A DNA stretch of 64,000 nucleotides, taken from NCBI GenBank assembly GCA_963811305.1, contig CAWEQU010000008.1, positions 324,539-388,538 of the forward strand. Reading direction: 5' to 3'. Below are positions 1 through 64,000 of this stretch, piece after piece; position 1 is the first letter of the stretch, and the number at the start of each line of letters is the position of its first letter. The notes under the pieces are model-generated. The model was given only the letters and a program-made list of their open reading frames with translations. It did not search any database and was not told the origin of the DNA. The position numbers were made by a program, and so were the translations under genes. This DNA comes from an uncultured Chloroflexia bacterium. GTDB lineage: Bacteria; Chloroflexota; Chloroflexia; QHBQ01; JADMIH01.

Positions 1-1
1 G

Positions 2-466
2 GGCTTCAATCCAATGCCATTCCCCTCGCTGCCAGGTGGCGGCGGTGGGCCAGGTCCTATTCCCTTCCCAACATTCCCCAGCCTGCCGGGACCGGGTGGG
101 GGGTTCAATCCAATGCCATTCCCAAGTCTGCCGGGTGGGGCGTACAATCCATTGTCCCCTTCAGCACCAGGTGGCGGTGGGGGGTCGGGAGGAATCTTCG
201 GCGGCCTGGGAGGTATGCTCGGCGGAAGTGACATGATGGGTGGTATGCTCGGCGGCCTGGGTGGTATCCTTGGCGGAGGCGGGATGTTGGGTGGCCTGGG
301 AGGTATGCTCGGCGGAAGTGGCATGATGGGTGGTATGCTCGGTGGCCTCGGCGGTACGCTCGGTGGTGGAGGCGGAGGTGGCGGCGGTATGCTCGGCGGG
401 CTTGCCGGGATGCCTGATCCAGTAGGTATAATGGGCGGCATTGACTGTGAGGGCTACGCGTATTGA
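2..466 (+). CDS. glycine-rich low-complexity repeat protein (5' end outside window)
   Basis: Frame is open from nt 2. The unit GFNPMPFPSLPGG occurs 3x, followed by GGMLGGLGG-type units; TGA at 464-466. Call rests on composition only; no family recognised. Confidence 0.45.
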   Translation, partial: GFNPMPFPSLPGGGGGPGPIPFPTFPSLPGPGGGFNPMPFPSLPGGAYNPLSPSAPGGGGGSGGIFGGLGGMLGGSDMMGGMLGGLGGILGGGGMLGGLGGMLGGSGMMGGMLGGLGGTLGGGGGGGGGMLGGLAGMPDPVGIMGGIDCEGYAY

Positions 467-651
467 TCGACAGGGCCAGTGGTATCGCGGCCCGACCTGC
501 TGTGCCATTCCAGCTCAAAGTGGTAATGCAACCAGGCGCGGCCACACGTGCAGCAACGTTAGATATAGACATCCGCGTAGCGCCCTGGCCGACGGTTCCT
601 CCAGGAGTAACTCCTACTGCCCCTGCCAACCTGTAATTAGCACTCTTACTC

Positions 652-705
652 TTACCCCGCCACCACCCTTATCTCCTCCTCGGTCAATCCGTACAGCGCA
701 TCATA
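652..705 (-). pseudogene. relic of an RM/methyltransferase gene 3' end (YDALYGLTEEEIRVVAG*)
   Basis: 18 codons including TAA lie directly downstream of hicA. The 27-nt core CCACCACCCTTATCTCCTCCTCGGTCA (660-686) is identical to 2259-2285 at the end of the type IIG gene. Confidence 0.6.
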
Positions 706-707
706 GC

Positions 708-949
708 TTACGTCTGCTCGTATGCGGTCAGGAAGTCCGCCCGCGATATTCCTGATTGAGCGCAGATGGTCCTCAGCGTCGAGCCTTTGATGCGAGGATG
801 GTCGGCATAGTCAGTGGGGTACGCGTGCCGTCACTATTCTCACGTACCATAGCGATATATTCCCGCTCACGCACAACCCGGAAGCCAAGCGTCTCAAACG
901 CTTTGACTACCTTTGCTTTCGGGGCATCAACGGGAAACTTCGGCGGCAC
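708..949 (-). pseudogene. hicA: HicA-family mRNA interferase toxin, 1-nt frame disruption
   Basis: GTG at 949-947 overlaps the hicB stop (TAGTG). It reads VPPKFPVDAPKAKVVKAFETLGFRVVREREYIAMVRENSDGTRTPLTMP. A 1-nt shift near 800-805 is then needed to continue as DHPRIKGSTLRTICAQSGISRADFLTAYEQT* (TAA 708-710). The span is 242 nt, one short of a multiple of 3. Confidence 0.7.
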
Positions 950-1173
950 TAGACAGCTACGCGGGCTTGTGTCACAAACGCTTCCATCACAGGAGATTCC
1001 TCATCGAACGCTTCCGCCCCGAATGTCTCGATATGGAAGCTGATAGCTGAGGTCACGTCTGCGAGCGCCTTTTCATAAGTGTCGCCCTGCCCTACAACCA
1101 CACCCTTCAAGCCGAGTGGGTACGCTACGAAGCCGTCTGTATGCTTCTCAACTATGATCTTGAACTCTCTCAT
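949..1173 (-). CDS. hicB: HicB-family antitoxin (UPF0150 fold, no DNA-binding extension)
   Basis: 74-aa ORF MREFKIIVEKHTDGFVAYPLGLKGVVVGQGDTYEKALADV..., a typical HicB N-domain pattern. It is translationally coupled to the hicA remnant. Confidence 0.75.
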   Translation of the reverse strand: MREFKIIVEKHTDGFVAYPLGLKGVVVGQGDTYEKALADVTSAISFHIETFGAEAFDEESPVMEAFVTQARVAV

Positions 1174-1210
1174 CTGATCGCCTCCGCTTTTATTATACCC
1201 CCAGCGTGCC

Positions 1211-1249
1211 CTAAGTCCCCTCCACGACCCTTATCTCCTCCTTGATCGC
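1211..1249 (-). pseudogene. second, more diverged relic of an RM gene 3' end (AIKEEIRVVEGT*)
   Basis: The coding-strand sequence AGGAGGAGATAAGGGTCGTGGAGGG matches the RM gene tail (2253-2277) apart from one substitution. It lies between the PD-(D/E)xK gene stop and the hicB start. Confidence 0.5.
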
Positions 1250-1321
1250 CTATCCCTCCAGTATCTGGTAGATCGGGTTGCCCTACTTTAACGGATAATC
1301 TACGAGGTCATCTACAGAGGT

Positions 1322-2236
1322 CTATTCTACTTCAATATACTTAGACCAGTTTAGAAAATCTTCTATTCCTGTGGCGCTTACGATAGCGATTGTCCGTACA
1401 TATTCTCTTTCTATGATGTTGCTCATGGCATTGTACCAGCTATCTTTTCCAGCAGTCGGCAGTGTATGCTTTAGCCCTGGGGAGAGATTATATTGGTATA
1501 ACAACCACGGCTCCTGCCTCAGAGGTAACTGGCTAATATCAATGTTACCGGAATAAAGGTCACCAGCACCAAGATCTACATCCGAAGCCCATAGCTGTGC
1601 TGTCGTGAATATGACAGGAACGAGAGTAATAGATTGACCACTGGTTCCGAACAAACTAGGATACAGAGCAAGGAATTCAAGCATCCCGTTAAGACCACGC
1701 ATGACTTGGGTTACAGCCTCTTCAATGCCTTTGCCTTTAGGCGATCCGTGTCGATCTCCCTCTGTGGTTCCCTTTACCTCGATAGCTATGTGATAGGCAG
1801 CGTACTTCTCGCCCCCCATGTAGTGCTCAACAGGTTCCACGAGGATGTTCTTATTGTCTACCAGTCTGGCTCTATCTAGAACAACATGTCCATGCTTCTC
1901 GGCAAAAAAGGTATAGGGGGCACGAACGAAACACCAATCTGAGTAAGCAGGATTGGCTCGTTTACATTCGGCTAACATGTAATAAGCGGAAACTCCAGCC
2001 CCTCCTTTATTCCTTTGGCGTTGAAGAACGAAGTCAATACGCGTTCCAGAGCCACGAACCTCCACTGGAAACTCGGTCGATTTAAAAGCCCAGGTTGGTG
2101 TAAAGTCTCCCAGTGGTTTTTTCTGGTTCGCAAGTTGGTGCAATCGTCTCAACACCGCGTACTGGAACGTATACCCATGCGTGTTAAGGCTCTTCCTGCA
2201 ATCCTCGAGAGACCTCTTTCTCACGTGCTTCATCAC
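1322..2236 (-). CDS. hypothetical protein with PD-(D/E)xK nuclease-like motif
   Basis: Intact 304-aa ORF, visibly AT-richer than its neighbours, starting 11 nt after the RM gene stop. It contains ..GTRIDFVLQ..(22 aa)..YMLAECKRA.., which fits a D...E-x-K nuclease core. I recognise no named family. Confidence 0.5.
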   Translation of the reverse strand: MMKHVRKRSLEDCRKSLNTHGYTFQYAVLRRLHQLANQKKPLGDFTPTWAFKSTEFPVEVRGSGTRIDFVLQRQRNKGGAGVSAYYMLAECKRANPAYSDWCFVRAPYTFFAEKHGHVVLDRARLVDNKNILVEPVEHYMGGEKYAAYHIAIEVKGTTEGDRHGSPKGKGIEEAVTQVMRGLNGMLEFLALYPSLFGTSGQSITLVPVIFTTAQLWASDVDLGAGDLYSGNIDISQLPLRQEPWLLYQYNLSPGLKHTLPTAGKDSWYNAMSNIIEREYVRTIAIVSATGIEDFLNWSKYIEVE

Positions 2237-2247
2237 TGGCCGCCATA

Positions 2248-5200
2248 TTACTGTCCCTCCACCACCCTTATCTCCTCCTCGGTCAGCCCGTACAGCTCGT
2301 ACACCAGCCTGTCTATCGCCTCGTCCGTTACCTTGATCTGCCTTTCGAGCATCACCTTGTCATTGGGGCTTTTCGCGTTGGCCAAGTCCTTGTGCAGCTT
2401 CAACATACGCTCCACCAGGCTCACCATCTGGTCGTGGCGGGCTTTGTCGGCGGGGTCGGAGAAGTTGATGGTGCGGATGGGGCAGTTGTTCTATGTATTG
2501 TCTATTTAGAGCTATATAGCCCCCACGAAATGGGGTGCTTATGGAGCGAAGATAAGTACTCAATAAGCCCGAATTGAGCACACCCAACAGGTACAGATAT
2601 GTAAGGTCCTTGCGATCTGCGAGAGTAATTGCATAACCTCCTCCACCCCCTCCACCACTGCCTACGAAGTAATACATACCTTCCAAGTCAGGGGCAAATG
2701 CGCTGCCAGTGGCAATAGAGGGCACTAATAACTTCTGTAGACCGAACCGAGTGTGATTCTTCTTATACACATATCCATACCAATCTTCTCCAAGTCGCCC
2801 TTTATTCCTTGACCTTAATCTCTCTCTATTCTCTTCCAAATATGCCCATGTCAAGGGATAGTGCTCTCTATAATCCTCTTGACTTATAAGCACGGACTTT
2901 CCATCCTTCATAGCATATGGAAAGATTAAGCGTTTCGTTACCCTATCCAGATAGTAGCGACGTATATTGAGTGAACCCTTTAGGAAAGGCTTGAGATGTT
3001 GGTATTCAAACCAATGTTCCTTGCCTGTAGCTTTTGACATACAGAGAATCCGATCACCCTCCTGGCGCACCGACTCCAAAATAAACACATCATCAGCATC
3101 GGTCTGTAGACCCACAAAAAGATGCGCGACGTCTCCCAGCTTCACAGGCATAGCGTTCAGCCGACCAAACAAGCTGACGTTCTGGCCCATACCAAAGTTC
3201 CATTCCTGCGCGCCTACATTCTCAGCAGGCACAACACTTTTTTCTGCATGACCAGTTAGACGCCAATCATTAAGATTACGTACCATCAGAATGTGGCATG
3301 CATCGTTAGCTCTTCTGGTGAGAAACAATAGGCACGTATAAGTCGTGGCTTCAGTGAACACCTGCTGATCTGTAAAATGCACAATGTCCGATAAGTGCTG
3401 CCCTTGCGATATCAACCCGCGCAAGGGTTCTCCATATTGTGCGTTGAAGAACTTATGCGGCAAGATAAATCCTAACCGTCCTCGATTGTTCAGCAGTTCC
3501 AGTCCCTTCTCGACAAACACAACGTAAATATCATAGTTCCCCTTGCTTGCCGAAACGTATCGCCTTTTATAGTGCTCGACCTCTAAGGGTGCCCACTCCT
3601 TCATGGTTTGGATGCGGATATAAGGCGGATTACCAATCACCGCATCGAATCCACCTGCCTTCATAATCTCCTTGAACTCACTCTGCCAGTCGAAGGCGTT
3701 GATACGGTACTGCTCCTCGCTATCCAGGAAGCTCGACTGCCCGCTCGTGTAGAAGTCCGGCCCTATCAGCGAGTTGCCCGACTTGATATTCTCTCCCAGG
3801 TCGGGCAGCACGCGGTCTGCCGTCGCTACCCCCGCCAGGCCAAGCTGCACCCCAAGCGTCTCCCGCGTCTCCCCTTCCAGCACCTTCAGCAGCAGCGACA
3901 GCTTCGTCACCTCCACCGCCTGCGTGTCAATATCCACCCCGTAGATATTGTTGCGCAGTATCTTCTTCCGCTCCCCGATGCTCAGCCTCCACCCAGGCGC
4001 TCCATCCCCCACATTAGCCACCCGCACCAGCGCAGGGGCGTCCGCCTTCTTCCCCCTCCCGCCAGCCTTCTTCGCATGGCTCTCCGGGTCGTTCGCCGTG
4101 TACCAGCGCAGGTGCCAGTCGAGCAGATAGCTATACGCCCCAATCAGGAACGACCCTGAGCCGCACGCCGGGTCCAATATCCGCAGGCCCGCAGCCTCCT
4201 TCGGCGTCTTCCCCTCAAGCAGCTTCCCAACCGTCTGCTCCACGATGTAATCTACGATGTAGGTAGGCGTATAATAGACCCCGCCCGCCTTACGCACCTC
4301 TGGTTTGTCTTCAATAACTACCTGCCGGATTGCGAATTGCGGATTGTGGATTGTGGATTTTGAGCTACTGCCTTCTGCATTCTGCCTACTGCCTTCTTTG
4401 GAGTCGTCCGTAATCCTGATCACTTTCCCCAGGAACTGCTCGTACACCTGCCCCAGTATCTCGATAGGTATCACGTCGAACTTGTAGGGGCTTGGGTAAT
4501 AAAGGTGTTCGACTATCCTGGCGATCGGCTCGTCCCCAATCTGAAGGTTCAGGGTGAACTCGTCCGGCTGCTCGGCTATCCCCTTCTCAGGCTTGAAATG
4601 GAAGAGGCCGGAGTTGTACCGCTCGTGCGCCCGCGTAAAGAGGTCCACCAGCCGCCTGTACATCCCGCCGCCATACTTCAGCGTCAGCTTAAGCTGGTCT
4701 TCCGGCTCGATTCCCCGGTCCTCGGCGATGCGCAGGAAGATAATGCGGTTGATAGTCATCTGCACCGCGTAATTCAGGTCGCGCTGGGAGAGGTCGGGAT
4801 TGCGCGTGGCAATTTCCCGCGCCAGCACCTCCCGCCACTCCGAGAATCTCCTTCAGAAAGGCCGCGTCAACGGTCTGCGCGCCCGACAGCTTCTTCTCCA
4901 TCAGCTTATCGAGCGAACCCCCGGCGACAGCATCATGGTGGAGCAGCTCCGCGATGTCGTCCCAGCGCTCCACGTACTGCTCGTAAGTGAGATAGAAGCC
5001 TGGGAGGACTGCCACCTTAGCGAGGTCGTTGCGGTCCGGCTTGATGCGGCAGTCGTAGACGGAGAATTGCTGGAAGTCGGTCAGGATGCTGATGGGGAGG
5101 CGTGCGCTCCACCCGTAGGCGCGCACCTGGAAAGCGTGGGCGCGGTTCGTCTCAAGCTCCTCGTAAGGCTTCTTCGCCTCCACGTAGAACTTGCGCTTGC

Positions 5201-5486
5201 CATCGATGCGGAAGGAGTAGTCGGGGACCTTCCCCTTTATCTTCTCTATAGCATCCCCACCCACATCCTCGGCCCTAATGGTATCCTCGAAAACGACGTC
5301 GCGCGCTTCCGGCGCGACACCCTGCGTCGCCGTCACGGGCCACCCCAGCGCCTCGAAAAGCGGGTTGATAAACTCGCTCCGTACGCTATATTCCTTGTAC
5401 GAAGGTTGAGTATATTCCGCCTCGTTAGCGCGAAACTGCTCGACAAGCCTGGCAATAGCATCGGGTGCGGCCATAACACGCTCCAT
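2248..5486 (-). pseudogene. type IIG restriction enzyme / N6-adenine DNA methyltransferase (Eco57I-like fusion), at least 2 frame disruptions
   Basis: N-terminal nuclease motif PDYSF..FYVEAKKP (ORF 4689-5486). Methyltransferase motifs DPACGSGSFL and GNPPYIR (ORF 2360-4828). The frame changes near 4841-4851 (..DAAFLKEI / SEWREVLAREIATRNPD..). It changes again at the G4 run 2479-2482, after which the canonical tail IRTINFSDPADKARHDQMVSLVERML..YELYGLTEEEIRVVEGQ* reads to TAA 2248-2250. Confidence 0.8.
4326..4397 (-). repeat. heptamer tandem arrays (GGCAGAA-like + ATCCACA-like) translated inside the RM gene
   Basis: The coding strand reads GAAGGCAGTAGGCAGAATGCAGAAGGCAGTAGC..AAATCCACAATCCACAATCCGCAATTCGCAATCCG = EGSRQNAEGSS..KSTIHNPQFAIRQ. 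The same two array types occur in the same order at 61844-61915 in mnmG. Confidence 0.8.
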
Positions 5487-5641
5487 TCCTGACAGGAGAG
5501 ATTGGTAACTCTATTATAGAGCCGCTACTACCAGTCGACAATAATCCAGCCCATAATTCTGCACATAATGCAGAGTCAGAACTAAACTACACCCCTCCAG
5601 GTGCCATTACTTCACACCTCCCTTTACCCTTTTCGGCCCCC

Positions 5642-5812
5642 TTCTGAGAATGTCCAAAAAGCATGAGGCAATGTGTAAAGCCATGAATGTCATTCTGAGC
5701 GAAGCGAAGAATCTACGATTTTTACCACAGCACACGCTCAGAGATTTCTACATTCTTCGCTTCGCTCAGAATGACAGGCTAATTGGTGCTGCTCTTTTTG
5801 AACACCCTCTGA
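5642..5812. mobile_element. MITE-like nested palindrome, long form (copy 1)
   Basis: Inner arms are GTCATTCTGAGCGAAGCGAAGAAT (5688-) and ATTCTTCGCTTCGCTCAGAATGAC (-5776). Outer arms are TGTCCAAAAAG and CTTTTTGAACACCCTCTGAG. Confidence 0.7.
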
Positions 5813-6068
5813 GCAACCCCTTCCCCCACCCTGACCCAACATCCCCCTCCCAAATACTCCAAAAGGACTAATTTTGGACCAATTTACGAAAAAGCCCCAA
5901 AATCCTGTCCCGTTTTGACCCCGAAAAGGGATTAAGTTAATAGAGATGCATTTCCGACCTCGCCAGTCGCAGTCGAGGTCCAACCCCAAGGGTCCCGCTG
6001 GTGTCCCTGTCGTCGAGGGAATTACACTCTCCCTCGATACCCCCCAAAAGGAGGTCTCAGCCTAGAAT

Positions 6069-6130
6069 CTAGAGTACAGAGTACAGAGTGCTACCTCACA
6101 AATATTCCGCACTCCGCACTCCGCACTCCA
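6069..6130. repeat. tandem heptamer arrays (AGAGTAC x2-3, CGCACTC x3)
   Basis: Read directly: agagtacagagtacagagtg and ccgcactccgcactccgcactcc. Confidence 0.8.
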
Positions 6131-6300
6131 CATTCGAACAAGGGGCACAGCGCAGGTCAATCCACACCTGGTAGGAGCGCCATGCCCATAGCTCACCCCT
6201 GGGGTGTACTTCGTATACCAAGTACACCCCAGGCACAGAGGGAAATCACCAGGAACCAGTTGCGGCACAGGGGCACCCGACCCTACAACCCAACGCGCCC

Positions 6301-6329
6301 GTAGGGGCATGGCGTCGCCATGCCCCTAC
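6301..6329. repeat. REP-like hairpin GTAGGGGCATGGCG-T-CGCCATGCCCCTAC
   Basis: Perfect 14-nt inverted repeat. It shares the GTAGGGGC core with hairpins at 52936-53028 and with the RAYT flanks. Confidence 0.7.
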
Positions 6330-6390
6330 CACCCCTACCTCCACACCCACCACACCCACCACCTTACCATCAAAACACATCCCATAATAC

Positions 6391-6513
6391 CTCTACGTCT
6401 CTACGTCTCTACGTCTCTACGTCTCTACGCCTAATACCCATAAATAATCTTGGCGTTCTCCGTAATCTTGGCGTCTTGGCGTTTAATCCGTCTTTCGTCT
6501 TTCGTCTTTCGTC
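6391..6513. repeat. serial tandem arrays (CTCTACGT x4-5, CTTGGCGT-like x3, CGTCTTT x3)
   Basis: Read directly from lines 6361-6520. There is no spacer structure. Confidence 0.85.
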
Positions 6514-6615
6514 CAAAATGGTTCACCCCTAATGGGACATTAGGGCTATTCCCACTGGCTACTACCTCCTCCTATAATCTATCCAGGACCAGTACGCACT
6601 TGGGAGAAACACGCC

Positions 6616-8750
6616 ATGCTCATCAAACGCCTGGCCGGGGCGCAGCAAGCCTCGGCTACCGACAGCCCAGCAGATAACCTCGCACAGCCGGCTCAATATC
6701 CACTCCCTTCCGGCAAGGGACCCATGCCCACCGAGATCATGCCCGGCACAGGCACAGCGCCCCTGCCTCGCAACACGGTCCTCCAGGGACGCTACGACGT
6801 CGAGCAGGTGCTGGGCGTGGGCGGCATGAGCACCGTCTACAAGGCCCGCGACCTGCGCTTCACCGCGGTTGCCCGCTACTGCGCCATCAAAGAGATGCTC
6901 GACACCGCGCCCGGACCCGCGCACCGGCCAGCTTCGCCTCGCCAACTTCGAGCGCGAGGCCTCCCTGCTCGCCACCCTCTCTCACCCCGGCATACCCAAG
7001 ATTTACGACTTCTTCTCCGCGCAGGGCCGCGTCTACCTGGTGCTGGAGTTTATCGATGGGCAAGACCTGGAAACGCAACTTGCAGGCCAGGGGCGTCCCC
7101 ATGATGGAAGATGAGGTAGTCGAGTACGGCGGTGCAAATCTGCGACGTGCTGGAGTACCTGCACGGCCACCAGCCTCAGCCCATCGTCTTCCGCGACCTC
7201 AAGCCCTCGAACATCATCGTCACGGCGGAAGGTAAGCTCACTCTGATCGACTTCGGTATCGCCAAGGTCTTCCAGTCGGACAAGCGCGGCACCATGATCG
7301 GCACCGAGGGGTACGCCCCGCCCGAGCAGTATCGCGGCCTGGCCGAGCCGCGCGGCGACATCTACGCCCTCGGCGCGACCATGCACCACCTGCTCACCAA
7401 CTCCGACCCGCGCTCCCAGACGCCCGTTCACCTTCCACGAGCGCCCGATACGCAAGTTCAACCCTCGCGTCTCCGAGTACATAGAGTCGGTCATCCTCGC
7501 GCTCGTAGAGTACGACATAGAGCGCCGCTGGCCCACCGCCCCGGCTCTGCGTCAGGCGCTCATGCAGAGCAGCATATTCGACTCCAAGCTAAAGCGCCGC
7601 CAGTCGGACCCCCTCGATGAATTGCCCTCGTTGCTAGATGGCGCTACGGTCCCCAGGATGTCCTCGTCGCACGCTTGAGGAGATTCGGCACCTGTCGACT
7701 TCACAGGATATGCCGCGGCTGCCGAGCGGCCGTCGCCGACCATCCCGGCTCCATTCAGCGTCCTGCGCCGCAGGCGGCGAGGATGGCGCGCAGGTGCTCT
7801 GGACCTTCGCCGCCGACGACGAGATTCGCTCCTCCCCCCTGTGCAACCGTGGGGTGGTCTTCTTCGGCTCGTACGACACCAACTTCTACGCGCTCAACGC
7901 CAAGAGCGGCGATTTCCTGTGGAAAGCTCCCACCAAGGCGGGTATATGCTCCTCCCCCGCTGTAATGCCGGCGACATGGTCGTGGTCGGCTCGGAGGACA
8001 ACTACGTCTACGCGCTTGACGCTCGGCGAGGCACCCAGGAGTGGAGCTTACCGCACCGGCGCGGCCGTCCGCTCGTCCCCTAAGCAGTACAAAGACATGG
8101 TGTTCGTAGGCTCGGACGACCAGAATATCTACGCGCTCCACGCCGATACGGGGCAGATGCTATGGAAGTATCGCACCTGGAACTTCGTGCGCTCCTCCGC
8201 GGCCTTCGCCAAGGGCCTTGTATTCATTGGCTCCAGCGACGGCAACCTGTACGCGCTCGACACGCTGAGTGGCACCCTCAAGTGGAAGCTGCATACCCTG
8301 GGCGCGATCGTCAGCACCCCGGTGGTGGTGGGCAATATCGTCATCGTAGGCTCGATGGACAACTACGTGTATGCCGCGGAATCGAGACCGGCTTCACGTC
8401 CTGGCGCTTCGAGTGCCAGCACTCCGTCTCCTCGTCGCCCGCCGTGCCGGGGGGCGCGTGATGATCGGCTCGGCCGACGGCCACCTGTATGCCCTTGACG
8501 CGCCCACGGGCCGCCATATCTGGAGCTTCGACACCGGCAGCCAGATGACCTCGTCGCCCCGCGTGTCGCTCATCAGCGACGCGTCTATTTCGGCGCGACC
8601 AACAACTACGTCTATTGCCTGGACGCCAGCACGGGCGAGCTGAAGTGGAGGTACAAGACGCGCGGCCCCGTGGTCTCGTCCCCCGCTATAGAAGACGGGA
8701 TAGTGTACGTCGGCTCGCTGGACCGCAAGCTATACGCGTTAGCAATGTAA
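6616..8750 (+). pseudogene. Ser/Thr protein kinase followed by PQQ-like beta-propeller repeats, multiply frame-disrupted
   Basis: Kinase motifs are split over ORFs 6616-7104, 6869-7114 and 7132-7620 (GVGGMSTVYKA, AIKEM, IVFRDLKPSNI, DFGIAK, GTEGYAPPE). Propeller blades alternate between all three frames up to TAA 8748-8750; examples are VFFGSYDTNFYALNAKSGDFLWK, VVGSEDNYVYALDARRGTQEW, IGSADGHLYALDAPTGRHIW and YVGSLDRKLYALAM*. I count at least 8 frame changes. An SD-like GGGAG lies 10 nt before ATG 6616. Treating kinase and propeller as one gene is an inference. Confidence 0.7.
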
Positions 8751-8848
8751 GGAAAAAGGATAAAGGATAAAGGATAAGAATATCCATCGTCACGAAGCAT
8801 AATCCCATACCCAGCATCCTTTATCCTTTTTCCTTTATCCTTTTTCCC
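8751..8848. terminator. long hairpin whose arms are (GGATAAA)n / (TTTATCC)n arrays
   Basis: Left arm is ggaaaaaggataaaggataaaggataag and right arm is atcctttatcctttttcctttatcctttttcc. It starts immediately after the propeller stop and precedes the SD of the 8860 gene. Terminator function is inferred from position only. Confidence 0.4.
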
Positions 8849-8859
8849 TTGGAGAAGAT

Positions 8860-9111
8860 ATGGCGAAGGTAGTAATCATACACGTCGTGGGGGAAGAGCC
8901 GATTTACGCTGAGGTCGAGGACCTGCCCAAGCCCACTGACCAGTTCCTCGAATTCACTAACCCTCGCAAGCGCGACGGCAAGCCCCTCGCGTACATGACC
9001 ACGGGGGCCAAGTCCTTCATCTTCCCCTGGCACCGGCTGTCGTTCGTCGAGGTAATGACCACCGAGACCGAGCGCGAGGACGTGATAGAGTTCTTCCGGG
9101 AAGATAGATAG
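8860..9111 (+). CDS. small conserved hypothetical protein (83 aa)
   Basis: An SD-like GGAGAAG precedes the ATG. The ORF is intact. A decayed paralogue at 11180-11418 shares LP.P.D....P....GKP......F.FP...EVM.TE....IEFFREDR*. Confidence 0.6.
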   Translation: MAKVVIIHVVGEEPIYAEVEDLPKPTDQFLEFTNPRKRDGKPLAYMTTGAKSFIFPWHRLSFVEVMTTETEREDVIEFFREDR

Positions 9112-9218
9112 AGATTCTCCATACATGAGACATCCCGGATTTCAGATTCGTGCCTGTCCCACGCATAAATTTCACTTCAAACCCCCACCCCCGACCCCTC
9201 CCCAATGGGGAGGAGAGT

Positions 9219-9279
9219 TTGAAGAAGGAGAACAATAAAGGTTCGGCTGCGCCGAACCTTTATTGTTCTCCTTCTTCAA
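9219..9279. terminator. near-perfect 27-29-bp stem hairpin between convergent genes
   Basis: ttgaagaaggagaacaataaaggttcggc-tgc-gccgaacctttattgttctccttcttcaa. Confidence 0.55.
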
Positions 9280-9335
9280 GAATTGTTAGTGCGTCATCAC
9301 GCTTGCTGAAAATTCGGGATGACTCATGTACGGGC

Positions 9336-11173
9336 TTAATCTGTAGGTTCGAGGTTCAAGTCCCTTGTATGTGGCCCAAAGCCTGACGTTAGAGATTTCG
9401 TGGTAGCCAATTGCCGGCGCTCGCGCCTCCGGCGGGCGATGCTGATTGTGGACGAAATCAGCAGGTAGAGGAGGGGTGGCCCGTCTATTATCAAGCCGGA
9501 CCATGCCCACCACCACCCGAACAAGTTGGAAGTGGCGGGGTTGAGGCCATGCACGGCCAGGGAGGTAACACACATAATCTGCCCGGCGGTATACAGGCGT
9601 CCCGGCCCGAGCAGAGCCATAGGCACAATGAGCCAGGAAGTGTACCAGGGCCAGAACCAGATCGAGCCGATAGCAAGGTAAGCAAAAACAGTCCACCAGA
9701 GCGCGACCAGCATAGCGCGGAAGGTGCGGGCGCGCCACAGGTACAATAAGGCTAGCAAGGCTGCGATAGCTTGCAGGCCGTAGCGGGTGGGCTTGTCGAG
9801 GCTATCTCCAATAGCCTGACCATTCCACGACGTGCCGATATCCCAGTGCTGGTCATCTGCCATTCGATCTACGGCAGAGGGCACAGTGTAGCGAATTAGC
9901 GTGCCTAGAGAATGTATGTAATAGAGCGAGTCGGGTTCTCGGTATAGATCTTTAAAGTACCAGGCCCGCGCCAGAAAGGGAGCCACACCAATACCCAGGT
10001 CGCCGCTACGATCCCTAACGCCTGCCCTAACCGGGATAGCATGCGCATCAGGAGCTGCATGGTGCCATTACTGCTGGTCTTGCGGGTCTCCCAAAATAAG
10101 AAGGCGAGGTAGGGTCCGATAAAGGTCAAACCTTCCGTCAGCTTAGCCAGGCTTCCAAGCGCCAATACCATCACCGCCCACCGCCACCTGCCTGCCAGGT
10201 GCAGCCAGATAGCGGCCAATAGAGTCTCAGGCATGGCAAGCCCATCGTTGTGCCCGCTCACCCCGAACTCCACCAACAGCAGGGGGTTCCATGCGTAGGT
10301 GAGCGTGATACCAACCTGCGCGCCACGCCGCCAGCTACTTCGCACCCGCAATGCGGGTAGCTGCGTCCCACCCTCAGTATGCACGCGCTCTCGCGCCCTA
10401 CCCTTTGCGGGCCAATAGCGAGAGATAACCTCCCGCGCTACGTGCCACAGTAACCATATATTCACAAGGTGTAGGACGCTTGCCAGCAGCTTATGGCTCA
10501 GCAGGTGGGTGACGATATGGTCGTCTATCATCCGGCTGAACATGTACAGGTTACCCGCGATAATAGTCCAGACCGGCCCGTAGGCAGAAGGCAAATCGGG
10601 CCAATCTAGATAACGGAGCCAGCCTGCGGCATCCTGGGCGGCATAGGCTGAAGGCACATCTATAAAGGGATTGCCACCGTGCAGCGCGAAGACACGTCCA
10701 TACCATATATAGCTGAAGAGATCGCCTGTGAAAGCCCCAGGCGCGAATAAGAGCACCACCAGTATAGCGGCAGTGATAACGAGGATGATCCTGAGAGGAG
10801 CTTTGCCGCTCTTACCGGAAAAAACATCGGAGCGGAAGGCGCGGAAGACCACAAAAAGGTAGACGGCGAATAGCAAGATTAGCAGAAGGTGGTAGAACCT
10901 GGAGTTTAGCAAGCCGAAATCGCCGCTGCCGTTCATTCGCCCCAGCAGCGTCATAACGAAGGTGTTGAGGGGGTTGTAGAAACCGGGCCAGCGGTCGGCA
11001 ACGAGGTTGGACTTCACCCACAGGGAGGGTGATTGCAGCAGCAAGAATAAAGCAACGTACCCAATGAGGAGAAGGAATTCTCCCACAATAAGCAAGCGAA
11101 GCCCTGAGTTGTTGCGCGGGCTATCAACTTCGTGGGGGATAGAAGAATTGATGCGACGTGGGAATAGCTGCAT
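9336..11173 (-). CDS. GT-C fold integral-membrane glycosyltransferase (DUF2029/GT87-like), one frame break
   Basis: Polytopic membrane protein with a first-loop motif FTGDLFSYIWYGRVFALHGGNPF and SAYGPVW. ORFs 9905-11173 and 9336-9986 overlap and join at ..WLPFWRGPGTLK / FKDLYREPDSLYYIH... A paralogue lies at 51198-52830. Confidence 0.6.
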
Positions 11174-11179
11174 GGGCTT

Positions 11180-11418
11180 ATGTCATTGGGAATCACTCTG
11201 GCAGGGCTGATATTAAGACTTCGTTTTCGTGCCCGAAAATTGCCTTACCAACCTGTAGATACGATAGTGGTTTCACCGACTGTCAAGCCCAACGGAAAGC
11301 CTATCGAGAACATGATCATGTGGGACAAGCCCTATATCTTTCCCTTTCCATTATTGAGGTGATGGCTACCGAGAGCAAGTGCTAGGATATGATAGAGTTC
11401 TTCAGGGAGGACAGATAA
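11180..11418 (+). pseudogene. decayed paralogue of the 8860-9111 small protein
   Basis: ..LPYQPVDTIVVSPTVKPNGKPIENMIMWDKPYIFPFP is followed by a frame change, then IIEVMATESKC, an in-frame TAG, then DMIEFFREDR* (TAA 11416-11418). Compare ..EVMTTETEREDVIEFFREDR* in the intact copy. Confidence 0.6.
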
Positions 11419-11600
11419 GGCAAGGTTAGGCATCAGACATAAGTGTTTGGTAGCTAACGTATCTTAGCCTGCCGCCGAAGCTCACAACCTTACAGATCGG
11501 ATAAGATTACTCGCTCACGACAGAGCGATGCGCATGAACTCTTTAACAGCCTTCCTAACGAGGTTCGTCGCTGTCTCTTCAGGCTCATCATAGTAAGATG

Positions 11601-11818
11601 TTAAGCATCATATTCAGCCTGTTCTAGAGCAAAACTAACACGTAGCAGCGCTGAGGCATCCTGCTTCTCCGCCAGAGAACTTATTATCAGCATATTGGGA
11701 GTAGTTACACTTGACGCTTCAACATAGGCATCTATGAGAGCATTAATCTCATCTGTGGAGACATCCTATCGGCAAGTTTTGCTCGTAGGTCTTCCTCACT
11801 TACCTTTCTCCCCATCAT
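11601..11818 (-). pseudogene. small hypothetical gene, frame-disrupted
   Basis: ATGATG overlaps the upstream stop (TTATGATGG). MMGRKVSEEDLRAKLADR is followed by a shift to DVSTDEINALIDAYVEASSVTTPNMLIISSLAEKQDASALLRVSFALEQAEYDA*. Confidence 0.3.
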
Positions 11819-13587
11819 AAGCCTATCTCCTCATTCACGTCTAATTCCATAAGTTCCTCGATTTCGGCTTGCCGAGCGAGGGAAGGTAAGATTGCCTTGA
11901 AAAAGGCCACTCGATCTTCAGCTGAATGTTCTAAGCTCTTGTTTCGGATGCGGCCTTCACAATAGTTTGTATCTGCGTAGATTTAACACTGTACAGGCTA
12001 TGTACTGTAGGTTCGCTGCTGGCACCCTCTATGTTGCGGAATCCAAGCATCGGGTGATAAGCAAGAAGTTTCCTACCGAATTTACTCTGCCGAAAAGCAT
12101 CTAGAAACTCGTTAGAAGGTTCGACATCCTTGAAGAGAGCACTCAGCTTCTCATCTTCGCTCAGATGAATCCAATACTCTGAAAACGGAGAAAGTACCAG
12201 CTCAGAATAGACAGCGCATCCTTAAACAATCTTATGACGCGGGCGAAAGTCTGACGTAGCTCGGCATAAAAATCAGAACGTCGGTTATAGTCATTCTTCA
12301 CAGGTGCAGCCCAAGGTACGTCACGTGAATCTTCTGCCGTAAATAACACCACAATTGCTAAGCGGCGGGAACTTGCCGTAGAAGCGGGATTACGGCCAGC
12401 ACTGCCGCCATATGTAAACCCCCAGCCCACTGACTTGTCCGTGATACGTCCTTTAAAGTAAATAACCGCCCGTTACCCCACATCTCGACCCCTGGTCTCT
12501 GCGTCTGATTTACCTCTAACTGCGAATATGCATCTGGGTCTAAGGATAATCCAGCATATATTGTCGCACGCAAATGTGCCGTTCTAGCTTCTTCCAGTAA
12601 CTCGCTCTCAAACTCTACTTGCCAACATATCGGACGTAGCCATGGAAGAAAAGCTAAATTCCTTCGGAGTTTTTCTTCAACGGAGTTTACAAAGCGGATA
12701 TTAGCGGTCGCAGAAGATACCTTGAGACTGATACTGATATCGCACCCTTCTGATCGAAGCTTTTGATACTTCTCCGCATATACCTCACCAAAGTACGTAG
12801 CCAGAGCTTCACAGGCACGTTGTGGGGTATTCTCACTTGCAGTCTCCCCGACTCCTAGATAGTCAAGCGTACTCTGGGTCAAGTGACTTACTCGTATTGT
12901 GGTGCTACCTTCTGGGGGCGGGTTACGCGCCACAGAATATAGGTTGACTTTCCAGTTGCGCCATAGGTGATCATTATTGGGGTCTAGCCAACCCTTCGGG
13001 AAGTGGATAGCTATGGGTGGTTCACCTGGATAATGAGCAAACACTTCGACCTCTTTACCCAGCGCGAAGACGGCCATTTTGAAACCTTCACCCCAAGCAC
13101 CTATTCCGCCGCTAGCTCTATCGGAAGCTCCAAGCTGTATGAGGGGAACTATACGTTCGCCGGGTATGCTACCGCTGTTTTCTTGGATTACAAGTTGCGC
13201 AGGCAACGCTCCAGATTGTGGATATATCACTATCTCTACGTTTAGTATCCCTAGCTGTATCCAGGTTACGTTCGAAATTGTCGAAGATGTTGTCCAGTAT
13301 TTCTGCTAAAGCTTCCCTTACGTTAATCTGTTCAGCCTTATTTAGGATGACACGCTTGGTCGGACTTACAAGCTTCTCGTCTCGTTGTTCCCCTCGTTTG
13401 GGTGCATAGTAAAACCGCTCCCGAGCACTCCGTACTTCAGTACTCGTGATGTTGCCAATGCCAGGTAGGGCATCGTTGAGATGCCCGGCAAGGCTATCAT
13501 CATTGGCATGAGCATTGAAAATATATCAGCGGAGCCACTCATGAGAAGCTCCACCCAGAATTGGTGCTTTGTGGTCTGGTCAGCCAA
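11815..13587 (-). pseudogene. GHKL-type (HATPase_c_3/MORC-like) ATPase, at least 4 frame disruptions
   Basis: N-box REALAEILDNIFDNF (about 13270-13320). G-boxes LVIQENSGSIP and SGGIGAWGEGFKMAVFALG (ORF 12358-13230). The C-terminal continuation runs through ORF 12161-12430 and two further frames (..EYWIHLSEDEKLSALFKDVEPSNEFLDAFRQSKFGRKLLAYHP.., ..AEDRVAFFKAILPSLARQAEIEELMELDVNEEIGL*). Confidence 0.55.
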
Positions 13588-13592
13588 CGGTT

Positions 13593-14091
13593 TTATTCCT
13601 CCATTCCAATAACTGATGCTTCATACTTCTCGTTCGTGGCACTTATGATGGTAAGTATTAGTCTAAAGGAAGCCTTGGTAAAGCAATCACGTGCATTACT
13701 AGGTTGGCCGTCGACCTGAGCACCTAGCAGCTTCTTGCATTTGGCATCAATGTCGGAATTGCTGAAAGAAGAGACCAGTAAGCTTATGCGCGAAATCATT
13801 TCTTATACCACGTATGTAGTTTAAATCTTGAAACTCATCTTCTTTCAATAGACCTAGCAAATATGCTATCCTACTTCGGGCGGAGAATGTGCCGAGGGGA
13901 GCATTTGGTGCCCAGAGCATAGGTTGTACGTGTTCCTCATCATCTATAAAGTGTGCTGCTAATAGATATGACAGGAGAAGATCAAGATATGCGCCTATCA
14001 GTAGAGCAGCACCTCTATCCGTCTCTTTAGCAACCTCACTTGCTACGTCGGTGATTACAGGAACTGGTATTTTATACGTGTTCTTTGCCAT
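13593..14091 (-). CDS. MtlR/DUF4145-like helical protein, one frame break
   Basis: ETDRGAALLIGAYLDLLLSYLL..PLGTFSARSRIAYLLGLLKEDEFQDLNYIRGIRNDFAH fits the mannitol-repressor-like pattern. ORFs 13747-14091 and 13593-13799 join just after ..IRNDFAH. Confidence 0.45.
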
Positions 14092-14478
14092 ACTGCTTCT
14101 AGTTGTGGAAGGGCACTCATCAGCACTCTAGGTCATCTATTCAGACCTCGATCAGTATATATACTTGTGATGTAGTGTGGACAAATGCTGGATTTAGATG
14201 CTTTACAGCGGAACATCTGCTCTATCGACATTTGTGATGCTAATATAGAGAGCATGTATCGCATTATAACCCATGAAACCGCAAAGACATGTCCCGTTAT
14301 TGATTTCCCAGCATGATATGCTGTCAATGTGCATCATCGGCTATTCTCCGGTGTCAGATGGTATAGTGGTGGCAAGCCCGACAGTATGATATGCTAAACA
14401 TATTCAGATCAATTCACTAGGACTTCCAATTTCATTGAACTGTGTGCTGGTGAATACCTAGACCAAACGGAGTACTTA

Positions 14479-15381
14479 ATGGAAGTCGCATACAAGACTG
14501 AGACTGGCATTTGTTTGAACGGATTAGCCGAGGAACTTACTAGCTCACCGATTACGATACCTTATAAGCACCAAGTATAATCTGATACTCACTTCGCCAC
14601 CGTTCCCACTCAATCGGAAAAAAAAGTATGGGAACCTAACTGGCGAGGCATATATCGATTGGCTAGCAGGATTCGCGCCGATATTCAGAATTCCTTAAGG
14701 AAGGGGGTCCATTATTATTGAGCTTGGTAATTCTTGGGAGCCAGGGCGTCCAGTCATGTCCACACTAGCTTTGCGCGCGCTACTCGCTTTCTTAGACAGA
14801 GGATCCTCTCGTTCTTTGTCAGCAGTTTGTTCTGGCAGAATCCTGCACGGCTCCCAAGTCCAGCACAATGGGTTACTGTTGAAAGGATCAGGGTTAAGGA
14901 CGCGTTCACACATATCTGGTGGCTTTCCACGACGGATCGCCCTAAAGCCGATAACAGAAGAATTCTGAAAGAGTACAGCAAATCCATGGTGCAATTACTG
15001 GAGTTTAAGAAGTATAACTCGGGGAAAAGACCTTCCGAACACCATATTGGAGATACATCGTTCTTCAAAGATAATAAAGGAGCGATCCCATCGAATGTAC
15101 TAACGCTCGCAAACACGCACGCAAGCAGTGATTACTTGAAATACTGCCGATTGCATGGCATTGAGACGCACCCCGCACGTATGCCAATTGACCTCGCCAA
15201 GTTCTTTATCAAATTCCTTACTGAACCCGGCGATTTGGTCCTCGATCCATTTGCTGGCAGTAACGTCACTGGTGCATCTGCAGAGCGTCTATGTCGGAGA
15301 TGGATTTCTGTGGAGCCTAATCCAGATTACATTGATGGATCAAAAGGTCGGTTCATGCCTCTATCGATTGAAAGCGAGTAG
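14479..15381 (+). pseudogene. beta-class N4-cytosine/N6-adenine DNA methyltransferase (TSPPF motif), at least 3 frame disruptions
   Basis: LILTSPPFPLNRKKKYGNLTGEAYIDWL (frame 2, 14582-). GGSIIIELGNSWEPGRPVMSTLALRALLAFLD (ORF 14756-). ..FWQNPARLPSPAQWVTVERIRVKDAFTHIWWLS..DLVLDPFAGSNVTGASAERLCRRWISVE (ORF 14734-15381). Confidence 0.7.
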
Positions 15382-15435
15382 GATACGGGCACTGGTAAAC
15401 AAATCAAGTTAGCTCGGTAATCAGTTATACTTGCC

Positions 15436-16485
15436 ATGATGCGCATTCTCATCATGGCCCTCCTCCCCATCGGCGATACACTCTTCACCACACCCGCTAT
15501 ACACGCCCTCCGCAAGCGCTACCCAGGAGCGCATATCACCGCGCTCACTTACCCTACCAACCAGGGCATCTTGCGCTCCAACCCTGATATAGATGGCTTC
15601 CTGACATGGCCTACGCGAGATGCGTGGCCTGGCGTGCGAGCGGTGCTCAAGCTCTTCTGGAGGCTTCGCCGCGCATGCTTCGACCTGTCGGTAGAGTTCT
15701 CGAACTACAATTTATGGATCGCCAGCCTGGCGGGTATTCGGGAGCGCACCGAGATGAACCTCCCGCGCTTCTGGTGGGGGCGACCCGGTGCTGGACGCGA
15801 ATGGCGCAAGTATCACGCCGTCGAGCACTATAGTGACGTGGTAAGGCGACTTGGTATCGAGGTCGAAGATATGCGGCTGCGCCTCTATCCGGATGTCGAG
15901 GAGGAAGCCCGCGCCCAAAGCTGGCTCGACCGGAATCGCATAGAGGAGGGCGAGCTACTTATCGCCATGCATCCCGGCGGGGAAGGTCTGTGGGGCCGCA
16001 AGCGCTGGCCCGTCGAGCGATTTGCCCAGGTAGCGGACGGCCTATCGGGCAAGCTAGGGGCGCGCATCGTCATCATGGGGGGCAAGAACGAAGCCCCACT
16101 GGCGGCGGAGCTAGCTTCGCGCACTCACGCAAATATCATCAATGCCGTGGGCCAGACCACGTTGGGCGAGACGGCGGCCCTCGCCAGGCGATGCGCCTTG
16201 TTCATCGGCAACGACTTAAGCCCACTGCACATGGCTGTGGCGATGGGCACTCGCGCAGTCGCTATACATGGCCTCACAGACCCTCGCAGCTACCACCCCT
16301 GGGTCCCAGGCGGTAAAGAGGGGGTGGACTATATGGTAGTTCGCTCTCCCCTCCCATGCGCACATCGTTTCCCACTCGTGGGGGGTATAACCATACCCGC
16401 GTGGTTCGCCATCCTGCCATGCCGCGCCCTTGAAGCAATAAGACCGCAGCAGGTGCTAGATGCGGCACTCTCTCTACTCACCTAA
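15436..16485 (+). CDS. glycosyltransferase family 9 (heptosyltransferase-like)
   Basis: MRILIMALLPIGDTLFTTPAIHALRKRYPGAHI.., ..KRWPVERFAQVADGL.., ..GNDLSPLHMAVAMG.. follow the GT9 pattern. TATACT at 15426-15431 lies 4-7 nt before the tandem ATGs. Confidence 0.8.
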   Translation: MMRILIMALLPIGDTLFTTPAIHALRKRYPGAHITALTYPTNQGILRSNPDIDGFLTWPTRDAWPGVRAVLKLFWRLRRACFDLSVEFSNYNLWIASLAGIRERTEMNLPRFWWGRPGAGREWRKYHAVEHYSDVVRRLGIEVEDMRLRLYPDVEEEARAQSWLDRNRIEEGELLIAMHPGGEGLWGRKRWPVERFAQVADGLSGKLGARIVIMGGKNEAPLAAELASRTHANIINAVGQTTLGETAALARRCALFIGNDLSPLHMAVAMGTRAVAIHGLTDPRSYHPWVPGGKEGVDYMVVRSPLPCAHRFPLVGGITIPAWFAILPCRALEAIRPQQVLDAALSLLT

Positions 16486-16984
16486 CCATCTTCATCCATC
16501 GTCAGCACTGGCCGCTCACGGTCCGTCAGGTTGACCACCTGCGCGCTGCTTGCCCGCGCCAGGTCAGCCGGGGTAATCAATATCTCCTCTCCCCACTTGC
16601 CAGCGCCTACGCCCAATACAGGCTCGTCAAGCAGAGACGATTCGATAAAGGTGCGAAAGCCCCCTGGCTGCCAGCTAAAAGGGGGTATGGAGCCTATCAC
16701 ATAGCCCGTCGTCTCCTTCACCCTCTCCTGGCTCGCCATCTGGATATTGCGCGACCCGATAGCCTTCTTCAGGTGCCCCAAATCGCGTTCTGGTCGCCGC
16801 CGAGCATTACCAGCACGCACTCTCCCTTATCCGACTCGAAAATGAGGGTCTTCACCATCTGGCGCTCGCGGAAGCCAAGCGCCCGCGCCACGGATGCTGC
16901 GCCTTTTTCTGTGGTATCAGGGAAGCTACGCCGCTCGTACGTTATACCAAGCCTGTCGAGGTGCTCATGTGCGGGCAAAATCAT
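16482..16984 (-). CDS. YbaK/EbsC-type aminoacyl-tRNA editing deacylase, one frame break
   Basis: ORF 16769-16984 (..ERQMVKTLIFESDKGECVLVMLGGDQ) joins ORF 16482-16820 (..LKKAIGSRNIQMASQERVKETTGYVIGSIPPF..). Confidence 0.7.
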
Positions 16985-17897
16985 CTAGGACTGCCTCAAC
17001 CTGGGAACGATTTCAGTTGCCACCTGCCTGACAACCTCCTCTTGCCCTTCACCCCCCACGGGATACCATTCATCAGGCGGGTAGTAAAATATGAAATCGG
17101 TGATACCGCCCTCACGGAAGCGACCAATCGTCTCTTCAAAGCTGTTTATCGATGAGAAGGGACTGGTGGGTGTTGTCCTGTCGAGAAGTAGGAGGGAGCG
17201 AATAATCTCCTGTGGGTCTCGCCCTAGCTGCGCGCATGCTTCGTCAAGCATCTTATTGCGCTCTCGTATCGTGCCCACTGCTTCCTTGGTCGACTCTGAA
17301 GAACCAAGGAAGGTATTCCACCTATCGGCGTAGCGCGCGGCGGTCTTGAGCATAGAGGGACCGAGGGCCGCGATAGTGAGAGGCGGTCGAGGTTTCTGCA
17401 CGGGACCTGGACTTATCGCCACATCCTCAAGCTGGTAGTAGTGGCCGCTGATGGTGGTGCTTTCGTTGCGCAAAAGGCTATCCACCATACCAACGTACTC
17501 ACGGAAACGTCGCACCAACTCAGCAGGCTCCCAGGCACCCACGCCGAGCATACGCCAGCTAGGATCATGCTGCGATCCGGCACCCAGGCCCAACTCCAGC
17601 CTCCCAGCCGAAATGCGGTCCACAGTCATAGCCTGGCGAGCCAGGAGAGCGGGGTGGCGGAGCGTGAAAGGCGTGACCAGCGTGCCTATCCGGATGCGGG
17701 AGGTGTGGGCAGCGAGAGCAGCCAGCAAGCTCCAGGCCTCCAGCCACGATGTGCGCGGTTGGCGAGGGTTCACAAAGTGATCCGCTATCCATACGCTGTC
17801 GAAATCCCAGCGACTCGACCGTCTGCCAGTGCTCCAGCGTCTTTTCCCAGCTTGTATTCTGTATGGTGATAATGCCAAACGTAAGCGGCCTGCTCAT
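16985..17897 (-). CDS. LLM-class (luciferase-like) flavin/F420-dependent oxidoreductase, one frame break
   Basis: MSRPLTFGIITIQNTSWEKTLEHWQTVESLGF (ORF 17565-17897) continues as DSVWIADHF..ISAGRLELGLGAG.. (ORF 16985-17878). Confidence 0.75.
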
Positions 17898-17969
17898 GAG
17901 TTGCTAGCCTCCTTTCTACCGCTGATGCACAAGAATATCTTAGCCCGGTTTGGATTGCAACTCGTGATG

Positions 17970-18587
17970 CTAATCCTCTACCGACCTGACAAACAGTCCT
18001 AGCAACTCGATGAAGTCAAGCGCCTGCGAGGGATCCACAATTGCGCCTCGCAACTCGTCAAGTCCAACCTTTAGACCATCGAGGTTTGAGCCTCTGAAGT
18101 CCGTGCCAACCAGCTTTGCCCCGGACATGTCACACCTGGTGAGGTTGCACCTGGAAAAGAGTACGCCCGACAGGTCAGCCTCTCCGAAGTCCGCTTCCGT
18201 AAGGTCGCAATCCTCGAAGCGCACCGACTTGAAAATCGCTGACCGGAAGAAAGAGAAGCTCCCCTTGCAATCCTTGAAGAGGACATCATAGAACTCAGCG
18301 CCTCCTGCTTTCAGGCCCACAATACGCGAAGCTACAAGCTCCACGCGCTGCAAGCTGGCCTTGTAGAGGTCCGCGTTAGCCAGGTCGCAATCCTCAAGGC
18401 GAACGTCGAGAAGAGAGAGGCCGGGGAAGTTGCTCTCGCTCATGCTGACGTGGCTGAAGCGTGTGGCCTCGAAAGTCGCGTACTCTGCCCTTTGCCCGCC
18501 GAGGTCAAGTTGGGATAGGGCAAGGTAATCATACGTTCCGCGATCACGCACCGTATCGTCCGGGCAGGCCCTCAACCGATAGGTCAT
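17970..18587 (-). CDS. pentapeptide-repeat protein
   Basis: Continuous A(D/N)LXX-type repeats, e.g. CDLANADLYKASLQRVEL and CDLTEADFGEADLSGVLFSRCNLTRCDMSGAKLVGTDFRGSNL. Confidence 0.85.
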   Translation of the reverse strand: MTYRLRACPDDTVRDRGTYDYLALSQLDLGGQRAEYATFEATRFSHVSMSESNFPGLSLLDVRLEDCDLANADLYKASLQRVELVASRIVGLKAGGAEFYDVLFKDCKGSFSFFRSAIFKSVRFEDCDLTEADFGEADLSGVLFSRCNLTRCDMSGAKLVGTDFRGSNLDGLKVGLDELRGAIVDPSQALDFIELLGLFVRSVED

Positions 18588-18657
18588 CGGGGATGTCAGG
18601 AGGTTTTAGTGTTTTGGCAGCTTTCCTGGGTCTCTGGCTCATCGTATACCTCGCAGC

Positions 18658-19860
18658 CTACTTGCCGCATGGCTCCGGGCTATAGCGTAGAAACAAGGGC
18701 CTGCTTTCATTATCGTGCCCTCTCATGCCAACCGCCCAGAGCGTCTTGTCCACAGCAGTCAGCCCCAAGAGCCTCGTATCTTCCCCCGGCAAGGGGTTCG
18801 TCAGGGCGCTCCACGTCTTGCCGTCCCAGCGCATCAAGAGCAATTGCCGGGTGAGGGGATTATCGGCGTATTCGCCTGCCGCCCACACGTCGTCGGGTGA
18901 TAATGCTACCACCTCATGCGGGTATGGCCCTGCGGCGAGTTTGGGCGAATGCGCTCCCGCCCACTTCTCGCCGTCCCAGTGTAGCAAGACCCCTTCGTTA
19001 CCGTCGTTACCCACTACCCACACGCTCTGCGGCCCGGCTACAGCTATACCGTCGAGGTAGCCCCCCGTGTAGCTTTCGGGTGTATCCTCGATGTTCCAGG
19101 CTCTGCCGTTCCAATGCAGCACCTGCGTCCCGGCGGCCCACACGTCATCCCTCGATATAGCCCTCACCGCGAGCAGGTTATGCGTGCTGGCGCGTGGGGT
19201 CTCTACCTGCGACCATGCCTTACCGTCCCAGTGTAGCACCATCATGTGCGCGTCAACGTGCTCGCCCGCCAGGTAGCTCCCTACGGCCCACGCATCGTCC
19301 GAGGCTGTTGCGGACACGTCGTAGATAGTGTTATCGAGCGCGCCGGGGTTGGGCGTTGGCACGAGGCTCCATACCTGCCCATCCCAGTGCATCGCCAGGG
19401 CTTTGAAGTGAGCACCGTCGGGTGCGTAAGCGCCTACCGCCCATACGTCGCTGCCGGAGGTGCCAGCGACGGCGTACAGATTGTTCTTGCTGGTTGGACC
19501 GTCAGCGGCGTTTGGGCTGGGGATTATGCTCCACTGCGCGCCGTCCCAGTGCATGGTTAGCGTGGTAGAGTTCTCTCCGCTAGTGGCGGACTGCTGACCT
19601 ACAGCCCAGACATCGCGCTCGGAGAAGGCAGTGATGCCTCCCATCTGTACAGGGCCAGTATGCAAAGTGGGTGCAGGCACGTCGGCCCAGCATCCGGGAG
19701 TGACCATCGCTTCGATAGTGGGGTTGCCACCGCACGCGGAAAGTAATATCGCTGCAAGCATCAAGACGATAGTTCGCCACAAGGTTACAGGGGCGCCTGG
19801 TGACCAATGAACATTGGCGAAATAATGCGTATAGGTGCGTGTGGCCGGCGCCCGGCACAT
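18658..19860 (-). CDS. secreted/lipoprotein beta-propeller-like repeat protein (HWDGxxW blades)
   Basis: Six units: HWDGAQWSIIPSPN, HWDGQVWSLVPTPN, HWDGKAWSQVETP, HWNGRAWNIEDTP, HWDGEKWAGAHSP and RWDGKTWSALTNP. The lipobox-like LLSAC suggests the real start is internal, at about 19761-19788. Confidence 0.6.
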   Translation of the reverse strand: MCRAPATRTYTHYFANVHWSPGAPVTLWRTIVLMLAAILLSACGGNPTIEAMVTPGCWADVPAPTLHTGPVQMGGITAFSERDVWAVGQQSATSGENSTTLTMHWDGAQWSIIPSPNAADGPTSKNNLYAVAGTSGSDVWAVGAYAPDGAHFKALAMHWDGQVWSLVPTPNPGALDNTIYDVSATASDDAWAVGSYLAGEHVDAHMMVLHWDGKAWSQVETPRASTHNLLAVRAISRDDVWAAGTQVLHWNGRAWNIEDTPESYTGGYLDGIAVAGPQSVWVVGNDGNEGVLLHWDGEKWAGAHSPKLAAGPYPHEVVALSPDDVWAAGEYADNPLTRQLLLMRWDGKTWSALTNPLPGEDTRLLGLTAVDKTLWAVGMRGHDNESRPLFLRYSPEPCGK

Positions 19861-20058
19861 AAATGTGCGGGCTACACATACGAAGCCCGCCTGCGCGGGC
19901 TGGGGTGTAGGTAGTTGGTATATGGGGTGAACTGGTTGTTTTTACCGAGCGTTGGGCGGGATATGCAGACATGCTCTAGCATACCATCACGCCGAAATTC
20001 ACAGCAACATCCCAAACAAAAAGAGGACCGAGCAACCCTGCTCAGTCCTCAGTCTTCG

Positions 20059-20847
20059 TTACTTCGCCTCGTAGGTGACTATCACATCTACCTGAACGCT
20101 CTGCTGGCCGGGGAACATGGGACCGGAAGCGCCGCCTGCGCCGAGGCCACCCTTGTCGTAGTATATAGGTCCGGGTACGTTGGCGTTCGCCTCGGTGACG
20201 CTGACGACCCTGCCCAGGATAAGGTTGGATAGGCCGGCCAGCCTGGTAGCGCGTGCCTCCGCGTCCTTGACCGCTTTCTCATATGCCTGCTGCGAGAGCC
20301 TGTCAGGGTTAGAGAAGGTATAGCCGACGTTGTAGACGGTGTTGGCCCCGGCGCTCACCAGCTGGTCTAGCACGTCGGGTGCTTTCAACGGGTCGCGGAA
20401 GGTGATTTCCAACATGCTCGTCACGCGGAAGCCGGTCAGCTTAGGTATGCCCATCATACCCTTTTCATTGGCGCTCCCGTAGTCCATGACAGGCTCTACG
20501 GTGTACTGCACAGTCCTGTAGTCCTTCTCCTCGATACCTGCTGCCTTCAACTTCACGACCATCGCGTCCATCGCCGCAGAGACCTTTGTCTGCGTGGCCT
20601 TGACGGTGCTCTCCTGGTAAGAGGCCCCTACGTTGACCACGAGCAGGTCGGGCTTCGCGCTAATGCTCCCACTCCCCCGCACTGTTATCTGCGGGACCTT
20701 CCCTGCATCGTTGTTCTCGTTGTTCTGGGCCGATGCGGGGGAGGCATTGCGAGGCGCAAGCCACACTACCGCGAATGCACTCAATATCATTGCCACAGAT
20801 AACGCCACGCTTGCCAATGCCAGTACCCTGTTATTTCCCGATTTCAT
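20059..20847 (-). CDS. SIMPL/DUF541 family periplasmic protein
   Basis: Signal anchor followed by ITVRGSGSISAKPDLLVVNVGASYQESTVKATQTKVSAAMDAMVVKLKAAGIEEKD.., the typical SIMPL pattern. Confidence 0.7.
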   Translation of the reverse strand: MKSGNNRVLALASVALSVAMILSAFAVVWLAPRNASPASAQNNENNDAGKVPQITVRGSGSISAKPDLLVVNVGASYQESTVKATQTKVSAAMDAMVVKLKAAGIEEKDYRTVQYTVEPVMDYGSANEKGMMGIPKLTGFRVTSMLEITFRDPLKAPDVLDQLVSAGANTVYNVGYTFSNPDRLSQQAYEKAVKDAEARATRLAGLSNLILGRVVSVTEANANVPGPIYYDKGGLGAGGASGPMFPGQQSVQVDVIVTYEAK

Positions 20848-20937
20848 CTCTTTCTTACTCCTCTTCTATGATTTAGCCCTCTTGTTGGGCGTCTTATATT
20901 GTTGAGACGATTGTGGGACGAAAAAGGTTCCACTTAG

Positions 20938-21039
20938 CTGTCATTCTGAGCGGAGCGAAGAATCTGAAGATGTTGGGGTGGCTGTGAGCTTGGGAGGACG
21001 TGGAGATTTTCGATTCTTCGCTCCGCTCAGAATGACAGG
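20938..21039. mobile_element. MITE-like palindrome, core form (copy 2)
   Basis: Arms are CTGTCATTCTGAGCGGAGCGAAGAATC and GATTCTTCGCTCCGCTCAGAATGACAGG. The right flank (to about 21100) resembles the flank of copy 4 (28477-28545). Confidence 0.7.
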
Positions 21040-21175
21040 TCGAGGGATGTTGCTCCATGCTACATGTCTCGCCTCCGATTTTGCATCAGCCCTGGATTGT
21101 GGCATAAGGAGGTAGCACTAATTGTGGTAGAATAGCAATTACGAAGTTTGGTCTGTAGTATGGGTGAGAAGCGCG

Positions 21176-23641
21176 ATGAAAGACTTTTTTATCAGCTATA
21201 ACAAGGCGGACCGCTCCTGGGCCGAGTGGATTGCATGGCAGTTGGTAGAAGCGAAATATGAAGTTGCAATTCAGGCGTGGGACTTCCGGCCAGCCTCGAA
21301 CTTTGTGCTTAATATGCGAACAAGCCGCAGCGGACGCCGAGCGGACTATAGCCGTCTTGTCCCCTGATTACTTTACTTCGGAATTTACTCATTCCGAGTG
21401 GACTGCGGCCTTTGTACGGGACCCCAAGGGAGAGAAGGGGCATCCTGGTGCCAGTGCTGGTCAGGGAAACGGAGTTGAAGGGACTGTGGCCCTCAATGAA
21501 TTACATCAAACTGGTAGGACTGGACGAGACGAGTGCCAGGGATGCTCTACTCGCGGGGGTACGTCGTGAGCGTGCCACGCCACCTACGCGACCCAACTTT
21601 CCGGACGCACCGCAACGATTAGTACCCAATAGCCCTCGGTTCCCTGGAGCGTTACCCGGAACCTGGAACGTCCCACACCAACGCAACCCGAACTTCACCG
21701 GGCGCGAGGAGCTTCTGACCGACCTCCGAACGGCGCTGACATCGGGGCAGCACGCCGCATTGACGCAGGCCATTAGTGGGTTGGGAGGCGTCGGCAAGAC
21801 GCAACTTGCCATAGAGTATGCGTATCGCTACGCCACCGAATATGATATTGTCTGGTGGGTGCGGTCTGAGGGGCCTTCAACGTTAGCTGCCGAGTACGCG
21901 GCCCTCGCCACCAAGCTAGGGCTACCGGAGCAGAGCGCCAAAGAACAGGCAGCGATTGCTCAAGCCGTGAGGCACTGGCTGGGGCATAACTCTGGTTGGC
22001 TGCTCGTGTTCGACAATGCTGCAAATCAAAAAGACGTGCATGACTACTTACCTCAAGCAGCTACTGGGCATGTCATTATCACCTCCCGCGACCATAATTG
22101 GCGGGGTGTGGCAACAACACTCTCCGTCAAGGTCCTGGCCCAGGATGAGTCGATTGACTTCCTCCTGAAACGCACCGGGCAAACGGATAGAGAAGCGGCA
22201 GCCAGGCTGGCCGAGGAGCTAGGTAATCTGCCGTTGGCCTTGGAGCAGGCAGGGGCTTATATGGAGGAGTCGGGGCGATCACTGTCGGACTACTTGAAGC
22301 TGTTCCAGACCCGTCAGCGAGAAATCCTGAAACGCGGCACTCCTTCTACGGACTATCCTGCCACCGTTGCCACTACCTGGGAACTCTCGTTTCAAGAGGT
22401 GCAGAAAGCATCGCCCGCAGGAGCAGACCTGTTGAACCTGTGCGCCTTCCTCGCCCCCGATGACATTCCACAGGAAATATTGAGGGAAGGGGCAGAGTAT
22501 TTGCCGGAACCTCTGGCTACTGCGATAGCAGATCCCCTGGCGTTTGATGATGCGATAGCGCCCCTCCGTCATTATTCTTTGGTTGAAGTGGATATAGACA
22601 GAGATGCCTTGTCAGTTCACCGGCTGGTGCAGGCAGTGGTGCGAGACCGCTTGGGAGAAGAAAGGAAGATATGGGCCGAGGCTTCCGTGCGTTTAGCCAA
22701 TAGCACTTTCCCTTACGAGCTAAATGAATTGAATACTTGGCAGGTGTCCACGCGCATGCTGCCCCACGCACTAGCAACGGCAGGTCATGCCGAGGAACTC
22801 GGCGTGGCATCGGAGTCTGGCTGGAAGTCTATTGAACCTGGTAGGATTATATCTGAGAGAGTTTGCTCAATACACACAAGCTAAGGGTGTGCTTGAAAGA
22901 GCAGTGGCTATCGGTGAGGCATCTTATAGCCCAGACGATGCCAATGTGGCCATTTACGTCAACAACTTGGGCCTTGTGTTACGACAGTTAGGGAACCTGG
23001 CGGGAGCACGGGCACACTTCGAACGAGCATCGACTATTGACGAGGCAGTTTACGGTCCCAACCATCCCGATGTGGCTACTGATGTCAACAACTTGGGCGA
23101 TGTGCTACAAGAGTTGGGAGACTTGGCGGGAGCACGGGCACACTTCGAACGAGCATTGGCTATTGACGAGACAGCGTATGGCCCCAACCATCCCAATGTG
23201 GCTAGAGATACCAACAACTTGGGCGATGTGCTACGACAGTTAGGGGACTTGGCGGGGGCACAAGCACACTTCGAGCGAGCGTTGGCTATTGACGAGACAG
23301 CGTATGGCCCCAACCATCCCACCGTGGCTACTGATGTCAACAACTTGGGCAGTGTGCTACGACAGTTAAGGAATCTGGCGGGGGCACAAGCATACTTCGA
23401 GCGAGCGTTGGCTATTGACGAGACAGCGTATGGCCCCAACCATCCCACCGTGGCTATTCGTGTCAACAACTTAGGTAATGTGCTACAAGAGTTGGGAGAC
23501 TTGCTGGGGGCACGATTATACTTGGATAGGGCTTACCGGATCTTCCAGAAGTTCCTGGGTGATGATCACCCCAACACAAATGTAGTGCGAGAGAACCTTG
23601 AGATTCTAGATGAGAAGATAGCAAGGGAGCAACAAAAGTAG
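21176..23641 (+). pseudogene. TIR - NB-ARC (STAND NTPase) - TPR protein, 3 frame disruptions
   Basis: The TIR domain is split over three frames: MKDFFISYNKADRSWAEWIAWQLVEAKYEVAIQAWDFRPASNFVLNM / ..AERTIAVLSPDYFTSEFTHSEWTAAFVRDPKGEKG / ILVPVLVRETEL... P-loop GLGGVGKTQLAIEYAYRY and Walker B LLVFDNA are present. About 5 KLC-type TPR units follow in ORF 22787-23641. The last frame change is near 22800-22880. Confidence 0.8.
22960..23470 (+). repeat. 126-nt periodic near-identical DNA repeats encoding TPR units
   Basis: ALAIDETAYGPNHP(N/T)VA.D.NNLG.VLRQLG.LAGAQAHFER recurs 4-5 times, with long stretches of identical nucleotides. Confidence 0.8.
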
Positions 23642-23725
23642 TACGCGGTTCACGTCCCACTTCCCTTGCCTAGATATACTGTACATCCGCGCTAGGGCCA
23701 CCTCAGTACCTCCAACAAGCAAGAG

Positions 23726-24151
23726 TTAGCCACTACTTTCAGCGCGTTTCTTCAGCCCAGCCACGAATTGCTCAAACGGTGACGTCATATCGGGGATTGA
23801 GCGGCCAAATACCGGGAGCAAAGGTCCGCTGAAGACCTCGCGGATGGTGAACTTGGTGCCGCCATTGCCCTGCGGCTCCAGCGTAAAGGTGCGCACGCCC
23901 TTGAAGAGGCCCAGGGGCATCCCGCCGCTCCACACCATCTTCCGGCCAGGCTCGAACTCGGTGACTTTGGCCGGAAACGCCCTCCCCGGGCTTAGCTTGG
24001 TGAAGGCCTTGATCGTCTCGCTGGGCGCGATGCGGCCTTCAATCCTGTCTGCCGTCGGGTCCCATTCGGGGTAGCTCGCGGCATTCGTCAGGATCGCCCA
24101 GATCGTCTCAGGCGATGCCTCGATGGTTGTGCTGGCGCTGTATTCTTTCAT
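23726..24151 (-). CDS. SRPBCC-superfamily protein (polyketide-cyclase/START-like)
   Basis: 141 aa; ..STTIEASPETIWAILTNAASYPEWDP.. is a typical SRPBCC N-terminus. Confidence 0.7.
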   Translation of the reverse strand: MKEYSASTTIEASPETIWAILTNAASYPEWDPTADRIEGRIAPSETIKAFTKLSPGRAFPAKVTEFEPGRKMVWSGGMPLGLFKGVRTFTLEPQGNGGTKFTIREVFSGPLLPVFGRSIPDMTSPFEQFVAGLKKRAESSG

Positions 24152-24174
24152 GTGGTGAACTCCTTATTGACACA

Positions 24175-24278
24175 GACGATGGACGATGGACGATGGACGA
24201 TAGATTTTACCGCAGAGACGCAGAGACGCAGAGATTTATGGAGGATTTACACATCACGCATCACGCATCACGTTTCAC
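24175..24278. repeat. serial heptamer arrays (GACGATG x4, CGCAGAGA x3, CATCACG x3)
   Basis: Read directly. It fills the spacer between two SRPBCC genes. Confidence 0.85.
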
Positions 24279-24739
24279 TTCATCGTCCAGTGACAGGCTG
24301 TGGCGTAGGCGGGGAGCAGGTTCTCCCAGGCTGCGTCGTAGATGGAGCTGTTGCGCGACCAGAGATTGCCTATCAGCTCGGGGCCGCGGTGGGTGACATC
24401 GACGCGCGTGCTGCCTTCGCTCTGGGCGATGAAATAGACGTCCACCTGGGAGGGTTGGTCGGGGCCGCTCCCTAGATACCAGTGGTAGGCGAGATGGCGC
24501 GGCGGGTCCCAGGCGGTGACTTTGCCCCAATCGTGCTCGACGCCTTCCGGGGTGCGCTCATAGATGCGCCCGCCCACGTGGCCGTCCATAAAGACGGTGG
24601 TGTTTGGGTTGCCACTGCGCGAATGTCCCTTGGGCCACCACGCGTTGATCTGCTCGGTCCAGGTGCGGAAGGCTGCGTCCACGCCGCAGCGCACAATGAC
24701 CGCTTTCCTGACCACATCCGCCGAGCCGAGCGCGCTCAT
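24275..24739 (-). CDS. SRPBCC/AHSA1-like protein
   Basis: ..VRKAVIVRCGVDAAFRTWTEQINAWWPKGHS..GRIYERTPEGVEHDWGKVTAWDPPRHLAYHW... I prefer start MSALGS at 24739, overlapping the arsR stop by 4 nt (ATGA), over the longer ORF start at 24799. Confidence 0.7.
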   Translation of the reverse strand: MSALGSADVVRKAVIVRCGVDAAFRTWTEQINAWWPKGHSRSGNPNTTVFMDGHVGGRIYERTPEGVEHDWGKVTAWDPPRHLAYHWYLGSGPDQPSQVDVYFIAQSEGSTRVDVTHRGPELIGNLWSRNSSIYDAAWENLLPAYATACHWTMK

Positions 24740-25065
24740 CGTTCTGACACTTCCTGGTCTTCGGCGACGCGCTGGAAGCTCGCCAATGCTTCGTCCCAAA
24801 AGCTCTCCACGTAGGCGCGGGCTGCGTCGAAGCCGTTTGACCTGAGCCGGAAGATATTGCGCGTGCCGCTCGATGTGTATTCGACCAGGCCAGCCTTCTT
24901 TAAGGTGCGTAAGTGCTTGGAGACGGCAGGGCGGCTGATCGGCAAGCGGACGGCGATATCCCCGACGGGCATAGCGGCTTCTTTCAATAAAGCCAGTATG
25001 TCTCGGCGGGTCTGATGGCCTAAAGCGTCCATGACTCGCCGGGTATGCTTTTCTTCCGTAACCAT
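24736..25065 (-). CDS. ArsR/SmtB-family transcriptional regulator
   Basis: ..ALGHQTRRDILALLKEAAMPVGDIAVRLPISRPAVSKHLRTLKKAGLVE.. is a winged-HTH ArsR pattern. Confidence 0.85.
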   Translation of the reverse strand: MVTEEKHTRRVMDALGHQTRRDILALLKEAAMPVGDIAVRLPISRPAVSKHLRTLKKAGLVEYTSSGTRNIFRLRSNGFDAARAYVESFWDEALASFQRVAEDQEVSER

Positions 25066-25071
25066 AGAGTT

Positions 25072-25101
25072 ACTGTAACATACGGGTTACCAATGTGTCA
25101 A
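25072..25101 (-). promoter_or_regulatory. sigma70-like promoter TTGACA-18-TACAGT ending 6 nt before the arsR ATG, with a GTAAC-N6-GTTAC palindrome in the spacer
   Basis: The minus strand reads cTTGACAcattggtaacccgtatgtTACAGTaactctATG. This implies a leaderless transcript. The palindrome is a candidate ArsR operator. Confidence 0.45.
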
Positions 25102-25136
25102 GTCTGGCGCGGGTACGACACGAAACTATAAAGAGT

Positions 25137-25219
25137 GCCATTTCGAACGGAGTGAGGAATTGAGAAATCTATCCACCTGGCAACCTTGGAGATTCCTCAC
25201 TTCGTTCGGAATGACAGGG
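25137..25219. mobile_element. MITE-like palindrome, core form, TCCGAACGAAGTGAGGAAT subfamily (copy 3, left arm degenerate)
   Basis: gccatttcgaacggagtgaggaat ... gattcctcacttcgttcggaatgacaggg. Confidence 0.6.
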
Positions 25220-25250
25220 AGAGATGTGCTTCCTCGTTCTGGGCTTTTAG

Positions 25251-25679
25251 TTACGCAGAGACATCCAGGGGTCGCTTAGCCTTAGCCTTGCCTATCCTCC
25301 CCAGGTGCGTTTCGCTGAACGAGCCCGGGTACTTCAGACCATACCCTACCAGGCGGTCCATGCCGATGTGCGCGAACCAGATCAGCGCCAGCCAAAGCGG
25401 AAGTAAGCTGGTGGTTAGCACCCCTATGAAAACCAAAGCGCCAGGAAGGAGGTAGTTATGGAAGAGGTTGTAAGAGGCTGCCCCCATGCTCGGCCCTGCC
25501 AGGTAGCCCAGGGCAGAGAGGTCGGGTGCGAGCAGGAGGAGGGCGAAGAGCCACCACTCCCCGCCGCTCTTCCCATATAGGAGGGGTGAGAGGGCGAGCA
25601 AAACCCCGCCCTCAACCCTCTGCAACACCCTTGGCCCCAGGATGTTATCGCTCACCCTGGCCTGCACCTGCTTCATCAT
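25251..25679 (-). CDS. DUF4260-family membrane protein
   Basis: ..[47 protein letters not shown] fits my recollection of DUF4260. Confidence 0.6.
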
Positions 25680-26658
25680 CTTCGGAGGCTTCTATATCCC
25701 CTTCCATGAAGCGTGCGCGCTCGGCGGCTGCCGACCTGAGCCTCTCTAGCTCAGCCTCGCTGTCCTCCCCATCATCTGGCGGAGGGCTAGCAGCCACCGA
25801 GGAGGTCTCCACGGGCAAGGTATCCGCTACCGGGGGCGCATTACGGGCCACCGCGCGCTCCCTGGCTGCGCTACCATCCCCATCCTTGAATGCAGATATG
25901 GCGTGCGGTATCAGGCCCAGAAGCTCGATTGGCACCGGGAAGACGATGGTCGAGTTCTTCTCGGCGGCTATCTCCGTCAGCGTCTGCAAATAGCGCAACT
26001 GTATGGCCGCAGGCTCTCCACCGATTACACCTGCCGCGTCGGTAAGCATCTTGGACGCCTCGTACTCACCCGAAGCGTGGATGATCTTGGCGCGCTTCTC
26101 ACGCTCGGCCTCCGCCTGGCGAGCCATCGCCCGCTGCATCGACTGGGGCAGTTCGACATCCTTCACCTCGACGATGCCCACCTTGATGCCCCATGGCTCG
26201 GTCTGCTCATCTATGATCTGCTGGAGCTTCAGGTTGATCTCCTCGCGCTGGGAGAGCAACTCGTCAAGGTTGGACTGCCCCAGCACGCTCCGCAGGGTCG
26301 TCTGCGCTATCTGGTGGGTGGAGCGCACGTAGTCGGTCACCGCGACAACCGCCTTCTCGGGGTCGAACACCCGGAAGAAGAGCACGGCGTTCACGCGTAC
26401 TGTCACGTTGTCACGCGTGATGACCTCCTGGGCGGGCACGTCAAGGGTGACCACGCGCAGGTCCACTTTCACCATGCGGTCCGCTATGGGTATGATCAGA
26501 AATAGGCCCGGCCCACGCGCCCCCACCAGCCTGCCGAGCCGGAAGATCACCCCGCGCTCGTACTCCTGCACCACCTTTATGGCCGCCCCCGCCACGCTGA
26601 ATAGCACCACAACCAGTGGCACCAAAAACGCCAATAAGCTTATAAGACCTTCGCCCAT
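25645..26658 (-). CDS. SPFH/band-7 (stomatin-like, slipin) protein
   Basis: Start is taken at [14 protein letters not shown] (ATG 26658). ..[43 protein letters not shown].. is canonical. The 73 codons upstream in the ORF track read through a repeat array, so I discount them. Confidence 0.85.
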
Positions 26659-26685
26659 GTTATTCTCTCCTTTGTAATTGATGCG

Positions 26686-26878
26686 GAAACGTGATGCGTG
26701 AAAGGTGATCATCAAACGCCAAGACGCCAAGATAACCAAGAACGCCAAGTTTTTATAGGAATCACCGCCCTCTTGATAAAATCTCTGCGACCTCTGCGTC
26801 TCTGCGGTGAATAACCACAAAGAATTCTTGGCGTTCTTGGTTCCCTTTGCGTATTGGCGTTTAATCTCACGTTTCACG
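26686..26878. repeat. nested palindrome of tandem arrays inside the nfeD-stomatin spacer
   Basis: cgtgatgcg .. (gccaag)n .. ctctgcgacctctgcgtctctgcgg .. (cttggcg)n .. cacgtttcacg. Confidence 0.85.
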
Positions 26879-28271
26879 CCTCGTCAGATGCGACTGTCAG
26901 CGTCAGTCCATCGGCCTTCACCACTCGTACTTTTCGCCCTTGCGGTATCGGGCCGTTCGAGCTAATCGCGTTCCATAGCTCGCCTTCTACGAATACCATG
27001 CCGTTGGGTGCGAGGTCGGTGCGCGCCTCAGCGACGCTTCCCACCAGGCTCTCACGTCCTGTTGCCGGACGGTAGCGCCTCGCCTGGAATACCTTGTATA
27101 CGGCGTAGAAGAAGAACGCTCCTAGCGCGCTGGCCGTGCCCGCAACCACATAGGGCGACACGCTCGGCACTCCAGGCAGTCCCTCCGTGTTTATCAGGAG
27201 CAGGCCGCCCAGTATAAGAGAGGCTATCCCCCCTGCGGTTAAAATGCCGTGGCTCGGCGTGAATATGTCCGCTATGAAGAGGACGAAGGAGAAGAGGAGG
27301 AATACCACCCCCGCCGCGTTTATTGGCAGCGTTCCGAGCGCCAGGAACCCTATCAGCAAGCAGAGCGCGCCCACTACTCCGGGGAAGACCGAGCCTGGGT
27401 TGATAAACTCCCAGGTGATGCCGAGCGTTCCGAGGCTGATGAGCACGAATGCCACGCTGGGATTCGTGATAATCAGCAGTATCTCCTCCCCAAAGCTGAG
27501 GGTGAGATTGCGTATCGTCGCGTCCTTCGTGTGGAGGGTCGCCTTTCCGCTCTCCATGTCGACGGTACGCCCGTCTACCTTGGCTAGCAGGTCCTCTACG
27601 TTATTCGCGAGGACATCAACAACCTTCTGATCGAGGGCTGCCTGCGCTCCCAGGTTGGCGCTCTCACGCACGGCCGCTCCGCGAAGTCGGCGTTGCGCCC
27701 GTGAGTCACCGCCAGGTTGCGTATCTTCGAGACAAGCTCGTTTGTCACTTTGCGGCGCATAGCGGCGTCGTCCACCTGTGGGCGTCTCGCTGCTCCCGCC
27801 GTCATCGCCACCCCCCTCGAAAATCACCTCAGCCGACCCTATAGTGGTGTTGGGGGCCATCGCCGCCACGTGCGAGGCATAGACGATGAAGACCCCGGCA
27901 GATGCAGACTGCGCACCCTGGGGCGACACATATGTGATGACAGGCACGCTGCTGGCGAGTATGTTCTTCATCATCTCCTGCATCGAGTCGACCAGCCCGC
28001 CGGGGGTATCAATCTGTATCACTCAGGCGTCCGCACCCGCATCCTCGGCGGTCTTTATCAGCCTGGCGAAGTATTGCGCGCTGATAGGGGTTATCGGCAG
28101 CTTGAACGGGGCGACATAGACAAGACGCGCCCCCTCCCCTTGCCGCACCGTTGTAGCCTGCACGCTGTAAGGCTCCAGCACCCCGCCGAGCACGAGCATA
28201 GCCATCCCCAGGAATAGGGATGATAGATATCCAGTCCGCAGCACTTTCAAAATAGGTGACGCTTTACCCAT
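26874..28271 (-). pseudogene. nfeD: NfeD-family membrane-bound ClpP-class serine protease; in-frame TGA plus a compensated double frame shift
   Basis: Start MGKASPILK (ATG 28271) is preceded by AGGAGG. ..LIKTAEDAGADA-TGA(28023-28025)-VIQIDTPGGLV.. stays in one frame. The segment DDAAMRRKVTNELVSKIRNLAVTHGRNADFAE lies in another frame (ORF 27596-27811) before the reading frame returns. A C-terminal NfeD OB-domain is present. Confidence 0.75.
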
Positions 28272-28390
28272 TGGAAATCCTCCTACCGGATATACGCACG
28301 GGACAGCCTTCGCGTCACAACTATTATACTCTACGTTGGGAAGATGCATCTGGGCAGATGCAAAATCGCAACCTGACTGTAACTCTTCCC

Positions 28391-28476
28391 CTGTCATTCT
28401 GAGCGGAGCGAAGAATTGTAAAACGTTATCCATACGTCCAAGCTTGGAGATTTTTCGCTTCGCTCAGAATGACAGG
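28391..28476. mobile_element. MITE-like palindrome, core form (copy 4)
   Basis: ctgtcattctgagcggagcgaagaat ... tttttcgcttcgctcagaatgacagg. Confidence 0.7.
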
Positions 28477-28550
28477 CGGAAAGTTGCTGCTCTATGCGAC
28501 ATTTACTCTCTTTGACGTTGCATTAGCCCTGGCAAACGCACTTGTAGCCA

Positions 28551-28579
28551 TTGCAATCCCCCATCCTTTCTGCTATACT
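28551..28579 (+). promoter_or_regulatory. candidate sigma70-like promoter TTGCAA-17-TATACT upstream of the aquaporin gene
   Basis: Hexamers at 28551-28556 and 28574-28579 with a 17-nt spacer. The leader to ATG 28711 is about 125 nt. Confidence 0.35.
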
Positions 28580-28710
28580 TGCCCCGCTCGGTAAGGGCTA
28601 TAGCTATCCTTAACCGGCACTCACTACATAGTGCGTTCTTCTAACCCGACCTGGCGTTCTTTATCACCCTGGTGTATTGACGTTTAATCAATTATAGGCA
28701 GGAGGCAGGA

Positions 28711-29469
28711 ATGGACACGAGTATCTCGCAATCGGATTGGCGCAAAGTGATAGCCGAAATCGTCGGCACCTTTTTCTTCTTCTTTATCGGTATCGGAGGG
28801 GCAATCATAGCCGGGGGGACCGGGGGGGCTGGTGGGGTCCTCTATGTAGCCCTGGCGCATGGCATCGCCCTCGCCCTCGCCATCTCAGCCCTGGGGCACG
28901 TATCGGGCGGCCACTTCAACCCCGCCGTCACGATATCTATGCTGGTGACGCGCAGGATCAGCCCTATGCTGGCAATCCTCTATATCATAGGGCAGATCGT
29001 GGGTGGAGTGCTGGCTTGCCTGGCGCTTATCTCAATCTTCCCCAGCGAGGCATGGCAGGCGGTGAATTTGGGCACGCCGAGCGTCGTAACGGGCGTGAAT
29101 ATGGCGCAGGCCATTCTCCTTGAAGCGATACTCACCTTCTTCCTGGTGGTGGCCGTATTCGGCACTGCCGTTGATACACGCGGCAAGGGGATCGCGGGCT
29201 TCGGCATCGGCCTTACGGTCTTCGCGGACATCCTGGTGGGCGGACCCATCAGTGGCGGGGTGATGAACCCTGCGCGCGCCATCACCCCCGCGATTGTTTC
29301 CGGCAACTGGAACGGCGACCAGATAATCTACTGGGTTGGGCCGATAATCGGCGGCATCATAGCGGGATTGCTGTATACCGCCCTCTTCCTCCGCAAAGAG
29401 GACCTGCCATCCGCCGCCGGACAGGAGCCTCCGACGAGTGAGCCTGGGTTGCTGAATGACGGACGATAG
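28711..29469 (+). CDS. aqpZ: MIP-family aquaporin
   Basis: Two NPA boxes (HFNPAVT, MNPARA) and six hydrophobic segments. The stop TAG is supplied by the first GACGATAG unit of the downstream array. Confidence 0.85.
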   Translation: MDTSISQSDWRKVIAEIVGTFFFFFIGIGGAIIAGGTGGAGGVLYVALAHGIALALAISALGHVSGGHFNPAVTISMLVTRRISPMLAILYIIGQIVGGVLACLALISIFPSEAWQAVNLGTPSVVTGVNMAQAILLEAILTFFLVVAVFGTAVDTRGKGIAGFGIGLTVFADILVGGPISGGVMNPARAITPAIVSGNWNGDQIIYWVGPIIGGIIAGLLYTALFLRKEDLPSAAGQEPPTSEPGLLNDGR

Positions 29470-29590
29470 ACGATAGACGATAGACGATAGACGATAGAGT
29501 ATTACTTCCATAAAATAATCTCTGCGCCCTCTGCGCCTCTGCGGTGAACTTATTTTCTATCGTCCGTCGTCTGTCGTTCGTCGTCTATAG
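29458..29590. repeat. palindromic array element (GACGATA)5 .. (CTCTGCG)3 .. (TATCGTC-like)n
   Basis: Read directly. It overlaps the aquaporin stop codon. Confidence 0.85.
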
Positions 29591-29671
29591 ATGAAATCTT
29601 CCACAACCTCTGAAGCTGAGAAACGTTGAACAGTACAGGTAGATATAATAACCCAGCTTCAGAGGTGATAA

Positions 29672-30822
29672 ATGATTATGTCAAGTATGGGACGTACCGG
29701 GTGGCGTTGGATTACGCTTCTTTTGATGCTTCTTGTCATGACAGGCAGCCAGCAGCCCATAGCGACATTGGCACAGTCACAATCTGGACTGCCGCACCTT
29801 TCCCGAAACGGGGAGGTCGGTGTGCGGCCTATTCCTGACGTACTGGAACGAGCATGGCGCTCTCGCCCAGCAGGGGTTGCCCATGACCGGGGAGTTCGCG
29901 GAAGTATCCGAGACCAATGGCAAGATGTACACGGTCCAATACTTCGAGCGGGCGGTCTTCGAGAAGCACCCGGAGTATAAGCCCCCTTACGACGTGCTCC
30001 TCTCACTCCTCGGCAATAGCTTCTACAGGCAGATGTACCCCGGCGGCGCGCCCGCGCAAGAACCTAATACATCTCAAGGCTCGATACTGTTCGTAGAAAC
30101 GGGTAAGCGCCTGGGCGGTAAGTTCCTCGACTACTGGCGCACACGCGGCGGCCTAATGCAACAAGGCTTGCCTATCTCCGACGAGTTCATGGAGAAGAGC
30201 GAGTTGAATGGCGAGACTTATCGCGTGCAATACTTTGAGCGGGCGGTCTTTGAGCTACACCCTGAGAACAAGCCACCCTTCGACGTGCTACTCTCCCAGC
30301 TGGGCACCTACCAGGTGAAGCGAAAGTACCCTGATGGTGAGCCTGACCCCTGGACCGCGTCTGCGCCAGAGGGCGCTGAAGATCCCCACTCTTCCACCAG
30401 GAAGCGACTGCCCTACCAGCAAGGGGGCAGTCGTCGCATCGCAATTCGGCCTGGCGTTTGGTGATGGCCCTATCTACGCTGTGCTGGGTGCTGAAAGCGA
30501 CGGCATCGCGAGCTACGACAGCTCGCGCCAGGAAGAGGGCTGGTTCTACCTCAAAGTGCTGTGGCTGGGCAGCCCTGACTTCGATGGCCCGGTGCTCGTG
30601 CGAGGTCGCCAGATTGACGGACCCAACGAGCTAAAGTTTGGTGACGGCCCTAACCCCTCAAAGGAGCTAACCCTTACAACGGAAGGAAAACACATTTCCG
30701 GCTCAGGCTGGACCGACTGGCCCACGCAAACCCGGCTCCGGGGCGAGGGGTGCTACGCTTTCCAGGTGGATAGCATGAAGTCCACGCAAGTTGTTATCTA
30801 CAAAGCTGTAGCGAACCCATGA
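29672..30822 (+). pseudogene. secreted protein with two LGFP-like 'VQYFERA' repeats and an unassigned C-terminal domain, 2 frame disruptions
   Basis: A signal-like N-terminus (ORF 29672-29980) is followed by YWNEHGALAQQGLPMTGEF..YTVQYFERAVFEKHPE and YWRTRGGLMQQGLPISDEF..YRVQYFERAVFELHPE (ORF 29820-30464). The tail is in ORF 30334-30822. Confidence 0.6.
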
Positions 30823-30867
30823 GAACTGGAGATTAGATATCCGTAGCCAGGGTACAGTTATTCTCCT

Positions 30868-30897
30868 GTAGAGGCAGGCACGGGGTCCTGCCTCTAC
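30868..30897 (+). terminator. hairpin GTAGAGGCAGG-N8-CCTGCCTCTAC
   Basis: 11-bp perfect stem 46 nt after the stop at 30822, followed by a partly T-rich tract. Confidence 0.5.
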
Positions 30898-30947
30898 CCT
30901 CATATTTTGCCGAGAATGATTAAGCCCAATCTCCCTCGTACATAGGG

Positions 30948-30976
30948 TAGACAAGTCTACAATAGTACTCTATAAT
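30948..30976 (+). promoter_or_regulatory. candidate promoter TAGACA-17-TATAAT
   Basis: Hexamers at 30948-30953 and 30971-30976. It lies 113 nt upstream of ATG 31090, which has an AGGAGG SD. Confidence 0.4.
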
Positions 30977-31089
30977 GAAGCTTAATTATATTGTCAGATC
31001 CGAGTTCAGGCAGAGACTTATACCTGTCCTAACTCAGGTCTCATAAGCGCTATGCGCTTACAGGAGGTCTATCTCTAGGAGGCACAGCA

Positions 31090-31599
31090 ATGGGATATAA
31101 GGACAGATCGCCCGGACCTAGAATGGGCTTAGTCAATTTCATAGTTGGTGGCATAGCCGGATTTGTTGGAGCCAGCTATATCTTCGGCCTCAATTTTGAC
31201 CTGGGAAAAATAGCCAGCCAGGTTACATCAGGGAAGGCACTCTCGCAAGAGGCTATCAACCTGGCCTGGTTCGCAGCTATCGTGCTGGGCTCAGCGATAC
31301 TGGGCATGCTGTTACATATCGTGCAGGTAGTTCTGGGCCTGGCTGCAGGCCTGTTGGTGATAGGGGTCGTCATTGTTGGTGTAGCCCTGACTATCAATGG
31401 TGCTCACGCCTTTTTCTATGGTCCAGGTGGCCCGGCGAATAATCTAGGCAATGTGACCCTCGGCATAGTTGGGCTGATAATAGTGATTGTTGCAGGAGTG
31501 TTCTTCTTCAGAGGCTCTCACAGTCCCAGCGGTTCCTCTGCATCTTATGGAGATTATCAGCCAAATTCGCGATATGAGGCACAGCCTACCGAGTGGTAA
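31090..31599 (+). CDS. hypothetical membrane protein (about 4 TM segments)
   Basis: 169-aa ORF with a strong SD. It has hydrophobic segments and a Ser/Gly-rich tail. No family recognised. Confidence 0.55.
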   Translation: MGYKDRSPGPRMGLVNFIVGGIAGFVGASYIFGLNFDLGKIASQVTSGKALSQEAINLAWFAAIVLGSAILGMLLHIVQVVLGLAAGLLVIGVVIVGVALTINGAHAFFYGPGGPANNLGNVTLGIVGLIIVIVAGVFFFRGSHSPSGSSASYGDYQPNSRYEAQPTEW

Positions 31600-31860
31600 T
31601 GTACCCTCTAACAACGACTCCTTCCCCGGCTCCCCAAGAGCGGACCGAAACACCAACGGTAACGGGGCCTATAGGGTACTGGCAGCCTCCGCACTACGAA
31701 TTATATGGCAACAAACAGGATTAGCATCAATAAACATCCCTCACCAAAACGAAGGCAAATAGGCAACTCCGAACACATTCCGAACCAGGAGTAGCGTGTT
31801 GATTACTAATTCTCGTCTTCACGTGTGGCCTTGCTTTCGCCTTGCTCGCCACACCAAAGC

Positions 31861-31890
31861 TTGACGTTCAACCCTCATAGATGATATAGT
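31861..31890 (+). promoter_or_regulatory. candidate promoter TTGACG-18-TATAGT for the tRNA
   Basis: Hexamers at 31861-31866 and 31885-31890. The tRNA starts about 45 nt after the predicted start site. Confidence 0.4.
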
Positions 31891-31941
31891 TAAATTGCTC
31901 TGCGGACCCCTCTTCCAGTAAGTGCGTGGTAGCAGAAGCAT

Positions 31942-32016
31942 GGGCCTGTAGCTCAGTTGGGAGAGCGTTCGGTTCGCATCCGAGAGGTCAGCGGTTCGAG
32001 TTCCTGCTCAGGTCCA
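31942..32016 (+). tRNA. tRNA-Ala(CGC): tRNA-Ala, anticodon CGC, with a non-canonical T-arm
   Basis: Hand fold: acceptor GGGCCTG/CAGGTCC with G3:U70; D-arm GCTC-AGTTGGGA-GAGC; anticodon arm TTCGG-TTCGCAT-CCGAG; variable loop AGGTC. The T-arm is 19 nt (AGCGG-TTCGAGTTC-CTGCT) instead of 17. Discriminator is A and no CCA is encoded. Confidence 0.75.
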
Positions 32017-32160
32017 CATCCTAATTATCCAGCCCCAGTTCAGCTATGAGTGCGGGCTATTCTCTATTTCCCTACCCTATCATAAAACAGTGGCCTGCAT
32101 ATTGCTGGTAGCTGTAATGTAATTAATTTTGATTGCCTGAAGAGAAAGGAGAGCGCTGCA

Positions 32161-32385
32161 ATGGATAATTTGACGGTAAGGGGGATGTATGAAGATGGAG
32201 AAGTGACCCTCGCCGGACCTGTGAATGTAGAGGGTTGCTGGAGCGTGCAAGTCACATTCCTGGAGAGAGAAGATACCGATTTCGAGGCTAACCCGCACAG
32301 GCATGAAGCCCTGGCCGTTCCTGACCGAATGGAAGAGTTACACCGCCAGATGGAAAGCCAGAAGCCCCAGGTCGGACCATACTAA
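32161..32385 (+). CDS. small protein, DUF104/antitoxin-like N-terminus (orphan)
   Basis: AAGGAG lies 9 nt before the ATG. MDNLTVRGMYEDGEVTLAGPVNVEGCWSVQVTFLE resembles the small beta-barrel antitoxin pattern (x-G-x-Y-E-x-G-x-x). There is no adjacent toxin ORF. Confidence 0.35.
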   Translation: MDNLTVRGMYEDGEVTLAGPVNVEGCWSVQVTFLEREDTDFEANPHRHEALAVPDRMEELHRQMESQKPQVGPY

Positions 32386-32836
32386 GAGCGCATTTCAAAA
32401 CCCGCGACCAGCGCTGGGACGAAAGACGAAGGACGATGAGGGTTACTATGAGGTTTGAAATGCACTTCTAAGAACTCGTAACAAAACGGGCATGGACGAA
32501 TGTATCTGTCGCTCGGTTTTGTTAGGGGTTCTAAGAGCGAACGACAAACCTGGCAAGAAGTTATCTCAAAAATACGAATAGTTAGCCACAGGGCGGTATG
32601 TCACTACTTATGGCGGCCGCTCTCGTGGCCTGCCCTGATATAGAGCACAGAATTAACTGATTCTGGTGATACCGTAGCTTGACAGTTATGTTATCGTTAG
32701 CCTTCAGGAAGTGTTGAATCAGGCGTTCTTAATTCCTAAAGTAGATAGGCCATTCAAGCTACCCAGAGGGCGGCAACTCCGTTACTCAAGGGTTATTTCG
32801 ATTTGTCTGCGTGATGAATACGAAGGAGGCGACTAA

Positions 32837-33592
32837 GTGGAAACTTATGACACACCGGAAAAGAAATCACCAACTTATCAGCAAGAGCCACCCCCATATG
32901 GAGGGCCAGCCCCACCACAGAAACCTGCCGGCTATGGAGGGCCAACCCCACCCAATAATCGCCGCTGGCTGCTCTTGCTGTTGCCTTTGCTATTCTTCCT
33001 CATTATCATTGCGATAATCTTCCCGCCTTTTCCGCCTAACAATACGGTAACAACGCCTACGGCAGTTACTGTTCCTACGGTCGTTACCACCACAGTGGTA
33101 ACTCCCACGACCAGCATCACTTATCCTACAATAGAAGTACCGCCAGTCGTGACGCCCACGAACAGTGCAACAGGCACTCCAATCACAGCAGTACCCACCG
33201 CCACAGGTACTGCCATTGCAAGTGCCACTGCTACTGGCACAGGCACCATGAGTATACCCACAATAGGAACTGTCACGGACACGCCTACCCAGGAAACGGC
33301 TACTGTTACGGAGACTGCTACCGAAATTGTAACGAACACGGCTACCCTAGAGACTGCTACCGTTACCCGCACCCCCTCTCCGGGGCAAAGCGCAACTAGC
33401 GTGCCACCCTCAGGGGCGACTGCGACGGCTACTGTCTGTATAAATCTGCCTAAATGTGGTGTCGGTAATATTGATAGTGCCGGTGGAGGGGAAGAGCTGA
33501 ACGTAACGTTACTGTTGATAGGCTTGGCCTTAGCCTCGTTGTTTGCTGGCTTAGCATTACTAAGTCACAGCGCACTTAGGAACAAAAGCTAA
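32837..33592 (+). CDS. Pro/Thr-rich membrane-anchored low-complexity protein
   Basis: Pro-rich N-terminus, TM segment (WLLLLLPLLFFLIIIAIIF), long T/P/A/V-rich region, then a C-terminal hydrophobic segment plus RNKS. Confidence 0.5.
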   Translation: METYDTPEKKSPTYQQEPPPYGGPAPPQKPAGYGGPTPPNNRRWLLLLLPLLFFLIIIAIIFPPFPPNNTVTTPTAVTVPTVVTTTVVTPTTSITYPTIEVPPVVTPTNSATGTPITAVPTATGTAIASATATGTGTMSIPTIGTVTDTPTQETATVTETATEIVTNTATLETATVTRTPSPGQSATSVPPSGATATATVCINLPKCGVGNIDSAGGGEELNVTLLLIGLALASLFAGLALLSHSALRNKS

Positions 33593-33596
33593 ACCA

Positions 33597-33660
33597 AAAC
33601 AGGACGCTCGCTTGGTAAGGAAGTCGGTGAGCATTCTCTACCAAGCGAGCGTCCTGTTTT
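33597..33660. terminator. bidirectional hairpin, 22-bp perfect stem
   Basis: aaaacaggacgctcgcttggta-N20-taccaagcgagcgtcctgtttt, between convergent genes. Confidence 0.65.
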
Positions 33661-33706
33661 GAACGTAGGCGGCGCAGGAGACTTTCCTTTTTATCTGGCA
33701 TTTCTT

Positions 33707-35248
33707 CTAGAAAGGCCCTCCCGAACAGCCGCGAACTCGTCCCAGGGGAGGCTCGTCAGTGCCATAGCACATAGAGCCTTCGTGGGCCTTCCCACACGTC
33801 AGCACGATATCACCCGGGCGTGCCAGCCCAATAGCAAACGCTATAGCCTCGGCCCGGTCGTGCACCTGCCAGAAATCCTTCCCCTCGGTACGCCCCGCAG
33901 ACTCCAGCGCGCTCGCTATCTGTGCTGAGATATCTTCTACCCGCTCGGTACGTGGGTCTTCCGCCGTAATCACCGTAAGGTTTGAAAGGCGGCCCGCGAC
34001 CTCACCCATTAGAGTGCGCTTTTCTCTGTCGCGTAGACCCGCCGATCCGAATACCGCTATGACCCTACCTTTGCGCGGTGCGACAAGCTCGCGGGCCAGA
34101 TCAAGGGTCTTTTCCAGGCCGTTCGGGGTATGCGCGAAGTCCACTACTACGTCGAAGCCGAGCGACTTAGCTTCCGCGACCCATTCCATCCGGCCACGTA
34201 TGTGATCTACGGCGGCCAGCCCTTGCTGTACAGCCTCTTTCGATACGCCGAGGGCCAGGGTCGCACCTATGGCGGCCATAGCGTTGTAGACGTTGTGCTT
34301 GCCGGGGAGGTGCATCTTTACAGGTATGTCAGCGAGTGGAGTTTGCGCCTTGAAGTGCGTTCCATCTGCCATGTAGGTTATCTCTTCAACGGTGATGTCG
34401 GGCTGCTTGCGCCTGTCGAGGCCGTATACCCACTGCAAATCGGCGGGTATCTTCTTGAGCCAGGCGTATGATTTGTCGTCTGCGTTTATCACCGACACTT
34501 TGGGCGTGCCCGGCTTGCGATGAGATGTGTTGAGCGCCTCGAACAGCCTGGCTTTGGCCGCCATGTAGTTCTCCCAGTTGCCGTGCCAGTCGAGATGCTC
34601 ATGGGTGACGTTGGTGACGACTGCCACATCGTAGTCCACGCAAAGGGTGCGGCCCTGGTCGAGGGCGTGGGAGGTAGTCTCAAGCACCGCTACGTCGGTC
34701 CCCGCTTCTACCATGTCGTGCAGGTAACGCTGCACGTCGAACGCTTCGGGGGTGGTGACGTGGAAGCCGGTGTCGTAGGAGCGTCCGGCTATCTCCGCAC
34801 GTATGGTGGAGATGAGGCCCGCGTTGCGCCCCGCAGTCCGCAAGATGGAGTAGATGAGGGTGGAGGTAGTGGTCTTGCCGTCAGTGCCGGTGACGCCGAT
34901 TACCTGTAGCTTGCGGGAGGGGTAGCCAAAGTATGCTGCGGAGAAGCGCGCCACTGACTCCCGGTCATTCGGCACGTGGACGTAGGGGATCCCCTCCGGC
35001 AATTCGGTAGGACGCTCAGAGCGAGAGCCTGCAACCGCGACCGCGCCTCGCTCCAACGCCTGCTGTATGAAGCGGTGCCCGTCGTGCAGGCTTCCCTTGA
35101 CTGCCACGAAGAGGCTGCCCGGTTCGACGCGACGGGAGTCTTCGGCGATGTGAGTTATGTCAACTTCATTCCCATGGGAGTTGAGTGTCCTGACTCCCTC
35201 TATGTTTGAGTCAGCCAGTAGTGCATTCAGGTTCATTCTCTTCTTCAC
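33707..35248 (-). CDS. murE: UDP-N-acetylmuramoyl-L-alanyl-D-glutamate--diamino-acid ligase MurE (C-terminal frame uncertain)
   Basis: GVTGTDGKTTT P-loop and Mur ligase middle and C domains are present. After the G4 run at 33745-33748, a 1-nt shift gives ..EPPWDEFAAVREGLSRRNAR* ending at TAA 33691-33693, which looks more native than the listed tail. Confidence 0.85.
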   Translation of the reverse strand: MKKRMNLNALLADSNIEGVRTLNSHGNEVDITHIAEDSRRVEPGSLFVAVKGSLHDGHRFIQQALERGAVAVAGSRSERPTELPEGIPYVHVPNDRESVARFSAAYFGYPSRKLQVIGVTGTDGKTTTSTLIYSILRTAGRNAGLISTIRAEIAGRSYDTGFHVTTPEAFDVQRYLHDMVEAGTDVAVLETTSHALDQGRTLCVDYDVAVVTNVTHEHLDWHGNWENYMAAKARLFEALNTSHRKPGTPKVSVINADDKSYAWLKKIPADLQWVYGLDRRKQPDITVEEITYMADGTHFKAQTPLADIPVKMHLPGKHNVYNAMAAIGATLALGVSKEAVQQGLAAVDHIRGRMEWVAEAKSLGFDVVVDFAHTPNGLEKTLDLARELVAPRKGRVIAVFGSAGLRDREKRTLMGEVAGRLSNLTVITAEDPRTERVEDISAQIASALESAGRTEGKDFWQVHDRAEAIAFAIGLARPGDIVLTCGKAHEGSMCYGTDEPPLGRVRGCSGGPF

Positions 35249-35325
35249 CTTGCCTTAGCTGAATTGGTTCCGTGGTCAATCTCTCGCTGAAGACGTTCAA
35301 TGCGCTCTTCCAATTGATATTCTCC

Positions 35326-35537
35326 TCAGAGGGTGCCTAAAAAGTGTAAAGCACGACGTAAAGCCGTGAATGTCATTCTGAACGAAGTGAAGGATCTACG
35401 ATTATTACGACAGTACACGCTCATAGATTTCTAGATTCTTCGCTTCGCTCAGAATGACAGGCTAATAAGTACAGTTCTTGGACACTTTCTCAGAATGACA
35501 GGGTAGTTTGTGCTTCTCTTTTTGGACACCCTCTCAG
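35326..35537. mobile_element. MITE-like nested palindrome, long form (copy 5)
   Basis: Outer arms are TCAGAGGGTGCCTAAAAAG and CTTTTTGGACACCCTCTCAGA. Inner arms are GTCATTCTGAACGAAGTGAAGGAT and ATTCTTCGCTTCGCTCAGAATGAC, plus an extra CAGAATGACAGGG fragment. It overlaps the stop of the 35534 gene. Confidence 0.7.
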
Positions 35538-36637
35538 ACCCCCATCTTCTGCAATTCTGACACGACCCTATCGAGAAAATCGTCCGCGTTACGCACGATG
35601 CCGAAAACTTGATGAGTGCCGCGGTCCATCAGCTTGTGGATGACGTTCTCCTGCTGGTCTATCGCTATCGTGTAAACAGGCTCCAGGGTGCCGTTGCGCT
35701 CTACGAAGGTGGGGAGCATGTTGCCGGTGGCGATGGAGTGCAGCATGGTCGCAAGCATTACTACAAGCGTCGCGCCCTGGGTGAAGAAGCGCATTTTATC
35801 TTGAGCTTCCAGCGCGTCGGTGATGACGCCTGGGAGAGGGCCGTCGTCTCGAATAGAACCCGCGAGGAGGAAGGGGATACCATAGTTGACGCAGGCGTGC
35901 ATGATGCCATCGGGCACGACACCGCTCTGCACAGCAGCGGCTATGCTCCCGGCGCGCCTCACCGTGTTTATTGCATCCATGTGGTGGCGATGCCCACCCA
36001 AGACGGTATGCCCCTCCACGTCCATGCCGAGGGCCGTGCCATACAGGGCCTGCTCAAGGTCGTGGACTGCTACGGCATTGCCGCCGAAGACCGCACCCAC
36101 GTAGCCATTTGCGATGAGCCACGCCATGCTGTCTCGCGCGCCCGCATGTACGACTGCGGGGCCTAGCACCCAGATGCTGCGCCCGTTACGTCGCTTGTCC
36201 CACTCCAGCAATTCGGCCATGCGGCGGTAGTTCAGGGGGCGCTCCCGCGATGCGCCGCCAGACATGAAGCGAAACGCCTCTTCCTGGCCTGCACCCTCCG
36301 CCTGGAAGCCGGTAGAGTGGACGAAGAGGCCGTAGCTGCCATCCTCTGCCGTGCCTGTTACAACCTGTTGCCCCGCCCGGATTCTACGTAGCTCGGTGCA
36401 GACATACTCTTTCTCTTTCTCGTCCCATACGATCACGCCGTCCATACGCTGCCGCTTCACCAGTCGCCACTCGCCATCGTGCTTGATGTAGGTGGGGAAG
36501 TTGGTCGAGGAGTAGAAGGTCTGCGGGGCCAGACCATCGGCGGGCGCGGGCTCCATAGCCCTATCGGGCGACTGCATGAACATTGGGCGGGTGAAGTCGG
36601 GCGGGGTGTATTTCAGGTCGAAGTCGTAAGTAGCCAA
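35534..36637 (-). CDS. LOR/SDH-like, TIGR00300-type protein (tentative)
   Basis: ..WVLGPAVVHAGARDSMAWLIANGYVGAVFGGNAVAVHDLEQALYGTALGMD.. matches my recollection of that family. The ORF is intact. Confidence 0.4.
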   Translation of the reverse strand: MATYDFDLKYTPPDFTRPMFMQSPDRAMEPAPADGLAPQTFYSSTNFPTYIKHDGEWRLVKRQRMDGVIVWDEKEKEYVCTELRRIRAGQQVVTGTAEDGSYGLFVHSTGFQAEGAGQEEAFRFMSGGASRERPLNYRRMAELLEWDKRRNGRSIWVLGPAVVHAGARDSMAWLIANGYVGAVFGGNAVAVHDLEQALYGTALGMDVEGHTVLGGHRHHMDAINTVRRAGSIAAAVQSGVVPDGIMHACVNYGIPFLLAGSIRDDGPLPGVITDALEAQDKMRFFTQGATLVVMLATMLHSIATGNMLPTFVERNGTLEPVYTIAIDQQENVIHKLMDRGTHQVFGIVRNADDFLDRVVSELQKMGV

Positions 36638-36642
36638 TGGAC

Positions 36643-36933
36643 TTAACCCGCCTGACTTAGCGCGGGAGCGGACACTTCTACCGCCAACTCAACAAAATAT
36701 GCTTCATCGTCCTGGTCGGCGCTCAACGGCATTTCGTAGTTATCCTCTGCCATGCCTTCCAGGTGCAATTGCAGGGCTTCACGCATGAGCCTCAACGTTT
36801 CTTCTAAGGTCTTACCTGTCGCTACGCAGCCTGGCACTTCCGGGGCATGAGCGGAGTAATTCCTGGGACTTTTCCCTACCACCACCAGAATTCTGTATGG
36901 TCTTAGCATCTTCTGTCCTTCTTTGATTGGCAT
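36643..36933 (-). CDS. HicB-like antitoxin (orphan)
   Basis: YRILVVVGKSPRNYSAHAPEVPGCVATGKTLEETLRLMREALQLHLEGMAED. No hicA is adjacent. The real start may be MLRPY. Confidence 0.65.
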   Translation of the reverse strand: MPIKEGQKMLRPYRILVVVGKSPRNYSAHAPEVPGCVATGKTLEETLRLMREALQLHLEGMAEDNYEMPLSADQDDEAYFVELAVEVSAPALSQAG

Positions 36934-37015
36934 AATGCTTACATGTTACCACAGATATAAGAGGTAAGGTGGGGTGGTTCTACGTCACTAAGCGTAGCCC
37001 GCTCTTGTGAATAGC

Positions 37016-37178
37016 TCAGAGGGTGTCCAAAAAGTGTAAGGCAAAGTGTAAAGCAATGAGTGTCATTCTGAACGAAGTGAAGAATTTACGATTTACAGTA
37101 TACCCTTAGAGATTTCTAGATTCTTCGCTTCGCTCAGAATGACAGGTGGAGAGTTACACTTCTTGGACACCCTCGCAG
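37016..37178. mobile_element. MITE-like nested palindrome, long form (copy 6)
   Basis: CAGAGGGTGTCCAAAAAGTGTAA .. GTCATTCTGAACGAAGTGAAGAAT .. ATTCTTCGCTTCGCTCAGAATGAC .. TTACACTTCTTGGACACCCTCGCAG. Confidence 0.75.
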
Positions 37179-37185
37179 ACGCAAG

Positions 37186-37875
37186 TTAACTTGTCCGGGC
37201 TTGTAGTCTATGCTGAACCGCATCACCTGTTAACTCTTTGAGCGCGTCTGAAGCAATCCACCGGGCGCTTCTGGAGTCCACCTCGGCTATAGCGTGAGCA
37301 GCTTCGATGGCAGCCTCATTCAGACTTTTGTTGCGCTTGCCTATCTGCCGTAGCGCCCAGTTTAGCGCCTTTTTGACAAAGTTCCTGCCGTCTGTGGCTT
37401 CCCTCTTGATTGCGGGTAGGAATTCGATGAAGCGTGCGTCGGGAGCTTTCTTGTCATGGACGGCAAGGTAAGCCATGAGCGCGAAGCCTGCGCGCTTGAC
37501 GTACTCTTCTTCTCGATGAGTCCATTCTAACGCTTTCCGATAGCTGATTGGGGTCTTGTCGAAGAGGTAGCCGCAGCAGGTATCGCATATGTCCCAGGAG
37601 TTGAAGTCGCTAACCCATTGCTCCATCTGCGCCTCGGTTACAGACCTGGGGTCGTCTATCATGCAAGCGAGCAGGCGAGCTTCGTGTATGCCTGATGCCC
37701 ATAGCGACTGAGCCAGGTCGTGATCCTTTCCGATTTCTTTTGCGAGTTTCTGTAAGGTGGGCGAGGAGATGCCGCCCAGTGAGTTGGTGGTTGTTATGCC
37801 GAAGCGGGCCATGCCTGCCAGGCCATCGGGGTTAGATAGGTTGCGGAGGCGGGCTATTGCTTCTTCAACAGTCAT
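37186..37875 (-). CDS. DNA alkylation repair protein (AlkD/AlkC-type HEAT repeats)
   Basis: MTVEEAIARLRNLSNPDGLAGMARFGI..LQKLAKEIGKDHDLAQSLWASGIHEARLLA... I prefer the start at 37875, directly after the parE stop. Confidence 0.75.
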   Translation of the reverse strand: MTVEEAIARLRNLSNPDGLAGMARFGITTTNSLGGISSPTLQKLAKEIGKDHDLAQSLWASGIHEARLLACMIDDPRSVTEAQMEQWVSDFNSWDICDTCCGYLFDKTPISYRKALEWTHREEEYVKRAGFALMAYLAVHDKKAPDARFIEFLPAIKREATDGRNFVKKALNWALRQIGKRNKSLNEAAIEAAHAIAEVDSRSARWIASDALKELTGDAVQHRLQARTS

Positions 37876-37877
37876 CT

Positions 37878-38168
37878 CTAACTGTCCACCTCTTCCTGCC
37901 AATTCTGCGCGCCATGATACACATGGTAGATTACTACCGCGTCTGATGTAATGCCATAAACAACGATATAAGGGGAACGTGCAATCACTAGCTCACGGGT
38001 TTCAGCTACATGTCCGGGCCTCCCTAAGAAGGGCTGCTCCAACAACCTTTCTACCGCCTTTAGGATAATGTTTTCTACAAGCTCAGCAGCATCAGGGTTG
38101 CGCTCCCCCAAATATTCCAGGATTGCCCTGATATTCCGTCTGGCTGGAGTGGTCCAACGGATACGCAT
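37878..38168 (-). CDS. parE: ParE/RelE-family toxin
   Basis: MRIRWTTPARRNIRAILEYLGERNPDAAELV..PFLGRPGHVAETRELVIARSPYIVVYGI..VVIYHVYHGAQNW. Confidence 0.8.
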   Translation of the reverse strand: MRIRWTTPARRNIRAILEYLGERNPDAAELVENIILKAVERLLEQPFLGRPGHVAETRELVIARSPYIVVYGITSDAVVIYHVYHGAQNWQEEVDS

Positions 38169-38410
38169 TACCGCTCACGTCGCCAGTTACGCACTTCCTC
38201 AACCACAACAGAATGGTCTACAACATCGCCCGCTTCGTAAGCCCTTATCCCTTCCTCAACCGCCTCCAGGAACTGCACTTCTTTGGCAAGATAGGAACGT
38301 ATAGCTTCGCCTACTACCCAGGAGCGGCTGCGGTTGGTGGCTGCGGCCAGGCGGTCAAGCTGCCGCCCCACGTCTTCGGGAACGCGGGCCGATACAGAAA
38401 TATCCTTCAT
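38168..38410 (-). CDS. ribbon-helix-helix (CopG/ParD-like) antitoxin
   Basis: MKDISVSARVPEDVGRQLDRLAAATNRSRSWVVGEAIRSYL... It overlaps the parE start by 1 nt. Confidence 0.75.
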   Translation of the reverse strand: MKDISVSARVPEDVGRQLDRLAAATNRSRSWVVGEAIRSYLAKEVQFLEAVEEGIRAYEAGDVVDHSVVVEEVRNWRRER

Positions 38411-38499
38411 GGTGTCTCCTTTGTGTTAAAAGTCTCATTTGTATACAAGATACACCATCCTACTATTAAGTCAAGTTCTTTATGACTAAAAAGAATGGG

Positions 38500-40209
38500 T
38501 CACATAGGTCTTATACGCCTTTTCTTAAGTAATAAGATCAGCCCTCCAACATCGGGACTTCTGATGCCGAACCGTTGCGCCGCCTCTACCGCCTCGTCGT
38601 AGCCTGCGTCGGCGTGGCGGATGATGCCCATGCCTGGGTCGGTGGTCAGCACGCGCTGTAGGCGGGCGGCGGCTTCAGGCGTGCCGTCGGCTACTATCAC
38701 CTGGCCGGCGTGGATGCTGTAACCTATTCCCACACCGCCGCCGTGATGGACTGATATCCACGTCGCGCCGCCTACCGCGTTGATGAGGGCATTCAGGAGG
38801 GGCCAGTCGGCTATGGCGTCGCTGCCGTCCTTCATCGCCTCGGTCTCGCGGTTGGGGGAGGCGACGCTGCCAGTGTCGAGGTGGTCGCGGCCTATCACGA
38901 TGGGCGCGCTCACTTCGCCTGTGCGGACCATCTCGTTCACCACCTGCCCGAAGCGGGCGCGCTCGCCATAACCTAGCCAGCAGATGCGGGCCGGGAGACC
39001 CTGGAACTGCACCTTCTCACGTGCCATGTGTATCCACCGCATCACCGAGGGGTTGTCCGCGAACTCGCGTAGCACCATGTCGTCTATCTTGTAGATGTCC
39101 TGGGGGTCTCCAGAGAGCGCTGCCCACCTGAACGGCCCTTTTCCCTCGCAGAAGAGTGGACGTATGTAGGCGGGCACGAACCCTGGGAAGGCAAACGCAT
39201 CGGCCACGCCCTGCCCGTAAGCTTGCTGGCGAATATTGTTTCCGTAATCGAATACGACCGCGCCCATGCGCTGCAAATCGAGCATGGCGCGAACGTGGAC
39301 CGCCATAGACTCCAGGGCGAGGCGTATAAGTTCGTCAGGGTCGCTCTGGCGGAGCTGCGCCGCACTTTCAACGTCAAAGCCGAGCGGGATGTAGCCGCGC
39401 AAGGGGTCATGAGCCGACGTCTGATCCGTTACCATGTCGGGCACGCGCCCGCGCCGCACCATCTCCACGTAGACCGCCGCCGCATTGCCGAGCAAGCCGA
39501 TAGAGAGAGGCTTTCGCTCCCTGATAGCCTCGTCCGCAAGGGCAAGGGCGTCATCGAGATTGTCGGTGGAGGTATCGAGGTAGCGGGTCTGTAGGCGGCG
39601 CTCGATACGTGTGGGGTCTACCTCCACTACGAGGGCAACGCCGCCGTTCATGGTCACGGCCAGCGGCTGCGCTCCACCCATGCCGCCCAGGCCCGCGGTG
39701 AGCACCAGCTTGCCCGCCAGGGTAGCGTCGGGGCCGTAGTGCTTGCGTGCCGCCTCTCCGAAGGTCTCGTATGTACCTTGCAATATGCCCTGCGAGCCTA
39801 TGTATATCCAGCTACCGGCGGTCATTTGGCCGTACATGATCAGCCCTTCGGCCTCCAGTTTGGAGAAGACTTCGCGGGTAGCCCAGTGAGGCACCAGGTT
39901 GGAGTTGGCGATGAGCACGCGGGGCGCATCGGGCGTGGTCTTGAAGACACCCACAGGCTTGCCGCTCTGGACAAGGAGCGTTTCATCGTTCTCAAGCTCG
40001 CGCAGGCAGTCTATTATCTTGAGGAGAGAAGGCCAGTTGCGAGCCGCTTTGCCATTACCCCCGTAGACGACAAGGTCCTGCGGACGCTCGGCCACGTCGG
40101 GGTCGAGGTTGTTCATCAACATCCTGAGCGCGGCCTCTTGCAGCCACCCTTTACAGCTTAGCTGGGTGCCGTGTGGGGCGCGGATTGTGGGGAGGATTGT
40201 GGTCTCCAT
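38500..40209 (-). CDS. hutU: urocanate hydratase
   Basis: 569 aa, intact. ..[38 protein letters not shown].. and ..[12 protein letters not shown].. are canonical. Confidence 0.9.
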
Positions 40210-40227
40210 GTGAGGCTCCTTGAGAAG

Positions 40228-40343
40228 GGACGATAGACGATGGACGATAGACGATAGACGATAGACGATAGACGATGGACGATGGACGAAAAAACGTGAT
40301 GCGTGATGCGTGACGTTGAACTTTGAACTTTGAACTTTGAACT
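40228..40343. repeat. serial arrays (GACGATA/GACGATG x10, GTGATGC x2-3, TTGAACT x4) in the hutU 5' region
   Basis: Read directly. It begins 19 nt upstream of the hutU ATG. Confidence 0.85.
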
Positions 40344-40355
40344 AATCAGACTTTG

Positions 40356-41399
40356 TTAGGAGTCCTGAGTGTCTAAGTCTCTGATTTCACTCAGGAGGCA
40401 ACCGTACTGTAGCCAGGTGTCGCGCACGCGGAAGCCTACCGATTTGTACAGGCCGGTAGCGCCCGTGGGGTTCTCCGAATCGACTCCTAACATGCCTATT
40501 TGCAAGCCTGCGCCCTTGAGCGACTGGAGGCCGTACAAGAGGAGGGCGCGCCCCAGCCCTTTGCCACGCCAGCCGCGCACCGTGCCAAGTGTTTCTATCC
40601 AGCCTTCGAGCCGCCCCGTAGCGCGGTTCTCTTCTTCGAGGATGCCGCAGAGGCAGAAGCCCGCCAGCTTACCCGGTTCTGCTTCAATCTCGGCTACCCA
40701 CGAGAGGTCGGGCCGGAATATGAGAGAATTTATCCTGTGGGTCCATCTCTCTTCGGTGGGAGGGTGAAAGTCGAAGTGGTCTATGAATGACCTGTTGAGC
40801 GCGTCTAGAGTGGGTAGCTCGTCTTCGGGGCGGCGGAAGCCCCGGATGCGCACTCCTTCTATCTGTTGAGGCTCCAGGAGGTTATCCAGTGGGCACTCCA
40901 TCGACCAGAAGATACGGGTCTGGCGCAGGCCCATTCCCTCGTACAGCCTGTGCTGGGACTCCTGCTTGGGCGAGAAGCTCTCCCGCACTCTGACTGTGGA
41001 CATGCGCTCAGTGCTGGGGTCGGCCTCGTGCTGCCGGGCCATCTCTATTATGCGGCGGGCGAGGACGCGCTCCAACTCCAGGGACCGTGCTGCCGGGTGG
41101 GCTGAGATGCGGGGGCCGTAGATACGCTCGCTTGCATCCGGATCGTCGCGTACGTCGAGCCAGCCGAAGCCGGGGAGTATACCTTCCGGTAAGCCTTCTA
41201 CGCCTGGGCCTTCAACCACAATGACCCGGCGAAATGGCTCGAACCCTGGCCTTTCAAAATCGGAGAGTAATTCCTGCTCACCGATTACGATATCCAACCC
41301 GTCCGCTGCGGCAGCCGCGTTCCAGGTAGCCGCGATCAGCGCGGCGTCACCCTCTTTATATGCTCTGATTTGCCAATCTGTCATAGGTATATTATGCAC
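40356..41399 (-). CDS. tandem-GNAT N-acetyltransferase (mycothiol-synthase-like architecture)
   Basis: Two acetyltransferase halves are present. The C-terminal half has ..VRGWRGKGLGRALLLYGLQSLKGAGL.. Confidence 0.7.
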   Translation of the reverse strand: MHNIPMTDWQIRAYKEGDAALIAATWNAAAAADGLDIVIGEQELLSDFERPGFEPFRRVIVVEGPGVEGLPEGILPGFGWLDVRDDPDASERIYGPRISAHPAARSLELERVLARRIIEMARQHEADPSTERMSTVRVRESFSPKQESQHRLYEGMGLRQTRIFWSMECPLDNLLEPQQIEGVRIRGFRRPEDELPTLDALNRSFIDHFDFHPPTEERWTHRINSLIFRPDLSWVAEIEAEPGKLAGFCLCGILEEENRATGRLEGWIETLGTVRGWRGKGLGRALLLYGLQSLKGAGLQIGMLGVDSENPTGATGLYKSVGFRVRDTWLQYGCLLSEIRDLDTQDS

Positions 41400-41445
41400 G
41401 TTTTGTATCTTTGGAGGCTAATTGAGAAGCGAGGCCAAGTATAAA

Positions 41446-41530
41446 TGTCATTCCGAACGAAGTGAGGAATCTCCGTGCTTGCCAGGTGTAGGGATCTCTC
41501 AGATTCCTCACTTCGTTCGGAATGACAGGG
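41446..41530. mobile_element. MITE-like palindrome, core form, TCCGAACGAAGTGAGGAAT subfamily (copy 7)
   Basis: gtcattccgaacgaagtgaggaatc ... gattcctcacttcgttcggaatgacaggg. Confidence 0.75.
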
Positions 41531-41566
41531 AGAGGGATATTGTCTTTATTGAGCAGATTGTTGAGG

Positions 41567-42584
41567 TCAAACAGTAATCTCGCTCAAAGGGCACTCGTAC
41601 TGGTACATGCGGTCACGGAGCACAAAGCCCGCCGACTCGAAGAGGCGCGTAGCGGGCGAAGAGCCTTGAGCGTCCACGTCGGCTAGCATCACCTCTATCC
41701 CCGCGTTCCTGAAAGAATGTAGAGCGTGGAGAAGGAGTGATTTCCCCACACCTCTACCGCGCCACTCCCGCACTGTGCCTATGCCCTCTACCCACCCCTC
41801 AAGACGACCTCCCAGGGCGTTCTCCTCTTCGTCCAGGATGCAGAGGCAGAAACCTGCCAGCTCTTCTGCGCCACCCTCCGCTTCCGCAAGCCAGGAGAGG
41901 TCATGGCGGACAGAAGGTGATGCCATCTCTCGCTCCCAGGTATCGGAACTGATAGGTTTAGAGTCGAAGTAATCGGCAAATGACCTGTTGAGCGCACGAA
42001 GAGTGCGTTCATTATCCTCCGGGTATCTGTACGTGCGCAGGGTGACGCCGGGAACGTTGGGCGGGTCGGGTATTGGCGCACCTAGCGGGCGGCGCATGGT
42101 CCACGCCTGGCGGACCTCCCGGAGACCAACCTGCTGCCATGCCTTTGTCAAGGAGGTGTGCTTCTCGTAAATGTAGGACCTGACCCGCACTTTACCCACC
42201 CGTGTCTGCCCTGGAAGAGCTTCATGGCGATGGGCAACAGCTATGACCTCTTGCTGCAATGGCGCGGGCAAGGTCCGTATCGCCAGCGTCGGGGTGTACG
42301 CGCATGGAGACGTCATAAACGCGCTCGACCCCCATCTTATCGCCACGTGGGAAGGCTCTGCCATATCCGAGAAGCCTGCCGGAGAGCGCGCCCTCATTGT
42401 CTGTAGCTTCAGCAACAATTACCTGGCGCGAAGGGTCCAAACCAGGAGTATTGAACTGGTCCCGAAGCCCCTCAGCGTTGCTCCGCATGGGCAGGCCAAC
42501 TGCATCATCGGCAGCGTTGATGAGAGCTACCATTTCAGGTATGTCCGCCTCTTGATACCCGCGTATTCGCCAATTAGTGGTCAT
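41567..42584 (-). CDS. tandem-GNAT N-acetyltransferase paralogue, one frame break
   Basis: ORF 42222-42584 (MTTNWRIRGYQEADIPEMVALINAADD..) joins ORF 41567-42418 (..VREWRGRGVGKSLLLHALHSFRNAGI..). It is collinear with 40356-41399. Confidence 0.65.
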
Positions 42585-42735
42585 GTTTTAGCTGGATTGC
42601 ATTCAAACTGCATGGTACGGGACCCGCCCCGAAAGGGTACAAACTTTGGGACAGCGCCGCCATTTTATCACGGCGCGTCGTTCATCGTCCACCGCGTGTG
42701 ATATAATTGGCGTAGCGTAGTGGTCGTTACGTTGA

Positions 42736-44389
42736 GTGTGGAAGATGGGGATTTTGGGAACGAACCGCTTTGTAAATAGATTGTGGTTGGTCGAGAAGGG
42801 CAAGCGTGCCTTGCTGCTGAGCGTGCTGGCCGCGCTTACGTTACTCATGGCGGCGTGCTCTGATGACCCGCCCGCGACGCAGCCTACGGCAGTTCCGGGG
42901 AGCAGCACAGCCACAGGCGTAACATCAAGCCTCCCCGGAACTGCGGGTCCCCAACTCCCCCAGCCTACCAGCACACCTCCGCCTCCCCTCTACGTTGGGG
43001 AGCCTACAGACCCACAGCCCGCGCCTACCCGGCCCAGCCCAGCCACGCTTTATTTCACAGAGACGGCTCACTATCTGCGGGGCGAGTTCCTCAATTTCTA
43101 CAAGGAGAATCCAAAGAGCGCTCTTCTCTTCGGCCTGCCAATCACCGAGGAGTTCCCGCAGCAATTCCCCAACAGTGGCATCTACCGCGTGCAATACTTT
43201 GAGCGCGCCAGGCTTGAATGGCACCCCGAATTGCCGGAAGGGAGCAGGGTGCAGCTAGGGGCAGTCGCCCGCGAGGCGCTGGATGGCCGCGTACTTGGCC
43301 GCCTATCGACACTATCGAATACCTCGACGCGCCTCTATTTCCCCGAAACGGGGCACACTATATCTAGCGGCTTTCTCAACTACTGGAAAGCTAATGGCGA
43401 CGTTCGCGCCTTCGGCCTCCCGCTGAGCGAGGAGATGGGGGAGGATGGCGTGACGGTGCAGTATTTCGAGCGTGCGCGCTTCGAATATCACACCGGACTG
43501 GAAGGGACTCCCTACGCTGTGCAACTCTCGCCCGTGGGCTACATGGCGCTGAAAGCGGCAAGGTTCAGCCTCCCGATGGGGCTGATGGTGAGATTTAGCC
43601 CGCCACGCCTCGCGGAAGGGCATACGGCGGTGGTGGAGGTGGCTGCTTCCCCAGGCATGACCGTCACAGGCCAGTATGAAGGGCGGTCCCTCATTTTCAA
43701 GTATGACGCCCAGCGTGGCATCGCCTGGTCTCTCATTGGCGCAGTGCCTTTCGCGGACACGGGCATACGACAGGTAAGCATAACGCTACAGGGTGCGGGC
43801 AATAACCGGCGCACCGTCACGCGCAACCTTGAAGTGGTCCCGTACAACTTCCCTTCGGAGGTGCTGGACTTCGCTGACGACACCGCCAAGCTCCTCGATC
43901 CCGCTCTCACAGCTAAGGAGCGCGAAACGCTCGACACTATATTCTCTGGGCGGACGCCTCAACAATATTGGAGCGGGGCGTTCAGGATGCCTCTCGACGG
44001 GCAGAATTCGCATCACCTCGTATTTTGCTACCCGACGCTGCTACGAGTGCCCGTCAGGCTCCAAGCCGACTACCTATCATGGCGGTATGGACATGGGGGT
44101 TAGAGAGGGTACGGCTGTGCTCGCCCCTGCCGACGGCAAGGTGGTATACGCGGGGCCGCTGGCGGTGCGCGGCAATGCTATCATCATAGATCACGGCCTC
44201 GGCGTATACTCACTCTTCGCCCACAACTCGAAGCTGGTCGCCACCGTCGGGCAGGTAGTACACAAGGGCGACGAAGTATCGCGCTCCGGCAACACCGGCC
44301 TGTCGAATGGCCCCCACCTCCACTGGGAGCTTCACGTCAATGGCCCGCCAGTAGAGCCGCTGGAGTGGGTCAAGCGGGCGATGCCTTGA
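42736..44389 (+). CDS. M23-family metallopeptidase with N-terminal LGFP-like 'VQYFERA' repeats, one frame break
   Basis: Repeats are ..LFGLPITEEF..YRVQYFERARLEWHPE and YWKANGDVRAFGLPLSEEM..VQYFERARFEYH. Catalytic motifs HGGMDMG and GPHLHWELHV are in ORF 43793-44389. The join is near 44000-44060. Confidence 0.75.
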
Positions 44390-44390
44390 G

Positions 44391-44453
44391 ACGGACGAAA
44401 GACGAAGGACGAAAGACGGATGAATAGCCCTATTCGTCTTTCGTCTTTCGTCT
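44391..44453. repeat. palindromic array (GACGAAA-like)4 .. (TCGTCTT)3
   Basis: gacggacgaaagacgaaggacgaaagacgga-N13-tcgtctttcgtctttcgtc. Confidence 0.85.
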
Positions 44454-44468
44454 AGCAGATAAACGGCT

Positions 44469-47460
44469 ATGAACGTACCTGGCCTCCCAACCGGCACCGT
44501 TACTTTCCTCTTTACGGATATAGAGGGGAGTACTCAGCTTTGGGAGCGCTACCCGGAGCAGGCAGGTGCAGCGCTCGTCCGCCACGACCAGATAATCGAA
44601 GAGATAGTAGAGCGGCACGGGGGTAGCATTGTACGCCCTCGTGGGGAAGGAGACAGCCGCTTTGCCGTCTTCTCGCGGGCTACGGATGCCGTCGCTGCGG
44701 CTGCCGCGATGCAGCAGGCCCTCCATGCCGAGCCGTGGCCTACGCTAAGTTCAAAGTTCAACGTTCCAGGTTCAAAGGGCGACAACTTTGAACCTGGAAC
44801 GTTGAACTTTGAACTTAAGGTGAGGATGGCCCTTCACACCGGAGAGGCCGACCTGCGAGCGGGAGACTACTATGGCATCGCGGTAAACCGCTGTTCTCGA
44901 TTGCGTTCTGCTGCGCACGGCGGTCAGACTCTTCTCTCTCGAACCACCTATGACCTGGTACATGAGAATATGCCCATAGTGACCACAGGCATAGAGTTAG
45001 AGCCTGCGAGACCTGGGTGAGCACCTGCTTAGAGACTTACAACAGCCTCAGCATATTTTCCAGCTTGTCGTCCCCGGCTTGCCTGCCGACTTCCCACCTC
45101 TCAAGACCATAGATGCTCGCCCTAATAACCTGCCGGGGCAGCGCAGTCCGCTGGTGGGGCGCAGGTCCGAGCTTGCGTCCGTACAACGCTTATTGTTGCG
45201 CGATGACGTGGGCCTGCTGACGCTCACCGGGCCGGGTGGTATCGGAAAAACTCGCCTCGGCCTGCAAGTAGCCGCTGAAGTGGTAGATGAGTTCCAGGAC
45301 GGGGTCTTCTTCGTATCGCTGGCCCATATCACCGACCCCACTCTGGTCGCCCCGGCTATCGCGCAAACACTGGGTATGCAGCAGGTGGCGAGCGGAGAGA
45401 TGGCTGATGGTCTGGCCGACTATTTGAGCGACAAGCGGATGCTCCTCTTGCTGGACAATTTCGAGCAGGTAATCGCAGCAGCGCCACTTGTCGCCACGTT
45501 ATTATCAGCAGCCCACCGACTGAAAGTGCTGGTCACCAGCCGGGAGGTGTTGCACGTACATGACGAGCAGGAGTTCGCAGTACCTCCGCTCGGAGTGCCT
45601 GACCTCGAACACCTCTCCTCCGTCGAGGCGCTTTCCCAGTACGAAGGGGTGACGTTGTTCATCCAGCGAGCGCGGCTGGTCAAGCCCGACTTTGAAGTGA
45701 CCAACGAGAACGCCCCTGCCGTAGCGGAGATATGCTACCGCCTGGACGGTCTGCCCCTGGCTATCGAGCTGGCGGCAGCGCGCATAAAGCTCCTCCCTCC
45801 CCAGGCTATATTATCTCGCCTGGCGAGCAAGTTGCAGTTGCTCACCGCAGGAGGGCGAGACCTTCCAGAGAGGCAGCAGACCTTACGGAGCACTATGCAA
45901 TGGAGCTACGACCTGTTGCAGCCGGGCGAGCAAATGCTGTTTCGACGTATGTCGGTCTTCACGGGCGGCGCTACCCTGGAAGCGATAGAAGGGGTGTGCG
46001 CCGGAGGGCCAGGGGTCAGGGATCAGGGATTAGGGGTCAGGGATGATACAACAGAGTTGACTCCTGACCCCTGGCTCCTGACCTCTTTAGACATCGACAT
46101 CCTGGAGGGGGTAGGCTCGTTGGTGGACAAAAGCCTAGTGCGGCAAGAGGCCAGCACAATCGCAAGTGGCACGGTTGGCAGGGAGAGGGAACCCCGGTTT
46201 GGTATGCTGGAGACGATGCGGGAGTACGCGAGTGAGTTACTGGAGAGCGCCGAGCCTGCGGGTGGAGAGGAGATACACCGCCAGCACGCAGAATATTACA
46301 TGACACTGGCCGAGCAGGGCCGGGAGGGGATCCAGGGACCTTTACAGGAAGTGTGGCTGGACCGTCTCGAAGTGGAGCATGATAACGTGCAGGCAGCCAT
46401 TAAGTGGGCTGTTGAGCAGGGCGACGCTGAAACGGCACTGCGTCTTGGCGGAGAGCTGTGGATGTTCCGGGGGTTTCGAGCTTATCTCAACGAAGGTTAT
46501 CAAAGGCTGAGGGAGGCGTTGGGATTGCCAGGGGCTGAGGCGCGTAGCAGGGCACGGGCCGTGGCTCTCAGGGGCGCAGCGTTGATGAGCCGTTACCAAC
46601 GCGACCTGCCCTCCGCCCGTGCCTATATAGAAGAGAGCATATCAATTCTCCGAGAGCTCGGACCTGAGGAGAGAGGTGAGTTGGGCATCGCGCTGGTCAT
46701 GTATAGCAGCGACCTGGCGTACGCAGGAGAGCATGAGGCTGCGAGAGGAGCAGTGGCTGAAGGCATATCCCTCCTTCGCCATGCAGGAAACAAATGGTCC
46801 CTTTCAGATGGCCTTTTCATGGGAGGCTTTGCCGCCACCGTCGCGGGCGACCTGACCGCTGCTAAGGAGGCATACGAAGAAAGTATAACCCTATGCAGAG
46901 AAGTTGGGAATACGTGGATATTGTCTCATGCGTTGAACAGCCTGGGAGACCTATCACGCATGATGGGAGACTATGCAAGAGCAAGGGAAGTGTACGAGGA
47001 GAGCTTGAGTTTATTCCGGCGGTTAGACGTCAGGATTGATATTCCTGCCTCATTGCACAACCTCGGCCACGTAGCCCTGGCTCAGGGTGAAGTGGAAGAA
47101 GCGAAGGGCCTTTTCATTGAGGCCCTACACCTCCACACCAGCTACAGGAACAGGTCCGGCATCGCAGAAAGTCTGGCCGGGTTGGCAGGTGTAGCCGGGG
47201 CGGAGAAGCACCCCGAGAGGGCTGCGCGGCTCTTCGGGGCGTCAGCGTCAGCAGCCCCCCAAGAACGGCCAGGTCCGCAGGATTGGGCCGCCGAGCAGGC
47301 AGATTACGAGCGCATCCTGGCAAGCACGCGAGCACAACTGGACGAAGCAACATGGGAGACGGCATGGCAAGAGGGACGCGCTATGAAGATGGAGCAGGCC
47401 ATCGAGTATGCGGTAAGGGAAACCGGCCCTGATCACGAGACGATAGACGATAAACGATAG
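44469..47460 (+). CDS. class III adenylate/guanylate cyclase - AAA/STAND ATPase - TPR protein, one frame break
   Basis: Cyclase motifs are GTVTFLFTDIEGSTQLWE, VRMALHTGEA and GIAVNRCSRLRSAAHGGQTLLS. A shift near 45000 leads to LRDLGEHLLRDLQQPQHIFQLV..FPPLKT. P-loop is LTGPGGIGKTRL and Walker B is LLLLDNFEQV. The C-terminal half is TPR-like. Confidence 0.8.
44747..44816 (+). repeat. perfect 31-bp-arm palindrome of GTTCAAA-type units translated inside the cyclase domain
   Basis: aagttcaaagttcaacgttccaggttcaaag-ggcgacaa-ctttgaacctggaacgttgaactttgaactt. It is read as SKFNVPGSKGDNFEPGTLNFEL. Confidence 0.9.
46009..46084 (+). repeat. partly palindromic (GGGTCAG/GGATCAG) array translated inside the STAND gene
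   Basis: ccaggggtcagggatcagggattaggggtcaggga..ctcctgacccctggctcctgacc, read as GPGVRDQGLGVRDDTTELTPDPWLLT. Confidence 0.8.
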
Positions 47461-47537
47461 AGTGATGCGTGATGCGTGAGAGTATTGATTCTTCTGCCTT
47501 CTATCGTCTATCGTCTATCGTCTATCGTCTATCGTCC
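47439..47537. repeat. palindromic array (GACGATA)n .. GTGATGC x2 .. (CTATCGT)5 between convergent genes
   Basis: Read directly. It supplies the TAG stop of both flanking genes (47458-47460 on the plus strand, 47529-47531 on the minus strand). Confidence 0.9.
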
Positions 47538-48131
47538 TACGCGATGCACCGACACGGCATAGCTGCTCTCCCAGCGCCAGGGTTGGCGGTCCCAGGTGGA
47601 GTAGCGTTCGGTCAGGACCAGCCCGGCCTCTTCCGCTAACCTGTCGTATACGTCCAGGTCGAGGTATGCCATGCTAAGCTGGAAGCCTGCTATAAGTATG
47701 CCGTTTGGAGCGAGGTGGCGCGCCATGTTCTTCAGCACTGCACCCTCGGTGCCGGGCGCGACGAAAATCATGACGTTGCCCGCCATGACTATTGCATCGA
47801 AAGTCCGTTCCAGGTCTATAGTGGATATGTCGCCGAGGTGCCAATGGATGTGAGGGGCTTTCGCACGCGCAGTATTCAGCATACGTGGGTCAATGTCCAC
47901 CCCTACCACTTCAATACCTCGCCTCGCAAGCTCTATCCCTACCCGCCCCGTGCCGCACCCCGCGTCCAGCACCGATTTCGGCCCGAACGACTCAACGAAG
48001 TCGGCCTCACCATGCACGTTCTCGCCCGCACGCTCCCGCGCACGGTAAGGGGCATCGTATTCCTCCCCCTCAACTTTTCGGGTATTGAGCCAGCGGTTTT
48101 CCGGGCCGGGCACGTCTGAAGGCATAGTCAC
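47529..48131 (-). CDS. class I SAM-dependent methyltransferase
   Basis: VLDAGCGTGRVGIELARRGIEVVGVDIDPRML (motif I) plus post-I. Confidence 0.8.
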   Translation of the reverse strand: MTMPSDVPGPENRWLNTRKVEGEEYDAPYRARERAGENVHGEADFVESFGPKSVLDAGCGTGRVGIELARRGIEVVGVDIDPRMLNTARAKAPHIHWHLGDISTIDLERTFDAIVMAGNVMIFVAPGTEGAVLKNMARHLAPNGILIAGFQLSMAYLDLDVYDRLAEEAGLVLTERYSTWDRQPWRWESSYAVSVHRVGR

Positions 48132-48139
48132 TCCGGTAT

Positions 48140-48219
48140 GAAACGTGAAGCGTGATGCGTGAGAGTAGTGCGTAATTCGTACTTCCTAAAGAACCTCTGC
48201 GCACTCTGTGTCTCTGCGG
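48140..48219. repeat. arrays GTGA(A/T)GC x3 and CTCTGCG-like x3
   Basis: Read directly. Confidence 0.75.
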
Positions 48220-48235
48220 TGAATATAGAAAAGCG

Positions 48236-48264
48236 TTGACAATAGAACCAGCCGACTTTATAGT
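48236..48264 (+). promoter_or_regulatory. near-consensus promoter TTGACA-17-TATAGT ending 9 nt before the fmt ATG (leaderless or near-leaderless)
   Basis: Hexamers at 48236-48241 and 48259-48264. ATG is at 48274 with no SD in between. Confidence 0.5.
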
Positions 48265-48273
48265 ACCAGAAGC

Positions 48274-49239
48274 ATGGGCGAATTTGCTATAGAACCGAGG
48301 GTGATATTCATGGGCACGCCGCAGTTCGCGGTGCCGTCCCTCCACGCCCTCGCTGGCGGACCTTACGCCATTACGGTAGTTACGCAGCCGGATAGGGCGG
48401 CGGGTAGGGGGGGCCGCGTGACCCCTCCTCCTGTGAAGGTAGCAGCGGAGGAGTTGGGCCTTCCGGTCATGCAGCCTGAGAGTCTGCGCAACCAAGAGTT
48501 CCGGGCAAGGCTGGCCGAAGCTCAGCCCGACGTGATAGTGCTGGTTGCTTATGGGGAGTATGTCGCGCCCGCACTCCTCGACCTGCCGAGGCGCGCCAGC
48601 ATCAATCTTCACCCATCCCTGCTCCCCAGGTGGCGCGGCAGCACGCCTATACAGTCGGCGATCCTGGCGGGGGACGAGGTCACGGGCGTGAGCATTATCC
48701 GTATGGACCGAGGGCTGGATACAGGCCCCATACTCGCGCAACGCGCCACCGCCATCGAGCCTGAAGAGACCCACCCCCAGCTTGCAGCACGACTGGCACT
48801 GCTTGGAGCTGAGTTGTTGACCGAGATTTTACCCCTCTGGCTGCGAGGAGAGATAGAGCCAGTGCCACAGCCAGAGGAGGGCGTAACGCTTACGCACACC
48901 CTGAAGAAGGAGGACGGCCAGATAGACTGGAGCCTTTCCGCCGAGCAGATAGGCCGCCAGGTGCGGGCGTTCCAACCCTGGCCCGGCACATTCACGACGT
49001 GGCAGGGCCGCATCATCAAAGTCGTGCGCGCCCGTCCCTTGGAGGCAGACCATTCGCCTGGGCAGTCTGGCAGAGTCGCCTTGCTGGGCGAAGGTAAGGG
49101 GAGGAAAATCGCCGTGCAGACAGGGAAGGGTGCGCTTCAGCTCCTGGAAGTGCAGATGGAAGGTAAACCTGTTATAGAGGCACGCGCCTTGCTGTCAGGT
49201 TATCCACAGATAGCGGGCAGTACCCTGGGCGCGACTTGA
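48274..49239 (+). CDS. fmt: methionyl-tRNA formyltransferase
   Basis: ..VIFMGTPQFAVPSL.., HPSLLPRWRGSTPIQSAILAGD and a C-terminal Fmt domain. Confidence 0.9.
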   Translation: MGEFAIEPRVIFMGTPQFAVPSLHALAGGPYAITVVTQPDRAAGRGGRVTPPPVKVAAEELGLPVMQPESLRNQEFRARLAEAQPDVIVLVAYGEYVAPALLDLPRRASINLHPSLLPRWRGSTPIQSAILAGDEVTGVSIIRMDRGLDTGPILAQRATAIEPEETHPQLAARLALLGAELLTEILPLWLRGEIEPVPQPEEGVTLTHTLKKEDGQIDWSLSAEQIGRQVRAFQPWPGTFTTWQGRIIKVVRARPLEADHSPGQSGRVALLGEGKGRKIAVQTGKGALQLLEVQMEGKPVIEARALLSGYPQIAGSTLGAT

Positions 49240-49285
49240 CGCATACGCCACGAGGTTGTACGCTATAAGTAACATAAACGTGGTT

Positions 49286-49357
49286 ACGGACGACGGACGA
49301 TAGATGATGCGTGAAATGTGAGAATATTGCGTAGTGCGTAACTGTGGACTTTGGACT
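49286..49357. repeat. short mixed arrays (GGACGAC, GATGCGTGA, GTGCGTA, GGACTTT)
   Basis: Read directly. Confidence 0.6.
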
Positions 49358-49366
49358 ATTTAAGAA

Positions 49367-49911
49367 ATGCCAATTCGAACTAACGAGCCTCGGCTTCCTC
49401 TAGAGCCGGAAGAATATCCACTTTACAAGCCGCCACGCCGCTTCGGGTGCTCCGGCCTGACTATAGTCACGCTCCTTACGCTGGGGGTCTTTGCCCTGCT
49501 CGTCTGGAAAGTGACGCCTGATATGGCAAAGGCTATCACCGACTTGCCCAAGCCGCTCTTCCGGGGCCTATCGACCCCGGAGGTCACGCGCGGTCCCGGC
49601 GCATTGTCAACCCAAACGGCGATAGCTGCGCCCACACGCCCACCCGTAGTTACTCCTACCCCTATCGTCATATACGTTCAGCTGGGCAATAATAGCGGGC
49701 AGACTATCAGGCTACGAGCAAGCCGGACAGCACCTCCAGCTACCAGGTGTCGTTCAAGGGTGGGGAGATACTCCAGGTGATAAGCCCGGACGAGACCGAT
49801 AGAAACGGCAACACCTGGCGACACGTACAGCTCCTCGGGAAAGATGGGCGTAACGGCTGGGTGCTTGCTAAATATCTCAACCCCTACACCGGACCCGTCC
49901 CAGCCCCTTAG
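49367..49911 (+). CDS. membrane-anchored SH3-like domain protein, one frame break
   Basis: A TM segment (LTIVTLLTLGVFALLVW) is followed by a shift near 49720 to ..SYQVSFKGGEILQVISPDETDRNGNTWRHVQLLGKDGRNGWVLAKYLNPY.. and TAG at 49909-49911. Confidence 0.55.
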
Positions 49912-50022
49912 AACTACCGATAGCCAGATTTGGTTGCCATTCCCACAAGGGCGCGATAAATCACGCCCCTACGGATATTTGTCTTTCCGTTATTTCCTGA
50001 GCACTTTCCCCGCCGCCTGTCT

Positions 50023-50051
50023 TTGACACGCATAGCAACTGGATGTACAAT
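50023..50051 (+). promoter_or_regulatory. consensus promoter TTGACA-17-TACAAT ending 7 nt before an ATG (leaderless)
   Basis: Hexamers at 50023-50028 and 50046-50051. ATG at 50059. Confidence 0.55.
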
Positions 50052-50058
50052 CATACTG

Positions 50059-50521
50059 ATGGATAAGAAACGCTACGAAAAAGAGATAGAAGAGATTCTC
50101 GCCAAGTACGACCAGGAGTCGGGACGTAAGGAGAAGCCCAAATCTGATGTGCCCGCAGGCGGGGGCGGGATTGGTGGCTTCAGGCCGAGCGTGCCCGGTC
50201 GAGGCAATAGCCCCACGCCGGAGTAGCCCGTCTTTCGGACCTAATCTCAAGAAGATGGGCGCAGGACAATATATGCTCGCTGCGTTCGGCCTTGCTATAT
50301 TGGCGATTTTCGTGCGGGCCTTCTCTCCGGGTCTGGCAGGGATCATGGTGATACTCGCAGCGGTGCTCTTCCTGGTGCCGGTGCTTCTTCACCGCAGCCC
50401 AGGGGGAGGCGCGCCACAGCAAGAGAAGCGCTGGCGCGGCCAGGTGATAGATTTCTCAACGCGGCGCGAAATCACCAACGACCCCTTCGCCGCTATAAAA
50501 CGCTGGTTCAGGCGAAAGTAA
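50059..50521 (+). CDS. hypothetical small membrane protein, one frame break
   Basis: MDKKRYEKEIEEILAKYDQESGRKEKPKSD.. (ORF 50023-50226) joins ..MGAGQYMLAAFGLAILAIFVRAFSPGLAGIMVILAAVLFLVPVLL.. (ORF 50147-50521). Confidence 0.45.
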
Positions 50522-50584
50522 GATGTATAGAAGGGTATGTGGAATGGGTTTACAACCCATTCTTCTGCTTTCAGGGGCTGAATA

Positions 50585-51151
50585 TTGAGTACAAAAGCCA
50601 GGCATCGAGCAACAATAGAAGACCTGTACTCCATACCGGATAACAGCAAGGCTGAGCTTGTAAATGGAGAGATTGTGCTTATGTCACCGACCGGGGGGAT
50701 TCCTGGGCACGCGGGTGGTGAGATTTACGCTAGCTTGCGAGATTATGCCCGGCGCACAAGGTCCGGTCACGCTATACCGGACAATGTAGGTTTTAGAGTT
50801 GGCCTACCTCACAGGGAGTTTTTCAGTCCTGATGCGGCCTTCTATACCGGAGAGTTGAGTATGAAATATCTCGAAGGCGCTCCGGTATTTGCTGCTGAAG
50901 TTAGAAGCGAAGGGGATTACGGCCCCAACGCCGAGCAAAGTATGGCCGATAAACGTAGAGATTACTTTGCCGCAGGTACGCTAGTGGTATGGGATGTTGA
51001 CTTACTTAGCGAAGACGTAGTACGTGTTTACCGCGCTAACGACCTGGAGCGGCCTACAATATACCGCCATGGCGAGACCGCTGAAGCTGAGCCTGCTGTA
51101 CCCGGCTGGTCTATACAGGTTGATAACCTCTTCCCCTATGAAGATAAGTAG
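50585..51151 (+). CDS. Uma2-family (DUF820) endonuclease
   Basis: ..TIEDLYSIPDNSKAELVNGEIVLMSP.., ..SPDAAFY.., ..APVFAAEVRSEGD.., ..KRRDYFAAGTLVVWDVD... Confidence 0.8.
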   Translation: MSTKARHRATIEDLYSIPDNSKAELVNGEIVLMSPTGGIPGHAGGEIYASLRDYARRTRSGHAIPDNVGFRVGLPHREFFSPDAAFYTGELSMKYLEGAPVFAAEVRSEGDYGPNAEQSMADKRRDYFAAGTLVVWDVDLLSEDVVRVYRANDLERPTIYRHGETAEAEPAVPGWSIQVDNLFPYEDK

Positions 51152-51197
51152 CGGGCGGTTAATTATCGAAGCCAGCTACCAGCATCTCCTCCAGCAC

Positions 51198-52830
51198 CTA
51201 CAGCTGTGTGCTCACCATCATGGTCAATAGGGGCTTCCGAGAAAAGAGCATGTAGGCTATCGGCGGCAGCATGATTATTAGCCCGGTCCAGCCAACCAGT
51301 GGCGCAAGAGGCTCAGCAGCCACAGGGAAGAGCGCGTAGAGCGTCATGCTGCTGGCGCACAGGATAATGGTCGCGTTCCATAGCCGCCCCGGCCCTATCA
51401 GAACCGCTGGCGCCACCAGCCAGGATACGTACCAGGGCCAGAACCATAACGCCCCTACTGTAAGGTAGACAAATACCACCACGACCCATGCAGGTAACGT
51501 TCGCGCAAAAGTCCGCGCACGCCACGTCGCCGCTATCGAGATAGCCGCCACGACTAGCAGTAAGCCCCACCGCACATAGGGGTCGAACGCGGCACGCAGA
51601 GAGTTCTAGCTCCCATGCCCCGGCAGGCTGCCAATTCAGCCATGAGGCGATATTGTTGATCCCCTCGGTCAGCTGGAACACCAGGATTTTGCCAATGGAG
51701 TGATTGTAGCTGCTTGTTCCCGGGGCGACCAGGGGCAAAGCGCTAAGCGTGCCGAGACCTTTCCAAAAAGGCGCGAAGCAGACCACATATGCTAAAGCCG
51801 CTATCAAGAGGGCCTGACATACCCTCCAGACACGCTCCCCCATACGCGCCTGCTCGCTATTCTCGCTGATACTCTCCTGCCAGAAGATAAGCCATAGATA
51901 ACCGGGGAGAAAAATGACCCCACCGAACTTTACCAGCCCGGCAACTGCCAGCGCCAGCGTCGCTAACCGCCATCGCCTCTCCACGTGCAGCCAGGTCGCC
52001 GCCAGAACACACGTCACCAGCAATAAATCATTATGCCCACTTACCCCGAACTCAATCAGAAGTAAGGGGTTCCATGCATAAGCAATTGTAACTGCCACGC
52101 GTCCACTTACGCGCCATTGATCAGGCGTTGTCCCTTCCGGCAAGGTCGGTACGCGCCAGTAACGGGTTATCACCAGCCCCGCGACTTTCCATACGAGCCA
52201 AATATTCACCAGGTGAGTCAAGTCCGCCAACAGCCTGTGGCCCAGAAGGTGGTTTACTATATTCCCGTCGCCAACCTGCGCGACCCACGCTATCACACCC
52301 GCCAGCATTACCCACACGGGGCCATAGATATTCGGACGGTCATGCCAGATGCCGTATTGAAGCCAATTCCCCGTGTCGAGCGCCGAGTAGCTAGCTGCCA
52401 GGTCTATATAAGGGTTGCCACCAAAGATGCCGAAGATGCGCCCAAACCATATATAGTTGAATATGTCGGTCGAGAATATCCCGCGCACGAAGAGGAGTAT
52501 GAGCATAGGGACGCCCGCGAAAGCCAGGATGTATTTTCAAAGCGCGCCGCGTGTCAAGCTCCGAGAAAGCCCCGAAAGAAAAGAGTTCTTGAGAACAAGG
52601 ACGTATATCCCGAAAAGCCACGCCAATAAAGCGAAGTAGAGAAAGGCATTCAGCAGCCCAAGCCCCGAAGTTCGCGTAGCCGCAATCCACTCTTGCGGAA
52701 AGATACCCAGGAGTGGCTCGAATACGCCCGGCCATCTATCCTGTATGAGCGATGGATAGACCCAGAGAGTCTGGCGATTCCAACAGCAGGAAGAGGCCCA
52801 CGTATCCCAGCAAGAGCATAGCCCCTGCAA
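51198..52830 (-). pseudogene. GT-C fold membrane glycosyltransferase, paralogue of 9336-11173, 2-3 frame disruptions
   Basis: FSTDIFNYIWFGRIFGIFGGNPYIDL..NIYGPVW (ORF 51313-52506) is collinear with the other copy. The N-terminus is in ORF 52537-52830 and the C-terminus in ORF 51198-51575. Confidence 0.6.
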
Positions 52831-52935
52831 GAGTAATGAGCCGCAGTCCCTTCAGGTTGGCGATGGTGCTCAGGTTACCATCTCCTGGTCATCTCACTTA
52901 CACAGTAAACGTTGAGTGAGTAAGTAAATCGACCT

Positions 52936-53028
52936 GTAGGGGCGGTTCGTGAACCGCCCTTGTCTCCCGCAGGGGATGTTGCCAAACACGGTGGGTCCCC
53001 AACAGGGCGGTTCACGAACCGCCCCTAC
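52936..53028. repeat. REP doublet: two GTAGGGGCGGTTCGTGAACCGCCC hairpins in inverted orientation
   Basis: 52936-52959 is the exact reverse complement of 53005-53028. Each unit is itself a GGGCGGTT-N4-AACCGCCC hairpin. Confidence 0.85.
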
Positions 53029-53044
53029 ATATTTATCACGCATC

Positions 53045-54601
53045 CTATCGTCTGTTGACCCGGTGTATACGCACGTCATACCCGCCGACACTCACCGTCT
53101 TGACGTTCTCGAAGGCGTTGAAGAGCGCATCGTATTGGGCGATCATGTCGGCGTAGCGTTCAGGCTCTGCATAGAAGCGGCCATACTCCCCCTGGCTGAA
53201 TACCAGGTAGTCAACTCCGTTGGTGGCGTACCACTCCGGCGTATGCAGCGCCATTATCGTGTAGTCTTGCACATGATAACGCTTCGGGTCCACATAGGGT
53301 GCGTAAGGCTCTATGGCAACGGTGCTGCCTTCAGGTACGTTCTCCTCGATCCACACCCTGGCAATCTCACGGCTCTCTACGCGCTCCAGAAACGAATTGG
53401 TAGTTTCCACCATCGCCACGACAGGGAAAGCGATAGATAGAGCGGCCAGCGCAGCCACTCCGAACGCGATAGCTACCCGTGCCCTCTGTGGATACGTATG
53501 GCGTACCATCCTCCGAGCAAGCGTCACCAGCAAAGAGGAGGCCAGTAGATACATGAAGGGGGTCAGAGGCAGGGCGGTACGGTCGTTGCGCACCGCGAAG
53601 CTGTTGATAAAGACGAAATAGACCAGCGGAAAAATGGAGAGGAGGATGACAGGCTTGAGGCGAAGGTATATCCCCCGCCCCGCCTCCGCGAGCGCGAGCA
53701 ACCCTATTGGCCCGCCCGTAATCCATAGATAGTCGAGATACCACTTGAGCGTGTCCCCGTCCATGCCGATATGCCCGGTCGAGTAGTGCTCCGCCTCGGA
53801 GCGCAACCCGGTGATGAAAGCTTCCATGTCAAAGAGGGCGTATGGTGTGGTCAGGAAGAACGCTACGGGAGCTAACGCGAGAGCAAGATAGAATCGCTGC
53901 TCCCGCACCCCGCGCCAACCATGTCGCAAGAAGTGAGCGCCCACGAGGGCGAGGCCGATCAGCACGCCGTTATACTTGCCGGAAGCCGCGAGTCCCACCG
54001 ATAATCCCGCCACTATATAGTCCCACAACTCTCCCCGTTGGAAGACAAGCACCGCCCCCCAGAAGGCGAGCAGGATGAAGAAGACCTGGATGACATCGGG
54101 CGTGATATAGCGGCTGTGTTGCACGTTCCCAGGCGATATCGCCATCAGCAGCGCCGCCAACAGCCCTACCATCGTGCTGCCAGTTAGCCGCTTGCCTATC
54201 ACATAGACCAGCGCTACCGCGCCCACGCCGAACAGGAGAGAGACGCTTCGCCCAAGCAGAAAGGTGGAGGGCATGGGGGATATGCCCACGCCCGTCGTGA
54301 GCATCATGGGGGCTGCTATGTCGTCGGGACTGTGGAAGGCCCCCGTTATGCTGCCCAGCAGATAGAAAGGGAGATAGGCCAGCGCGTTGATGTCGAAGAA
54401 GAGAGATGGGAAGACGAATGAGTGGGGGTTCCAATCGCCTCTCTTGAACATATCCTGGGCGATTGGAACGTAAAGCGGCTCATCGGGGTGGTAAATATAC
54501 GGCAGTCCAAAAGCAAGACTCCAGACCCGTACCGCCAACGCCAGGAATAGTATCCCGGCGACAAGCCATTTTATATGACGGTCAAGGCTGTTAGAGAGCA
54601 T
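53045..54601 (-). CDS. GT39/ArnT-like (PMT_2) membrane glycosyltransferase
   Basis: Start is taken at MLSNSLDRHIKWLVAG (ATG 54601). ..GLPYIYHPDEPLYVPIAQDMFKRGDWNPHSFVFPSL.. is typical. The listed 67-codon N-terminal extension is read-through of the (GTCCATC)n array. Confidence 0.75.
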   Translation of the reverse strand: MLSNSLDRHIKWLVAGILFLALAVRVWSLAFGLPYIYHPDEPLYVPIAQDMFKRGDWNPHSFVFPSLFFDINALAYLPFYLLGSITGAFHSPDDIAAPMMLTTGVGISPMPSTFLLGRSVSLLFGVGAVALVYVIGKRLTGSTMVGLLAALLMAISPGNVQHSRYITPDVIQVFFILLAFWGAVLVFQRGELWDYIVAGLSVGLAASGKYNGVLIGLALVGAHFLRHGWRGVREQRFYLALALAPVAFFLTTPYALFDMEAFITGLRSEAEHYSTGHIGMDGDTLKWYLDYLWITGGPIGLLALAEAGRGIYLRLKPVILLSIFPLVYFVFINSFAVRNDRTALPLTPFMYLLASSLLVTLARRMVRHTYPQRARVAIAFGVAALAALSIAFPVVAMVETTNSFLERVESREIARVWIEENVPEGSTVAIEPYAPYVDPKRYHVQDYTIMALHTPEWYATNGVDYLVFSQGEYGRFYAEPERYADMIAQYDALFNAFENVKTVSVGGYDVRIHRVNRR

Positions 54602-54609
54602 TTCATTGG

Positions 54610-54712
54610 CGATGGACGATGGACGATGGACGATGGACGATGGACGATGGACGATGGACGATGGACGATGAAACGTGATGCGTGATGGTGAACAATGGAC
54701 GATGGACAGATG
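54610..54712. repeat. (GATGGAC)9 + GTGATGC x2 + GATGGAC-like array abutting the GT39 start
   Basis: Read directly. Confidence 0.9.
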
Positions 54713-54741
54713 GTGCTGTGAAATGGGTTTGTTAGTGGCTC

Positions 54742-55518
54742 TTAGCCTGGTATATCTTCGGGGGCTAATTCTTGCATAGGCGGCTTCGCCATCTTCAGCC
54801 ACTCAAAGACGCGAGCATCCGTTTCGGGGTCGTGCTGGGAGGACACATGGTTACCCCCCGATAGGAGCCAGAGGGCTTTAGGCTCGCGTGCTTCGTCATA
54901 GATGCGCTGGCTGGTGTGGGGGGGCACAACTTCGTCCCCTTCGGCGTGTATCAGCAATAGGTGGCGCGGAGAGATGCGCCTGGCAGCTTTGGCTACGTCG
55001 AGGCGATAGAGCAATTGCAGGGTCGAGTTGACGTTGACGCGAGGGGGAGTGCCCTGGACGAGAGGAGAGGGGTGCCCGCGCTGCACCATCGCCACCTCCT
55101 CCATGAGTATGGTTAGCTGGGACTCGTTGGGGGGGCAGTAGGCCACCACCGGGGCGACCTCCTTCAGGTGGGCTGCCGTGTGGATAGCGAGCCAACCTCC
55201 CATCGAGCTGCCGCGTATCGCCACGCTCATAGGGTTGACTTCCGGGCGGCTCTGTAGGTACAGGATTGCGGCGGCCACGTCGTTGAAGAGGTTGGCGTCC
55301 ACCTGCCCATCGCTCTCGCCATGCCCCCGCAGGTCCAATATCAACGTCACGAAACCGGCAGCGGCGGCACGCTCCCCGAACGCCACGTGACGCTCCTTGC
55401 TGGAGCCGAACCCGTGGCAGGCCACGATGCCCGGCCACCACTCCGCGTCCCCCTGCGGGAGATACAGGTTGCCTGCCAGCCTGACATCATCGTAAGTGGT
55501 AAATGTGACACGCTCCAT
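54742..55518 (-). CDS. alpha/beta hydrolase (dienelactone-hydrolase/peptidase S9-like)
   Basis: MERVTFTTYDDV.., HGFGSSKE, GSSMGG nucleophile elbow, ..HAEGDEVVP.., ..GGNH... Confidence 0.75.
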   Translation of the reverse strand: MERVTFTTYDDVRLAGNLYLPQGDAEWWPGIVACHGFGSSKERHVAFGERAAAAGFVTLILDLRGHGESDGQVDANLFNDVAAAILYLQSRPEVNPMSVAIRGSSMGGWLAIHTAAHLKEVAPVVAYCPPNESQLTILMEEVAMVQRGHPSPLVQGTPPRVNVNSTLQLLYRLDVAKAARRISPRHLLLIHAEGDEVVPPHTSQRIYDEAREPKALWLLSGGNHVSSQHDPETDARVFEWLKMAKPPMQELAPEDIPG

Positions 55519-55569
55519 ATAGCACCCTCCCGGTTGACGCTCCTGCATCCCTCTGATATAGTGCGATAG

Positions 55570-55656
55570 TCCAAAGTCCAAAGTTCAAGGTTCAAAGTTC
55601 AAGGTTCAAGGTTCAAGGTTCAAAGTTACGAAATAATCTCACGTTTCACGTTTCAC
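55570..55656. repeat. (GTTCAA(A/G)) x8 array followed by CACGTTT x2
   Basis: Read directly. Confidence 0.9.
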
Positions 55657-55673
55657 CAGCTACCGGAGACCTA

Positions 55674-57002
55674 ATGGCCCAAGACAAAGATTACGCACGC
55701 ATTTTAGCCGAAAAGATTGATAAGTGCACAGCAACCGTTGGCGTTATTGGCCTGGGGTATGTTGGGCTGCCCCTGGCGGTAGATTTCGCACACGCGGGCT
55801 TCAAGGTGGTGGCGCTTGACTTAGACAAGAGCAAGGTAGAGGCCATAAACGCAGGGCGCTCCTACATAAAAGACATCGAGAGCGCCGACGTGCAACGCGC
55901 AGTGGCGTCCGGCAAGCTCCACGCTACGACAGACTACGCGGCCCTGCGAGAAGCCGATACCGTCTCGATATGCGTACCCACACCCCTCCGCAAGACCAAA
56001 GACCCTGACATATCATACATCGTCTCGGCTACGGAGTCCCTGGCAGCCAACTTCCGCCCCGGCCAGCTAATCATCCTGGAGAGCACCACCTACCCCGGCA
56101 CGACCGACGAGGTTATTCTACCACGCCTATCCGCCGGGGGCTACGTTGTGGGCGAAGATTTCTTCCTGGCTTTCTCACCGGAGCGCGTAGACCCCGGCAA
56201 CCCACACTTCAAGACGGCCAACATCCCCAAGGTGATAGGAGGCGTCACACCCCGGTGCCGCGACCTGGCGAGCGCGCTTTACTCGCATGTCATCGAGCAG
56301 ATTGTTCCAGTTTCCTCCACCAGCACAGCCGAGATGGTGAAGCTGCTAGAGAACACCTTCCGGGCGGTGAATATAGGGATGGCGAACGAGCTTGCGATTA
56401 TGTGCGCGAAGCTGGGTATAGACGTGTGGGAGGTGATAGACGCCGCGGCAACCAAGCCCTTTGGCTTCATGCCTTTTTACCCCGGGCCAGGGCTGGGAGG
56501 GCACTGCATACCGATTGACCCACACTATCTCTCCTGGAAGCTCAAGACGCTCGACTACAAGGCGCGCTTTATCGAGCTGGCCTCCGAAATCAACACCGAT
56601 ATGCCCCTGTACGTGCTCGATCTGGTCTCCGACGCACTCAATGACCACGCCAAGCCGCTCCGGGGAAGCAGGGTGCTGGTGCTGGGCGTGACCTACAAGC
56701 GCGACGTTGAGGACGTACGTGAATCTCCCGCGATAGACATCATCAACCTGATGCGAGCGAAAGGCGCGCACATAGACTACCACGACCCTTACGCCCTCAC
56801 TCTCCAGGTAGCCGAAGACCAACCCTCTCTCAAGACTATTGACCTTTCAGAAGATGCTCTTAAAAGCTACGATGCTGTGGTAATCACCACTGACCACAGC
56901 AGCTACGACTGGGAATGGATAGCCGCCTACTCCAAGATGCTGGTAGACACCCGCAACGCCACCCGCAACGTTGCAAACCGAGAGAACATCCGGCGACTAT
57001 GA
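55674..57002 (+). CDS. nucleotide-sugar dehydrogenase (UDP-N-acetyl-D-hexosamine dehydrogenase-like)
   Basis: VGVIGLGYVGLPLAVDFAHAGFKVVALD Rossmann motif; ..GGHCIPIDP.. catalytic Cys; 442 aa, intact. Confidence 0.85.
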   Translation: MAQDKDYARILAEKIDKCTATVGVIGLGYVGLPLAVDFAHAGFKVVALDLDKSKVEAINAGRSYIKDIESADVQRAVASGKLHATTDYAALREADTVSICVPTPLRKTKDPDISYIVSATESLAANFRPGQLIILESTTYPGTTDEVILPRLSAGGYVVGEDFFLAFSPERVDPGNPHFKTANIPKVIGGVTPRCRDLASALYSHVIEQIVPVSSTSTAEMVKLLENTFRAVNIGMANELAIMCAKLGIDVWEVIDAAATKPFGFMPFYPGPGLGGHCIPIDPHYLSWKLKTLDYKARFIELASEINTDMPLYVLDLVSDALNDHAKPLRGSRVLVLGVTYKRDVEDVRESPAIDIINLMRAKGAHIDYHDPYALTLQVAEDQPSLKTIDLSEDALKSYDAVVITTDHSSYDWEWIAAYSKMLVDTRNATRNVANRENIRRL

Positions 57003-57148
57003 AGAGCTAGGTAGCTATCACGCAGCCAGAATTGATCCGAGGGGAGGGCGTTGTGGGTAATTACCAGGAGAGCAACACCACCCCGTCAACAAATACTCTA
57101 TGTCAATTTTCCACGCCTACTATGGAATATACTTGTTCAAGAAGTATC

Positions 57149-57837
57149 CAAACCAACCCCCGGAGGGGGTGAAACAGGTGTAGCCCAGGGCGTAAGCCCT
57201 GTGGTTAGCCCCATCACAAGCGATAAGCCCTGTAGGGGCGACACAGATGAAGCGATGTAAAGGGTATACGCATGTCACACACTTATACATATCTTGCAAC
57301 GCACATCGTATTCAGCACAGAAGGCCGTCTGCCCATCATTACGGAGGAAATCAAGTCGAGGTTGTGGGCATACATGAATGGGATTGTGGGTAACATCGGG
57401 GGTAAAGCTCTTGCAATAGGTGGTATGGCTGATTATGCTCATCTCCTCTTATTGCTGCCACCCACCATCGCTGTGTCAGATGCGCTACGTACATTAAAAG
57501 CTAATTCGTCCAAATGGGTGCGTGAGAGTGTTACGCCTCAACATAAGTTCTCCTGGCAGAGTGGTTACGCAGCCTTTAGCGTTAGTCGTTCAGGTATCGA
57601 AGATGTAGTTCGATATATAGAAAATCAGGAAGAGCATCACCGGAAGTTCTCGTTTGAGACAGAGTTGCCCGCGTTATTAAAGAAGCACGGTGTTATTTAC
57701 GATGAACGCTATCTATGGAGTTGATAGACTTGAAAACAGCTGTATCGCCCCTACGGGGCTTATGCTCATTACGCATGCTAACCACAGGGCTTACGCCCTG
57801 GGCTACACCTGTTTCACCCCCTCCGGGGGTTGGTTTG
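57149..57837 (+). mobile_element. RAYT/IS200-like Y1 transposase unit bounded by 61-nt perfect inverted repeats
   Basis: 57149-57209 is the exact reverse complement of 57777-57837. Each arm contains the hairpins CCCCCGGAGGGGG and CAGGGCGTAAGCCCTG. The inner sequences GCCCTGTAGGGGCG and CGCCCCTACGGGGC are also inverted. Confidence 0.75.
57272..57724 (+). CDS. IS200/IS605-family Y1 (HUH) transposase, REP-associated (RAYT-like)
   Basis: 150 aa. ..YLATHIVFSTEGR.., ..ADYAHLLLLLPP.. (HUH position reads Y-A-H), ..WQSGYAAFSVS.., ..RYIENQEEHH... Confidence 0.75.
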   Translation: MSHTYTYLATHIVFSTEGRLPIITEEIKSRLWAYMNGIVGNIGGKALAIGGMADYAHLLLLLPPTIAVSDALRTLKANSSKWVRESVTPQHKFSWQSGYAAFSVSRSGIEDVVRYIENQEEHHRKFSFETELPALLKKHGVIYDERYLWS

Positions 57838-57884
57838 AGACCCCTTGAACTAATGCAACTCCCTACTAGAGGTTAAAGGTCCAA

Positions 57885-59249
57885 ATGCTCCGCACACTTC
57901 TCCGAGACGAAAGCCAGCAGTTCCGCGTGGTCGAGGACCCCTCGGCTATAAGTGAGATCGTCACGCACAAGGACCGCCTCTTGTGGCTCGACCTGGAAAG
58001 CCCCACAGCCCAGGAGTTCGCGCTTATACAGGAGGAGTTCGGGCTGCACCCCCTGGCGATTGAAGACGCTATGGCCCGCCACCAGCGACCAAAGGTAGAC
58101 ACATATGACAACTTCTATCTAGTTATCTTCTACTCGGTGGCCGTTGAGGAGCCGGGCGCGGGCAAGATACCTGGGAGGCGAGGCTTGCACGGCACAGACT
58201 TCCTGAAGCATCCTCCCGCCGGAAACAGGGCGGACGAGATGCTCGGCCCAGGCACGCCCGACGGAGAAGTGAGCGTACCCATCGTAGAGCGAGAGGGCGA
58301 CGAAGACAATAATGATAACGGGGCAGACGAACGCATTATCCTGCGGGAGCTGACCCTCTTCATGGGCCAGAACTTCCTCATTACCGTGCACGACCACCCC
58401 ATCAGCGAACTGGACGAAGCCGCCAAGCGTTGGACCCGTAATATAGAAAGCATCACACAAGAATCGACGAAGACGCATAACCTACCCGGCACCAGGAAAC
58501 TCACACCTGATGAAAAGGCGAATCTCACGGCGCAGTCCACATCGCAGCAAGGCCAGGACGCAGGCCCGCAGCAGATGATGGACACCCAACCTATACCTGT
58601 ACAAGACCAGGACCGTCCTCTGATGCTCATTCCCGCCATTGAGCCAGGCGAAGGGGCGGACGACGGCAAGAGCTATCACGAGCAGAACATAGGTATACTC
58701 CTCTATTCCCTCCTCGACACCATCGTAGACAACTATTTTCCGGTGATAGACAGTATAGTAGACCGCATCGAAGACCTGGAAGAGCGCATATTCGAGAAGT
58801 ACAGCCAGAAGTCCATCGAGTTTATATTCACACTCAAGAAGGACCTGCTGGCCCTCCGCAAGGTGCTGGCCCCGGAGCGCGACGTGCTCAACATCCTCAC
58901 TCGCCGCGACATCCCCATCTTCGATAATCACACAATGGTTTACTTCCAGGACGTGTATGACCACGTCGTCCGCGTCACGGACAGCATAGACACCTACCGC
59001 GACCTGCTGTCAAGCGCCCTCGACAGCTTCCTCTCGATGCAGAGCAACAGGTTGAATATCACGGTGCAGACGCTCACCTCCGTCTCTATCATGCTGATGA
59101 GCATGGCAGCCATCACAGGCTGGTACGGGATGAACTTCGCGGCGATGCCTGAGCTACACTCTGCCTGGGGATATCCAGGTGTTATGATAGTGGTAGCCAT
59201 AATCCTTGTCATCGAGTTCTTCTTTTTCAAACGTAAAGGCTGGCTCTAA
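57885..59249 (+). CDS. corA: CorA-family Mg2+/Co2+ transporter with large low-complexity insertions
   Basis: ..LWLDLESPTAQEFALIQEEFGLHPLAIEDA.., ..GWYGMNF.. and two C-terminal TM segments. At 454 aa it is about 100-130 aa longer than my recollection of typical CorA. Confidence 0.85.
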   Translation: MLRTLLRDESQQFRVVEDPSAISEIVTHKDRLLWLDLESPTAQEFALIQEEFGLHPLAIEDAMARHQRPKVDTYDNFYLVIFYSVAVEEPGAGKIPGRRGLHGTDFLKHPPAGNRADEMLGPGTPDGEVSVPIVEREGDEDNNDNGADERIILRELTLFMGQNFLITVHDHPISELDEAAKRWTRNIESITQESTKTHNLPGTRKLTPDEKANLTAQSTSQQGQDAGPQQMMDTQPIPVQDQDRPLMLIPAIEPGEGADDGKSYHEQNIGILLYSLLDTIVDNYFPVIDSIVDRIEDLEERIFEKYSQKSIEFIFTLKKDLLALRKVLAPERDVLNILTRRDIPIFDNHTMVYFQDVYDHVVRVTDSIDTYRDLLSSALDSFLSMQSNRLNITVQTLTSVSIMLMSMAAITGWYGMNFAAMPELHSAWGYPGVMIVVAIILVIEFFFFKRKGWL

Positions 59250-59267
59250 GAGGTAGCTGCAAAAAAT

Positions 59268-59309
59268 ACTCACGAAAATGAGCGCCACAGGCGCTCATTT
59301 TCGTGAGTT
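59268..59309 (+). terminator. hairpin, 19-bp perfect stem
   Basis: actcacgaaaatgagcgcc-acag-ggcgctcattttcgtgagt, 19 nt after the corA stop. Confidence 0.65.
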
Positions 59310-59672
59310 AGGAAAGGATGGTACTAACCCGATGGAGGTATTTTTCTAACCGTACTTCCAGGCTAGCAAAGGTAGGGATAGGGTCTCTAGTACATCCTCG
59401 TCATTCCATCCGAGCGCGTAAGGGAATACAATGTTGGTGGGCGTAAGAATTGAATAAATAAAGTATCCAGGATTGGCCTAACGCAGCCAATCACGCAGGA
59501 AAAAGGCAAACTCACCGAAAGGTGAGGACGCAAAGCCAATGGATCTAAGGCTCGAAAGAGCTAGGACAGCCAGGTTGCCCGGTAAAATGCCCTCACGTTC
59601 GGTATCTTTCATCCCCCCGAACACGCCCAAGCATCTGCCCGCAACCACTGTCATACACAGGGGGTTATTATC

Positions 59673-60851
59673 ATGCAGGCAGAACGCTATAACACCAAAT
59701 CTCATTACGCAAGTAATTATCTCTCATATTCTCAATTATCAATTCGCAAGGGTCTAAGATTACGCGGACTCGTGCCTCATATGCTGGCTACGCTCGTTAT
59801 GACATCTGCCATGCTTGCACAGCCGCTCTCAGCCACCTTCGCCGCGAACAGGAACACTCAGGTGCTGGGTGCCACGGGCGCTCCGGCACAGAAACAGTAT
59901 TTTGACGTAACGGGCAAAGCGGTCGCGGGCGATTTTCTGAACACCTTCCAGCGTTACGGCCTTGAGCGCGTCGGCTATCCCCTGTCTGACGAGCGTGTCG
60001 AGAACGGCCAGACGGTGCAGTACTTCGAGCGCGTCCGCATGGAGCGCCACCCTGAGCTGGCAAGCAAGGGCTACGGCGTGCTACTCACCAGGCTGGGGGT
60101 TGACCTCAACGGGGGCGACAAGTTCGCAAAGGTCGCGCCCTTCGCCTCCGAAGCGCAGAGGGTATACATCAGCCAGACGGGCCACTCCCTCTCCGAGCCG
60201 TTCCTCTCTTACTGGAGGAGCAACGGCGGGGTAGAGTTCTTCGGCTATCCCATCGCTGAGCCGATGAACCAGGACGGCATGTACGTGCAGTGGTTCGAGC
60301 GCGCCCGCTTTGAGTGGCACGCAGAGCTTGCCAAATCCGGCAAGGGCGTGCAGCTAAGCCTCCTGGGAAGGGCAGCCCTCGGCGGCAACGGCCCCCAGGC
60401 TCAGGCCGTCTCTACGCAGAAGCAGCAGTTACCTGCACCCGAAGTCAAGCTGGGTTCAATGGAGAGCTACCTGTTGAAGGCTATCAATGACCAGCGCGCC
60501 GCGGCAGGCGCACGCCAGGTGACAATCGATGGAGCCGTGACCGACCTGTCGAGAGCGCGTAGCGGCGATATGGCCGAGCGCAATTACTTCAGCCACACTA
60601 CCCCCGAAGGCGGCAAGTTCATCTCTATGCTGGTGGACCGCAAGATCAACTTCAAGTACGGCGGAGAAATCCTGACCCGCAACAACTACCCGAACGAAGA
60701 AGCCGCCCGGGTCGCCATAGAGAGCTATCTGAACAGCCCTGCTCATAAAGCAGTCATGCTCGACGGGCGATACACGGCAGTAGGCATCGGCTACGCCTTC
60801 TCCCAAGAAGACGAGATGCACTACTTCACGGTTATCTTTATCGAACAATAA
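59673..60851 (+). CDS. secreted protein: LGFP-like 'VQYFER' repeats + CAP/SCP (YkwD-like) domain
   Basis: Repeats are ..VGYPLSDERVENGQTVQYFERVRMERHPE and YWRSNGGVEFFGYPIAEPMNQDGMYVQWFERARFEWH. The CAP part is ..INDQRAAAG..MAERNYFSHTTPEG..YLNSPAHKAVMLDGRYTAVGIGY... The signal peptide suggests a start near 59787. Confidence 0.7.
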   Translation: MQAERYNTKSHYASNYLSYSQLSIRKGLRLRGLVPHMLATLVMTSAMLAQPLSATFAANRNTQVLGATGAPAQKQYFDVTGKAVAGDFLNTFQRYGLERVGYPLSDERVENGQTVQYFERVRMERHPELASKGYGVLLTRLGVDLNGGDKFAKVAPFASEAQRVYISQTGHSLSEPFLSYWRSNGGVEFFGYPIAEPMNQDGMYVQWFERARFEWHAELAKSGKGVQLSLLGRAALGGNGPQAQAVSTQKQQLPAPEVKLGSMESYLLKAINDQRAAAGARQVTIDGAVTDLSRARSGDMAERNYFSHTTPEGGKFISMLVDRKINFKYGGEILTRNNYPNEEAARVAIESYLNSPAHKAVMLDGRYTAVGIGYAFSQEDEMHYFTVIFIEQ

Positions 60852-60865
60852 CTTCCCCTCCTTCC

Positions 60866-60905
60866 GCACAAAAATGGGAGTGCAGATGCACTCCCATTTT
60901 TGTGC
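60866..60905 (+). terminator. hairpin, 19-bp perfect stem with A/T-rich shoulders
   Basis: gcacaaaaatgggagtgca-ga-tgcactcccatttttgtgc. Confidence 0.7.
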
Positions 60906-61005
60906 AAAGAGAAAATAACCTTCAGCTCATCACACAAAAGAAAGTATGTGCCACCGCACGATTTCTTTCGCGTGGGGCAAACTGGTAAAATAGAGGGGAT
61001 GTCAT

Positions 61006-63247
61006 ATGTCAGCCATAAAATTCATACGATGTAATCGTGGTGGGGGCGGGGCACGCGGGGTGCGAGGCCGCGCTTGCCGCCGCGCGCATGGGGCACCGTA
61101 CTTTGCTCGTCACCCTCAACCTCGATACGGTGGCGCTGATGCCTTGCAATCCCTCTGTTGGCGGGCCTGCCAAGGGGCACGTGGTGCGCGAGATCGATGC
61201 CCTCGGCGGGGAAATGGCACGCAACACCGACCTCACTTCCATACAGATCAGGATGTTGAACGTCAGCAAGGGTCCCGCCGTGCAGGTCCCACGCGCCCAA
61301 TGCGACAAGAAGCTTTATGCTTTGCAGATGAAGAGCGTGCTGGAGACTACTCCAAATCTCTTCCTCAAGCAGGCAAGCGTCTCCGGCCTCCTACTTGAGC
61401 CACTCGACCCCGCCGCGACAAGCGAGCATCTGGCTAGCACATTGATCCAAACTCCCCGTGCCGCCGATGAGGCCCTGAGAGCGCCCCACCGCCGCCTGAA
61501 GGTGGTGGGGGTTACAACTGCTACAGGGAGCGAGTACAGGGCACGTAGCGTGGTTCTCACAACGGGCACGTTCTTACGGGGGCGGATCATATCAGGCGAG
61601 CTTACCACGCCAGCAGGAAGGGCGGGCGAAGCTCCATCGCAGGAGCTTTCGGGCGTGCTAGGTGAGCTATCATTCCCGCTAATGCGCCTCAAGACCGGTA
61701 CACCCCCACGCATAGACGCTCGCACTATAGATTTCTCCCTCACCGAGCTACAACCCGGCAGCCCAACCCCCCTCTACTTCAGCCACGAGCGCATAGAGGC
61801 GATCACGATGCAGCCGCTGGATACGTACCCGCAGGCGGAAGAGGGCAGAAGGCAGAAGGCAGAAGGCAGAAGGCAGGACATAGAAATCCAAAATCCAAAA
61901 TCCAAAATCCAAAATTGGCGCAGCCAGATGGCTTGTTACCTTGTGCATACCACGCCGGAGACGCACGCTATCATCCGCGATAACCTGGACCGCTCGCCCA
62001 TGTTCAACGGGTCGATAGAGGGGGTGGGGCCGCGATATTGCCCATCGATAGAGGACAAAATCCATCGCTTCGCAGACAAGGAGAGCCACCAGCTATTCCT
62101 TGAGCCGGAGGGGTGGCGGACTAACGAGGTGTACGTGCAGGGGTGTAGCACGTCGCTGCCGGAGGACGTGCAGTGGCGCTTGATACGCTCGATACCTGCC
62201 CTACGCGACGCGGAGATCATGCGTATAGGCTATGCCGTTGAGTATGACGCGATCCCCCCCAGCGAGATCACTGCCTGGCTGGAGAGCAAGCGCGTGGCTG
62301 GACTCTTCCTCGCGGGGCAGATCAACGGCACATCCGGCTACGAGGAAGCCGCGGGCCAGGGGATCATGGGGGGTATCAATGCCGCGCTATATTGCAGGCG
62401 GACGACGGACGACGGACGACGGACGACAGACGGTGTGCCTTCGGCAGACGATGGACGATGGACGATAGACGATAGGTGGCAGGCTCTGAGAGCACCACTC
62501 AGCCAGGGAATGCAGATGGCTGAGGCGATAGAGAAGGTGCTGGATGACATACGAGCCTGTAAGCCCTTGGTCCTTCCGCGCCACCTGGCCTACACGGGGG
62601 TGATGCTCGATGACCTCACCAGTATGGACCACCGCGAGCCTTACCGCCTGATGACTTCGCGGGCCGAATATCGTCTCCTCCTGCGTTCGGACAACGCCGA
62701 CCTGCGCCTCAGTGCTATAGGCCACGCGCTTGGCCTGGTGAGTGAGGAACGTTACGTGGCGACTATGCGCAAGGATGAGATAGTGCGTGATGCCCTGGCC
62801 CGCCTGTCGGAGGGGGTGGTTACGAATGCCGTAGCTACCCGATTATCCAGGGCGGGTTATGATGCGCCCGAATCCGGCAGGCACACGACTATGCTCGAAT
62901 ACGCTCGCCGCCAATCCACGCCGTATCAAACTCTGAGTGTGCTTCTTCCCGATCTCGACGCATCCGACCCACTCATGGAGGAGGCTATGCAGCAGACGGA
63001 GATTGCCGCCAAGTACGCGGGCTACATCGTCAAGCAGGAGAACGAAGTGGCGCGCACCCGCAAGCTGGAAGAGCGCGCCATCCCACAGGAGTTCCCCTTC
63101 GCCCAAATCCCCGGCCTGAAGACCGAAGCACGCGAGAAGCTGGCTCGCTTCCGCCCCTCGACGGTCGGCCAGGCTTCGCGCATCGCTGGTGTTACACCTG
63201 CGGATATCGCTGTGCTGCTGGTGCATTTGAAGAGGCTGGGGACTTGA
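61006..63247 (+). CDS. mnmG: tRNA uridine-5-carboxymethylaminomethyl synthesis enzyme MnmG (GidA) with in-frame repeat-array insertions; N-terminal frame break
   Basis: YDVIVVGAGHAGCEAALAAARMG, GPRYCPSIEDK and SRAEYRL are present. ATG 61006 has an upstream GAGGGGA and TGgTAAAAT but is one frame off YDVIVVG (which opens at 61019), so an indel near 61015-61025 is implied. The alternative start is GTG 61037. Confidence 0.85.
61844..61915 (+). repeat. (GGCAGAA)4-5 + (ATCCAAA)4 arrays translated inside mnmG
   Basis: Read as EGRRQKAEGRRQDIEIQNPKSKIQNW. Confidence 0.9.
62398..62476 (+). repeat. (GGACGAC)4 - TGCCTTCGGCA hairpin - (GACGATG)2(GACGATA)2 arrays translated inside mnmG
   Basis: Read as RRTTDDGRRTTDGVPSADDGRWTIDDRW. 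Confidence 0.9.
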
Positions 63248-63344
63248 TATTAGGCTAGTACACCAAATTTGCCTGGGCGATTGACGTGTCTAGAATGCCA
63301 CGATAAGATAAGGCTATAAGGAAGCTGTACGTCACGGAGCACGC

Positions 63345-63632
63345 ATGAAACTGAGAGATTTAAGAGAGAAACGCTCAGAAATACTAAGCACGGCGGCCCA
63401 GCATGGGGCATTCAATGTGCGTGTTTTCGGGTCGATAGCCAGGGGAGACTCAAGTGCGAATAGCGATGTGGATTTCCTGGTAGAGCTAGAGCCTGGGCGC
63501 AGTCTCCTAGACCATGTGGCTCTATTGCAAGACCTGGAAGAATTGCTTGGCTGTGAAGTAGATTTAGTTGAGCCTGAGGGTCTGCACTGGTATATACGTG
63601 ACCGCGTGCTGAATGAGGCTATACCGCTGTGA
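63345..63632 (+). CDS. mntA: MNT-type nucleotidyltransferase antitoxin (type VII TA)
   Basis: ..RVFGSIARGDSSANSDVDFLVELEPGRSLLD.. is the G-S-x(n)-D-x-D polymerase-beta-like motif. Confidence 0.8.
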   Translation: MKLRDLREKRSEILSTAAQHGAFNVRVFGSIARGDSSANSDVDFLVELEPGRSLLDHVALLQDLEELLGCEVDLVEPEGLHWYIRDRVLNEAIPL

Positions 63633-63964
63633 GAGATGACAAGCTGTATCTCATTCATATCACTGAGTGTATCTCTCGCATCGAACAGTACACAGCGGAA
63701 GGGAAAGAGGCTTTTTTCGCTGACACAAAGACGCAAGATGCGGTGCTCAGGAATTTGCAGACTATGGCAGAGGCAACGCAACGTCTAGCGGACTCTCTCA
63801 AGCTAAAGCACCCAGACATTAATTGGCAGGGGATAGCAGGCTTCCGTAATGTGCTTGTCCATGACTACCTGGGCATCAATCTGGTTCGCGTCTGGGAAAT
63901 CATCGAGACTTATCTACCCGAACTTGAGAAAAAGATTGCCGCAATATTAGAGGATCAACCCTAG
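63629..63964 (+). CDS. hepT: HepT-type (DUF86) RNase toxin
   Basis: ..FRNVLVHDYLGINLVRVWEI.. contains the R-x4-HD motif. It overlaps the MNT stop by 4 nt. Confidence 0.8.
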   Translation: MRDDKLYLIHITECISRIEQYTAEGKEAFFADTKTQDAVLRNLQTMAEATQRLADSLKLKHPDINWQGIAGFRNVLVHDYLGINLVRVWEIIETYLPELEKKIAAILEDQP

Positions 63965-64000
63965 CGACATGTCGCGCACAGCCCACATAGCGGCACTACA

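What the first reader, a model, noticed from the sequence alone, without database searches (positions are those of the whole stretch)
652..2300. Three copies of an RM-gene 3' end delimit two inserted cassettes downstream of the type IIG gene
On the minus strand the order is as follows. First, the RM gene tail ..YELYGLTEEEIRVVEGQ* (stop 2248). Second, the PD-(D/E)xK gene (2236-1322). Third, a relic ..IYQILEG*AIKEEIRVVEGT* (1290-1211). Fourth, hicB-hicA (1173-708). Fifth, a relic YDALYGLTEEEIRVVAG* (705-652). Relic C shares a 27/27-nt core with the live tail, and relic B shares about 24/25 nt. Each cassette therefore looks as if it entered at, or recombined through, the conserved last roughly 50 nt of an RM or methyltransferase gene and left a copy behind. 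This resembles cassette accretion at a defence hotspot, but I see no integrase or attC-like site.
Basis: seen in the sequence. Interest (0 to 1): 0.65.

Follow-up and report, generated by a model that had tools for sequence, protein, structure and literature searches.

The report
Gene cassettes stacked behind a restriction gene
Two small gene units, a 304-residue unknown protein and a hicBA toxin-antitoxin pair, were added one after the other just behind a restriction-modification gene, each leaving a short copy of that gene's last codons, and the same footprint recurs behind related genes in other bacteria.

Summary
Three same-strand copies of the type IIG RM gene's 3' end lie at 2255-2296 (live), 1218-1243 (26 nt) and 656-697 (42 nt, 39/42). 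None is expected by chance in 64 kb.

The copies bracket a 304-aa gene of unknown function and a hicBA module. No homology to the RM gene extends upstream of either relic, and the tails do not fold like attC.

- A syntenic locus from a related genome (L063) shows this is a variable defence hotspot between a kinase-PQQ gene and a Gly-rich gene.
- A contig (L062) holds tail-hicBA-relic without the 304-aa gene, so hicBA entered first.
- A tail model found similar arrays in 6-7 other independent loci. Their cargo includes Abi, TA pairs, membrane proteins and an oxidoreductase. Relics there carry private variants of the resident tail.

Best reading: stepwise insertion just after ...VVEG with duplication of the last 26-54 nt. 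This is a variant of Kobayashi's "insertion with long target duplication". I infer that host short-homology recombination does it, not a dedicated recombinase.

The main rival is remnants of replaced RM genes. That demonstrably happens: in L063 a Shedu gene replaced the RM body.

This is a new variant of a known kind, of moderate interest.

The parts
2248..5486 (-). Type IIG restriction-modification gene: N-terminal nuclease, Eco57I/N6 methylase domain and TaqI_C-like specificity domain. It is read in three frames because of two single-base homopolymer indels, near 4825 and near 2480.
   Evidence: PADLOC REase_MTase_IIG PDLC03604 (E 5e-181 and 3e-54). Pfam Eco57I, N6_Mtase, MmeI_Mtase, TaqI_C, HSDR_N. 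Frameshift sites read. GC 0.45-0.6 against 0.62-0.67 in the flanks.
2252..2318 (-). Tail A, the live 3' end of the RM gene (...IDRLVYELYGLTEEEIRVVEGQ*). The repeated core is 2255-2296. Its GGAGGG lies 8 nt before the ATG of the next gene.
   Evidence: nhmmer tail model positions 2-68, E 3e-16. Repeat family D1.
1322..2246 (-). Cassette 1, a 304-aa protein of unknown function. Its true start is ATG 2246-2244, one base after the RM stop, with an apparent frameshift near 2190. Invariant D67...E89-x-K91 suggests a PD-(D/E)xK nuclease.
   Evidence: 323 homologues, all unnamed. No Pfam, NCBIfam or PADLOC hit. Start inferred from homologues L006 and L007. Invariant residues. AF2 pLDDT 91. No significant fold match.
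1211..1243 (-). Relic B, a 26-nt tail core plus GACT and stop TAG (KEEIRVVEGT*). It is the former live end of the RM gene, displaced when cassette 1 entered.
   Evidence: Its stop and post-stop sequence (GGAGGGGACTTAGGGCACGCT) is homologous to the upstream tail of L062 (GGAGGGGCGGTAGGGCGCGCC), which directly precedes hicBA there.
708..1199 (-). Cassette 2, the hicBA module: -10 box TATAAT 1197-1192, hicB 1173-949, hicA 949-708 (one apparent 1-nt deletion).
   Evidence: HicA_toxin Pfam hit after frame correction. HicB homologues named HicB antitoxin. Module limits defined by alignment to L058, L059, L060, L061 and L062.
652..705 (-). Relic C, a 54-nt partial tail (YDALYGLTEEEIRVVAG*) that abuts the hicA stop. 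The core 656-697 is 39/42 identical to tail A.
   Evidence: The same hicA-stop/relic junction is present in L061 and L062. Homology to RM C-termini reaches at most 75 nt.
6225..8326 (+). Conserved flank of the hotspot: the part of a Ser/Thr kinase plus PQQ beta-propeller gene (frameshifted in this assembly) that aligns with L063.
   Evidence: 83% nt identity over 2.1 kb with L063:1-2049. Pfam families of the L063 gene.
14..466 (+). Other conserved flank: a Gly-rich protein gene convergent with the cassette array.
   Evidence: 67-75% nt identity between window 170-321 and L063:6365-6570.

Best explanation
**What it is.** The locus is a variable defence hotspot lying between a kinase-PQQ gene and a Gly-rich protein gene. 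It holds a horizontally acquired, lower-GC type IIG RM gene.

**What happened.** Two small gene units were added one after the other immediately behind that gene.
1. The hicBA module, with its own promoter, entered first.
2. The 304-aa gene entered later, between the RM end and hicBA.

Each insertion broke the RM reading frame just after ...VVEG (DNA ...GTGGAGGG). The incoming DNA supplied a new last residue or residues and a stop. A partial copy of the RM 3' end was left on the far side of the insert: 54 nt for hicBA (relic C) and 26 nt for the 304-aa gene (relic B). This is 'insertion with long, variable target duplication', here aimed at the RM gene's 3' end.

**Mechanism (inferred, not shown).** There is no dedicated recombinase. 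I propose that host recombination uses the tail as a short homology or microhomology patch. This could be single-crossover integration of DNA that carries a tail-like end, or microhomology-primed template switching or end joining at the two Shine-Dalgarno-like purine runs of the tail (GAGGAGGAG and GGTGGAGGG).

Insertions at this spot survive for two reasons. They keep the RM ORF intact. They also place the newcomer's start codon 4-14 nt after the tail's GGAGG, so that it is co-transcribed and translationally coupled.
For: **Shown.**
- The three copies are real and not due to chance.
- The relics do not continue upstream into RM-like sequence.
- hicBA is a discrete module. In tail-less contexts its homology starts at the -10 box and, where hicA is complete (L058), ends at the hicA stop. 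It has no flanking repeats there. The duplication is therefore a property of the RM site, not of the cargo.
- L062 has tail-hicBA-relic without the 304-aa gene. Its upstream tail's stop and post-stop sequence matches relic B, which gives the order of events.
- L061 and L062 share the exact hicA-stop/relic junction.
- L063 is syntenic (kinase 83%, RM ends 92.5%, hicB 92%) but has different content, which proves a hotspot.
- The pattern recurs. A live tail plus downstream partial copies occurs in L033/L019, L041 (4 tails), L050, L052 (same locus as L057/L048; 40-nt perfect repeat) and L055. L042 has three relics and no intact RM.
- In L033, L055 and L062 the relics carry private variants of the resident tail: LYELTAEEIAIV...GEKR, and ACCTCG/AGC. 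They are copies of the resident gene's own end.
- About 20 relics all keep the stop-side end and none exceeds about 240 nt of a roughly 3.2-kb gene.
- Copies stop being alike right after GGAGGG.
- In about one third of tails a same-strand ORF of at least 60 aa starts 4-14 nt after GGAGG.
- There is no integrase in the island, no tRNA and no attC-like fold.

**From the literature.** Insertion with long, variable target duplication and no mobility genes is documented and linked to RM loci (PMC2853133).
Against: - No empty site was found for the window's own RM gene. Its nearest relatives are at most 64% identical.
- L062 is only 763 nt long, so it is unknown whether its upstream tail ends a live RM gene.
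- At this very locus in L063 the RM body was replaced by a Shedu gene, leaving both RM ends. In L042 a relic of at least 170 nt resembles an intact RM gene from the same sample. RM tails therefore can be leftovers of replacement.
- A-B divergence (2/26) is not smaller than A-C divergence (1/26 in the same core), which the proposed order alone would not predict. Gene conversion or sequencing error must be invoked.
- L063 has a 1-kb insert between the tail and hicB with no duplication.
- The mechanism is entirely inferred.
Confidence: 0.55

Rival explanations
1. The relics are leftovers of successive RM gene replacements. Each time, a new RM allele plus its downstream partner gene overwrote the resident RM gene by illegitimate recombination. 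Only the last 26-54 nt of the old gene survived. Nothing was inserted 'at' the tail.
For: - L063: at the same locus a Shedu gene replaced the RM body, leaving a 148-nt 5' stub and a 239-nt 3' stub that includes the tail.
- L042: there is no intact RM gene, and relic 2 covers at least 55 codons and resembles the intact L040 gene from the same sample.
- RM loci are known to undergo allelic substitution (PMC2853133).
Against: - It needs three near-identical tails, so three alleles of the same gene. Homologous alleles should recombine without leaving a duplicate.
- There is no RM 5' stub or any other RM sequence next to either cassette in the window.
- Left ends of about 20 relics cluster in the last roughly 8% of the gene instead of being spread over 3.2 kb.
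- L062 shows hicBA directly behind a tail, with the relic already present.
Confidence: 0.27
2. The tail is the attachment site of a dedicated site-specific cassette-capture system, integron-like or like tandem islands at a tRNA 3' end. Its recombinase would be encoded elsewhere, or the RM enzyme itself would make the break.
For: - Cassettes are in the same orientation, each followed by a copy of the same roughly 26-nt core.
- The pattern recurs in several phyla.
- The right edge of the repeat is constant, at GGAGGG.
- Furuta et al. speculate that RM-made double-strand breaks drive long-target-duplication insertions.
Against: - No integrase or recombinase is in or next to the array.
- The left ends of the copies vary from 26 to about 200 nt, unlike a fixed crossover core.
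- The tails have no attC-like secondary structure, with z scores near 0.
- hicBA and the 304-aa gene occur elsewhere without any tail copy.
- Cargo includes a plain oxidoreductase.
- Another, non-RM gene in the window shows a similar 3'-end copy.
Confidence: 0.08
3. The copies are unrelated sequences that look alike only because the LYGLTEEEI..VEG peptide and codon bias constrain the DNA, or they are an assembly artefact.
For: - Independent orthologues share 37/42 nt with tail A.
- The assembly carries many indel errors.
Against: - Relics B and C are not at the ends of any gene, so no peptide constraint acts on them.
- They share the ATA-AGG-GTN variant, which is absent from all 11 orthologue tails collected without reference to the DNA core.
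- There are 0 chance matches in shuffles.
- The hicA/relic junction is reproduced in two independent contigs from other samples.
Confidence: 0.03

Closest known systems
Insertion with long target duplication (Nobusato et al. 2000, Gene 259:99; Furuta et al. 2010, NAR 38:2428, PMC2853133)
   Same: A short gene unit with no transposase or integrase is flanked by direct repeats of tens of bp. The repeats vary in length, and the sequence is single-copy before insertion. The phenomenon is tied to RM loci and its mechanism is unknown.
   Different: In the published cases the inserted unit is the RM system itself, and the target is any host sequence. Here the RM gene's own 3' end is the repeatedly used target. 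The inserts are TA, Abi or unknown genes, and insertions stack into arrays. One repeat (26 nt) is below their 30-bp cut-off.
Tandem accretion of integrative islands at the 3' end of a tRNA or protein gene (att repeats are partial gene ends; decayed forms without integrase)
   Same: Each element is followed by a partial copy of the target gene's 3' end. The live gene is kept intact. The newest element lies next to the gene.
   Different: No recombinase is present in any cassette. The repeat left ends differ from cassette to cassette. The cassettes are only 0.5-1 kb.
Integron cassette arrays
   Same: Small, same-orientation, mostly one-gene cassettes, including TA pairs, follow each other. A recurring short sequence sits at each cassette's 3' side, and expression can come from upstream.
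   Different: There is no IntI gene and no attI. The repeat is a coding tail with no palindromic attC fold. hicBA has its own promoter.
Defence islands and hotspots with cassette turnover between conserved flanking genes
   Same: Conserved flanks (kinase-PQQ gene, Gly-rich gene) enclose different defence content in related genomes: RM, a 304-aa gene and hicBA in one, Shedu and others in the other.
   Different: Described hotspots are usually delimited by core genes and mobile-element integrases. Here a sub-hotspot sits at the last codons of one defence gene and leaves a diagnostic repeat.

Membership tests
Insertion with long target duplication (criteria of Furuta et al. 2010) | The insert is flanked by direct repeats longer than 30 bp. 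| tested here: inconclusive
   The hicBA insert meets it: 42-54 nt, 39/42 identical. The 304-aa insert has only a 26-nt repeat with 2 mismatches, which is below their cut-off.
Insertion with long target duplication (criteria of Furuta et al. 2010) | The repeated sequence is single-copy at the empty site in a related genome. | tested here: inconclusive
   For the 304-aa cassette, L062 shows one tail directly before hicBA, but the contig is 763 nt long and only about 90% identical. No empty site was found for hicBA. No RM relative is above 64% identity.
Insertion with long target duplication (criteria of Furuta et al. 2010) | No mobility genes in the insert, and insert shorter than 20 kb. | tested here: met
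   The inserts are 1.0 and 0.5 kb. Pfam finds only HicA among the cargo genes. There is no tRNA.
Insertion with long target duplication (criteria of Furuta et al. 2010) | The inserted unit contains R and M genes (their screening criterion). | tested here: not met
   The inserts are hicBA and a 304-aa unknown gene. The RM gene is the target, not the insert.
Integron | IntI tyrosine recombinase and attI adjacent to the array. | tested here: not met
   No recombinase domain in the ORFs of 652-5486. The neighbours are a kinase-PQQ gene and a Gly-rich gene.
Integron | Each cassette ends in an attC imperfect palindrome that folds as single-stranded DNA. | tested here: not met
   The three tails, folded on both strands, give z scores from -0.8 to +0.45 against shuffles.
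Integrase-driven island accretion at a gene 3' end | A site-specific recombinase in at least one element, and a fixed crossover core. | tested here: not met
   No recombinase is present. Repeat left ends differ: tail-model position 40 for relic B, 20 for relic C, and 1-40 in other loci.
Type IIG RM enzyme (Eco57I/MmeI-like) | A single polypeptide with an N-terminal nuclease, a gamma-class N6-adenine methylase domain and a C-terminal specificity domain. | tested here: met
   HSDR_N/MmeI_N, Eco57I, N6_Mtase, MmeI_Mtase and TaqI_C. PADLOC REase_MTase_IIG. Intactness is uncertain because of two apparent frameshifts.
HicAB type II toxin-antitoxin | A HicA toxin domain next to a HicB antitoxin. | tested here: met
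   HicA_toxin PF07927, E 6.5e-8, above the cut-off, after repairing one frameshift. The 74-aa partner has thousands of homologues that sources name HicB. HicB itself has no Pfam hit.
PD-(D/E)xK nuclease (the 304-aa protein) | The D...(D/E)-x-K catalytic signature on the restriction-endonuclease-like fold. | tested here: inconclusive
   D67, E89 and K91 are invariant in 54 homologues. There is no Pfam, NCBIfam, PADLOC or PDB-sequence hit. The AF2 model is confident (pLDDT 91), but Foldseek gives no match at E <= 0.001. The only signal is weak viral hits named PD-(D/E)XK, the best at E 0.03.

The most novel reading that the evidence does not exclude
The conserved last roughly 26-50 nt of Eco57I/TaqI_C-type RM genes (...LYGLTEEEI.VVEG) would act as a portable, recombinase-independent landing pad. 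Any DNA that has once sat behind such a gene, or that ends in Shine-Dalgarno-like purine runs, could be captured there, expressed from the RM operon and passed on to other RM genes. That would be an integron-like capture platform for defence and TA genes built into the end of a defence gene, and possibly stimulated by the RM nuclease itself.
Probability: 0.12. Interest if true: 0.85.

Novelty: new variant of a known kind. Interest (0 to 1): 0.55.

Why it matters
How small defence and toxin-antitoxin genes move without any mobility gene is an open question. So is how defence islands grow.

This locus and its look-alikes give a readable footprint of such events: partial copies of one gene's last codons. 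They reveal the order of events and expose a preferred breakpoint, right after ...VVEG / GGAGGG.

If the tail is a general short-homology landing site, two things follow:
- It would explain why Abi, TA and unknown genes so often sit, translationally coupled, behind type IIG and related RM genes.
- It would give a simple search key, tail-model hits that are not at ORF ends, for finding new RM-associated defence genes. It would also make 'long target duplication' experimentally testable.

Tried and rejected
- **Chance or codon-constrained similarity.** Rejected for the window. I did find that 37/42 identity can arise between unrelated orthologues, so identity alone is not used as evidence.
- **DNA-level selection or spread of the exact core.** It occurs in 21 metagenome contigs. 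Per-gene codon-usage probabilities of about 1e-5 to 7e-3 could, on my rough guess of how many such genes the collection holds, give that many matches without selection. Dropped.
- **Viral origin.** There were 0 matches of the core, or of a degenerate form of it, in viral contigs.
- **The relic travels with the cargo.** Rejected for the 304-aa family (no tails in L001-L008) and for hicBA in L058-L060. The unit hicBA plus relic C is, however, shared by L061 and L062.
- **Target duplication as a property of hicBA insertion.** Rejected, because there are no flanking repeats elsewhere.
- **attC-like folding.** Rejected.
- **A close relative of the RM gene to supply an empty site.** None found.
- **Function of the 304-aa protein.** The structure was predicted well but nothing matched significantly.
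- **Literature.** No paper contains the motif string YGLTEEE.

Full report
**1. Observation**

- the end of a type IIG RM gene, ...LVYELYGLTEEEIRVVEGQ*, with stop at 2250-2248;
- a 304-aa ORF;
- a short tail-like relic, KEEIRVVEGT*, with stop at 1213-1211;
- hicB and hicA;
- a second relic, YDALYGLTEEEIRVVAG*, with stop at 654-652.

The repeat finder groups 656-697, 1218-1259 and 2255-2296 into one direct-repeat family. Copy C is 39/42 identical to A. Copy B matches A over a 26-nt core with two mismatches. A search of the whole 64-kb window, allowing three mismatches, finds only these three sites, and 100 dinucleotide shuffles give none.

- Relic B is about 26 nt plus its stop, not 80 nt. Identity collapses immediately upstream of the core.
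- The 304-aa gene starts at ATG 2246-2244, one base after the RM stop. Homologues begin MAT(D/N).. and the window reads MAASDEAREKEV..., then shifts frame.
- The RM gene (two sites), hicA and the 304-aa gene each contain single-base indels, at least the two RM ones in homopolymer runs. The neighbouring kinase-PQQ gene is broken in the same way, although its counterpart in L063 is one intact ORF. I therefore attribute these indels to assembly error (inference).
- DNA identity by itself is weak evidence. Two unrelated orthologues share 37/42 nt with tail A simply because they encode LYGLTEEEIAVVEG in GC-rich codons. What the three window copies specifically share is ATA-AGG-GTN for I-R-V. None of the 11 orthologue tails collected without reference to DNA has this.

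**2. The parts**

The RM gene has the full type IIG architecture. Pfam finds HSDR_N/MmeI_N, Eco57I, N6_Mtase, MmeI_Mtase and TaqI_C, and PADLOC finds REase_MTase_IIG. Its GC content is lower than that of the flanks.

HicA matches Pfam HicA_toxin once the frame is repaired. The 74-aa partner has thousands of homologues that sources name HicB.

The 304-aa protein belongs to a family of more than 300 unnamed proteins.
- D67, E89 and K91 are invariant across 54 members.
- The AlphaFold model is confident, with pLDDT 91.
- There is no Pfam, NCBIfam, PADLOC or PDB-sequence hit.
- Foldseek gives no match at E <= 0.001. The only signal is weak viral hits that happen to be named PD-(D/E)XK.

**3. Are the relics decayed full-length genes?**

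tblastn with the last 300 residues of 18 intact RM proteins finds no homology upstream of relic B. For relic C it finds at most 75 nt, and that stretch abuts the hicA stop.

**4. Do the relics belong to the cargo or to the site?**

Close hicBA relatives (about 90% nt identity) sit in three unrelated contexts, L058, L059 and L060. Homology to the window starts at GGGTATAAT, the -10 box, about 12 nt after relic B's stop. Where hicA is complete (L058), homology ends exactly at the hicA stop. There are no tails and no flanking direct repeats.

Homologues of the 304-aa gene occur in eight varied contexts with no RM tail. The two closest with readable flanks share a 5' leader that the window lacks.

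The cassettes are therefore separable units, and the duplication is a property of the RM site.

**5. Related loci that give the history**

Two short contigs with near-identical hicBA carry the same junction, hicA stop plus about 12 nt plus a partial tail starting at TGTACGG. These are L061 (HicB protein 99% identical) and L062 (95%).

L062 also begins with a full tail...LVYDLYGLTSEEISVVEGR*, followed by hicBA. This is the state tail-hicBA-relic without the 304-aa gene. The stop and post-stop bases of that upstream tail (GGAGGGGCGGTAGGGCGCGCC) are homologous to those of relic B (GGAGGGGACTTAGGGCACGCT).

Relic B is therefore the former live end of the RM gene. hicBA entered first, and the 304-aa gene entered later, 26 nt before that old stop.

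L062's two tails share private variants and are 37/38 identical, but they differ at seven positions from window relic C. This points to concerted evolution or recombination between copies within a locus.

L063 comes from a related genome and is syntenic with the window:
- the kinase-PQQ gene is 83% identical over 2.1 kb;
- the first 148 nt and the last 239 nt of the RM gene are 92.5% identical;
- the hicB start is 92% identical;
- the Gly-rich gene is also present.

In L063, however, the RM body has been replaced by a Shedu (SduA_C) gene. A different 1-kb segment lies between the tail and hicB. hicA and relic C are gone.

This proves that the site is a variable defence hotspot. It also shows that RM tails can survive as leftovers of replacement.

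**6. Recurrence**

An exact scan for the 25-nt core in metagenome contigs returned 21 loci. Many matches are not ORF ends.

A 72-nt nhmmer model built from 18 live tails was then run over all fetched loci. It found arrays of a live tail plus same-strand partial copies in the following.

| Locus | What is there |
|---|---|
| L041 | Four tails in 2.5 kb, separating an Abi_2 gene and a RhuM-like fragment |
| L042 | Three relics and no intact RM gene |
| L050 | Two tails flanking a membrane-protein gene |
| L052 (same locus as L057/L048) | A perfect 40-nt repeat flanking a 181-aa membrane ORF; the next gene overlaps the relic's stop |
| L055 | An oxidoreductase gene between two copies that both end ...GEKR |
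| L033 and L019 | Cyanobacterial genomes; relics 93% and 86% identical to the resident tail, carrying its private LYELTAEEIAIV variant; L033 has an extra RelE-like TA pair plus relic |

Solitary relics precede a DUF4258/MqsA-like TA pair in L044 and a membrane gene in L037.

Three regularities hold across about 20 relics.
- The stop-side end is always kept, and copies cease to be alike right after GGAGGG.
- Left ends vary between tail-model positions 1 and 40.
- None reaches more than about 240 nt into a roughly 3.2-kb gene.

In about a third of tails a same-strand ORF of at least 60 aa starts 4-14 nt after the tail's GGAGG. In the window the spacing is 8 nt to the 304-aa gene's ATG.

**7. Explanation**

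The best-supported reading is stepwise insertion of small gene units just after ...VVEG of the RM gene, each with duplication of the last 26-54 nt. [quoted passage not shown] Those cases also lack mobility genes, and their mechanism is unknown (PMC2853133).

The following are shown: the copies, the separability of the cassettes, the hotspot, the order of events, the recurrence, and the derivation of relics from the resident tail.

The following is inferred. Host recombination would use the tail as a short homology or microhomology patch. The tail is the most conserved DNA stretch of the family and contains two Shine-Dalgarno-like purine runs about 20 nt apart, which would fit the 26-nt repeats of relic B and L037. 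Insertions there would persist because the RM ORF is preserved and the newcomer is co-expressed.

The main rival, at about 0.27, is that the relics are stubs left by replacement of RM genes. This is supported by L063 and L042. It is weakened by four points:
- the clustering of left ends near the stop;
- the absence of 5' stubs;
- the intermediate state in L062;
- the need for three near-identical alleles.

A dedicated integron-like or integrase system is unlikely:
- no recombinase is present;
- the left ends vary;
- the tails show no attC-like fold;
- a non-RM gene in the window (8860-9111) also has a decayed copy of its last roughly 165 nt 2.2 kb downstream.

**8. Novelty**

The category is known: long target duplication and defence hotspots. 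I could not find the following described:
- repeated use of one gene's last codons as the target;
- stacking of the inserts into arrays;
- TA, Abi and unknown cargo rather than RM genes as the inserts.

The literature check was limited: the motif string is in no paper searched, and the long-target-duplication papers describe RM genes as the inserts. I rate it a new variant of a known kind, of moderate interest.

Noticed in passing
window 2190, 2480, 4825, ~800, and 6616-8800: Single-base indels break the RM gene (twice), the 304-aa gene's N-terminus, hicA and the kinase-PQQ gene. At least the two RM ones lie in homopolymer runs. The L063 kinase orthologue is intact, so this looks like an unpolished long-read assembly rather than pseudogenes.
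   Followed up: partly
window 8950-9111 and ~11270-11420: The last roughly 165 nt of the 83-aa gene 8860-9111 recur, decayed (about 75% identical, with an internal stop), 2.2 kb downstream. The two copies bracket a reverse-strand 422-aa membrane ORF (9905-11173). This is a second 3'-end duplication in the same window.
   Followed up: partly
L063:2933-4942: In the syntenic locus of a related genome the RM gene body is replaced by a Shedu (SduA_C) gene. A 148-nt RM 5' stub and a 239-nt 3' stub remain. hicB is truncated and hicA is lost.
   Followed up: yes
window 708-1199; L058, L059, L060, L061, L062: The hicBA module starts at the -10 box in at least five different contexts at 90-97% nt identity. 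It ends exactly at the hicA stop in the four where hicA is complete. No repeats or mobility genes explain how it moves.
   Followed up: partly
L041:1-2554: Four RM tails lie within 2.5 kb. Each is embedded in 7-9-nt microsatellites (TGCACGAC, GGTATGAC, GCTCAGAG). Two of them are preceded by a hairpin (CCCGCC..GGCGGG).
   Followed up: no
L033:9895-10657, L019:12400-13196; P0356, P0308: A RAYT/IS200-like Y1 transposase ORF overlaps the RM stop (ATGA) in two cyanobacterial genomes. Relic b there includes 37 nt of that ORF's start, and the breakpoints coincide with HIP1-like GCGATCGC. Database RM homologues exist fused to Y1_Tnp (P0356) and to Fic (P0308).
   Followed up: partly
window 35325-35520 and 37015-37179: A pair of direct repeats totalling about 170 nt, 84-85% identical and 1.69 kb apart, flanks ORF 35534-36637. 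The repeats contain a CTCAGAATGACAGG motif.
   Followed up: no
window 29452-29499, 40219-40298, 54601-54707, 62391-62474 and others: Heptamer tandem repeats of the form GACGAT(G/A) recur at many sites in the window.
   Followed up: no
L006:120-173, L007:118-165: The two closest readable homologues of the 304-aa gene share a conserved leader of about 45 nt (..AGCCYTTGATGGG..) upstream of the ATG. It is absent in the window, where the RM tail takes its place.
   Followed up: no
window 5673-5796 vs L063:2674-2797: A 124-nt element upstream of the RM start is 93% identical to a segment in L063 but in inverted orientation. It may be a small mobile or invertible repeat at the hotspot border.
   Followed up: no

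What the first reader, a model, noticed from the sequence alone, without database searches (positions are those of the whole stretch)
26686..26878. Nested palindromes assembled from 7-8-nt tandem arrays occupy many gene boundaries
At 14 or more loci the intergenic DNA is built from short tandem arrays drawn from a small vocabulary. The loci are 6069-6130, 6391-6513, 8751-8848, 24175-24278, 26686-26878, 29458-29590, 32416-32440, 40228-40343, 44391-44453, 47439-47537, 48140-48219, 49286-49357, 54610-54712 and 55570-55656. The units are GACGATA/GACGATG, GTGATGC, CTCTGCG, GTTCAA(A/G), CTTGGCG(T), CTCTACGT, GACGAAA and GGATAAA. Arrays are strung in series and often followed by their reverse-complement arrays. 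For example, 26686-26878 reads CGTGATGCG..(GCCAAG)n..(CTCTGCG)3..(CTTGGCG)n..CACGTTTCACG. A locus can therefore fold into a long imperfect hairpin whose arms are themselves microsatellites. I do not recognise this architecture as REP/BIME, ERIC, MITE or CRISPR. Its function is unknown; candidates are terminator, insulator or protein-binding array.
Basis: seen in the sequence. Interest (0 to 1): 0.75.

Follow-up and report, generated by a model that had tools for sequence, protein, structure and literature searches.

The report
Heptamer repeat arrays between Chloroflexia genes
The spacers between many genes of this Chloroflexia bacterium are filled with fast-evolving tandem arrays of 7-base units, often paired into hairpins; these are real, but they belong to a repeat class already described in cyanobacteria, Xanthomonas and Chloroflexus, whose function is still unknown.

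Summary
The window holds about 41 tandem arrays, almost all of period 7, at 19 loci. There are 15 exact arrays of at least 3 copies, against 0 in shuffles. The focal spacer folds into one hairpin of about 185 nt (z = -9.9).

The window comes from a Chloroflexia MAG. The focal element lies between nfeD and a slipin (SPFH) gene. Six related genomes keep the outer (CGTGAWR)n/(YWTCACG)n arms at this spacer. Copy numbers (3 to 17) and inner modules differ between them.

The arrays are not REP/BIME, MITE or CRISPR. They match the known STRR / heptamer-SSR class in unit length, dispersal, polymorphism and inverted pairs. They also obey the orientation rule published for Xanthomonas and Nostoc: G-rich strand after stop codons, C-rich strand before start codons. 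Here inverted pairs are 81:6 G-rich arm first.

Only 8 of the 19 loci are hairpins. Three others give almost structure-free leaders. Four loci sit in frame inside genes, including mnmG.

My best reading is hypermutable microsatellites filtered by selection at gene boundaries. The focal hairpin is a co-transcribed spacer that folds away. It is a new member of a known kind.

The parts
26874..28022 (-). nfeD gene, upstream of the focal spacer. Its stop codon (26874-26876) is the TGA inside a CGTGAAA unit.
   Evidence: Pfam NfeD_membrane, NfeD and NfeD1b_N. Stop position read. The orthologues L002, L003, L004 and L121 also stop inside a B unit.
25645..26658 (-). SPFH/Band 7 (slipin) gene, downstream of the focal spacer. 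ATG at 26658-26656, Shine-Dalgarno GGAGAG at 26665-26670.
   Evidence: Pfam Band_7, E = 4.6e-39. The SD and start context are conserved in L002 and L003.
26866..26879 (-). 5' outer arm of the hairpin in the mRNA: B units (CGTGAAA, CGTGAG), G-rich, overlapping the nfeD stop codon.
   Evidence: Present in all six array-bearing orthologous spacers.
26827..26865 (-). Second arm pair, 5' side in the mRNA: four octamer units (ACGCCAAG type, reverse complement of CTTGGCGT).
   Evidence: Inverted repeat I14, 39 nt, 87% complementary to 26711-26749. This arm is absent in L002, L003 and U8985, which carry only the other arm.
26776..26811 (+). Central module (CTCTGCGN)x3 with conserved flanks AATCT...GGTGAA. 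It forms the top of the hairpin.
   Evidence: Dispersed family D17: 26776, 29513 and 48188 at 86-100% identity. An inverted copy lies at 24211-24234. This module is present at the focal spacer only in the window lineage.
26711..26749 (-). Second arm pair, 3' side in the mRNA: (CTTGGCGT)x4. The variant CTTGGTT unit is shared with L002 and U8985.
26679..26709 (-). 3' outer arm in the mRNA: reverse-complement B units (TCACCTT, TCACGCA, TCACGTT), C-rich. It ends about 10 nt before the SD.
   Evidence: Copy number across relatives is 3, 5, 8, 17, 3 and 4.
4326..4397 (.). (CGGATTG)x5 + (CTGCCTT)x4, in frame inside an MmeI/Eco57I-type methylase ORF (2360-4828, - strand).
   Evidence: It is 80% complementary over 69 nt to 61847-61915 (I2).
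6069..6130 (.). (AGAGTAC)x2.7 and (TCCGCAC)x3.4.
   Evidence: TCCGCAC is also present at the homologous place in L002.
6391..6513 (.). (CTCTACGT)x5, (CTTGGCGT)x3, (CGTCTTT)x3.6.
   Evidence: RNA fold z = -3.5.
8749..8847 (.). Palindrome (AAGGATA)x4 ... (ATCCTTT)x4.6, ending 13 nt before the start codon at 8860.
   Evidence: z = -7.9.
24175..24278 (.). (GACGATG)x4, (CGCAGAGA)x3, (CATCACG)x3, between two - strand genes. No net hairpin.
   Evidence: z = -0.3. Orthologous loci in L002 and U8985 carry different copy numbers and modules.
29458..29590 (.). Palindrome (GACGATA)x5 ... (CTCTGCGN)x3 ... (TCTATCG/TCGTC)x4. It overlaps the stop codon of the MIP/aquaporin gene.
   Evidence: z = -6.3.
32416..32440 (.). 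Short (GACGAAA/G)x2.7 array.
40228..40343 (.). (GACGATR)x9, (CGTGATG)x2.7, (TTGAACT)x4, between the GNAT and urocanase genes (- strand). On the gene strand this is a C-rich, structure-poor stretch ending 20 nt before the urocanase ATG.
   Evidence: Sense-strand MFE is -6.7 kcal/mol per 121 nt. Absent at the orthologous site in L001.
44391..44453 (.). Palindrome (GACGAAR)x3.6 ... (TTCGTCT)x3, running from 5 nt after a stop codon to 16 nt before the next start.
   Evidence: z = -7.9.
44746..44817 (.). Perfect 32-nt-arm palindrome of (AAGTTCA)n / (TGAACTT)n, inside ORF call 44469-45020.
   Evidence: I19, 100% complementary. z = -13.3.
46010..46083 (.). (CAGGGRT)x5 ... (TGACCCC)x3.7 inverted pair, in frame between the NB-ARC and TPR domains of ORF 45079-47460.
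   Evidence: z = -4.5.
47438..47537 (.). Palindrome (GACGATA)x3.4, (GTGATGC)x2.6 ... (TCTATCG)x5.3 between convergent genes. It overlaps both stop codons.
   Evidence: z = -6.5.
48139..48223 (.). Degenerate (CGTGAWG)x3.4 followed by the (CTCTGCGN)x3 + GGTGAA module, between divergent genes.
49286..49357 (.). (ACGGACG)x2, B-like units, (TGCGTAR)x2, (TGGACTT)x2.
   Evidence: U8985 has about 15 copies at this site.
54610..54713 (.). (GACGATG)x8.7, B x2, (GACGATG)x2. On the - gene strand this is a C-rich stretch ending 9 nt before the PMT-family gene start.
   Evidence: Sense-strand MFE is -4.8 kcal/mol per 111 nt. L119 and U8985 carry other units at this site.
55568..55656 (+). (AGTTCAA/G)x8 plus (TCACGTT)x2.6. 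It lies between a conserved promoter-like site (55534-55562) and the UDP-glucose dehydrogenase start (55674), so it is an inferred 5' UTR.
   Evidence: Orthologues: L119 has D x4 + rcB x5; U8985 has five different arrays.
61840..61915 (+). (AGAAGGC)x5.3 + (AAATCCA)x4.6, in frame in mnmG. It encodes EEGRRQKAEGRRQ..IQNPKSKIQN.
62399..62473 (+). (CGGACGA)x4.9 + (GACGATG)x3.9, in frame in mnmG. It encodes RRTTDDGRRTTDG..DDGRWTIDD.

Best explanation
What it is. These are STRR-type heptamer (plus a few octamer) microsatellite arrays. They form a dispersed, hypermutable class of simple-sequence repeats that fills non-essential space at gene boundaries in a Chloroflexia bacterium.

Shown:
- Arrays persist at a locus, while copy number, unit identity and inner modules turn over between genomes that are 85-90% identical.
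- Whole modules recur at unrelated loci.
- The two arms of a pair share idiosyncratic unit variants, so the arms arose by inverted duplication.
- Arrays also sit in frame inside conserved genes.
- Orientation depends on position: the G-rich strand lies at or over the upstream stop codon, and the C-rich strand lies in front of the next ribosome-binding site.

Inferred:
- Arrays grow and shrink by slipped-strand mispairing.
- They are homogenised or replaced by recombination or template switching between arrays.
- Selection mainly decides where and in which orientation they are tolerated.

The focal locus. The element at 26679-26879 is a spacer inside the nfeD-slipin gene pair and is presumably co-transcribed. 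It folds into one hairpin of about 185 nt. The base of the hairpin joins the nfeD stop codon to a point about 10 nt upstream of the slipin Shine-Dalgarno sequence. The insert is therefore 'folded away'. It most likely has only modest effects on processing, stability or translational coupling of the message. It is not a terminator.

My confidence that this belongs to the STRR / heptamer-SSR class is about 0.9. My confidence in the mostly-neutral, folded-away mechanism is about 0.5.
For: Period-7 specificity: 15 arrays against 0 in shuffles.

The same kind of arrays dominates in 113 genome loci, 23 viral-contig loci and 120 metagenome loci from many phyla.

Orthologous nfeD-slipin spacers in L002, L003, U8985, L004 and L121 keep the outer B/rcB arms. 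Copy numbers are 3 to 17 on one arm against 2 to 4 on the other, and inner modules are gained or lost. A related lineage, L120, has a 96-nt spacer without arrays and no period-7 array in 21 kb.

Other loci change units entirely between genomes that are 85-90% identical.

Module copies at unrelated loci: D17, D3 and I2. The CTTGGTT variant is shared by both E arms and by L002.

In-frame arrays occur in mnmG, a methylase and an NB-ARC protein. A 10-aa insert occurs in a relative's urocanase.

Focal hairpin z = -9.9, with no U-tract.

Polarity of inverted pairs is 81 G-rich-first against 6. Unpaired arrays: 31:12 G-rich in sense within 0-30 nt after stop codons; 6:42 within 40 nt before start codons; 36:31 in the middle of spacers. 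The same rule was published for other heptamers.

STRR hairpins between co-transcribed genes are known in cyanobacteria.
Against: The outer B/rcB arms at the nfeD-slipin junction are retained down to 70% slipin identity, although arrays elsewhere turn over quickly. This hints at a selected role.

The strong position-dependent orientation is itself a sign of selection. It could reflect a positive function, such as unstructured leaders. Sense-strand MFE is -4.8 to -6.7 kcal/mol, against -29.8 +/- 8.2 for array-free upstream regions.

A Nostoc preprint reports changed reporter expression when upstream heptamer repeats are deleted.

Slippage alone does not explain why period 7 is favoured, nor why the same units recur in distant phyla.

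No transcript or population data were available. Co-transcription, folding in vivo and the mutation process are all inferred.
Confidence: 0.6

Rival explanations
1. The arrays are selected cis-regulatory elements of messenger RNAs. C-rich, G-poor arrays just upstream of the ribosome-binding site give unstructured leaders that act as ribosome standby or S1-type landing sites. Paired arrays give 5' or intercistronic stem-loops that stabilise the downstream message or couple translation. Copy-number changes act as tuning knobs or phase variation.
For: Orientation is strongly position-dependent.

Three array leaders are almost structure-free in the sense strand and more structured in the antisense strand.

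The arrays at 55568-55656 lie between a conserved promoter-like site and the start codon.

The B/rcB arms are conserved at nfeD-slipin.

Heptamer deletion changes reporter output in Nostoc. Heptanucleotide SSRs control hmw expression in Haemophilus (papers listed; I did not read them in detail).
Against: Units and copy numbers at orthologous sites differ wildly between close relatives, with no conserved dosage.

Arms expand unilaterally, 3 against 17 copies.

Arrays also occur inside genes and between convergent genes.

The orientation rule can equally be purifying selection against harmful orientations, such as decoy start codons or SD-like purine runs near real starts, and missing stop codons at gene ends.
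Confidence: 0.25
2. Paired arrays are bidirectional transcription terminators or insulators that work without a U-tract. The pyrimidine-rich 3' arm gives a weak RNA:DNA hybrid.
For: The polarity 'purine-rich arm first' holds on both strands, as it does for the A-tract/T-tract of bidirectional terminators.

Some pairs sit between convergent genes: 7 of 41, against 12% of all spacers.

The G-type arrays (AAGGATA/TATCCTT) flank a GC-rich stem after corA in L119, like a classical terminator.
Against: The focal hairpin and most pairs lie between co-directional, closely spaced genes, including the nfeD-slipin pair that is normally one operon.

The consensus scan found no terminator-like site at the array loci.

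Pairs also occur in inferred 5' UTRs and inside ORFs.

The excess in convergent spacers is not significant.
Confidence: 0.08
3. The composite loci are non-autonomous mobile elements (MITE- or REPIN-like), possibly moved by the Y1 (IS200-like, RAYT-like) transposase encoded at 57272-57724.
For: Multi-array modules recur at unrelated loci with conserved linkers (D17, D3, I2).

A Y1_Tnp gene flanked by 61-nt perfect inverted repeats is present and syntenic in relatives.
Against: There is no fixed element length, no defined ends and no target-site duplication.

Orthologous loci differ by gradual copy-number and unit changes, not by clean presence or absence. The true MITE-like and REPIN-like families in the same window do show clean presence/absence.

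The motifs flanking the Y1 gene occur only around that gene.
Confidence: 0.05
4. The arrays are binding platforms for a sequence-specific DNA- or RNA-binding protein that reads 7-nt units. Candidates include a cold-shock-type OB-fold protein, a nucleoid protein, or an unknown repeat-writing enzyme.
For: The unit vocabulary is small and recurrent, and is partly shared with Pyrinomonadaceae and other phyla.

Three units span 21 bp, which is two helical turns.

This has been speculated in the literature for cyanobacteria and Beggiatoaceae.
Against: Many different units coexist and replace each other at one site.

There is no global strand preference.

No candidate protein was identified.
Confidence: 0.07
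5. The arrays are an assembly artefact.
For: Simple repeats can be mis-assembled, and copy numbers of long arrays in short-read MAGs may be inaccurate.
Against: Arrays sit at orthologous positions in independent assemblies from four sources.

Arrays keep the reading frame inside conserved genes.
Confidence: 0.01

Closest known systems
Cyanobacterial STRR (short tandemly repeated repetitive) heptamers, including the hairpin between hupS and hupL
   Same: 7-bp units in tandem, dispersed at many intergenic sites. Able to form hairpins between co-transcribed genes. Function unknown, with transcript stability or translational coupling suggested (PMC2670836). Also found inside a functional gene, RNase P RNA (Vioque 1997, title cited).
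   Different: Different phylum and different units. Here many unit types are strung in a preferred order and nested. Insertion into protein-coding genes is documented here.
G-rich heptamer SSRs GGGAATC (Xanthomonas) and GGGGAYT (Nostoc), Rehm et al. 2015
   Same: Hundreds of intergenic heptamer arrays, mostly between aligned ORFs. Paired sites lie in convergent orientation. [quoted passage not shown] Length and sequence vary between close species. The same rule is found here.
   Different: Those units have G-tracts, and the rule was attributed to G-quadruplexes. The units here (GACGATR, CGTGAWR and others) have no G-tracts, so G4 cannot be the reason.
TAACTGA direct repeats of Beggiatoaceae, cyanobacteria and Bacteroidetes (MacGregor 2015)
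   Same: Intergenic heptamer arrays close to start codons. Patchy distribution across distant phyla. Mixed assemblages of several heptamers in some genomes.
   Different: That family has one dominant unit with stop codons in all frames, in forward orientation directly upstream of starts, and almost no inverted pairs.
Chloroflexus aurantiacus (GATAGRA)n satellite family (Subirana and Messeguer 2019)
   Same: Same bacterial class. A dispersed heptamer-derived family. The unit is one base away from a rotation of GACGATA (GATAGAC).
   Different: Only catalogued as a satellite family. Architecture, position, orthologue turnover and coding insertions were not described.
REP / BIME / REPIN elements with RAYT transposases
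   Same: Intergenic mosaic of a small motif vocabulary in alternating orientation. Hairpin-forming and often intercistronic.
   Different: The unit is a palindrome of 20-40 nt with a conserved head, not a tandem array of 7-nt units. REPIN-like elements and a RAYT-like gene exist separately in this window.
Phase-variable heptanucleotide SSRs upstream of hmw adhesin genes in Haemophilus influenzae
   Same: A 7-nt tandem array between promoter and start codon, where copy number changes expression (papers listed).
   Different: Those are a few dedicated contingency loci, not a genome-wide class. Variation within a population was not tested here.

Membership tests
STRR / intergenic heptamer SSR arrays | Head-to-tail tandem copies of a 7-nt unit | tested here: met
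   TRF finds about 41 arrays, nearly all of period 7. Exact runs: 15 against 0 expected.
STRR / intergenic heptamer SSR arrays | Dispersed at many loci of the genome, mostly non-coding, with a limited set of units | tested here: met
   19 loci in 64 kb. 155 of 210 arrays in 463 kb of Chloroflexia loci lie outside ORF calls.
STRR / intergenic heptamer SSR arrays | Copy-number and sequence polymorphism at orthologous loci of close relatives | tested here: met
STRR / intergenic heptamer SSR arrays | Inverted ('convergent') pairs able to form hairpins, including between co-transcribed genes | tested here: met
   8 hairpin loci in the window. 89 pairs in all loci, 81:6 G-rich arm first with 2 ties.
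STRR / intergenic heptamer SSR arrays | G-rich strand on the sense strand just after stop codons and on the antisense strand just before ORFs (Rehm 2015) | tested here: met
   0-30 nt after stop codons: 31:12. 0-40 nt before start codons: 6:42. Gene calls are my own crude ORF model. Manual check of the window loci agrees.
STRR / intergenic heptamer SSR arrays | Arrays are transcribed | not testable with these tools
   No transcript data. Inferred from the position inside an operon-like gene pair and downstream of a promoter-like site.
REP / BIME / REPIN | Unit is an imperfect palindrome of 20-40 nt with a conserved head (for example GTAG), related to the flanks of a RAYT gene | tested here: not met
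   The array units are 7-8 nt and not palindromic. The flank motif of the Y1 gene occurs only at that gene.
MITE | Defined length, terminal inverted repeats, clean presence/absence with target-site duplication | tested here: not met
   Orthologous array loci differ gradually and never show an empty site with sharp ends. The separate 'TGTCATTCTGAGCGAAGCGAAGAAT' family does.
CRISPR | Repeats of 23-50 nt separated by unique spacers of similar length | tested here: not met
   Units of 7-8 nt abut each other without spacers.
Intrinsic terminator | GC-rich stem-loop followed directly by a U-tract at the end of a transcription unit | tested here: not met
   No terminator-like site at the focal or the 54500-55800 loci. 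The focal hairpin is followed by UUUCCGCAUCAAUUACAAAGGAGAG and then the next gene.
Any Rfam RNA family | Match at the gathering score | tested here: not met
   Only a c-di-GMP-I riboswitch and a tRNA were found in the window.
Phase-variable contingency SSR | Copy number varies within a population and switches expression of the adjacent gene | not tested
   Only between-genome differences were seen. An exact-flank search of metagenomes found nothing.

The most novel reading that the evidence does not exclude
Heptamer arrays in at least eight phyla may obey one geometry: the G-rich strand runs 5'->3' away from the nearest gene boundary, and inverted pairs are almost always G-rich arm first. The rule holds here for units that cannot form G-quadruplexes.

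Together with three other observations, this would point to a shared process that is still unidentified. That process could be a polar repeat-generating or fold-back mechanism, or a universal translation-boundary constraint. It would go beyond ordinary slippage or G4 biology. The three observations are:
- in-register replacement of one unit by another at fixed sites;
- recurrence of the same units in distant phyla;
- in-frame colonisation of conserved genes, which produces hypervariable protein loops.
Probability: 0.2. Interest if true: 0.65.

Novelty: new member of a known kind. Interest (0 to 1): 0.4.

Why it matters
Heptamer repeats have been known since 1990. They are over-represented in many bacteria, yet neither the reason for the 7-nt period nor any function is established.

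This lineage offers a dense, many-unit example with close relatives available for comparison. It shows three things:
1. Arrays persist at a site while their sequence turns over.
2. The published strand and position rule holds for units without G-tracts. That removes the G-quadruplex explanation and points to constraints at stop codons and ribosome-binding sites.
3. Arrays can enter essential genes in frame and create hypervariable loops.

There are practical consequences. The arrays break short-read assemblies, create spurious ORFs and shift predicted start and stop codons. Annotators of Chloroflexota MAGs should mask them.

Tried and rejected
1. Retrieval of the source contig failed. The window's urocanase and the 100%-identical MnmG (P0241) gave no record, and the cluster look-up gave no name.

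2. An exact-flank search of metagenomes for more nfeD-slipin spacers found 0 hits.

3. An AlphaFold model of the window's MnmG was meant to test whether the array-encoded inserts are surface loops. The alignment of 15 sequences was too shallow and mean pLDDT was 51. The model is unusable and no fold search was run.

4. Rfam has no family on the arrays.

5. A global orientation test of the A and B arrays against flanking genes showed no clear bias. The bias appeared only after splitting by distance to the stop or start codon.

6. Rho avoidance as the reason for 'G-rich arm first' was rejected as a general cause. Unpaired C-rich arrays in the sense strand are as common as G-rich ones (81 against 80).

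7. A link between the Y1 transposase and the arrays was rejected. The motifs flanking that gene are not dispersed.

8. A promoter inside the focal spacer (TTATCR-N16-TATAAA, read by eye) was not picked up by the consensus scan. I left it as an untested idea.

9. Enrichment of pairs in convergent spacers and depletion in divergent spacers was not significant.
Full report
OBSERVATION

Tandem Repeats Finder lists about 41 non-redundant arrays of period 7. A few have period 8 or 9. They lie at 19 loci and cover 1211 nt, or 1.9% of the window.

The excess is specific to period 7. Exact runs of at least 3 copies number 15 at period 7 and 2 at period 8. Twenty dinucleotide-preserving shuffles gave 0.0 for both, and periods 4-6 and 9-12 have none.

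Three listed loci are weak.

The nested palindrome at the focal locus is real. On the gene strand the spacer folds into one hairpin of about 185 nt. MFE is -95.6 kcal/mol against -54.3 +/- 4.2 for shuffles, z = -9.9.

Only 8 of the 19 loci are hairpins, with z from -3.5 to -13.3. The rest are serial direct arrays without excess structure.

CONTEXT

The window comes from a Chloroflexia bacterium. Its urocanase, slipin and MnmG proteins match Chloroflexia MAGs best. The closest DNA found is a JGI metagenome contig (L002 and L119, about 90% identical) and the soil MAG SMAG_U8985 (83-89% identical).

The focal element lies between nfeD (26874-28022, - strand) and an SPFH/Band 7 slipin gene (25645-26658, - strand). 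From general knowledge, this pair is normally one operon.

Read in the mRNA direction, the spacer has this order:
1. B units (CGTGAAA, CGTGAG) that contain the nfeD stop codon.
2. Four ACGCCAAG-type octamers.
3. A central (CGCAGAG)x3 module.
4. Four CTTGGCGT octamers.
5. Reverse-complement B units.
6. About 10 nt further on, GGAGAG and then the ATG.

No U-tract follows the hairpin, and the consensus scan sees no terminator there.

ORTHOLOGUES OF THE FOCAL SPACER

I fetched the same junction from six other sources. L002, L003, U8985 (L069), L004/L005 and L121 (only 70% slipin identity) all have G-rich B units over the nfeD stop codon. All of them also have reverse-complement B units in front of the slipin ribosome-binding site.

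Everything else varies:
- The 3' arm has about 3, 5, 8, 17, 3 and 4 copies across these genomes, against 2-4 copies on the 5' arm.
- L003, L004 and U8985 carry extra GACGAWR arrays.
- L121 has an unrelated palindromic element in the middle.
- Only the window has the second arm pair and the CTCTGCG module that make the palindrome nested.

The two octamer arms of the window and the single arm of L002 and U8985 share the odd unit CTTGGTT. The second arm therefore arose by inverted duplication of an existing array.

L120 belongs to a related lineage with 74% slipin identity. It has a 96-nt spacer without arrays and no period-7 array in 21 kb. The repeat habit is therefore lineage-dependent.

OTHER LOCI

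Orthologous comparisons show the same behaviour: the site persists and the content turns over.
- At 55568-55656 the window has (AGTTCAA)x8 plus rcB. L119 has x4 plus rcB x5. U8985 has five different arrays. Only the gene-proximal rcB is shared.
- At 24175 and 54610 the three genomes carry different units and copy numbers, and some form palindromes.
- At 40228 a relative has no heptamers at all.
- Modules recur at unrelated loci with conserved linkers: the (CTCTGCGN)x3-GGTGAA module at four places, an A-then-B composite at 79% identity over 103 nt, and a two-array module at 80% over 69 nt.

ARRAYS INSIDE GENES

The mnmG ORF is 736 aa, against about 630 aa normally. It contains two array pairs in frame. 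They lie between blocks that align to E. coli MnmG.

Fifteen MnmG proteins of this clade show hypervariable peptides at exactly these two sites. Examples are RRTTDDG, IQNPKSK, EGRRQKA and GRWTMDD. Distant MnmG proteins lack the inserts.

Between the window and U8985 the proteins are 93% identical with no gaps. Even so, one array is replaced in register by another unit.

In-frame arrays also sit in an MmeI-type methylase and in an NB-ARC/TPR protein. A relative's urocanase has a 10-aa insert encoded by (CGGACGA)x4.4.

DISTRIBUTION

About half are Chloroflexota. Pyrinomonadaceae, Fibrobacter, Saprospiraceae, Bacteroidales, Lentisphaeria, Omnitrophota, Gemmatimonadota and others also appear.

In all these loci the tandem arrays are almost only of period 7, with several units per genome. 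Pyrinomonadaceae carry the same (GACGATR)n...(YATCGTC)n palindromes ending a few bases before SD and ATG.

ORIENTATION RULE

Among 89 inverted array pairs, the 5' arm is the G-rich one in 81 and the C-rich one in 6, with 2 ties.
- First data set: A family 27:2, other families 17:3.
- Second data set, ascertained independently: B family 26:0, other families 11:1.

An X...rcX pair reads the same on both strands. This polarity therefore does not depend on the direction of transcription.

Unpaired arrays between co-directional genes show no overall bias (87:81) but a strong dependence on position:
- 0-30 nt after a stop codon: 31 G-rich in sense against 12.
- Overlapping the stop codon: 28:0. This count is partly an ascertainment effect.
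- 0-20 nt before a start codon: 3:28.
- 21-40 nt before a start codon: 3:14.
- Middle of spacers: 36:31.

The rule holds for the A family, the B family and the other units. The gene calls are my own crude model. Manual inspection of the window loci agrees with it.

Pairs usually begin within a few bases of the upstream stop codon.

Three array stretches just upstream of start codons are nearly structure-free in the sense strand. MFE is -4.8 to -6.7 kcal/mol per roughly 110 nt. Array-free upstream regions give -29.8 +/- 8.2. Two of the three are more structured in the antisense strand.

COMPARISON WITH WHAT IS KNOWN

The arrays are not REP/BIME, MITE, CRISPR or any Rfam family.

They match the heptamer-SSR / STRR class on every testable defining feature.
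- STRR hairpins of 7-bp repeats between co-transcribed genes (hupS-hupL) are described in cyanobacteria. Their function is unknown, and transcript stability or translational coupling has been suggested.
- Rehm et al. 2015 describe hundreds of GGGAATC or GGGGAYT arrays in Xanthomonas and Nostoc. Those arrays form convergently oriented pairs and vary between close species. [quoted passage not shown] The authors linked the rule to G-quadruplexes.
- A dispersed (GATAGRA)n family was catalogued in Chloroflexus aurantiacus.
- TAACTGA arrays occur in Beggiatoaceae, cyanobacteria and Bacteroidetes.

What I did not find described in the searched literature:
- the ordered many-unit mosaics and nesting in this lineage;
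- the orthologue-by-orthologue turnover;
- the in-frame colonisation of mnmG and other genes;
- the fact that the orientation rule holds for units without G-tracts.

MECHANISM

Shown: hypermutable copy number, unit replacement at fixed sites, module sharing between loci, inverted duplication of arms, tolerance inside genes when in frame, and position-dependent orientation.

Inferred: slipped-strand mispairing together with recombination or template switching generates the arrays. Selection at stop codons and ribosome-binding sites filters them.

The focal palindrome is, on this reading, a co-transcribed spacer. Its hairpin brings the nfeD stop codon and the slipin ribosome-binding region together, so the 200-nt insert is largely neutral. 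At most it modulates processing, stability or coupling.

The main rival is that the arrays are selected leader or intercistronic elements. Support for this comes from the unstructured G-poor leaders, the conserved B arms, and reporter effects in Nostoc.

The terminator, mobile-element, protein-platform and artefact readings are less likely, for the reasons given under the rivals.

Two points remain unexplained: why the period is 7, and why the same units recur across phyla.

VERDICT

This is a real, well-described feature that belongs to a known but poorly understood repeat class. It is a new member of a known kind, of moderate interest.

Noticed in passing
window 61037-63247 (mnmG), inserts at 61840-61915 and 62399-62473; also 4326-4397, 46010-46083; L001:10476-10506: Heptamer arrays sit in frame inside conserved genes: mnmG, an MmeI-type methylase, an NB-ARC/TPR protein, and a relative's urocanase. 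They encode 7-residue-periodic peptides. The two mnmG sites are hypervariable across 15 relatives and empty in distant MnmG proteins.
   Followed up: yes
window + L001-L264 (all loci): Inverted heptamer pairs are G-rich arm first in 81 of 87 informative cases across many phyla. Unpaired arrays are G-rich in sense after stop codons and C-rich in sense before start codons. The same rule is published for G4-type heptamers, but it holds here for units without G-tracts.
   Followed up: yes
window 57272-57724 (+), flanks 57149-57209 and 57777-57837: A 150-aa Y1 (IS200-like) transposase gene flanked by a perfect 61-nt inverted repeat containing GTAG plus small GC hairpins. It looks like a RAYT. It is syntenic in L119 and U8985, and its flank motif occurs nowhere else in the sequences held.
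   Followed up: partly
window about 52935-53030: A REPIN-like pair of GTAGGGGCGGTTCGTGAACCGCCC hairpins in inverted orientation. It is part of a 140-147-nt insertion absent from the orthologous site in L119 and U8985. A similar GTAGGGGCGACC... pair lies upstream of the urocanase gene in L001.
   Followed up: partly
window 5643-5813, 20938-21095, 25135-25223, 28375-28532, 35326-35537, 37016-37183, 41445-41544: A separate MITE-like palindromic family (core TGTCATTCTGAGCGAAGCGAAGAAT and its complement, about 100-210 nt) at seven loci. Presence/absence against L002 is clean, and a copy sits inside the nfeD-slipin spacer of L121.
   Followed up: partly
window 59495-59582 (+): A c-di-GMP-I riboswitch (83 bits) upstream of a CAP-domain gene (59673/59781-60851).
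   Followed up: no
window 38500-38560 (- strand, 3' end of the urocanase gene): The urocanase C-terminus (…[19 protein letters not shown]) differs from the short …VPMLEV end of all relatives aligned. This suggests an indel or frameshift at the gene end.
   Followed up: no
window about 11200-15400: A stretch of lower G+C (47-50% against 55-60% elsewhere) with few convincing ORFs. It may be foreign DNA.
   Followed up: no
window 22895-23515 and 198-387: 126-nt (42-aa TPR_12-type) coding repeats in an NB-ARC/TPR gene, and glycine-rich coding repeats of period 39/51 at the window start. These are ordinary protein repeats, unrelated to the heptamers.
   Followed up: no
L002:11106-11309 and similar: Public gene calls include small 'hypothetical' ORFs that consist largely of heptamer arrays. 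These are probably spurious predictions caused by stop-free array orientations.
   Followed up: no

Follow-up and report, generated by a model that had tools for sequence, protein, structure and literature searches.

A hairpin belonging to one of the host genome's own families of heptamer repeats lies in frame within the catalytic domain of a class III nucleotidyl cyclase. We think it rather likely (a probability of about 0.6) that a GTTCAAA-family repeat lodged in a loop of this enzyme, was tolerated there with its two arms changing in concert, and was passed on to paralogues by gene conversion. Cyanobacteria have for decades been known to carry heptamer-array repeats, which later turned up in Chloroflexus, Xanthomonas and others as well; to our knowledge, such repeats have neither a known function nor a known mechanism of spread. 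With its arms kept complementary through paired mutations and with copies in two sister genes, the hairpin shows unusually clearly how a repeat element can reside in a working gene. An in-frame copy cannot change its length, and its pattern of substitution can therefore be read cleanly, as in a natural experiment. That pattern is one of arms kept complementary even at a cost in amino acids, and the locus documents that hairpin repeats other than the Rickettsia palindromic elements (RPEs) are able to join working proteins at permissive loops and then to move between paralogues.

In the account that we favour, a few Chloroflexia species would descend from an ancestor in which the hairpin lodged in frame in the alpha3-beta4 surface loop of the cyclase domain of a cyclase-NB-ARC-TPR signalling protein, to be read as a floppy loop some 20 residues longer than the ancestral one, with the fold and the conserved residues left intact. 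The host would tolerate the insert rather than use it, as a neutral passenger. A change in one arm would then be copied to, or matched in, the other, most likely by replication template switching within the hairpin (quasi-palindrome correction) and possibly with the aid of selection on the stem, so that the structure of the nucleic acid would dictate amino-acid changes on both arms. Finally, the insert, together with about 15-40 nt of each flank, would have passed from its original paralogue (group A) into two others by short-tract gene conversion.

A perfect hairpin translated within a cyclase gene

The gene and its insert are laid out as follows.

44469-45002, + strand: catalytic domain (PF00211) of a class III nucleotidyl cyclase, at the start of a cyclase-NB-ARC-TPR gene, with the insert between helix alpha3 and strand beta4
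44746-44817, + strand: perfect palindrome, a hairpin of GTTCAAA-family heptamers (left arm 44746-44777, loop 44778-44785, right arm 44786-44817)
45003, + strand: extra C (GAG-C-CTG), missing from intact orthologues, which splits the gene into two frames
45004-47460, + strand: rest of the gene, comprising an LRDLGEH linker, an NB-ARC/AAA STAND NTPase and TPR repeats

A repeat search showed the palindrome to be 72 nt long, with two 32-nt arms that are 100% complementary and an 8-nt loop, GGCGACAA. Its 24 codons are read as LSSKFNVPGSKGDNFEPGTLNFELK, and VRMALHTGEA follows directly. An earlier note on this DNA had described a perfect palindrome of 70 nt with 31-bp arms; perfect it is, although each arm proves to be one base longer, and the GTTCAA(A/G) family to which the note assigned the arm units is borne out by the GTTCAAA, GTTCAAC and GTTCCAG heptamers of which the arms are composed. 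Across the window (the whole 64,000-nt stretch of DNA analysed) the GTTCAAAGTTCAA motif occurs 17 times, against 0.76 expected. Folded as RNA, the palindrome region reaches -65.9 kcal/mol, compared with -28.2 +/- 3.6 kcal/mol in shuffled sequences (z = -10.5), a value equalled by none of 200 shuffles. Since the same element is present in independent assemblies, namely G004 and the JGI metagenomes 3300077141 and 3300044812, the palindrome is not an assembly artefact.

We also looked for known signals at this position. No terminator-like site was found in 44300-45300; the stem of the palindrome is A+T-rich and is followed by AAGGTGAGGATGG, without a T run, and an intrinsic terminator, which has a G+C-rich stem followed by a T run, was rejected as a candidate. 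A promoter search returned nothing, and the comparison with Rfam 15 gave no match at gathering score, only generic miRNA-precursor matches of 21-36 bits against cut-offs of 63-100.

The insert extends a permissive loop of an intact fold

The PF00211 profile matches residues 8-165 of the gene product (E = 2e-11; 44.3 bits, against a curated cut-off of 21.9). In an AF2 model of the cyclase (pLDDT 81, pTM 0.80) the beta-alpha-beta-beta-alpha-beta cyclase fold is kept, and the model matches Ma1120, Rv1900c, GRESAG4 and CyaB with E-values down to 7.6e-12 and TM scores of about 0.7. Residues 98-112, within the insert, have pLDDT values below 50 and no secondary structure; the model shows the insert as a predicted disordered surface loop on an intact fold. 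D17, D62, D133, N140, R141 and R146 are invariant in 85 members of the subfamily, the copy in the window included, and are candidates for the metal-binding Asp pair and the transition-state Asn/Arg of such cyclases. The alpha3-beta4 loop is also the one that hosts the Delta-subdomain, an extra segment of 36 residues, in the trypanosome receptor adenylate cyclases (GRESAG4; PDB 1fx2, 1fx4; PMC6027212). The Delta-subdomain folds into two helices; it is conserved among trypanosomatids and is believed to act allosterically. The insert in the present cyclase, by contrast, lengthens the loop by about 20 residues, has its origin in repeat DNA and is disordered by prediction. On this structural modelling, the alpha3-beta4 loop of the cyclase is permissive for the insert.

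Among 111 database homologues, 105 have a loop of 6-9 residues at this position and six have the insert; the insert-free homologues read PWPT-PxPL-RVR at the site. Within 26 genomes of the genus, the insert and its flanks were found only in G000 and G004. All copies of the insert form a 27-residue loop in a PAL/PTL...LKVRM context, compared with 7 or 9 residues in the ancestral loops. The earlier note had raised the possibility that the catalytic domain of a class III cyclase had received an insertion, and had suggested a search for orthologues lacking it; such orthologues exist, all insert-free sisters having the 6-9 residue loop that the database homologues have, and the insertion is thereby confirmed. 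A recent origin, as had been suggested, finds no support, because at least five lineages have split since the insert arose.

The frame of the gene is intact in other assemblies

The +1 frameshift at 45003, which splits the gene of the window, could be read together with the hairpin as the mark of a decaying pseudogene disrupted by both, or the palindrome itself could be taken for an artefact of assembly; four frame-breaking indels in the paralogue G000_C7 and an assembly completeness of only 71% would fit such a reading, which we nevertheless regard as exceedingly improbable. In the same genome, rpoC has a similar 1-nt insertion within the invariant PRVEELFEAR motif, and a further 1-nt insertion is found in the neighbouring M23 peptidase gene, at 44005. 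As rpoC is an essential gene, and it and the M23 gene carry insertions of the same kind, the extra C at 45003 is probably an assembly insertion error. The insert-bearing copies from other assemblies provide seven intact open reading frames of 910-1028 amino acids, and orthologues bearing the hairpin are intact in four other assemblies. Third codon positions have diverged by 23.9%, compared with 5.2% for first and second positions (about fivefold faster), a pattern which indicates that the cyclase-NB-ARC-TPR gene is under purifying selection and, as far as sequence comparison can tell, functional. A pseudogene was ruled out on the same-type insertions in rpoC and the M23 gene and on the intact orthologues. 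The idea that the hairpin inactivates the domain is likewise unsupported, given the seven intact insert-bearing frames, the purifying selection, the retention of the residues invariant in the subfamily and the fold kept in the AF2 model. Programmed frameshifting was rejected as well: the hairpin precedes the shift by 186 nt, rather than following a slippery site, and the orthologues lack the shift.

Heptamer hairpins normally lie at gene boundaries

Perfect hairpins with arms of 18 nt or more number 651 in the genome; of these, 214 are heptamer-periodic and fall into 29 unit families. The GTTCAAA family accounts for 19 perfect hairpins genome-wide (about 20 copies), with loops of 6-61 nt, and loop and unit number differ in every copy. 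In the heptamer hairpins, variants of the unit are perfectly mirrored between the two arms. Only 8 of 123 heptamer hairpins (6.5%) lie inside open reading frames, compared with 55% of random intervals; heptamer hairpins are strongly excluded from open reading frames, gene boundaries are their normal position, and the palindrome at 44746-44817 is an exception. Both ends of the cyclase gene are marked by hairpins of the intergenic or boundary kind.

44394-44453, no strand assigned: AGACGAA-unit hairpin, intergenic, just 5' of the cyclase start codon
47438-47516, no strand assigned: AGACGAT-unit hairpin overlapping the stop codon of the cyclase gene, the usual gene-boundary position

At the first of these, G004 has four extra AGACGAA units, an example of fast intergenic turnover, and among the syntenic intergenic hairpins none is conserved, every one having turned over. 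The insert in the cyclase, by comparison, has a length of exactly 72 nt in nine copies, with a stem of 28-32 bp kept over up to 19% DNA divergence. Its length is frozen because the gain or loss of a 7-nt unit would break the frame, while intergenic copies turn over quickly.

The arms of the insert change in pairs

Comparison of the insert with its orthologue in G004 revealed a compensatory double substitution in the stem.

44762, + strand: left-arm C (AAC, Asn), pairing with the G at 44801; compensatory double substitution relative to G004
44801, + strand: synonymous G of the right arm (ACG, Thr), pairing with the C at 44762

At the matching positions the G004 orthologue has A and T. In all, the stem has undergone three compensatory double substitutions, independent of one another and at adjacent positions; two of the three alter amino acids on both arms, and two of the three are changes from A.T to C.G, which are impossible via a G.U intermediate. 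Pairing is kept in 94.4% of cells, and three pairs have changed on both sides, compared with 0.3 in shuffles, a number reached by 2 of 500 shuffles. Paired complementary changes in the arms thus exceed chance, an expected feature of the products of quasi-palindrome template switching, and in one lineage the loop has been flipped (an inversion). In tests on nine sequences, a small sample in which each single divergence test is only moderately significant (P = 0.002-0.07), the arms have diverged by 1.6-9.4%, compared with 10-19% in the rest of the gene (2-3 times slower), while the loop has diverged faster; the conservation of the arms extends to synonymous sites.

Template switching has been documented as a process that makes quasi-palindromes perfect and keeps hairpins in being (PMC7202029, PMC8794818), and the pattern seen here resembles it closely, with one-arm changes matched in the other arm, transversion pairs barred from a G.U route among them, and the inverted loop. 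The known cases come from reporter genes and from rRNA and other RNA genes, whereas here the affected sequence is a protein-coding loop in which the protein is altered too, and the mechanism is our inference. If the paired changes are template-switch events, they provide a clear example of DNA-structure-driven mutation shaping a protein sequence.

The same paired changes might instead reflect selection on the stem as a cis-acting nucleic-acid element inside the open reading frame, which spread to the paralogues because it was useful. As RNA, it might pause the ribosome between the halves of the cyclase domain, affect the stability or processing of the mRNA, or attenuate the downstream NB-ARC-TPR part; as DNA, it might be a protein-binding or cruciform site. 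This reading, which we hold to be unlikely, would account for double substitutions that are in part non-synonymous on both arms, for arms better conserved than the rest of the gene even at synonymous sites, for the constant 72 nt and for the high stability of the fold. It would also fit a stem that at least five lineages and all three paralogue groups have retained, next to syntenic intergenic hairpins that are not conserved, and spread into and retention in three paralogues exceed the needs of a purely neutral passenger. Yet template switching gives the same covariation without selection (PMC8794818), the reading frame alone explains the constant length, and heptamer hairpins are generally excluded from open reading frames. 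Furthermore, the intact genes of P0003 and P0002 still have stems in which several bases are mismatched or the register has shifted (as does G000_C7, where the frame is broken), and the stem has neither a terminator tail nor an Rfam family. That the stem is the unit of selection, spread to three STAND-cyclase paralogues, with selection for pairing overriding the amino-acid sequence of the loop, is a putative reading that we find doubtful. Selection on the paired changes would point to a function of heptamer hairpins and, were the stem the selected unit, bacterial heptamer-array hairpins would for the first time have been shown to have a functional role.

It could also be that the encoded peptide, about 20 residues over the ancestral loop, serves as an adaptive regulatory or interaction loop, its palindromic DNA being no more than a trace of how it arose. 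The alpha3-beta4 loop is known to take part in regulation, with the allosteric subdomain of the trypanosome cyclases as precedent (PMC6027212); the insert has kept its length and most of its residues in nine copies, and it is fixed in three paralogues. Still, this appears improbable to us. Radical paired substitutions (K to E with L to S, and K to T with L to V) are dictated by base pairing, synonymous sites of the arms are conserved too, and AF2 assigns the insert no structure. The changes seen in its peptide include K to N, E or T, L to S or V, G to E and PG to QS, and the constraint on the peptide is, by this comparison, weak. As GTTCAAA hairpins give the same peptide frame elsewhere, for example at a second site in the paralogues, it would be the repeat, rather than the protein, that determines the sequence of the insert.

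The insert has spread between paralogues

The same insert is found in three old paralogue groups, each of which has an insert-free sister at 100/100 support, and an AU test rejects a single clade of insert-bearing genes (p = 1.3e-55). The trees were built from alignments of about 600 amino acids, as the cyclase domain alone has too little length for the paralogues to be resolved. Insert-bearing paralogues have a DNA identity of 0.86-0.94 to one another at the insert, compared with 0.55-0.73 elsewhere; conversely, when paralogue C4b is compared with its own orthologues, identity drops to 0.46-0.60 exactly at the insert. From this short flanking peak of identity at the insert, we infer that it moved between paralogues by gene conversion, a process expected to have low efficiency between paralogues 65-73% identical. 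An ancestral insert lost repeatedly was rejected, since every sister lineage and 105 of the 111 homologues would have had to lose it precisely, and the local identity peak would be left unexplained.

Three independent site-specific (homing-like) insertions of a hairpin at the same codon of three paralogues would likewise produce a polyphyletic distribution at an identical position. The gene family has, moreover, later gained two further in-frame hairpins (+72 and +69 nt), and the paralogues have no long identical tracts to prime a RecA-type conversion. We consider such independent insertion very improbable, however, as loops, unit order and total length are near-identical in the three groups, whereas the copies of the family across the genome all differ in loop and unit number. 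The coding flanks outside the hairpin are also held in common (TGGCCTGCGCTG, AAAGTAAGGATGGC, and VRM where the orthologues have VRI or VRL), and the other copies display neither a target-site duplication nor a conserved target motif. Gene conversion accordingly remains the reading that we prefer for the spread of the insert.

Comparison with known repeat systems

By analogy, the closest counterparts of the hairpin are the Rickettsia palindromic elements and the STRR heptamers. Like the insert, RPEs are dispersed palindromic repeats found in frame in unrelated genes and translated at fold-compatible positions (PMC10969869). They are about 100-150 bp long, follow a family consensus, encode a conserved peptide and in nearly half of cases lie in open reading frames; here, in contrast, the repeats consist of tandem 7-nt units in variable number with unique loops, 6.5% lie in open reading frames, and the host belongs to the Chloroflexia. 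In place of a consensus and a conserved peptide, the copies described here have only heptamer units in common. The RPE review (PMC10969869), with the primary RPE literature outside the scope of the comparison, makes no mention of compensatory evolution of the arms or of spread from paralogue to paralogue.

Bacterial heptamer arrays have been described with GATAGRA units in Chloroflexus (PMC6749651), GGGNATC units in Xanthomonas and Nostoc (PMC4692102) and TAACTGA units in Beggiatoaceae (PMC4679880). The present repeats are similar to STRR-type heptanucleotide repeats in having tandem 7-nt units and many families, and in being dispersed, mostly intergenic and species-specific. However, STRR and other heptamer arrays are described as intergenic direct arrays, whereas here two arrays placed head to head form a perfect hairpin, which is translated as part of a conserved domain of an enzyme. 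The homologue sources are named Chloroflexia or Chloroflexota, while STRR hosts are filamentous heterocystous cyanobacteria, and we therefore regard the repeat as of the same kind but not as STRR proper.

Two classes of mobile element were rejected. MITEs require terminal inverted repeats with a target-site duplication, and no direct repeat was found at the borders of the inserts at 44746 and 46005 or of other family members, in a check in which the palindrome runs to the edges and TA...TA is not separable from the stem. As for REP/RAYT (REPIN) systems, the window does contain a Y1_Tnp gene (at about 57273-57726), which is flanked by G+C-rich inverted arrays of another family and not by heptamer arrays.

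Other in-frame hairpins

The cyclase gene of the window carries a second hairpin within its frame.

46005-46087, + strand: imperfect second heptamer hairpin in frame, built of CAGGGRT units and folding at about -51 kcal/mol; a lineage-specific +72-nt insertion

This hairpin is missing from the orthologues in G004, P0002 and P0003, and it resembles the GGGNATC type of heptamer array. The hairpin at the second site of the paralogues is represented by two copies only, which show no double changes. Elsewhere in the genome, an Aminotran_5 gene and a class I tRNA synthetase gene also carry in-frame hairpin inserts.

An in-frame palindrome in a cyclase loop

A repeat search of the window identified a perfect inverted repeat at 44746-44817, with arms of 32 nt and a loop of 8 nt. 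The perfect pairing described in the earlier note therefore holds, with one base more per side than the 31-nt arms reported there. At 72 nt, the palindrome spans exactly 24 codons in frame with an ORF that matches PF00211 in a profile search, which places it, as had been proposed, inside a class III cyclase domain. Its arms are built from the heptamers GTTCAAA, GTTCAAC and GTTCCAG, and the region folds as RNA with an energy of -65.9 kcal/mol, compared with -28.2 +/- 3.6 kcal/mol for shuffles (z = -10.5). An Rfam search of the palindrome returned no family at threshold; a terminator-like tail or promoter at the element and a target-site duplication at its borders were likewise looked for and not found.

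Insert-free homologues read PWPT-PxPL-RVR at the insertion point. The earlier note had proposed a search for orthologues without the insert; of 111 database homologues with a locatable motif, 105 have 6-9 residues in this loop and six have 27. Within the genus (26 genomes), the insert and its flanks were confined to the genome containing the window (G000) and a related genome with a syntenic orthologue (G004). Sequence comparison with the solved structures of Ma1120 and GRESAG4.1/4.3 placed the insert between helix alpha3 and strand beta4. In an AlphaFold 2 model built from 85 sequences (pLDDT 81, pTM 0.80), the cyclase fold is kept, as confirmed by Foldseek, and insert residues 98-112 are predicted with pLDDT below 50 and without secondary structure. 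Trypanosome cyclases similarly carry an extra segment in the alpha3-beta4 loop, a 36-residue Delta-subdomain, and the loop is regarded as regulatory (PMC6027212). In our best reading, with a probability of roughly 0.6, the enzyme tolerates a repeat element in a permissive loop.

The gene is intact outside the window assembly

The G004 orthologue (G004_C91) encodes an intact cyclase-NB-ARC-TPR protein of 978 residues, and six more insert-bearing copies are also intact. Divergence between window and G004 is 23.9% at third codon positions and 5.2% at first and second positions, a pattern that indicates purifying selection on the gene. With orthologues intact, selection of this kind and the modelled fold kept, the suggestion that the palindrome inactivates the domain was not borne out.

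In the window, an additional C at 45003 (GAG-C-CTG) breaks the gene into two frames. The adjacent M23 peptidase gene (42736-44389) has an extra A at 44005 relative to G004, yielding two overlapping frames; its orthologues at loci L047 (464 aa) and L048 (548 aa) are unbroken, and the extra A is probably an assembly insertion error. The essential rpoC also carries a 1-nt insertion (GAG-T-CTG) within its invariant PRVEELFEAR motif (GLPRVEELFEAR; G000:C12:464100-464260), which leaves frames of 1169 and 437 aa. The insertions in rpoC and the M23 gene indicate that single-base insertion errors occur in the assembly; the frameshift at 45003 is most likely another. The G000 assembly is scored as 71% 'complete'; scattered single-base insertions seem to be present and may explain this low score. 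A paralogue in the same genome (G000_C7; L019, G000:C7:383500-392500) has four frame-breaking indels (+2, -1, +11 and +1 nt) relative to its intact counterpart G004_C4a. Because +11 and +2 are atypical of single-base errors, this copy may really be decaying.

The two arms change in concert

Nine copies with the insert were compared at the DNA level: the window, its orthologue G004_C91, the paralogues G000_C7, G004_C4a and G004_C4b, and the metagenome proteins P0002, P0003, P0004 and P0006. In all nine, the insert measures exactly 72 nt and is bordered by the same codons. In three independent lineages, double substitutions fell at three adjacent stem positions that are A.T pairs elsewhere.

Paired substitutions in the arms
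Window lineage: left arm AAC (K to N), right arm ACG (synonymous), pair C.G in place of A.T
P0006 lineage: left arm ACA (K to T), right arm GTG (L to V), pair C.G in place of A.T
P0004 lineage: left arm GAA (K to E), right arm TCG (L to S), pair G.C in place of A.T

Paired cells make up 94.4% of the arm alignment, and the three both-sided changes compare with 0.3 in shuffles (matched by 2 of 500). Two of the three are transversion pairs, for which no G.U intermediate is possible. The arms differ from G004_C91 by 1.6-9.4% and the rest of the gene by 10-19% (P = 0.002-0.07 per comparison); divergence of the hairpin loop is faster. Uncompensated mismatches occur in P0002, G000_C7 and G004_C4a. 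Since the amino-acid changes in the arms are radical, paired and set by base pairing, it is the stem that is conserved, not the peptide.

The mechanism keeping the arms in concert would be template switching within the hairpin. Such switching is documented for quasi-palindromes (PMC7202029), and a role for it in maintaining hairpins has been proposed (PMC8794818). The loop of P0003 (locus L047, JGI 3300044812), TTGTCGCC, is the exact reverse complement of the window loop, GGCGACAA, and by this sequence match represents a flip between inverted arms. Its arms pair one heptamer out of register at unchanged length, evidence that points to unit slippage.

The insert is found in three old paralogue groups

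In trees of about 600 residues with the insert excised, the insert-bearing copies formed three groups, each joined to insert-free sequences from other species at 100/100 support.

Groups of insert-bearing copies
Group A: window, G004_C91, P0002, P0003, P0004
Group B: G004_C4a, P0006 and, by the cyclase-domain tree, G000_C7
Group C: G004_C4b

G000_C7, whose frame is broken, was omitted from these trees and pairs with G004_C4a in the cyclase-domain tree (support 100/99). A single insert-bearing clade was rejected by the AU test (p = 1.3e-55). DNA identity among insert-bearing paralogues is 0.86-0.94 around the insert and 0.55-0.73 elsewhere, and identity of G004_C4b to its own orthologues drops to 0.46-0.60 exactly around it. 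Coding bases beyond the hairpin are also part of the common tract (TGGCCTGCGCTG to its left, AAAGTAAGGATGGC to its right); insert-bearing copies have VRM where orthologues have VRI or VRL, and in groups B and C the PAL context is the one typically seen in insert-free relatives of group A. All insert copies have the 27-residue loop, compared with 7 or 9 residues ancestrally.

These sequences fit one insertion in group A, after which short-tract gene conversion would have moved the insert between paralogues, into B and C. Three independent insertions do not fit these data, and neither does an ancestral insert lost precisely many times. In G004, the cyclase-NB-ARC-TPR paralogues C4a, C4b and C4c lie in tandem within 14 kb (L017, G004:C4:66500-80500), with the insert in two and absent from the third; this layout may favour conversion among them.

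Heptamer hairpins across the genome

The G000 assembly (4.6 Mb, 21 contigs, 57% G+C) is placed in Chloroflexia by the source names attached to its protein homologues. With a minimum arm length of 18 nt, it contains 651 perfect hairpins; 214 show 7-nt periodicity, in 29 unit families, the GTTCAAA family having 19 members. Same-family copies share units, but the number of units varies and each copy has a loop of its own (6-61 nt); variant units are exactly mirrored in the opposite arm. Only G000 and G004, among the 26 genomes of the genus, are rich in GTTCAAA hairpins. After merging of overlaps, 8 of 123 heptamer hairpins lay inside ORFs (counted where an open frame continues for 60 codons or more on both sides), against 55% of random intervals; heptamer hairpins are therefore normally excluded from genes. 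Three of the eight exceptions belong to the cyclase family, and another two are the Aminotran_5 and tRNA synthetase copies listed below.

Heptamer hairpins in other genes
G000:C11:100101-100205, Aminotran_5 gene; in frame, perfect, 105 nt, a multiple of 3
G000:C12:328297-328386, class I (Ile/Val-type) tRNA synthetase gene; in frame, perfect, 90 nt, a multiple of 3
C9:120285-120360, large membrane protein

The cyclase gene family goes on gaining hairpins. One with CAGGGRT units at window 46005-46087 was inserted in frame (+72 nt), and none of the three close orthologues has it; in group B, a GTTCAAA hairpin of +69 nt stands just before the DLGEH motif in G000_C7 and G004_C4a but not in P0006 or G036.

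Intergenic repeat turnover is very fast. Across 35 kb of synteny (window 28500-63600 and G004:C91), almost all spacers differ in array or hairpin content or have a hairpin in one genome only, and the flanking genes are 80-90% identical. The contrast with this turnover speaks for a selected role of the stem, an explanation we regard as less likely. The copy inside the gene has a fixed length, since any 7-nt unit added or removed would shift the reading frame. The insert most closely resembles, among known systems, Rickettsia palindromic elements (PMC10969869) in its in-frame insertion and STRR-type or Chloroflexus heptamer arrays (PMC6749651, PMC4692102) in repeat class, yet has the full defining features of neither. 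New here are covariation within a gene and the spread of a hairpin from paralogue to paralogue.

Other repeats in the window

A separate hairpin family has arms TGTCATTC(T/C)GA(G/A)CG(A/G)AG(C/T)GA(A/G)GAATC and loops of 28-47 nt.

Members of the separate family
5688-5776
20938-21038
25136-25216
41446-41527, absent from G004

A 907-nt segment at 56987-57893, also absent from G004, carries a Y1 transposase (PF01797, ~57273-57726) between long inverted G+C-rich arrays (CCCCCGGAGGGGGTGAAACAGGTGTAGCCCAGGGCGTAAGCCCTG...) and looks like a RAYT/REPIN-like unit. A RAYT link to the heptamer hairpins was rejected, as the arrays on both sides of the Y1 gene belong to a different, G+C-rich family. The same repeat as in these arrays forms a 283-nt hairpin in G004 at another spacer, opposite window ~48180.

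Follow-up and report, generated by a model that had tools for sequence, protein, structure and literature searches.

Heptanucleotide repeats of the STRR type were reportedly described in cyanobacteria by Mazel et al. in 1990, and the small dispersed repeats (SDRs) of Nostoc and Anabaena, said to have been described by Elhai et al. in 2008, are reportedly unique hairpins of 21-27 nt. Heptanucleotide LSSRs are attributed to Mrazek et al. 2007 in the account given by PMC4679880. GGGNATC repeats of Xanthomonas and Nostoc show a preference for about four units and are under-represented on the coding strand (Rehm et al. 2015, PMC4692102). For the TAACTGA repeats of Beggiatoaceae and Microcystis it has been argued that the stop-bearing orientation cannot persist in ORFs and that the opposite one undergoes translation now and then, chiefly in linkers or at termini (MacGregor 2015, PMC4679880). 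Rickettsia RPEs, as a 2000 paper is relayed in PMC10969869, are palindromic MITE-like units of about 100-150 bp with a conserved sequence and peptide, and the same source cites MITEs in Anabaena ORFs. A search of the literature on heptamer repeats in Chloroflexi returned no report.

Here we analysed a window of 64,000 nt from an uncultured soil Chloroflexia genome (the window being the whole stretch of DNA, with positions counted from its first letter), in which the tRNA-modification gene mnmG carries two insertions of heptamer arrays. The explanation that we propose as a whole, and consider likely, is that a composite heptamer element sits in a linker of mnmG, is translated and has been kept by a survivorship filter. 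The locus and its genomic background provide a quantified case of simple-repeat DNA colonising housekeeping genes, and of what decides whether a copy survives.

Materials and methods

The host genome (G000), an uncultured soil Chloroflexia MAG, comprised 4.6 Mb in 21 contigs at a bin completeness of 71%. Genes were called with a purpose-built ORF and hexamer caller, which gave 3958 genes and 81% coding sequence, and period-7 repeats of at least three units were counted genome-wide. The array census was replicated in 812 kb of sequence from a sister genome (G001), whose mnmG (locus L001) encodes a product with 93% amino acid identity to G000 MnmG. Orthologs of mnmG were compared across the loci of a family-level clade (L001-L013), and MnmG was modelled with AlphaFold2 from an alignment with 24 relatives (pTM 0.80).

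The mnmG gene and its repeat insertions

The host gene and its two insertions were placed in the window as follows:
61037..63247, + strand: mnmG (gidA) ORF of 736 aa, host of both array insertions (Pfam and PDB matches)
61840..61915, + strand: R1, the first mnmG insertion, (AGAAGGC)5, spacer, (AAATCCA)4.6 (TRF and exact strings)
62400..62427, + strand: array A of R2, (GGACGAC)4, read as (R)TTDDGRRTT (exact string and TRF)
62428..62435, + strand: spacer, degenerate unit AGACGGTG (exact string)
62436..62446, + strand: spacer, 11-nt mini-hairpin TGCCTTCGGCA with a 4-bp stem and 3-nt loop (exact string)
62447..62474, + strand: array B of R2, (GACGATG)2(GACGATA)2, read as DDGRWTIDD(R) (exact string and TRF)

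The 736-aa ORF is MnmG/GidA, matching the Pfam families GIDA (E = 1e-148), GIDA_C_1st and SAM_GIDA_C, as well as the MnmG structures of E. coli, Aquifex and Chlorobium (E = 1e-149 to 1e-166; about 1e-165 for E. coli). Alignment to the PDB structures fell into four blocks separated by three expansions, at residues 122-154, 248-295 (R1) and 452-514 (R2). The last of these had been estimated in the first-pass annotation at roughly 55 aa where E. coli MnmG has about 10; the expansion is genuine and measures 63 aa (452-514) in place of 11 E. coli residues, only 28 of the 63 being coded by arrays. In native E. coli MnmG the corresponding linker falls at about residues 394-404. The remainder of R2 is a clade-specific segment common to relatives without arrays, and it contains a confident helix at residues 490-506. 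The conserved MnmG N-terminus SYDVIVVG was found upstream in frame, at a 1-nt shift from the ATG at 61000, and the 5' end of G000 mnmG carries a 1-nt frameshift relative to G001, near 61017-61025. If this frameshift is genuine, mnmG may not be fully functional.

The R2 element itself had been described as four GGACGAC units, a small hairpin, and two GACGATG followed by two GACGATA units at 62398-62476, and this make-up was recovered with an actual span of 62400-62474, within 2 nt of the one first given. The element is translated conceptually as RRTTDDGRRTTDGVPSADDGRWTIDDRW, corresponding to MnmG residues 454-481. TRF called arrays A and B at period 7 with scores of 61 and 47, 4.9 and 3.9 copies and a 95-96% match. 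Array B holds exactly two consecutive GACGATA units, as expected from the earlier statement that no more than two follow one another in the mnmG element, and its TAGs at 62466 and 62473 stand in phases 1 and 2, out of frame. The phase-0 junction of array B carries G (TGG) in both G000 and G001, and the free junctions of GACGATR read G,A,A in G000 versus A,G,A in G001; a G at the frame-constrained junction of both genomes beside free junctions that vary is a neat pattern, if a single case. As RNA, the R2 element showed no unusual fold stability (z = 0.26) and a search of Rfam gave no family match, so that no sign of an RNA structure or RNA family emerged at this site.

The AlphaFold2 model scored both array regions below a pLDDT of 50, R1 at residues 268-292 and R2 at 459-488, the low-scoring R2 stretch being flanked by confident helices at residues 435-457 and 490-506. 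The model thereby points to a surface position for the R2 array product that would be compatible with the fold, and the array peptide is probably a hydrophilic, disordered loop of 28 residues.

Heptamer arrays across the genome

Among tandem arrays of at least three units in G000, 1058 had period 7, compared with 72 of period 6, 28 of period 8 and 12 of period 9, and contig C6 held 123 period-7 arrays versus 0 in a third-order Markov simulation; the abundance of heptamer arrays is not a product of chance. The vocabulary of these arrays comprised 80 words, 20 of which covered 87% of arrays. Any frame of a heptamer array encodes the same cyclic heptapeptide for a given word and strand, as 7 and 3 are coprime, and each combination of word and strand is therefore a testable peptide cassette.

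Intergenic sequence contained 588 of the period-7 arrays, at 0.68 per kb, and 159 lay deep inside 102 predicted genes, with coding-like sequence flanking both sides, at 0.043 per kb. About 15% of the arrays in G000 were deep inside conserved genes. Pfam domains were found around the array in 7/7 host genes scanned (a random five of the 102 and, picked for their composites, the ABC-transporter and MazG hosts), with the array typically in a linker or domain loop. Coding arrays were sharply peaked in length at about four units and followed a recurrent order, GGACGAx, then AGAAGGC, then AAATCCA or ACTCCGC. Arrays of AAAATCC numbered 37 in genes versus 22 between them, an excess that fits uniform insertion followed by a filter only if coding copies persist much longer.

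Composition of arrays within and between genes

The first-pass annotation had noted that intergenic arrays carry runs of the stop-containing unit GACGATA, taken to close all three frames, and had suggested selection for translatability inside mnmG or insertion of a pre-adapted variant. The two intergenic comparators in the window were:
29462..29498, + strand: (GACGATA)5.3 (TRF; stops in 3/3 + frames, none in the - frames)
40229..40289, + strand: GACGATA/GACGATG array of 8.7 units, five consecutive ones being GACGATA (TRF and exact strings)

Closure of all three frames by these comparators was confirmed for the + strand (3/3), and on the - strand all three frames are open. Across the genome, the two final positions of GACGANN units were distributed as follows:
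GACGANN ending TA: 43% intergenic, 3% coding sense strand
GACGANN ending TG: 27% intergenic, 7% coding sense strand
GACGANN ending CG: 12% intergenic, 43% coding sense strand
GACGANN ending AG: 4% intergenic, 27% coding sense strand

The difference between the two spectra had a chi-square p of 5e-56, in a contrast inflated by the ORF and hexamer caller, under which stop-carrying arrays that split a gene fall into the intergenic class. A coding/non-coding difference in unit variants, which the earlier reading had called for, was thus strong (GACGATA at 43% versus 3%) and was replicated in the 812 kb of G001. The related proposal that runs of at least three GACGATA are depleted inside ORFs fared less clearly. 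None occurred in 34 sense arrays, which is true by definition, the sense-strand depletion being circular because an ORF cannot hold an in-frame stop. Antisense coding arrays offer the only non-circular comparison, and here 0/8 contained such runs versus 92/279 intergenic arrays (p = 0.058).

Stops were not the main discriminator between coding and intergenic arrays. The stop-free unit GACGATG was also scarce in genes (7% of sense units end in TG, versus 27% of intergenic ones). TATCGTC, the stop-free reverse strand of GACGATA and the commonest intergenic strand-word, formed 1 array in genes versus 56 intergenic strand-equivalents, compared with 36 in genes versus 11 for AAAATCC (p = 5e-17). 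Words open on both strands were oriented 106:17 in genes versus 65:71 between co-directional genes (p = 5e-11). Under a pure stop filter, in which intergenic arrays are weighted by their number of open frames (random insertion, kept if the frame is open), 41 of the 159 coding arrays would be open in all six frames and 65 would have three open frames; the observed counts were 93 (p = 5e-23) and 17. At the free junctions of sense coding arrays, A:G stood at 4:7 versus 626:390 in intergenic arrays (p = 0.12), so that A was not significantly depleted there.

Coding arrays were also distinguished by the chemistry of their peptides. Mean GRAVY of the coding-array heptapeptides was -1.55 versus -0.44 for stop-free intergenic strands (p = 2e-23), and the 812 kb of G001 gave -1.57 versus -0.76, with stop-bearing arrays at 0/58. 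The words on either side of this contrast were:
Gene-favoured words, polar peptides: GGACGAC = GRRTTDD, AAATCCA = NPKSKIQ, AGAAGGC = RRQKAEG, GACGAAG = DEGRRTK
Gene-avoided words, hydrophobic peptides: TATCGTC = YRLSSIV, GGATTTT (reverse of AAAATCC) = WILDFGF

Stop avoidance is therefore only part of the filter, and hydrophilicity of the heptapeptide is also selected: stop codons matter, and so does the heptapeptide chemistry of each word. The selection is for a tolerable translated peptide, stop-free, hydrophilic and with a length that preserves triplets. Selection for translatability, as first suggested, stood in so far as the compositional difference is real and replicates in G001; stops alone do not cover it, and we saw no evidence of adaptation specific to mnmG. 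For annotation, low-complexity loops reading GRRTTDD, NPKSKIQ or RRQKAEG in Chloroflexia proteins should be treated as read-through repeat DNA rather than as functional motifs.

A second copy of the composite in an ABC transporter

The composite (GGACGAC)4, TGCCTTCGGCA, (GACGATG)3GACGATA recurred once, at G000:C8:480078-480144. This second copy lies antisense in an ABC exporter gene, within the linker that joins the membrane domain to the ATPase domain, where it is read as ...SSIVHRPSSAEGMSSVVRRPSS..., and two differences set it apart from the mnmG copy, one 7-nt unit and one A/G. The 11-mer TGCCTTCGGCA stands at G000:C8:480107-480117 between the matching two arrays and was found at no other array pair. 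In G001, the ortholog of the ABC gene shares only the (GTCGTCC)4 arm beside a conserved flank, and the spacer of the mnmG copy has diverged to TACCTTTGGCA, which makes the ABC copy a recent one that arose in the G000 lineage. Its position suggests copying primed from a shared 28-nt array. Of 156 adjacent array pairs, just one gave a clear recurrence of a non-repeat spacer, and since spacers nearly never recur, block copying is rare. A block-mobile MITE model was rejected on the same count.

The ABC copy holds fewer GACGATA units than the mnmG copy although TAG is irrelevant in antisense, which shows that array B is G-rich by the nature of the element and not by adjustment to the mnmG frame. 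There is no evidence of mnmG-specific adaptation, because a near-identical composite sits antisense in the ABC-transporter linker, and the orientation of the composite is not pre-set. These observations bear on an unlikely alternative, in which stop-free hydrophilic composites (of GGACGAC, GACGAAG, AGAAGGC, AAATCCA and ACTCCGC) form a pre-adapted coding sub-family that spreads preferentially in genes, the mnmG insert having been stop-free on arrival without later filtering. Such a sub-family would fit the different word sets of coding and intergenic arrays, the greater frequency of AAAATCC in genes, the peak of coding arrays at about four units in recurrent orders and the copying of the R2 composite between two genes. 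Its orientation, however, was not built in, given the antisense ABC copy; intergenic arrays, too, contain its words in either orientation, and the spacers of the composites are nearly all unique. Moreover, words at orthologous coding sites change after insertion and remain stop-free, so ongoing selection would be required anyway. The survivorship filter acting on arrays after their arrival remains our preferred reading.

Array gain and turnover among relatives

Most relatives lacked the insertions: no arrays were present at the R1 and R2 loops of mnmG in L003-L009 and L011-L012, where the loops are plain. The mnmG of G001 has the R2 element at the matching place, with array A identical to that of G000. 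At these two loops, L002, L010 and L013 have heptamer arrays of an unrelated kind, including (AATGGGG)4...(CCCCATT)4 at R1 of L002 and a GGACTGA/GGGCCGA hairpin at R2 of L010. As these arrays differ from those of G000, they are independent gains at the R1/R2 loops; on the simplest reading, the two loops are among the few permissive sites in MnmG. A metagenome scan for intermediate relatives gave nearest matches that were only 74% identical.

Between G000 and G001, whose mnmG genes differ at 40% of four-fold sites (K ~0.58), the mnmG arrays are identical in length. The first array of R1 is (GCAGAAG)5 in G000 versus (GACGACG)5 in G001, with no indel and with the neighbouring (AAATCCA)4.6 unchanged. 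A MazG-family gene likewise has GACGATG in one genome and GACGAAG in the other, and AATCCAA versus ACTCCGC, at constant length. Exact same-length word swaps with conserved flanks, as at mnmG R1 and in the MazG gene, are awkward for homology-driven conversion. Evolution at coding sites preserved the frame: across orthologous array sites, 16/16 coding length differences were multiples of 3, six of them being zero, versus 14/43 at intergenic sites, none being zero (p = 2e-6).

An array of non-triplet repeats in an ORF is the architecture of known phase-variable genes, and heptamer arrays are clearly unstable between genes, so mnmG could be a contingency locus in which gain or loss of one unit switches the gene off and the array is retained because it can turn tRNA modification off and on reversibly. 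We consider this extremely unlikely. The arrays do not behave as phase-variable SSRs between G000 and G001, since mnmG arrays are equal in length in two genomes that are 40% divergent at four-fold sites and all 16 coding sites differ by triplets only, and four units are short for efficient slippage.

Array positions proved more durable than their words. An array was present in G001 at 16/17 coding and 31/42 intergenic sites, often with a changed word. Among 67 paired arrays, 23 had identical words, 15 were at Hamming distance 1 (a single concerted change) and 24 differed at 3-5 of 7 positions, the distances within these last 24 being distributed like those of random vocabulary pairs. Of the changed words, 70/90 (78%) fell within the top-20 vocabulary of G000, versus 2-8% for random mutants one to three steps away. 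Neutral drift with homogenisation within arrays was rejected as a source of the word swaps, both by the share of identical words (34%, versus 2.6% expected from a hand-calculated binomial at 40% four-fold divergence) and by the changed words staying in the shared vocabulary.

The same data weigh on growth of the array in situ, by replication slippage in mnmG from chance heptamer seeds and without input from other arrays. In textbooks, simple sequence repeats originate by slippage, and the 15 of 67 orthologous arrays that are one concerted unit change apart speak in its favour. It is nevertheless very unlikely as the source of the mnmG arrays, given identical words at hundreds of loci, the confinement of 78% of changed G001 words to the G000 top-20 list (versus 2-8% for random mutants), the identical non-repeat spacer at a second locus, and the gain of unrelated arrays by three lineages at both MnmG loops.

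We tentatively suggest, as a possibility that we regard with considerable doubt, that array slots of about four units persist in and between genes and that their word is actively overwritten from a shared vocabulary. Candidate routes for such overwriting are array-anchored template switching or an array-writing activity of an undescribed type. If this is true, overwriting of slots inside genes would give the cell an inherent means of shuffling short hydrophilic peptides in the loops and linkers of about 100 proteins. The finding that the position of an array lasts longer than its sequence is relevant to a long-standing question, the origin and spread of STRR-type repeats. As for an array writer, no RVT_1 reverse transcriptase was found in the 71%-complete bin, an absence that is uninformative at that completeness. 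A Y1 transposase has one intact copy in the window, but the palindromes flanking it are not heptamer arrays, and a link was rejected.

Two further readings, which we regard as practically negligible, are that the segment is absent from the mature product through removal at the RNA or protein level, or that it arose in assembly, as an artefact of a metagenome bin rich in repeats. Repeats can be mis-assembled and the bin is only 71% complete; yet the independent G001 assembly has the element in place, with 13% point differences and the frame intact. The avoidance of stops, the bias towards hydrophilic peptides and the length changes by triplets alone would make no sense were the arrays not translated. 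The element had no Rfam match or stable fold, and its 75 nt fall short of the size of an intron or intein.

In our preferred explanation, a composite of genomic heptamer arrays (four GGACGAC, a short spacer and four GACGATR) would have been gained in the common ancestor of G000 and G001. It lies in the linker between the last FAD-domain helix and the C-terminal helical part of MnmG, and would be transcribed along with mnmG and, as we infer for the R2 element, translated with it. Every array landing or changing inside genes would then face a survivorship filter that demands no in-frame stop, a net length that is a multiple of 3, and a coding-strand word whose heptapeptide, polar or charged, a surface loop or linker can tolerate. 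Such elements may arrive through ectopic copying or template switching, with a 28-nt array already in place as the anchor, and this array-anchored copying would also explain why slots persist while words are exchanged.

Comparison with known repeat systems

By architecture only, the R2 arrays belong to the heptanucleotide tandem repeat class (STRR/LSSR): the arrays of G000 are head-to-tail 7-nt units, in excess at period 7 and mainly intergenic. As in that class, the 7-nt unit occurs in hundreds of dispersed short arrays, mostly between genes and with mixed words per locus. The preference for about four units and the under-representation on the coding strand are shared with the GGGNATC repeats. 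Unlike known heptamer repeats, those described here occur in a Chloroflexia host with a much larger vocabulary (80 words), about 15% of the arrays lie deep in conserved genes, and the filter on them includes the hydrophilicity of the peptide. In the heptamer-repeat papers cited here, we found no account of sister genomes having exchanged the word at a conserved slot.

The arrays also resemble what are reported as SDRs in Nostoc/Anabaena, and the intragenic MITEs cited in PMC10969869, in being very small repeats inside genes, which in Nostoc/Anabaena are those of a filamentous bacterium rich in heptamer repeats; unlike SDRs, said to be unique hairpins of 21-27 nt, they are tandem 7-mers. To the extent that Rickettsia RPEs are portrayed in the secondary account, the likeness is one of short repeated DNA standing in frame in many unrelated housekeeping genes, absent from orthologs and present between genes as well, and of an extra surface peptide compatible with the fold, which for G000 is predicted from the model only. 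Unlike RPEs as portrayed there, the elements of G000 are built up in modules, with 28-nt heptamer arrays stacked around unique spacers, and most coding copies are direct rather than palindromic. Neither terminal repeats nor target duplications were seen at the coding array elements of G000. At R2, in place of a palindrome of conserved sequence copied as a unit, we found direct arrays with a fold z of 0.26 and a spacer present at one other locus.

Parts of this picture are already in the literature, namely the argument from stop-bearing orientation (PMC4679880, PMC4692102) and the in-frame colonisation of housekeeping genes (PMC10969869). New here are a quantified filter on hydropathy and strand, the finding that words turn over in persistent slots while the frame is preserved, and a second, antisense copy of the composite.

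Array words and hairpins in the sister genome

A composite of three heptamer arrays in a MazG-family gene was compared with its ortholog in the sister genome (locus L172).

Contig C7, 543006-543116 (locus L170): three-array composite in the MazG/TP-methylase gene

The first array, (GGACGAC)4, was kept in both genomes. The other two differed from the sister ortholog in word with no change in length, GACGATG corresponding to GACGAAG in the second and AATCCAA to ACTCCGC in the third. Inverted arrays at window positions 47438-47536 formed a hairpin in which both arms co-varied between the genomes: these were GACGATA/TATCGTC in the genome under study and GACGACG/CGTCGTC at the orthologous site, so that the word differed while arm pairing was preserved. 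A further hairpin, (CAGGGAT)5...(TGACCCC)4, was situated at 46010-46083 within a predicted 793-aa gene. It added 72 nt (24 codons) relative to the sister genome, whose site has no array, and is a clean case of presence/absence in coding sequence.

The mnmG 5' end

At window positions 61000-61040, SYDVIVVGAGHAG, the conserved N-terminus of MnmG, shared the reading frame of the mnmG ORF. Near the mnmG start, the genome under study carried a 1-nt deletion (CATAAAATTCATAC) compared to its sister (CATAAAGACTCATAC), separating the ATG at 61000 from this N-terminus; the listed ORF therefore begins at GTG 61037, which falls within the first beta-strand. Either the shift is a genuine frameshift or it stems from an error in the assembly.

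Palindromic and Y1_Tnp elements

A perfect long palindrome (CTGTAGGGGCGGTTCGTGAACCGCCC ... GGGCGGTTCACGAACCGCCCCTACA) at 52897-53036 was missing from the orthologous spacer of the sister genome, and is a member of a separate family of small palindromic elements. Also missing at its orthologous site was a 908-nt segment at 56996-57904, which contained one ORF flanked by long GC-rich inverted ends (CCCCCGGAGGGGGTGAAACA...).

57287-57628: Y1_Tnp ORF (IS200/IS605 TnpA or RAYT-like; E=7e-23)

The same inverted ends, without the gene and spanning ~290 nt, were found in the sister genome where its sequence is orthologous to positions 48181-48204 of the window. The two versions look like a REPIN/RAYT-type pair, seemingly with no relation to the heptamer arrays.

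Array length

Across the whole genome, coding arrays showed a sharp length peak at 27-34 nt (~4 units), and intergenic arrays shared this mode with an additional tail of up to 154 nt. The GGGNATC repeats of Xanthomonas and Nostoc likewise prefer four units (Rehm et al. 2015, PMC4692102). Though the four-unit preference is common to both systems, the words described here include some that are not G-rich and show it too, and G-quadruplex formation is therefore excluded as its cause in this genome.
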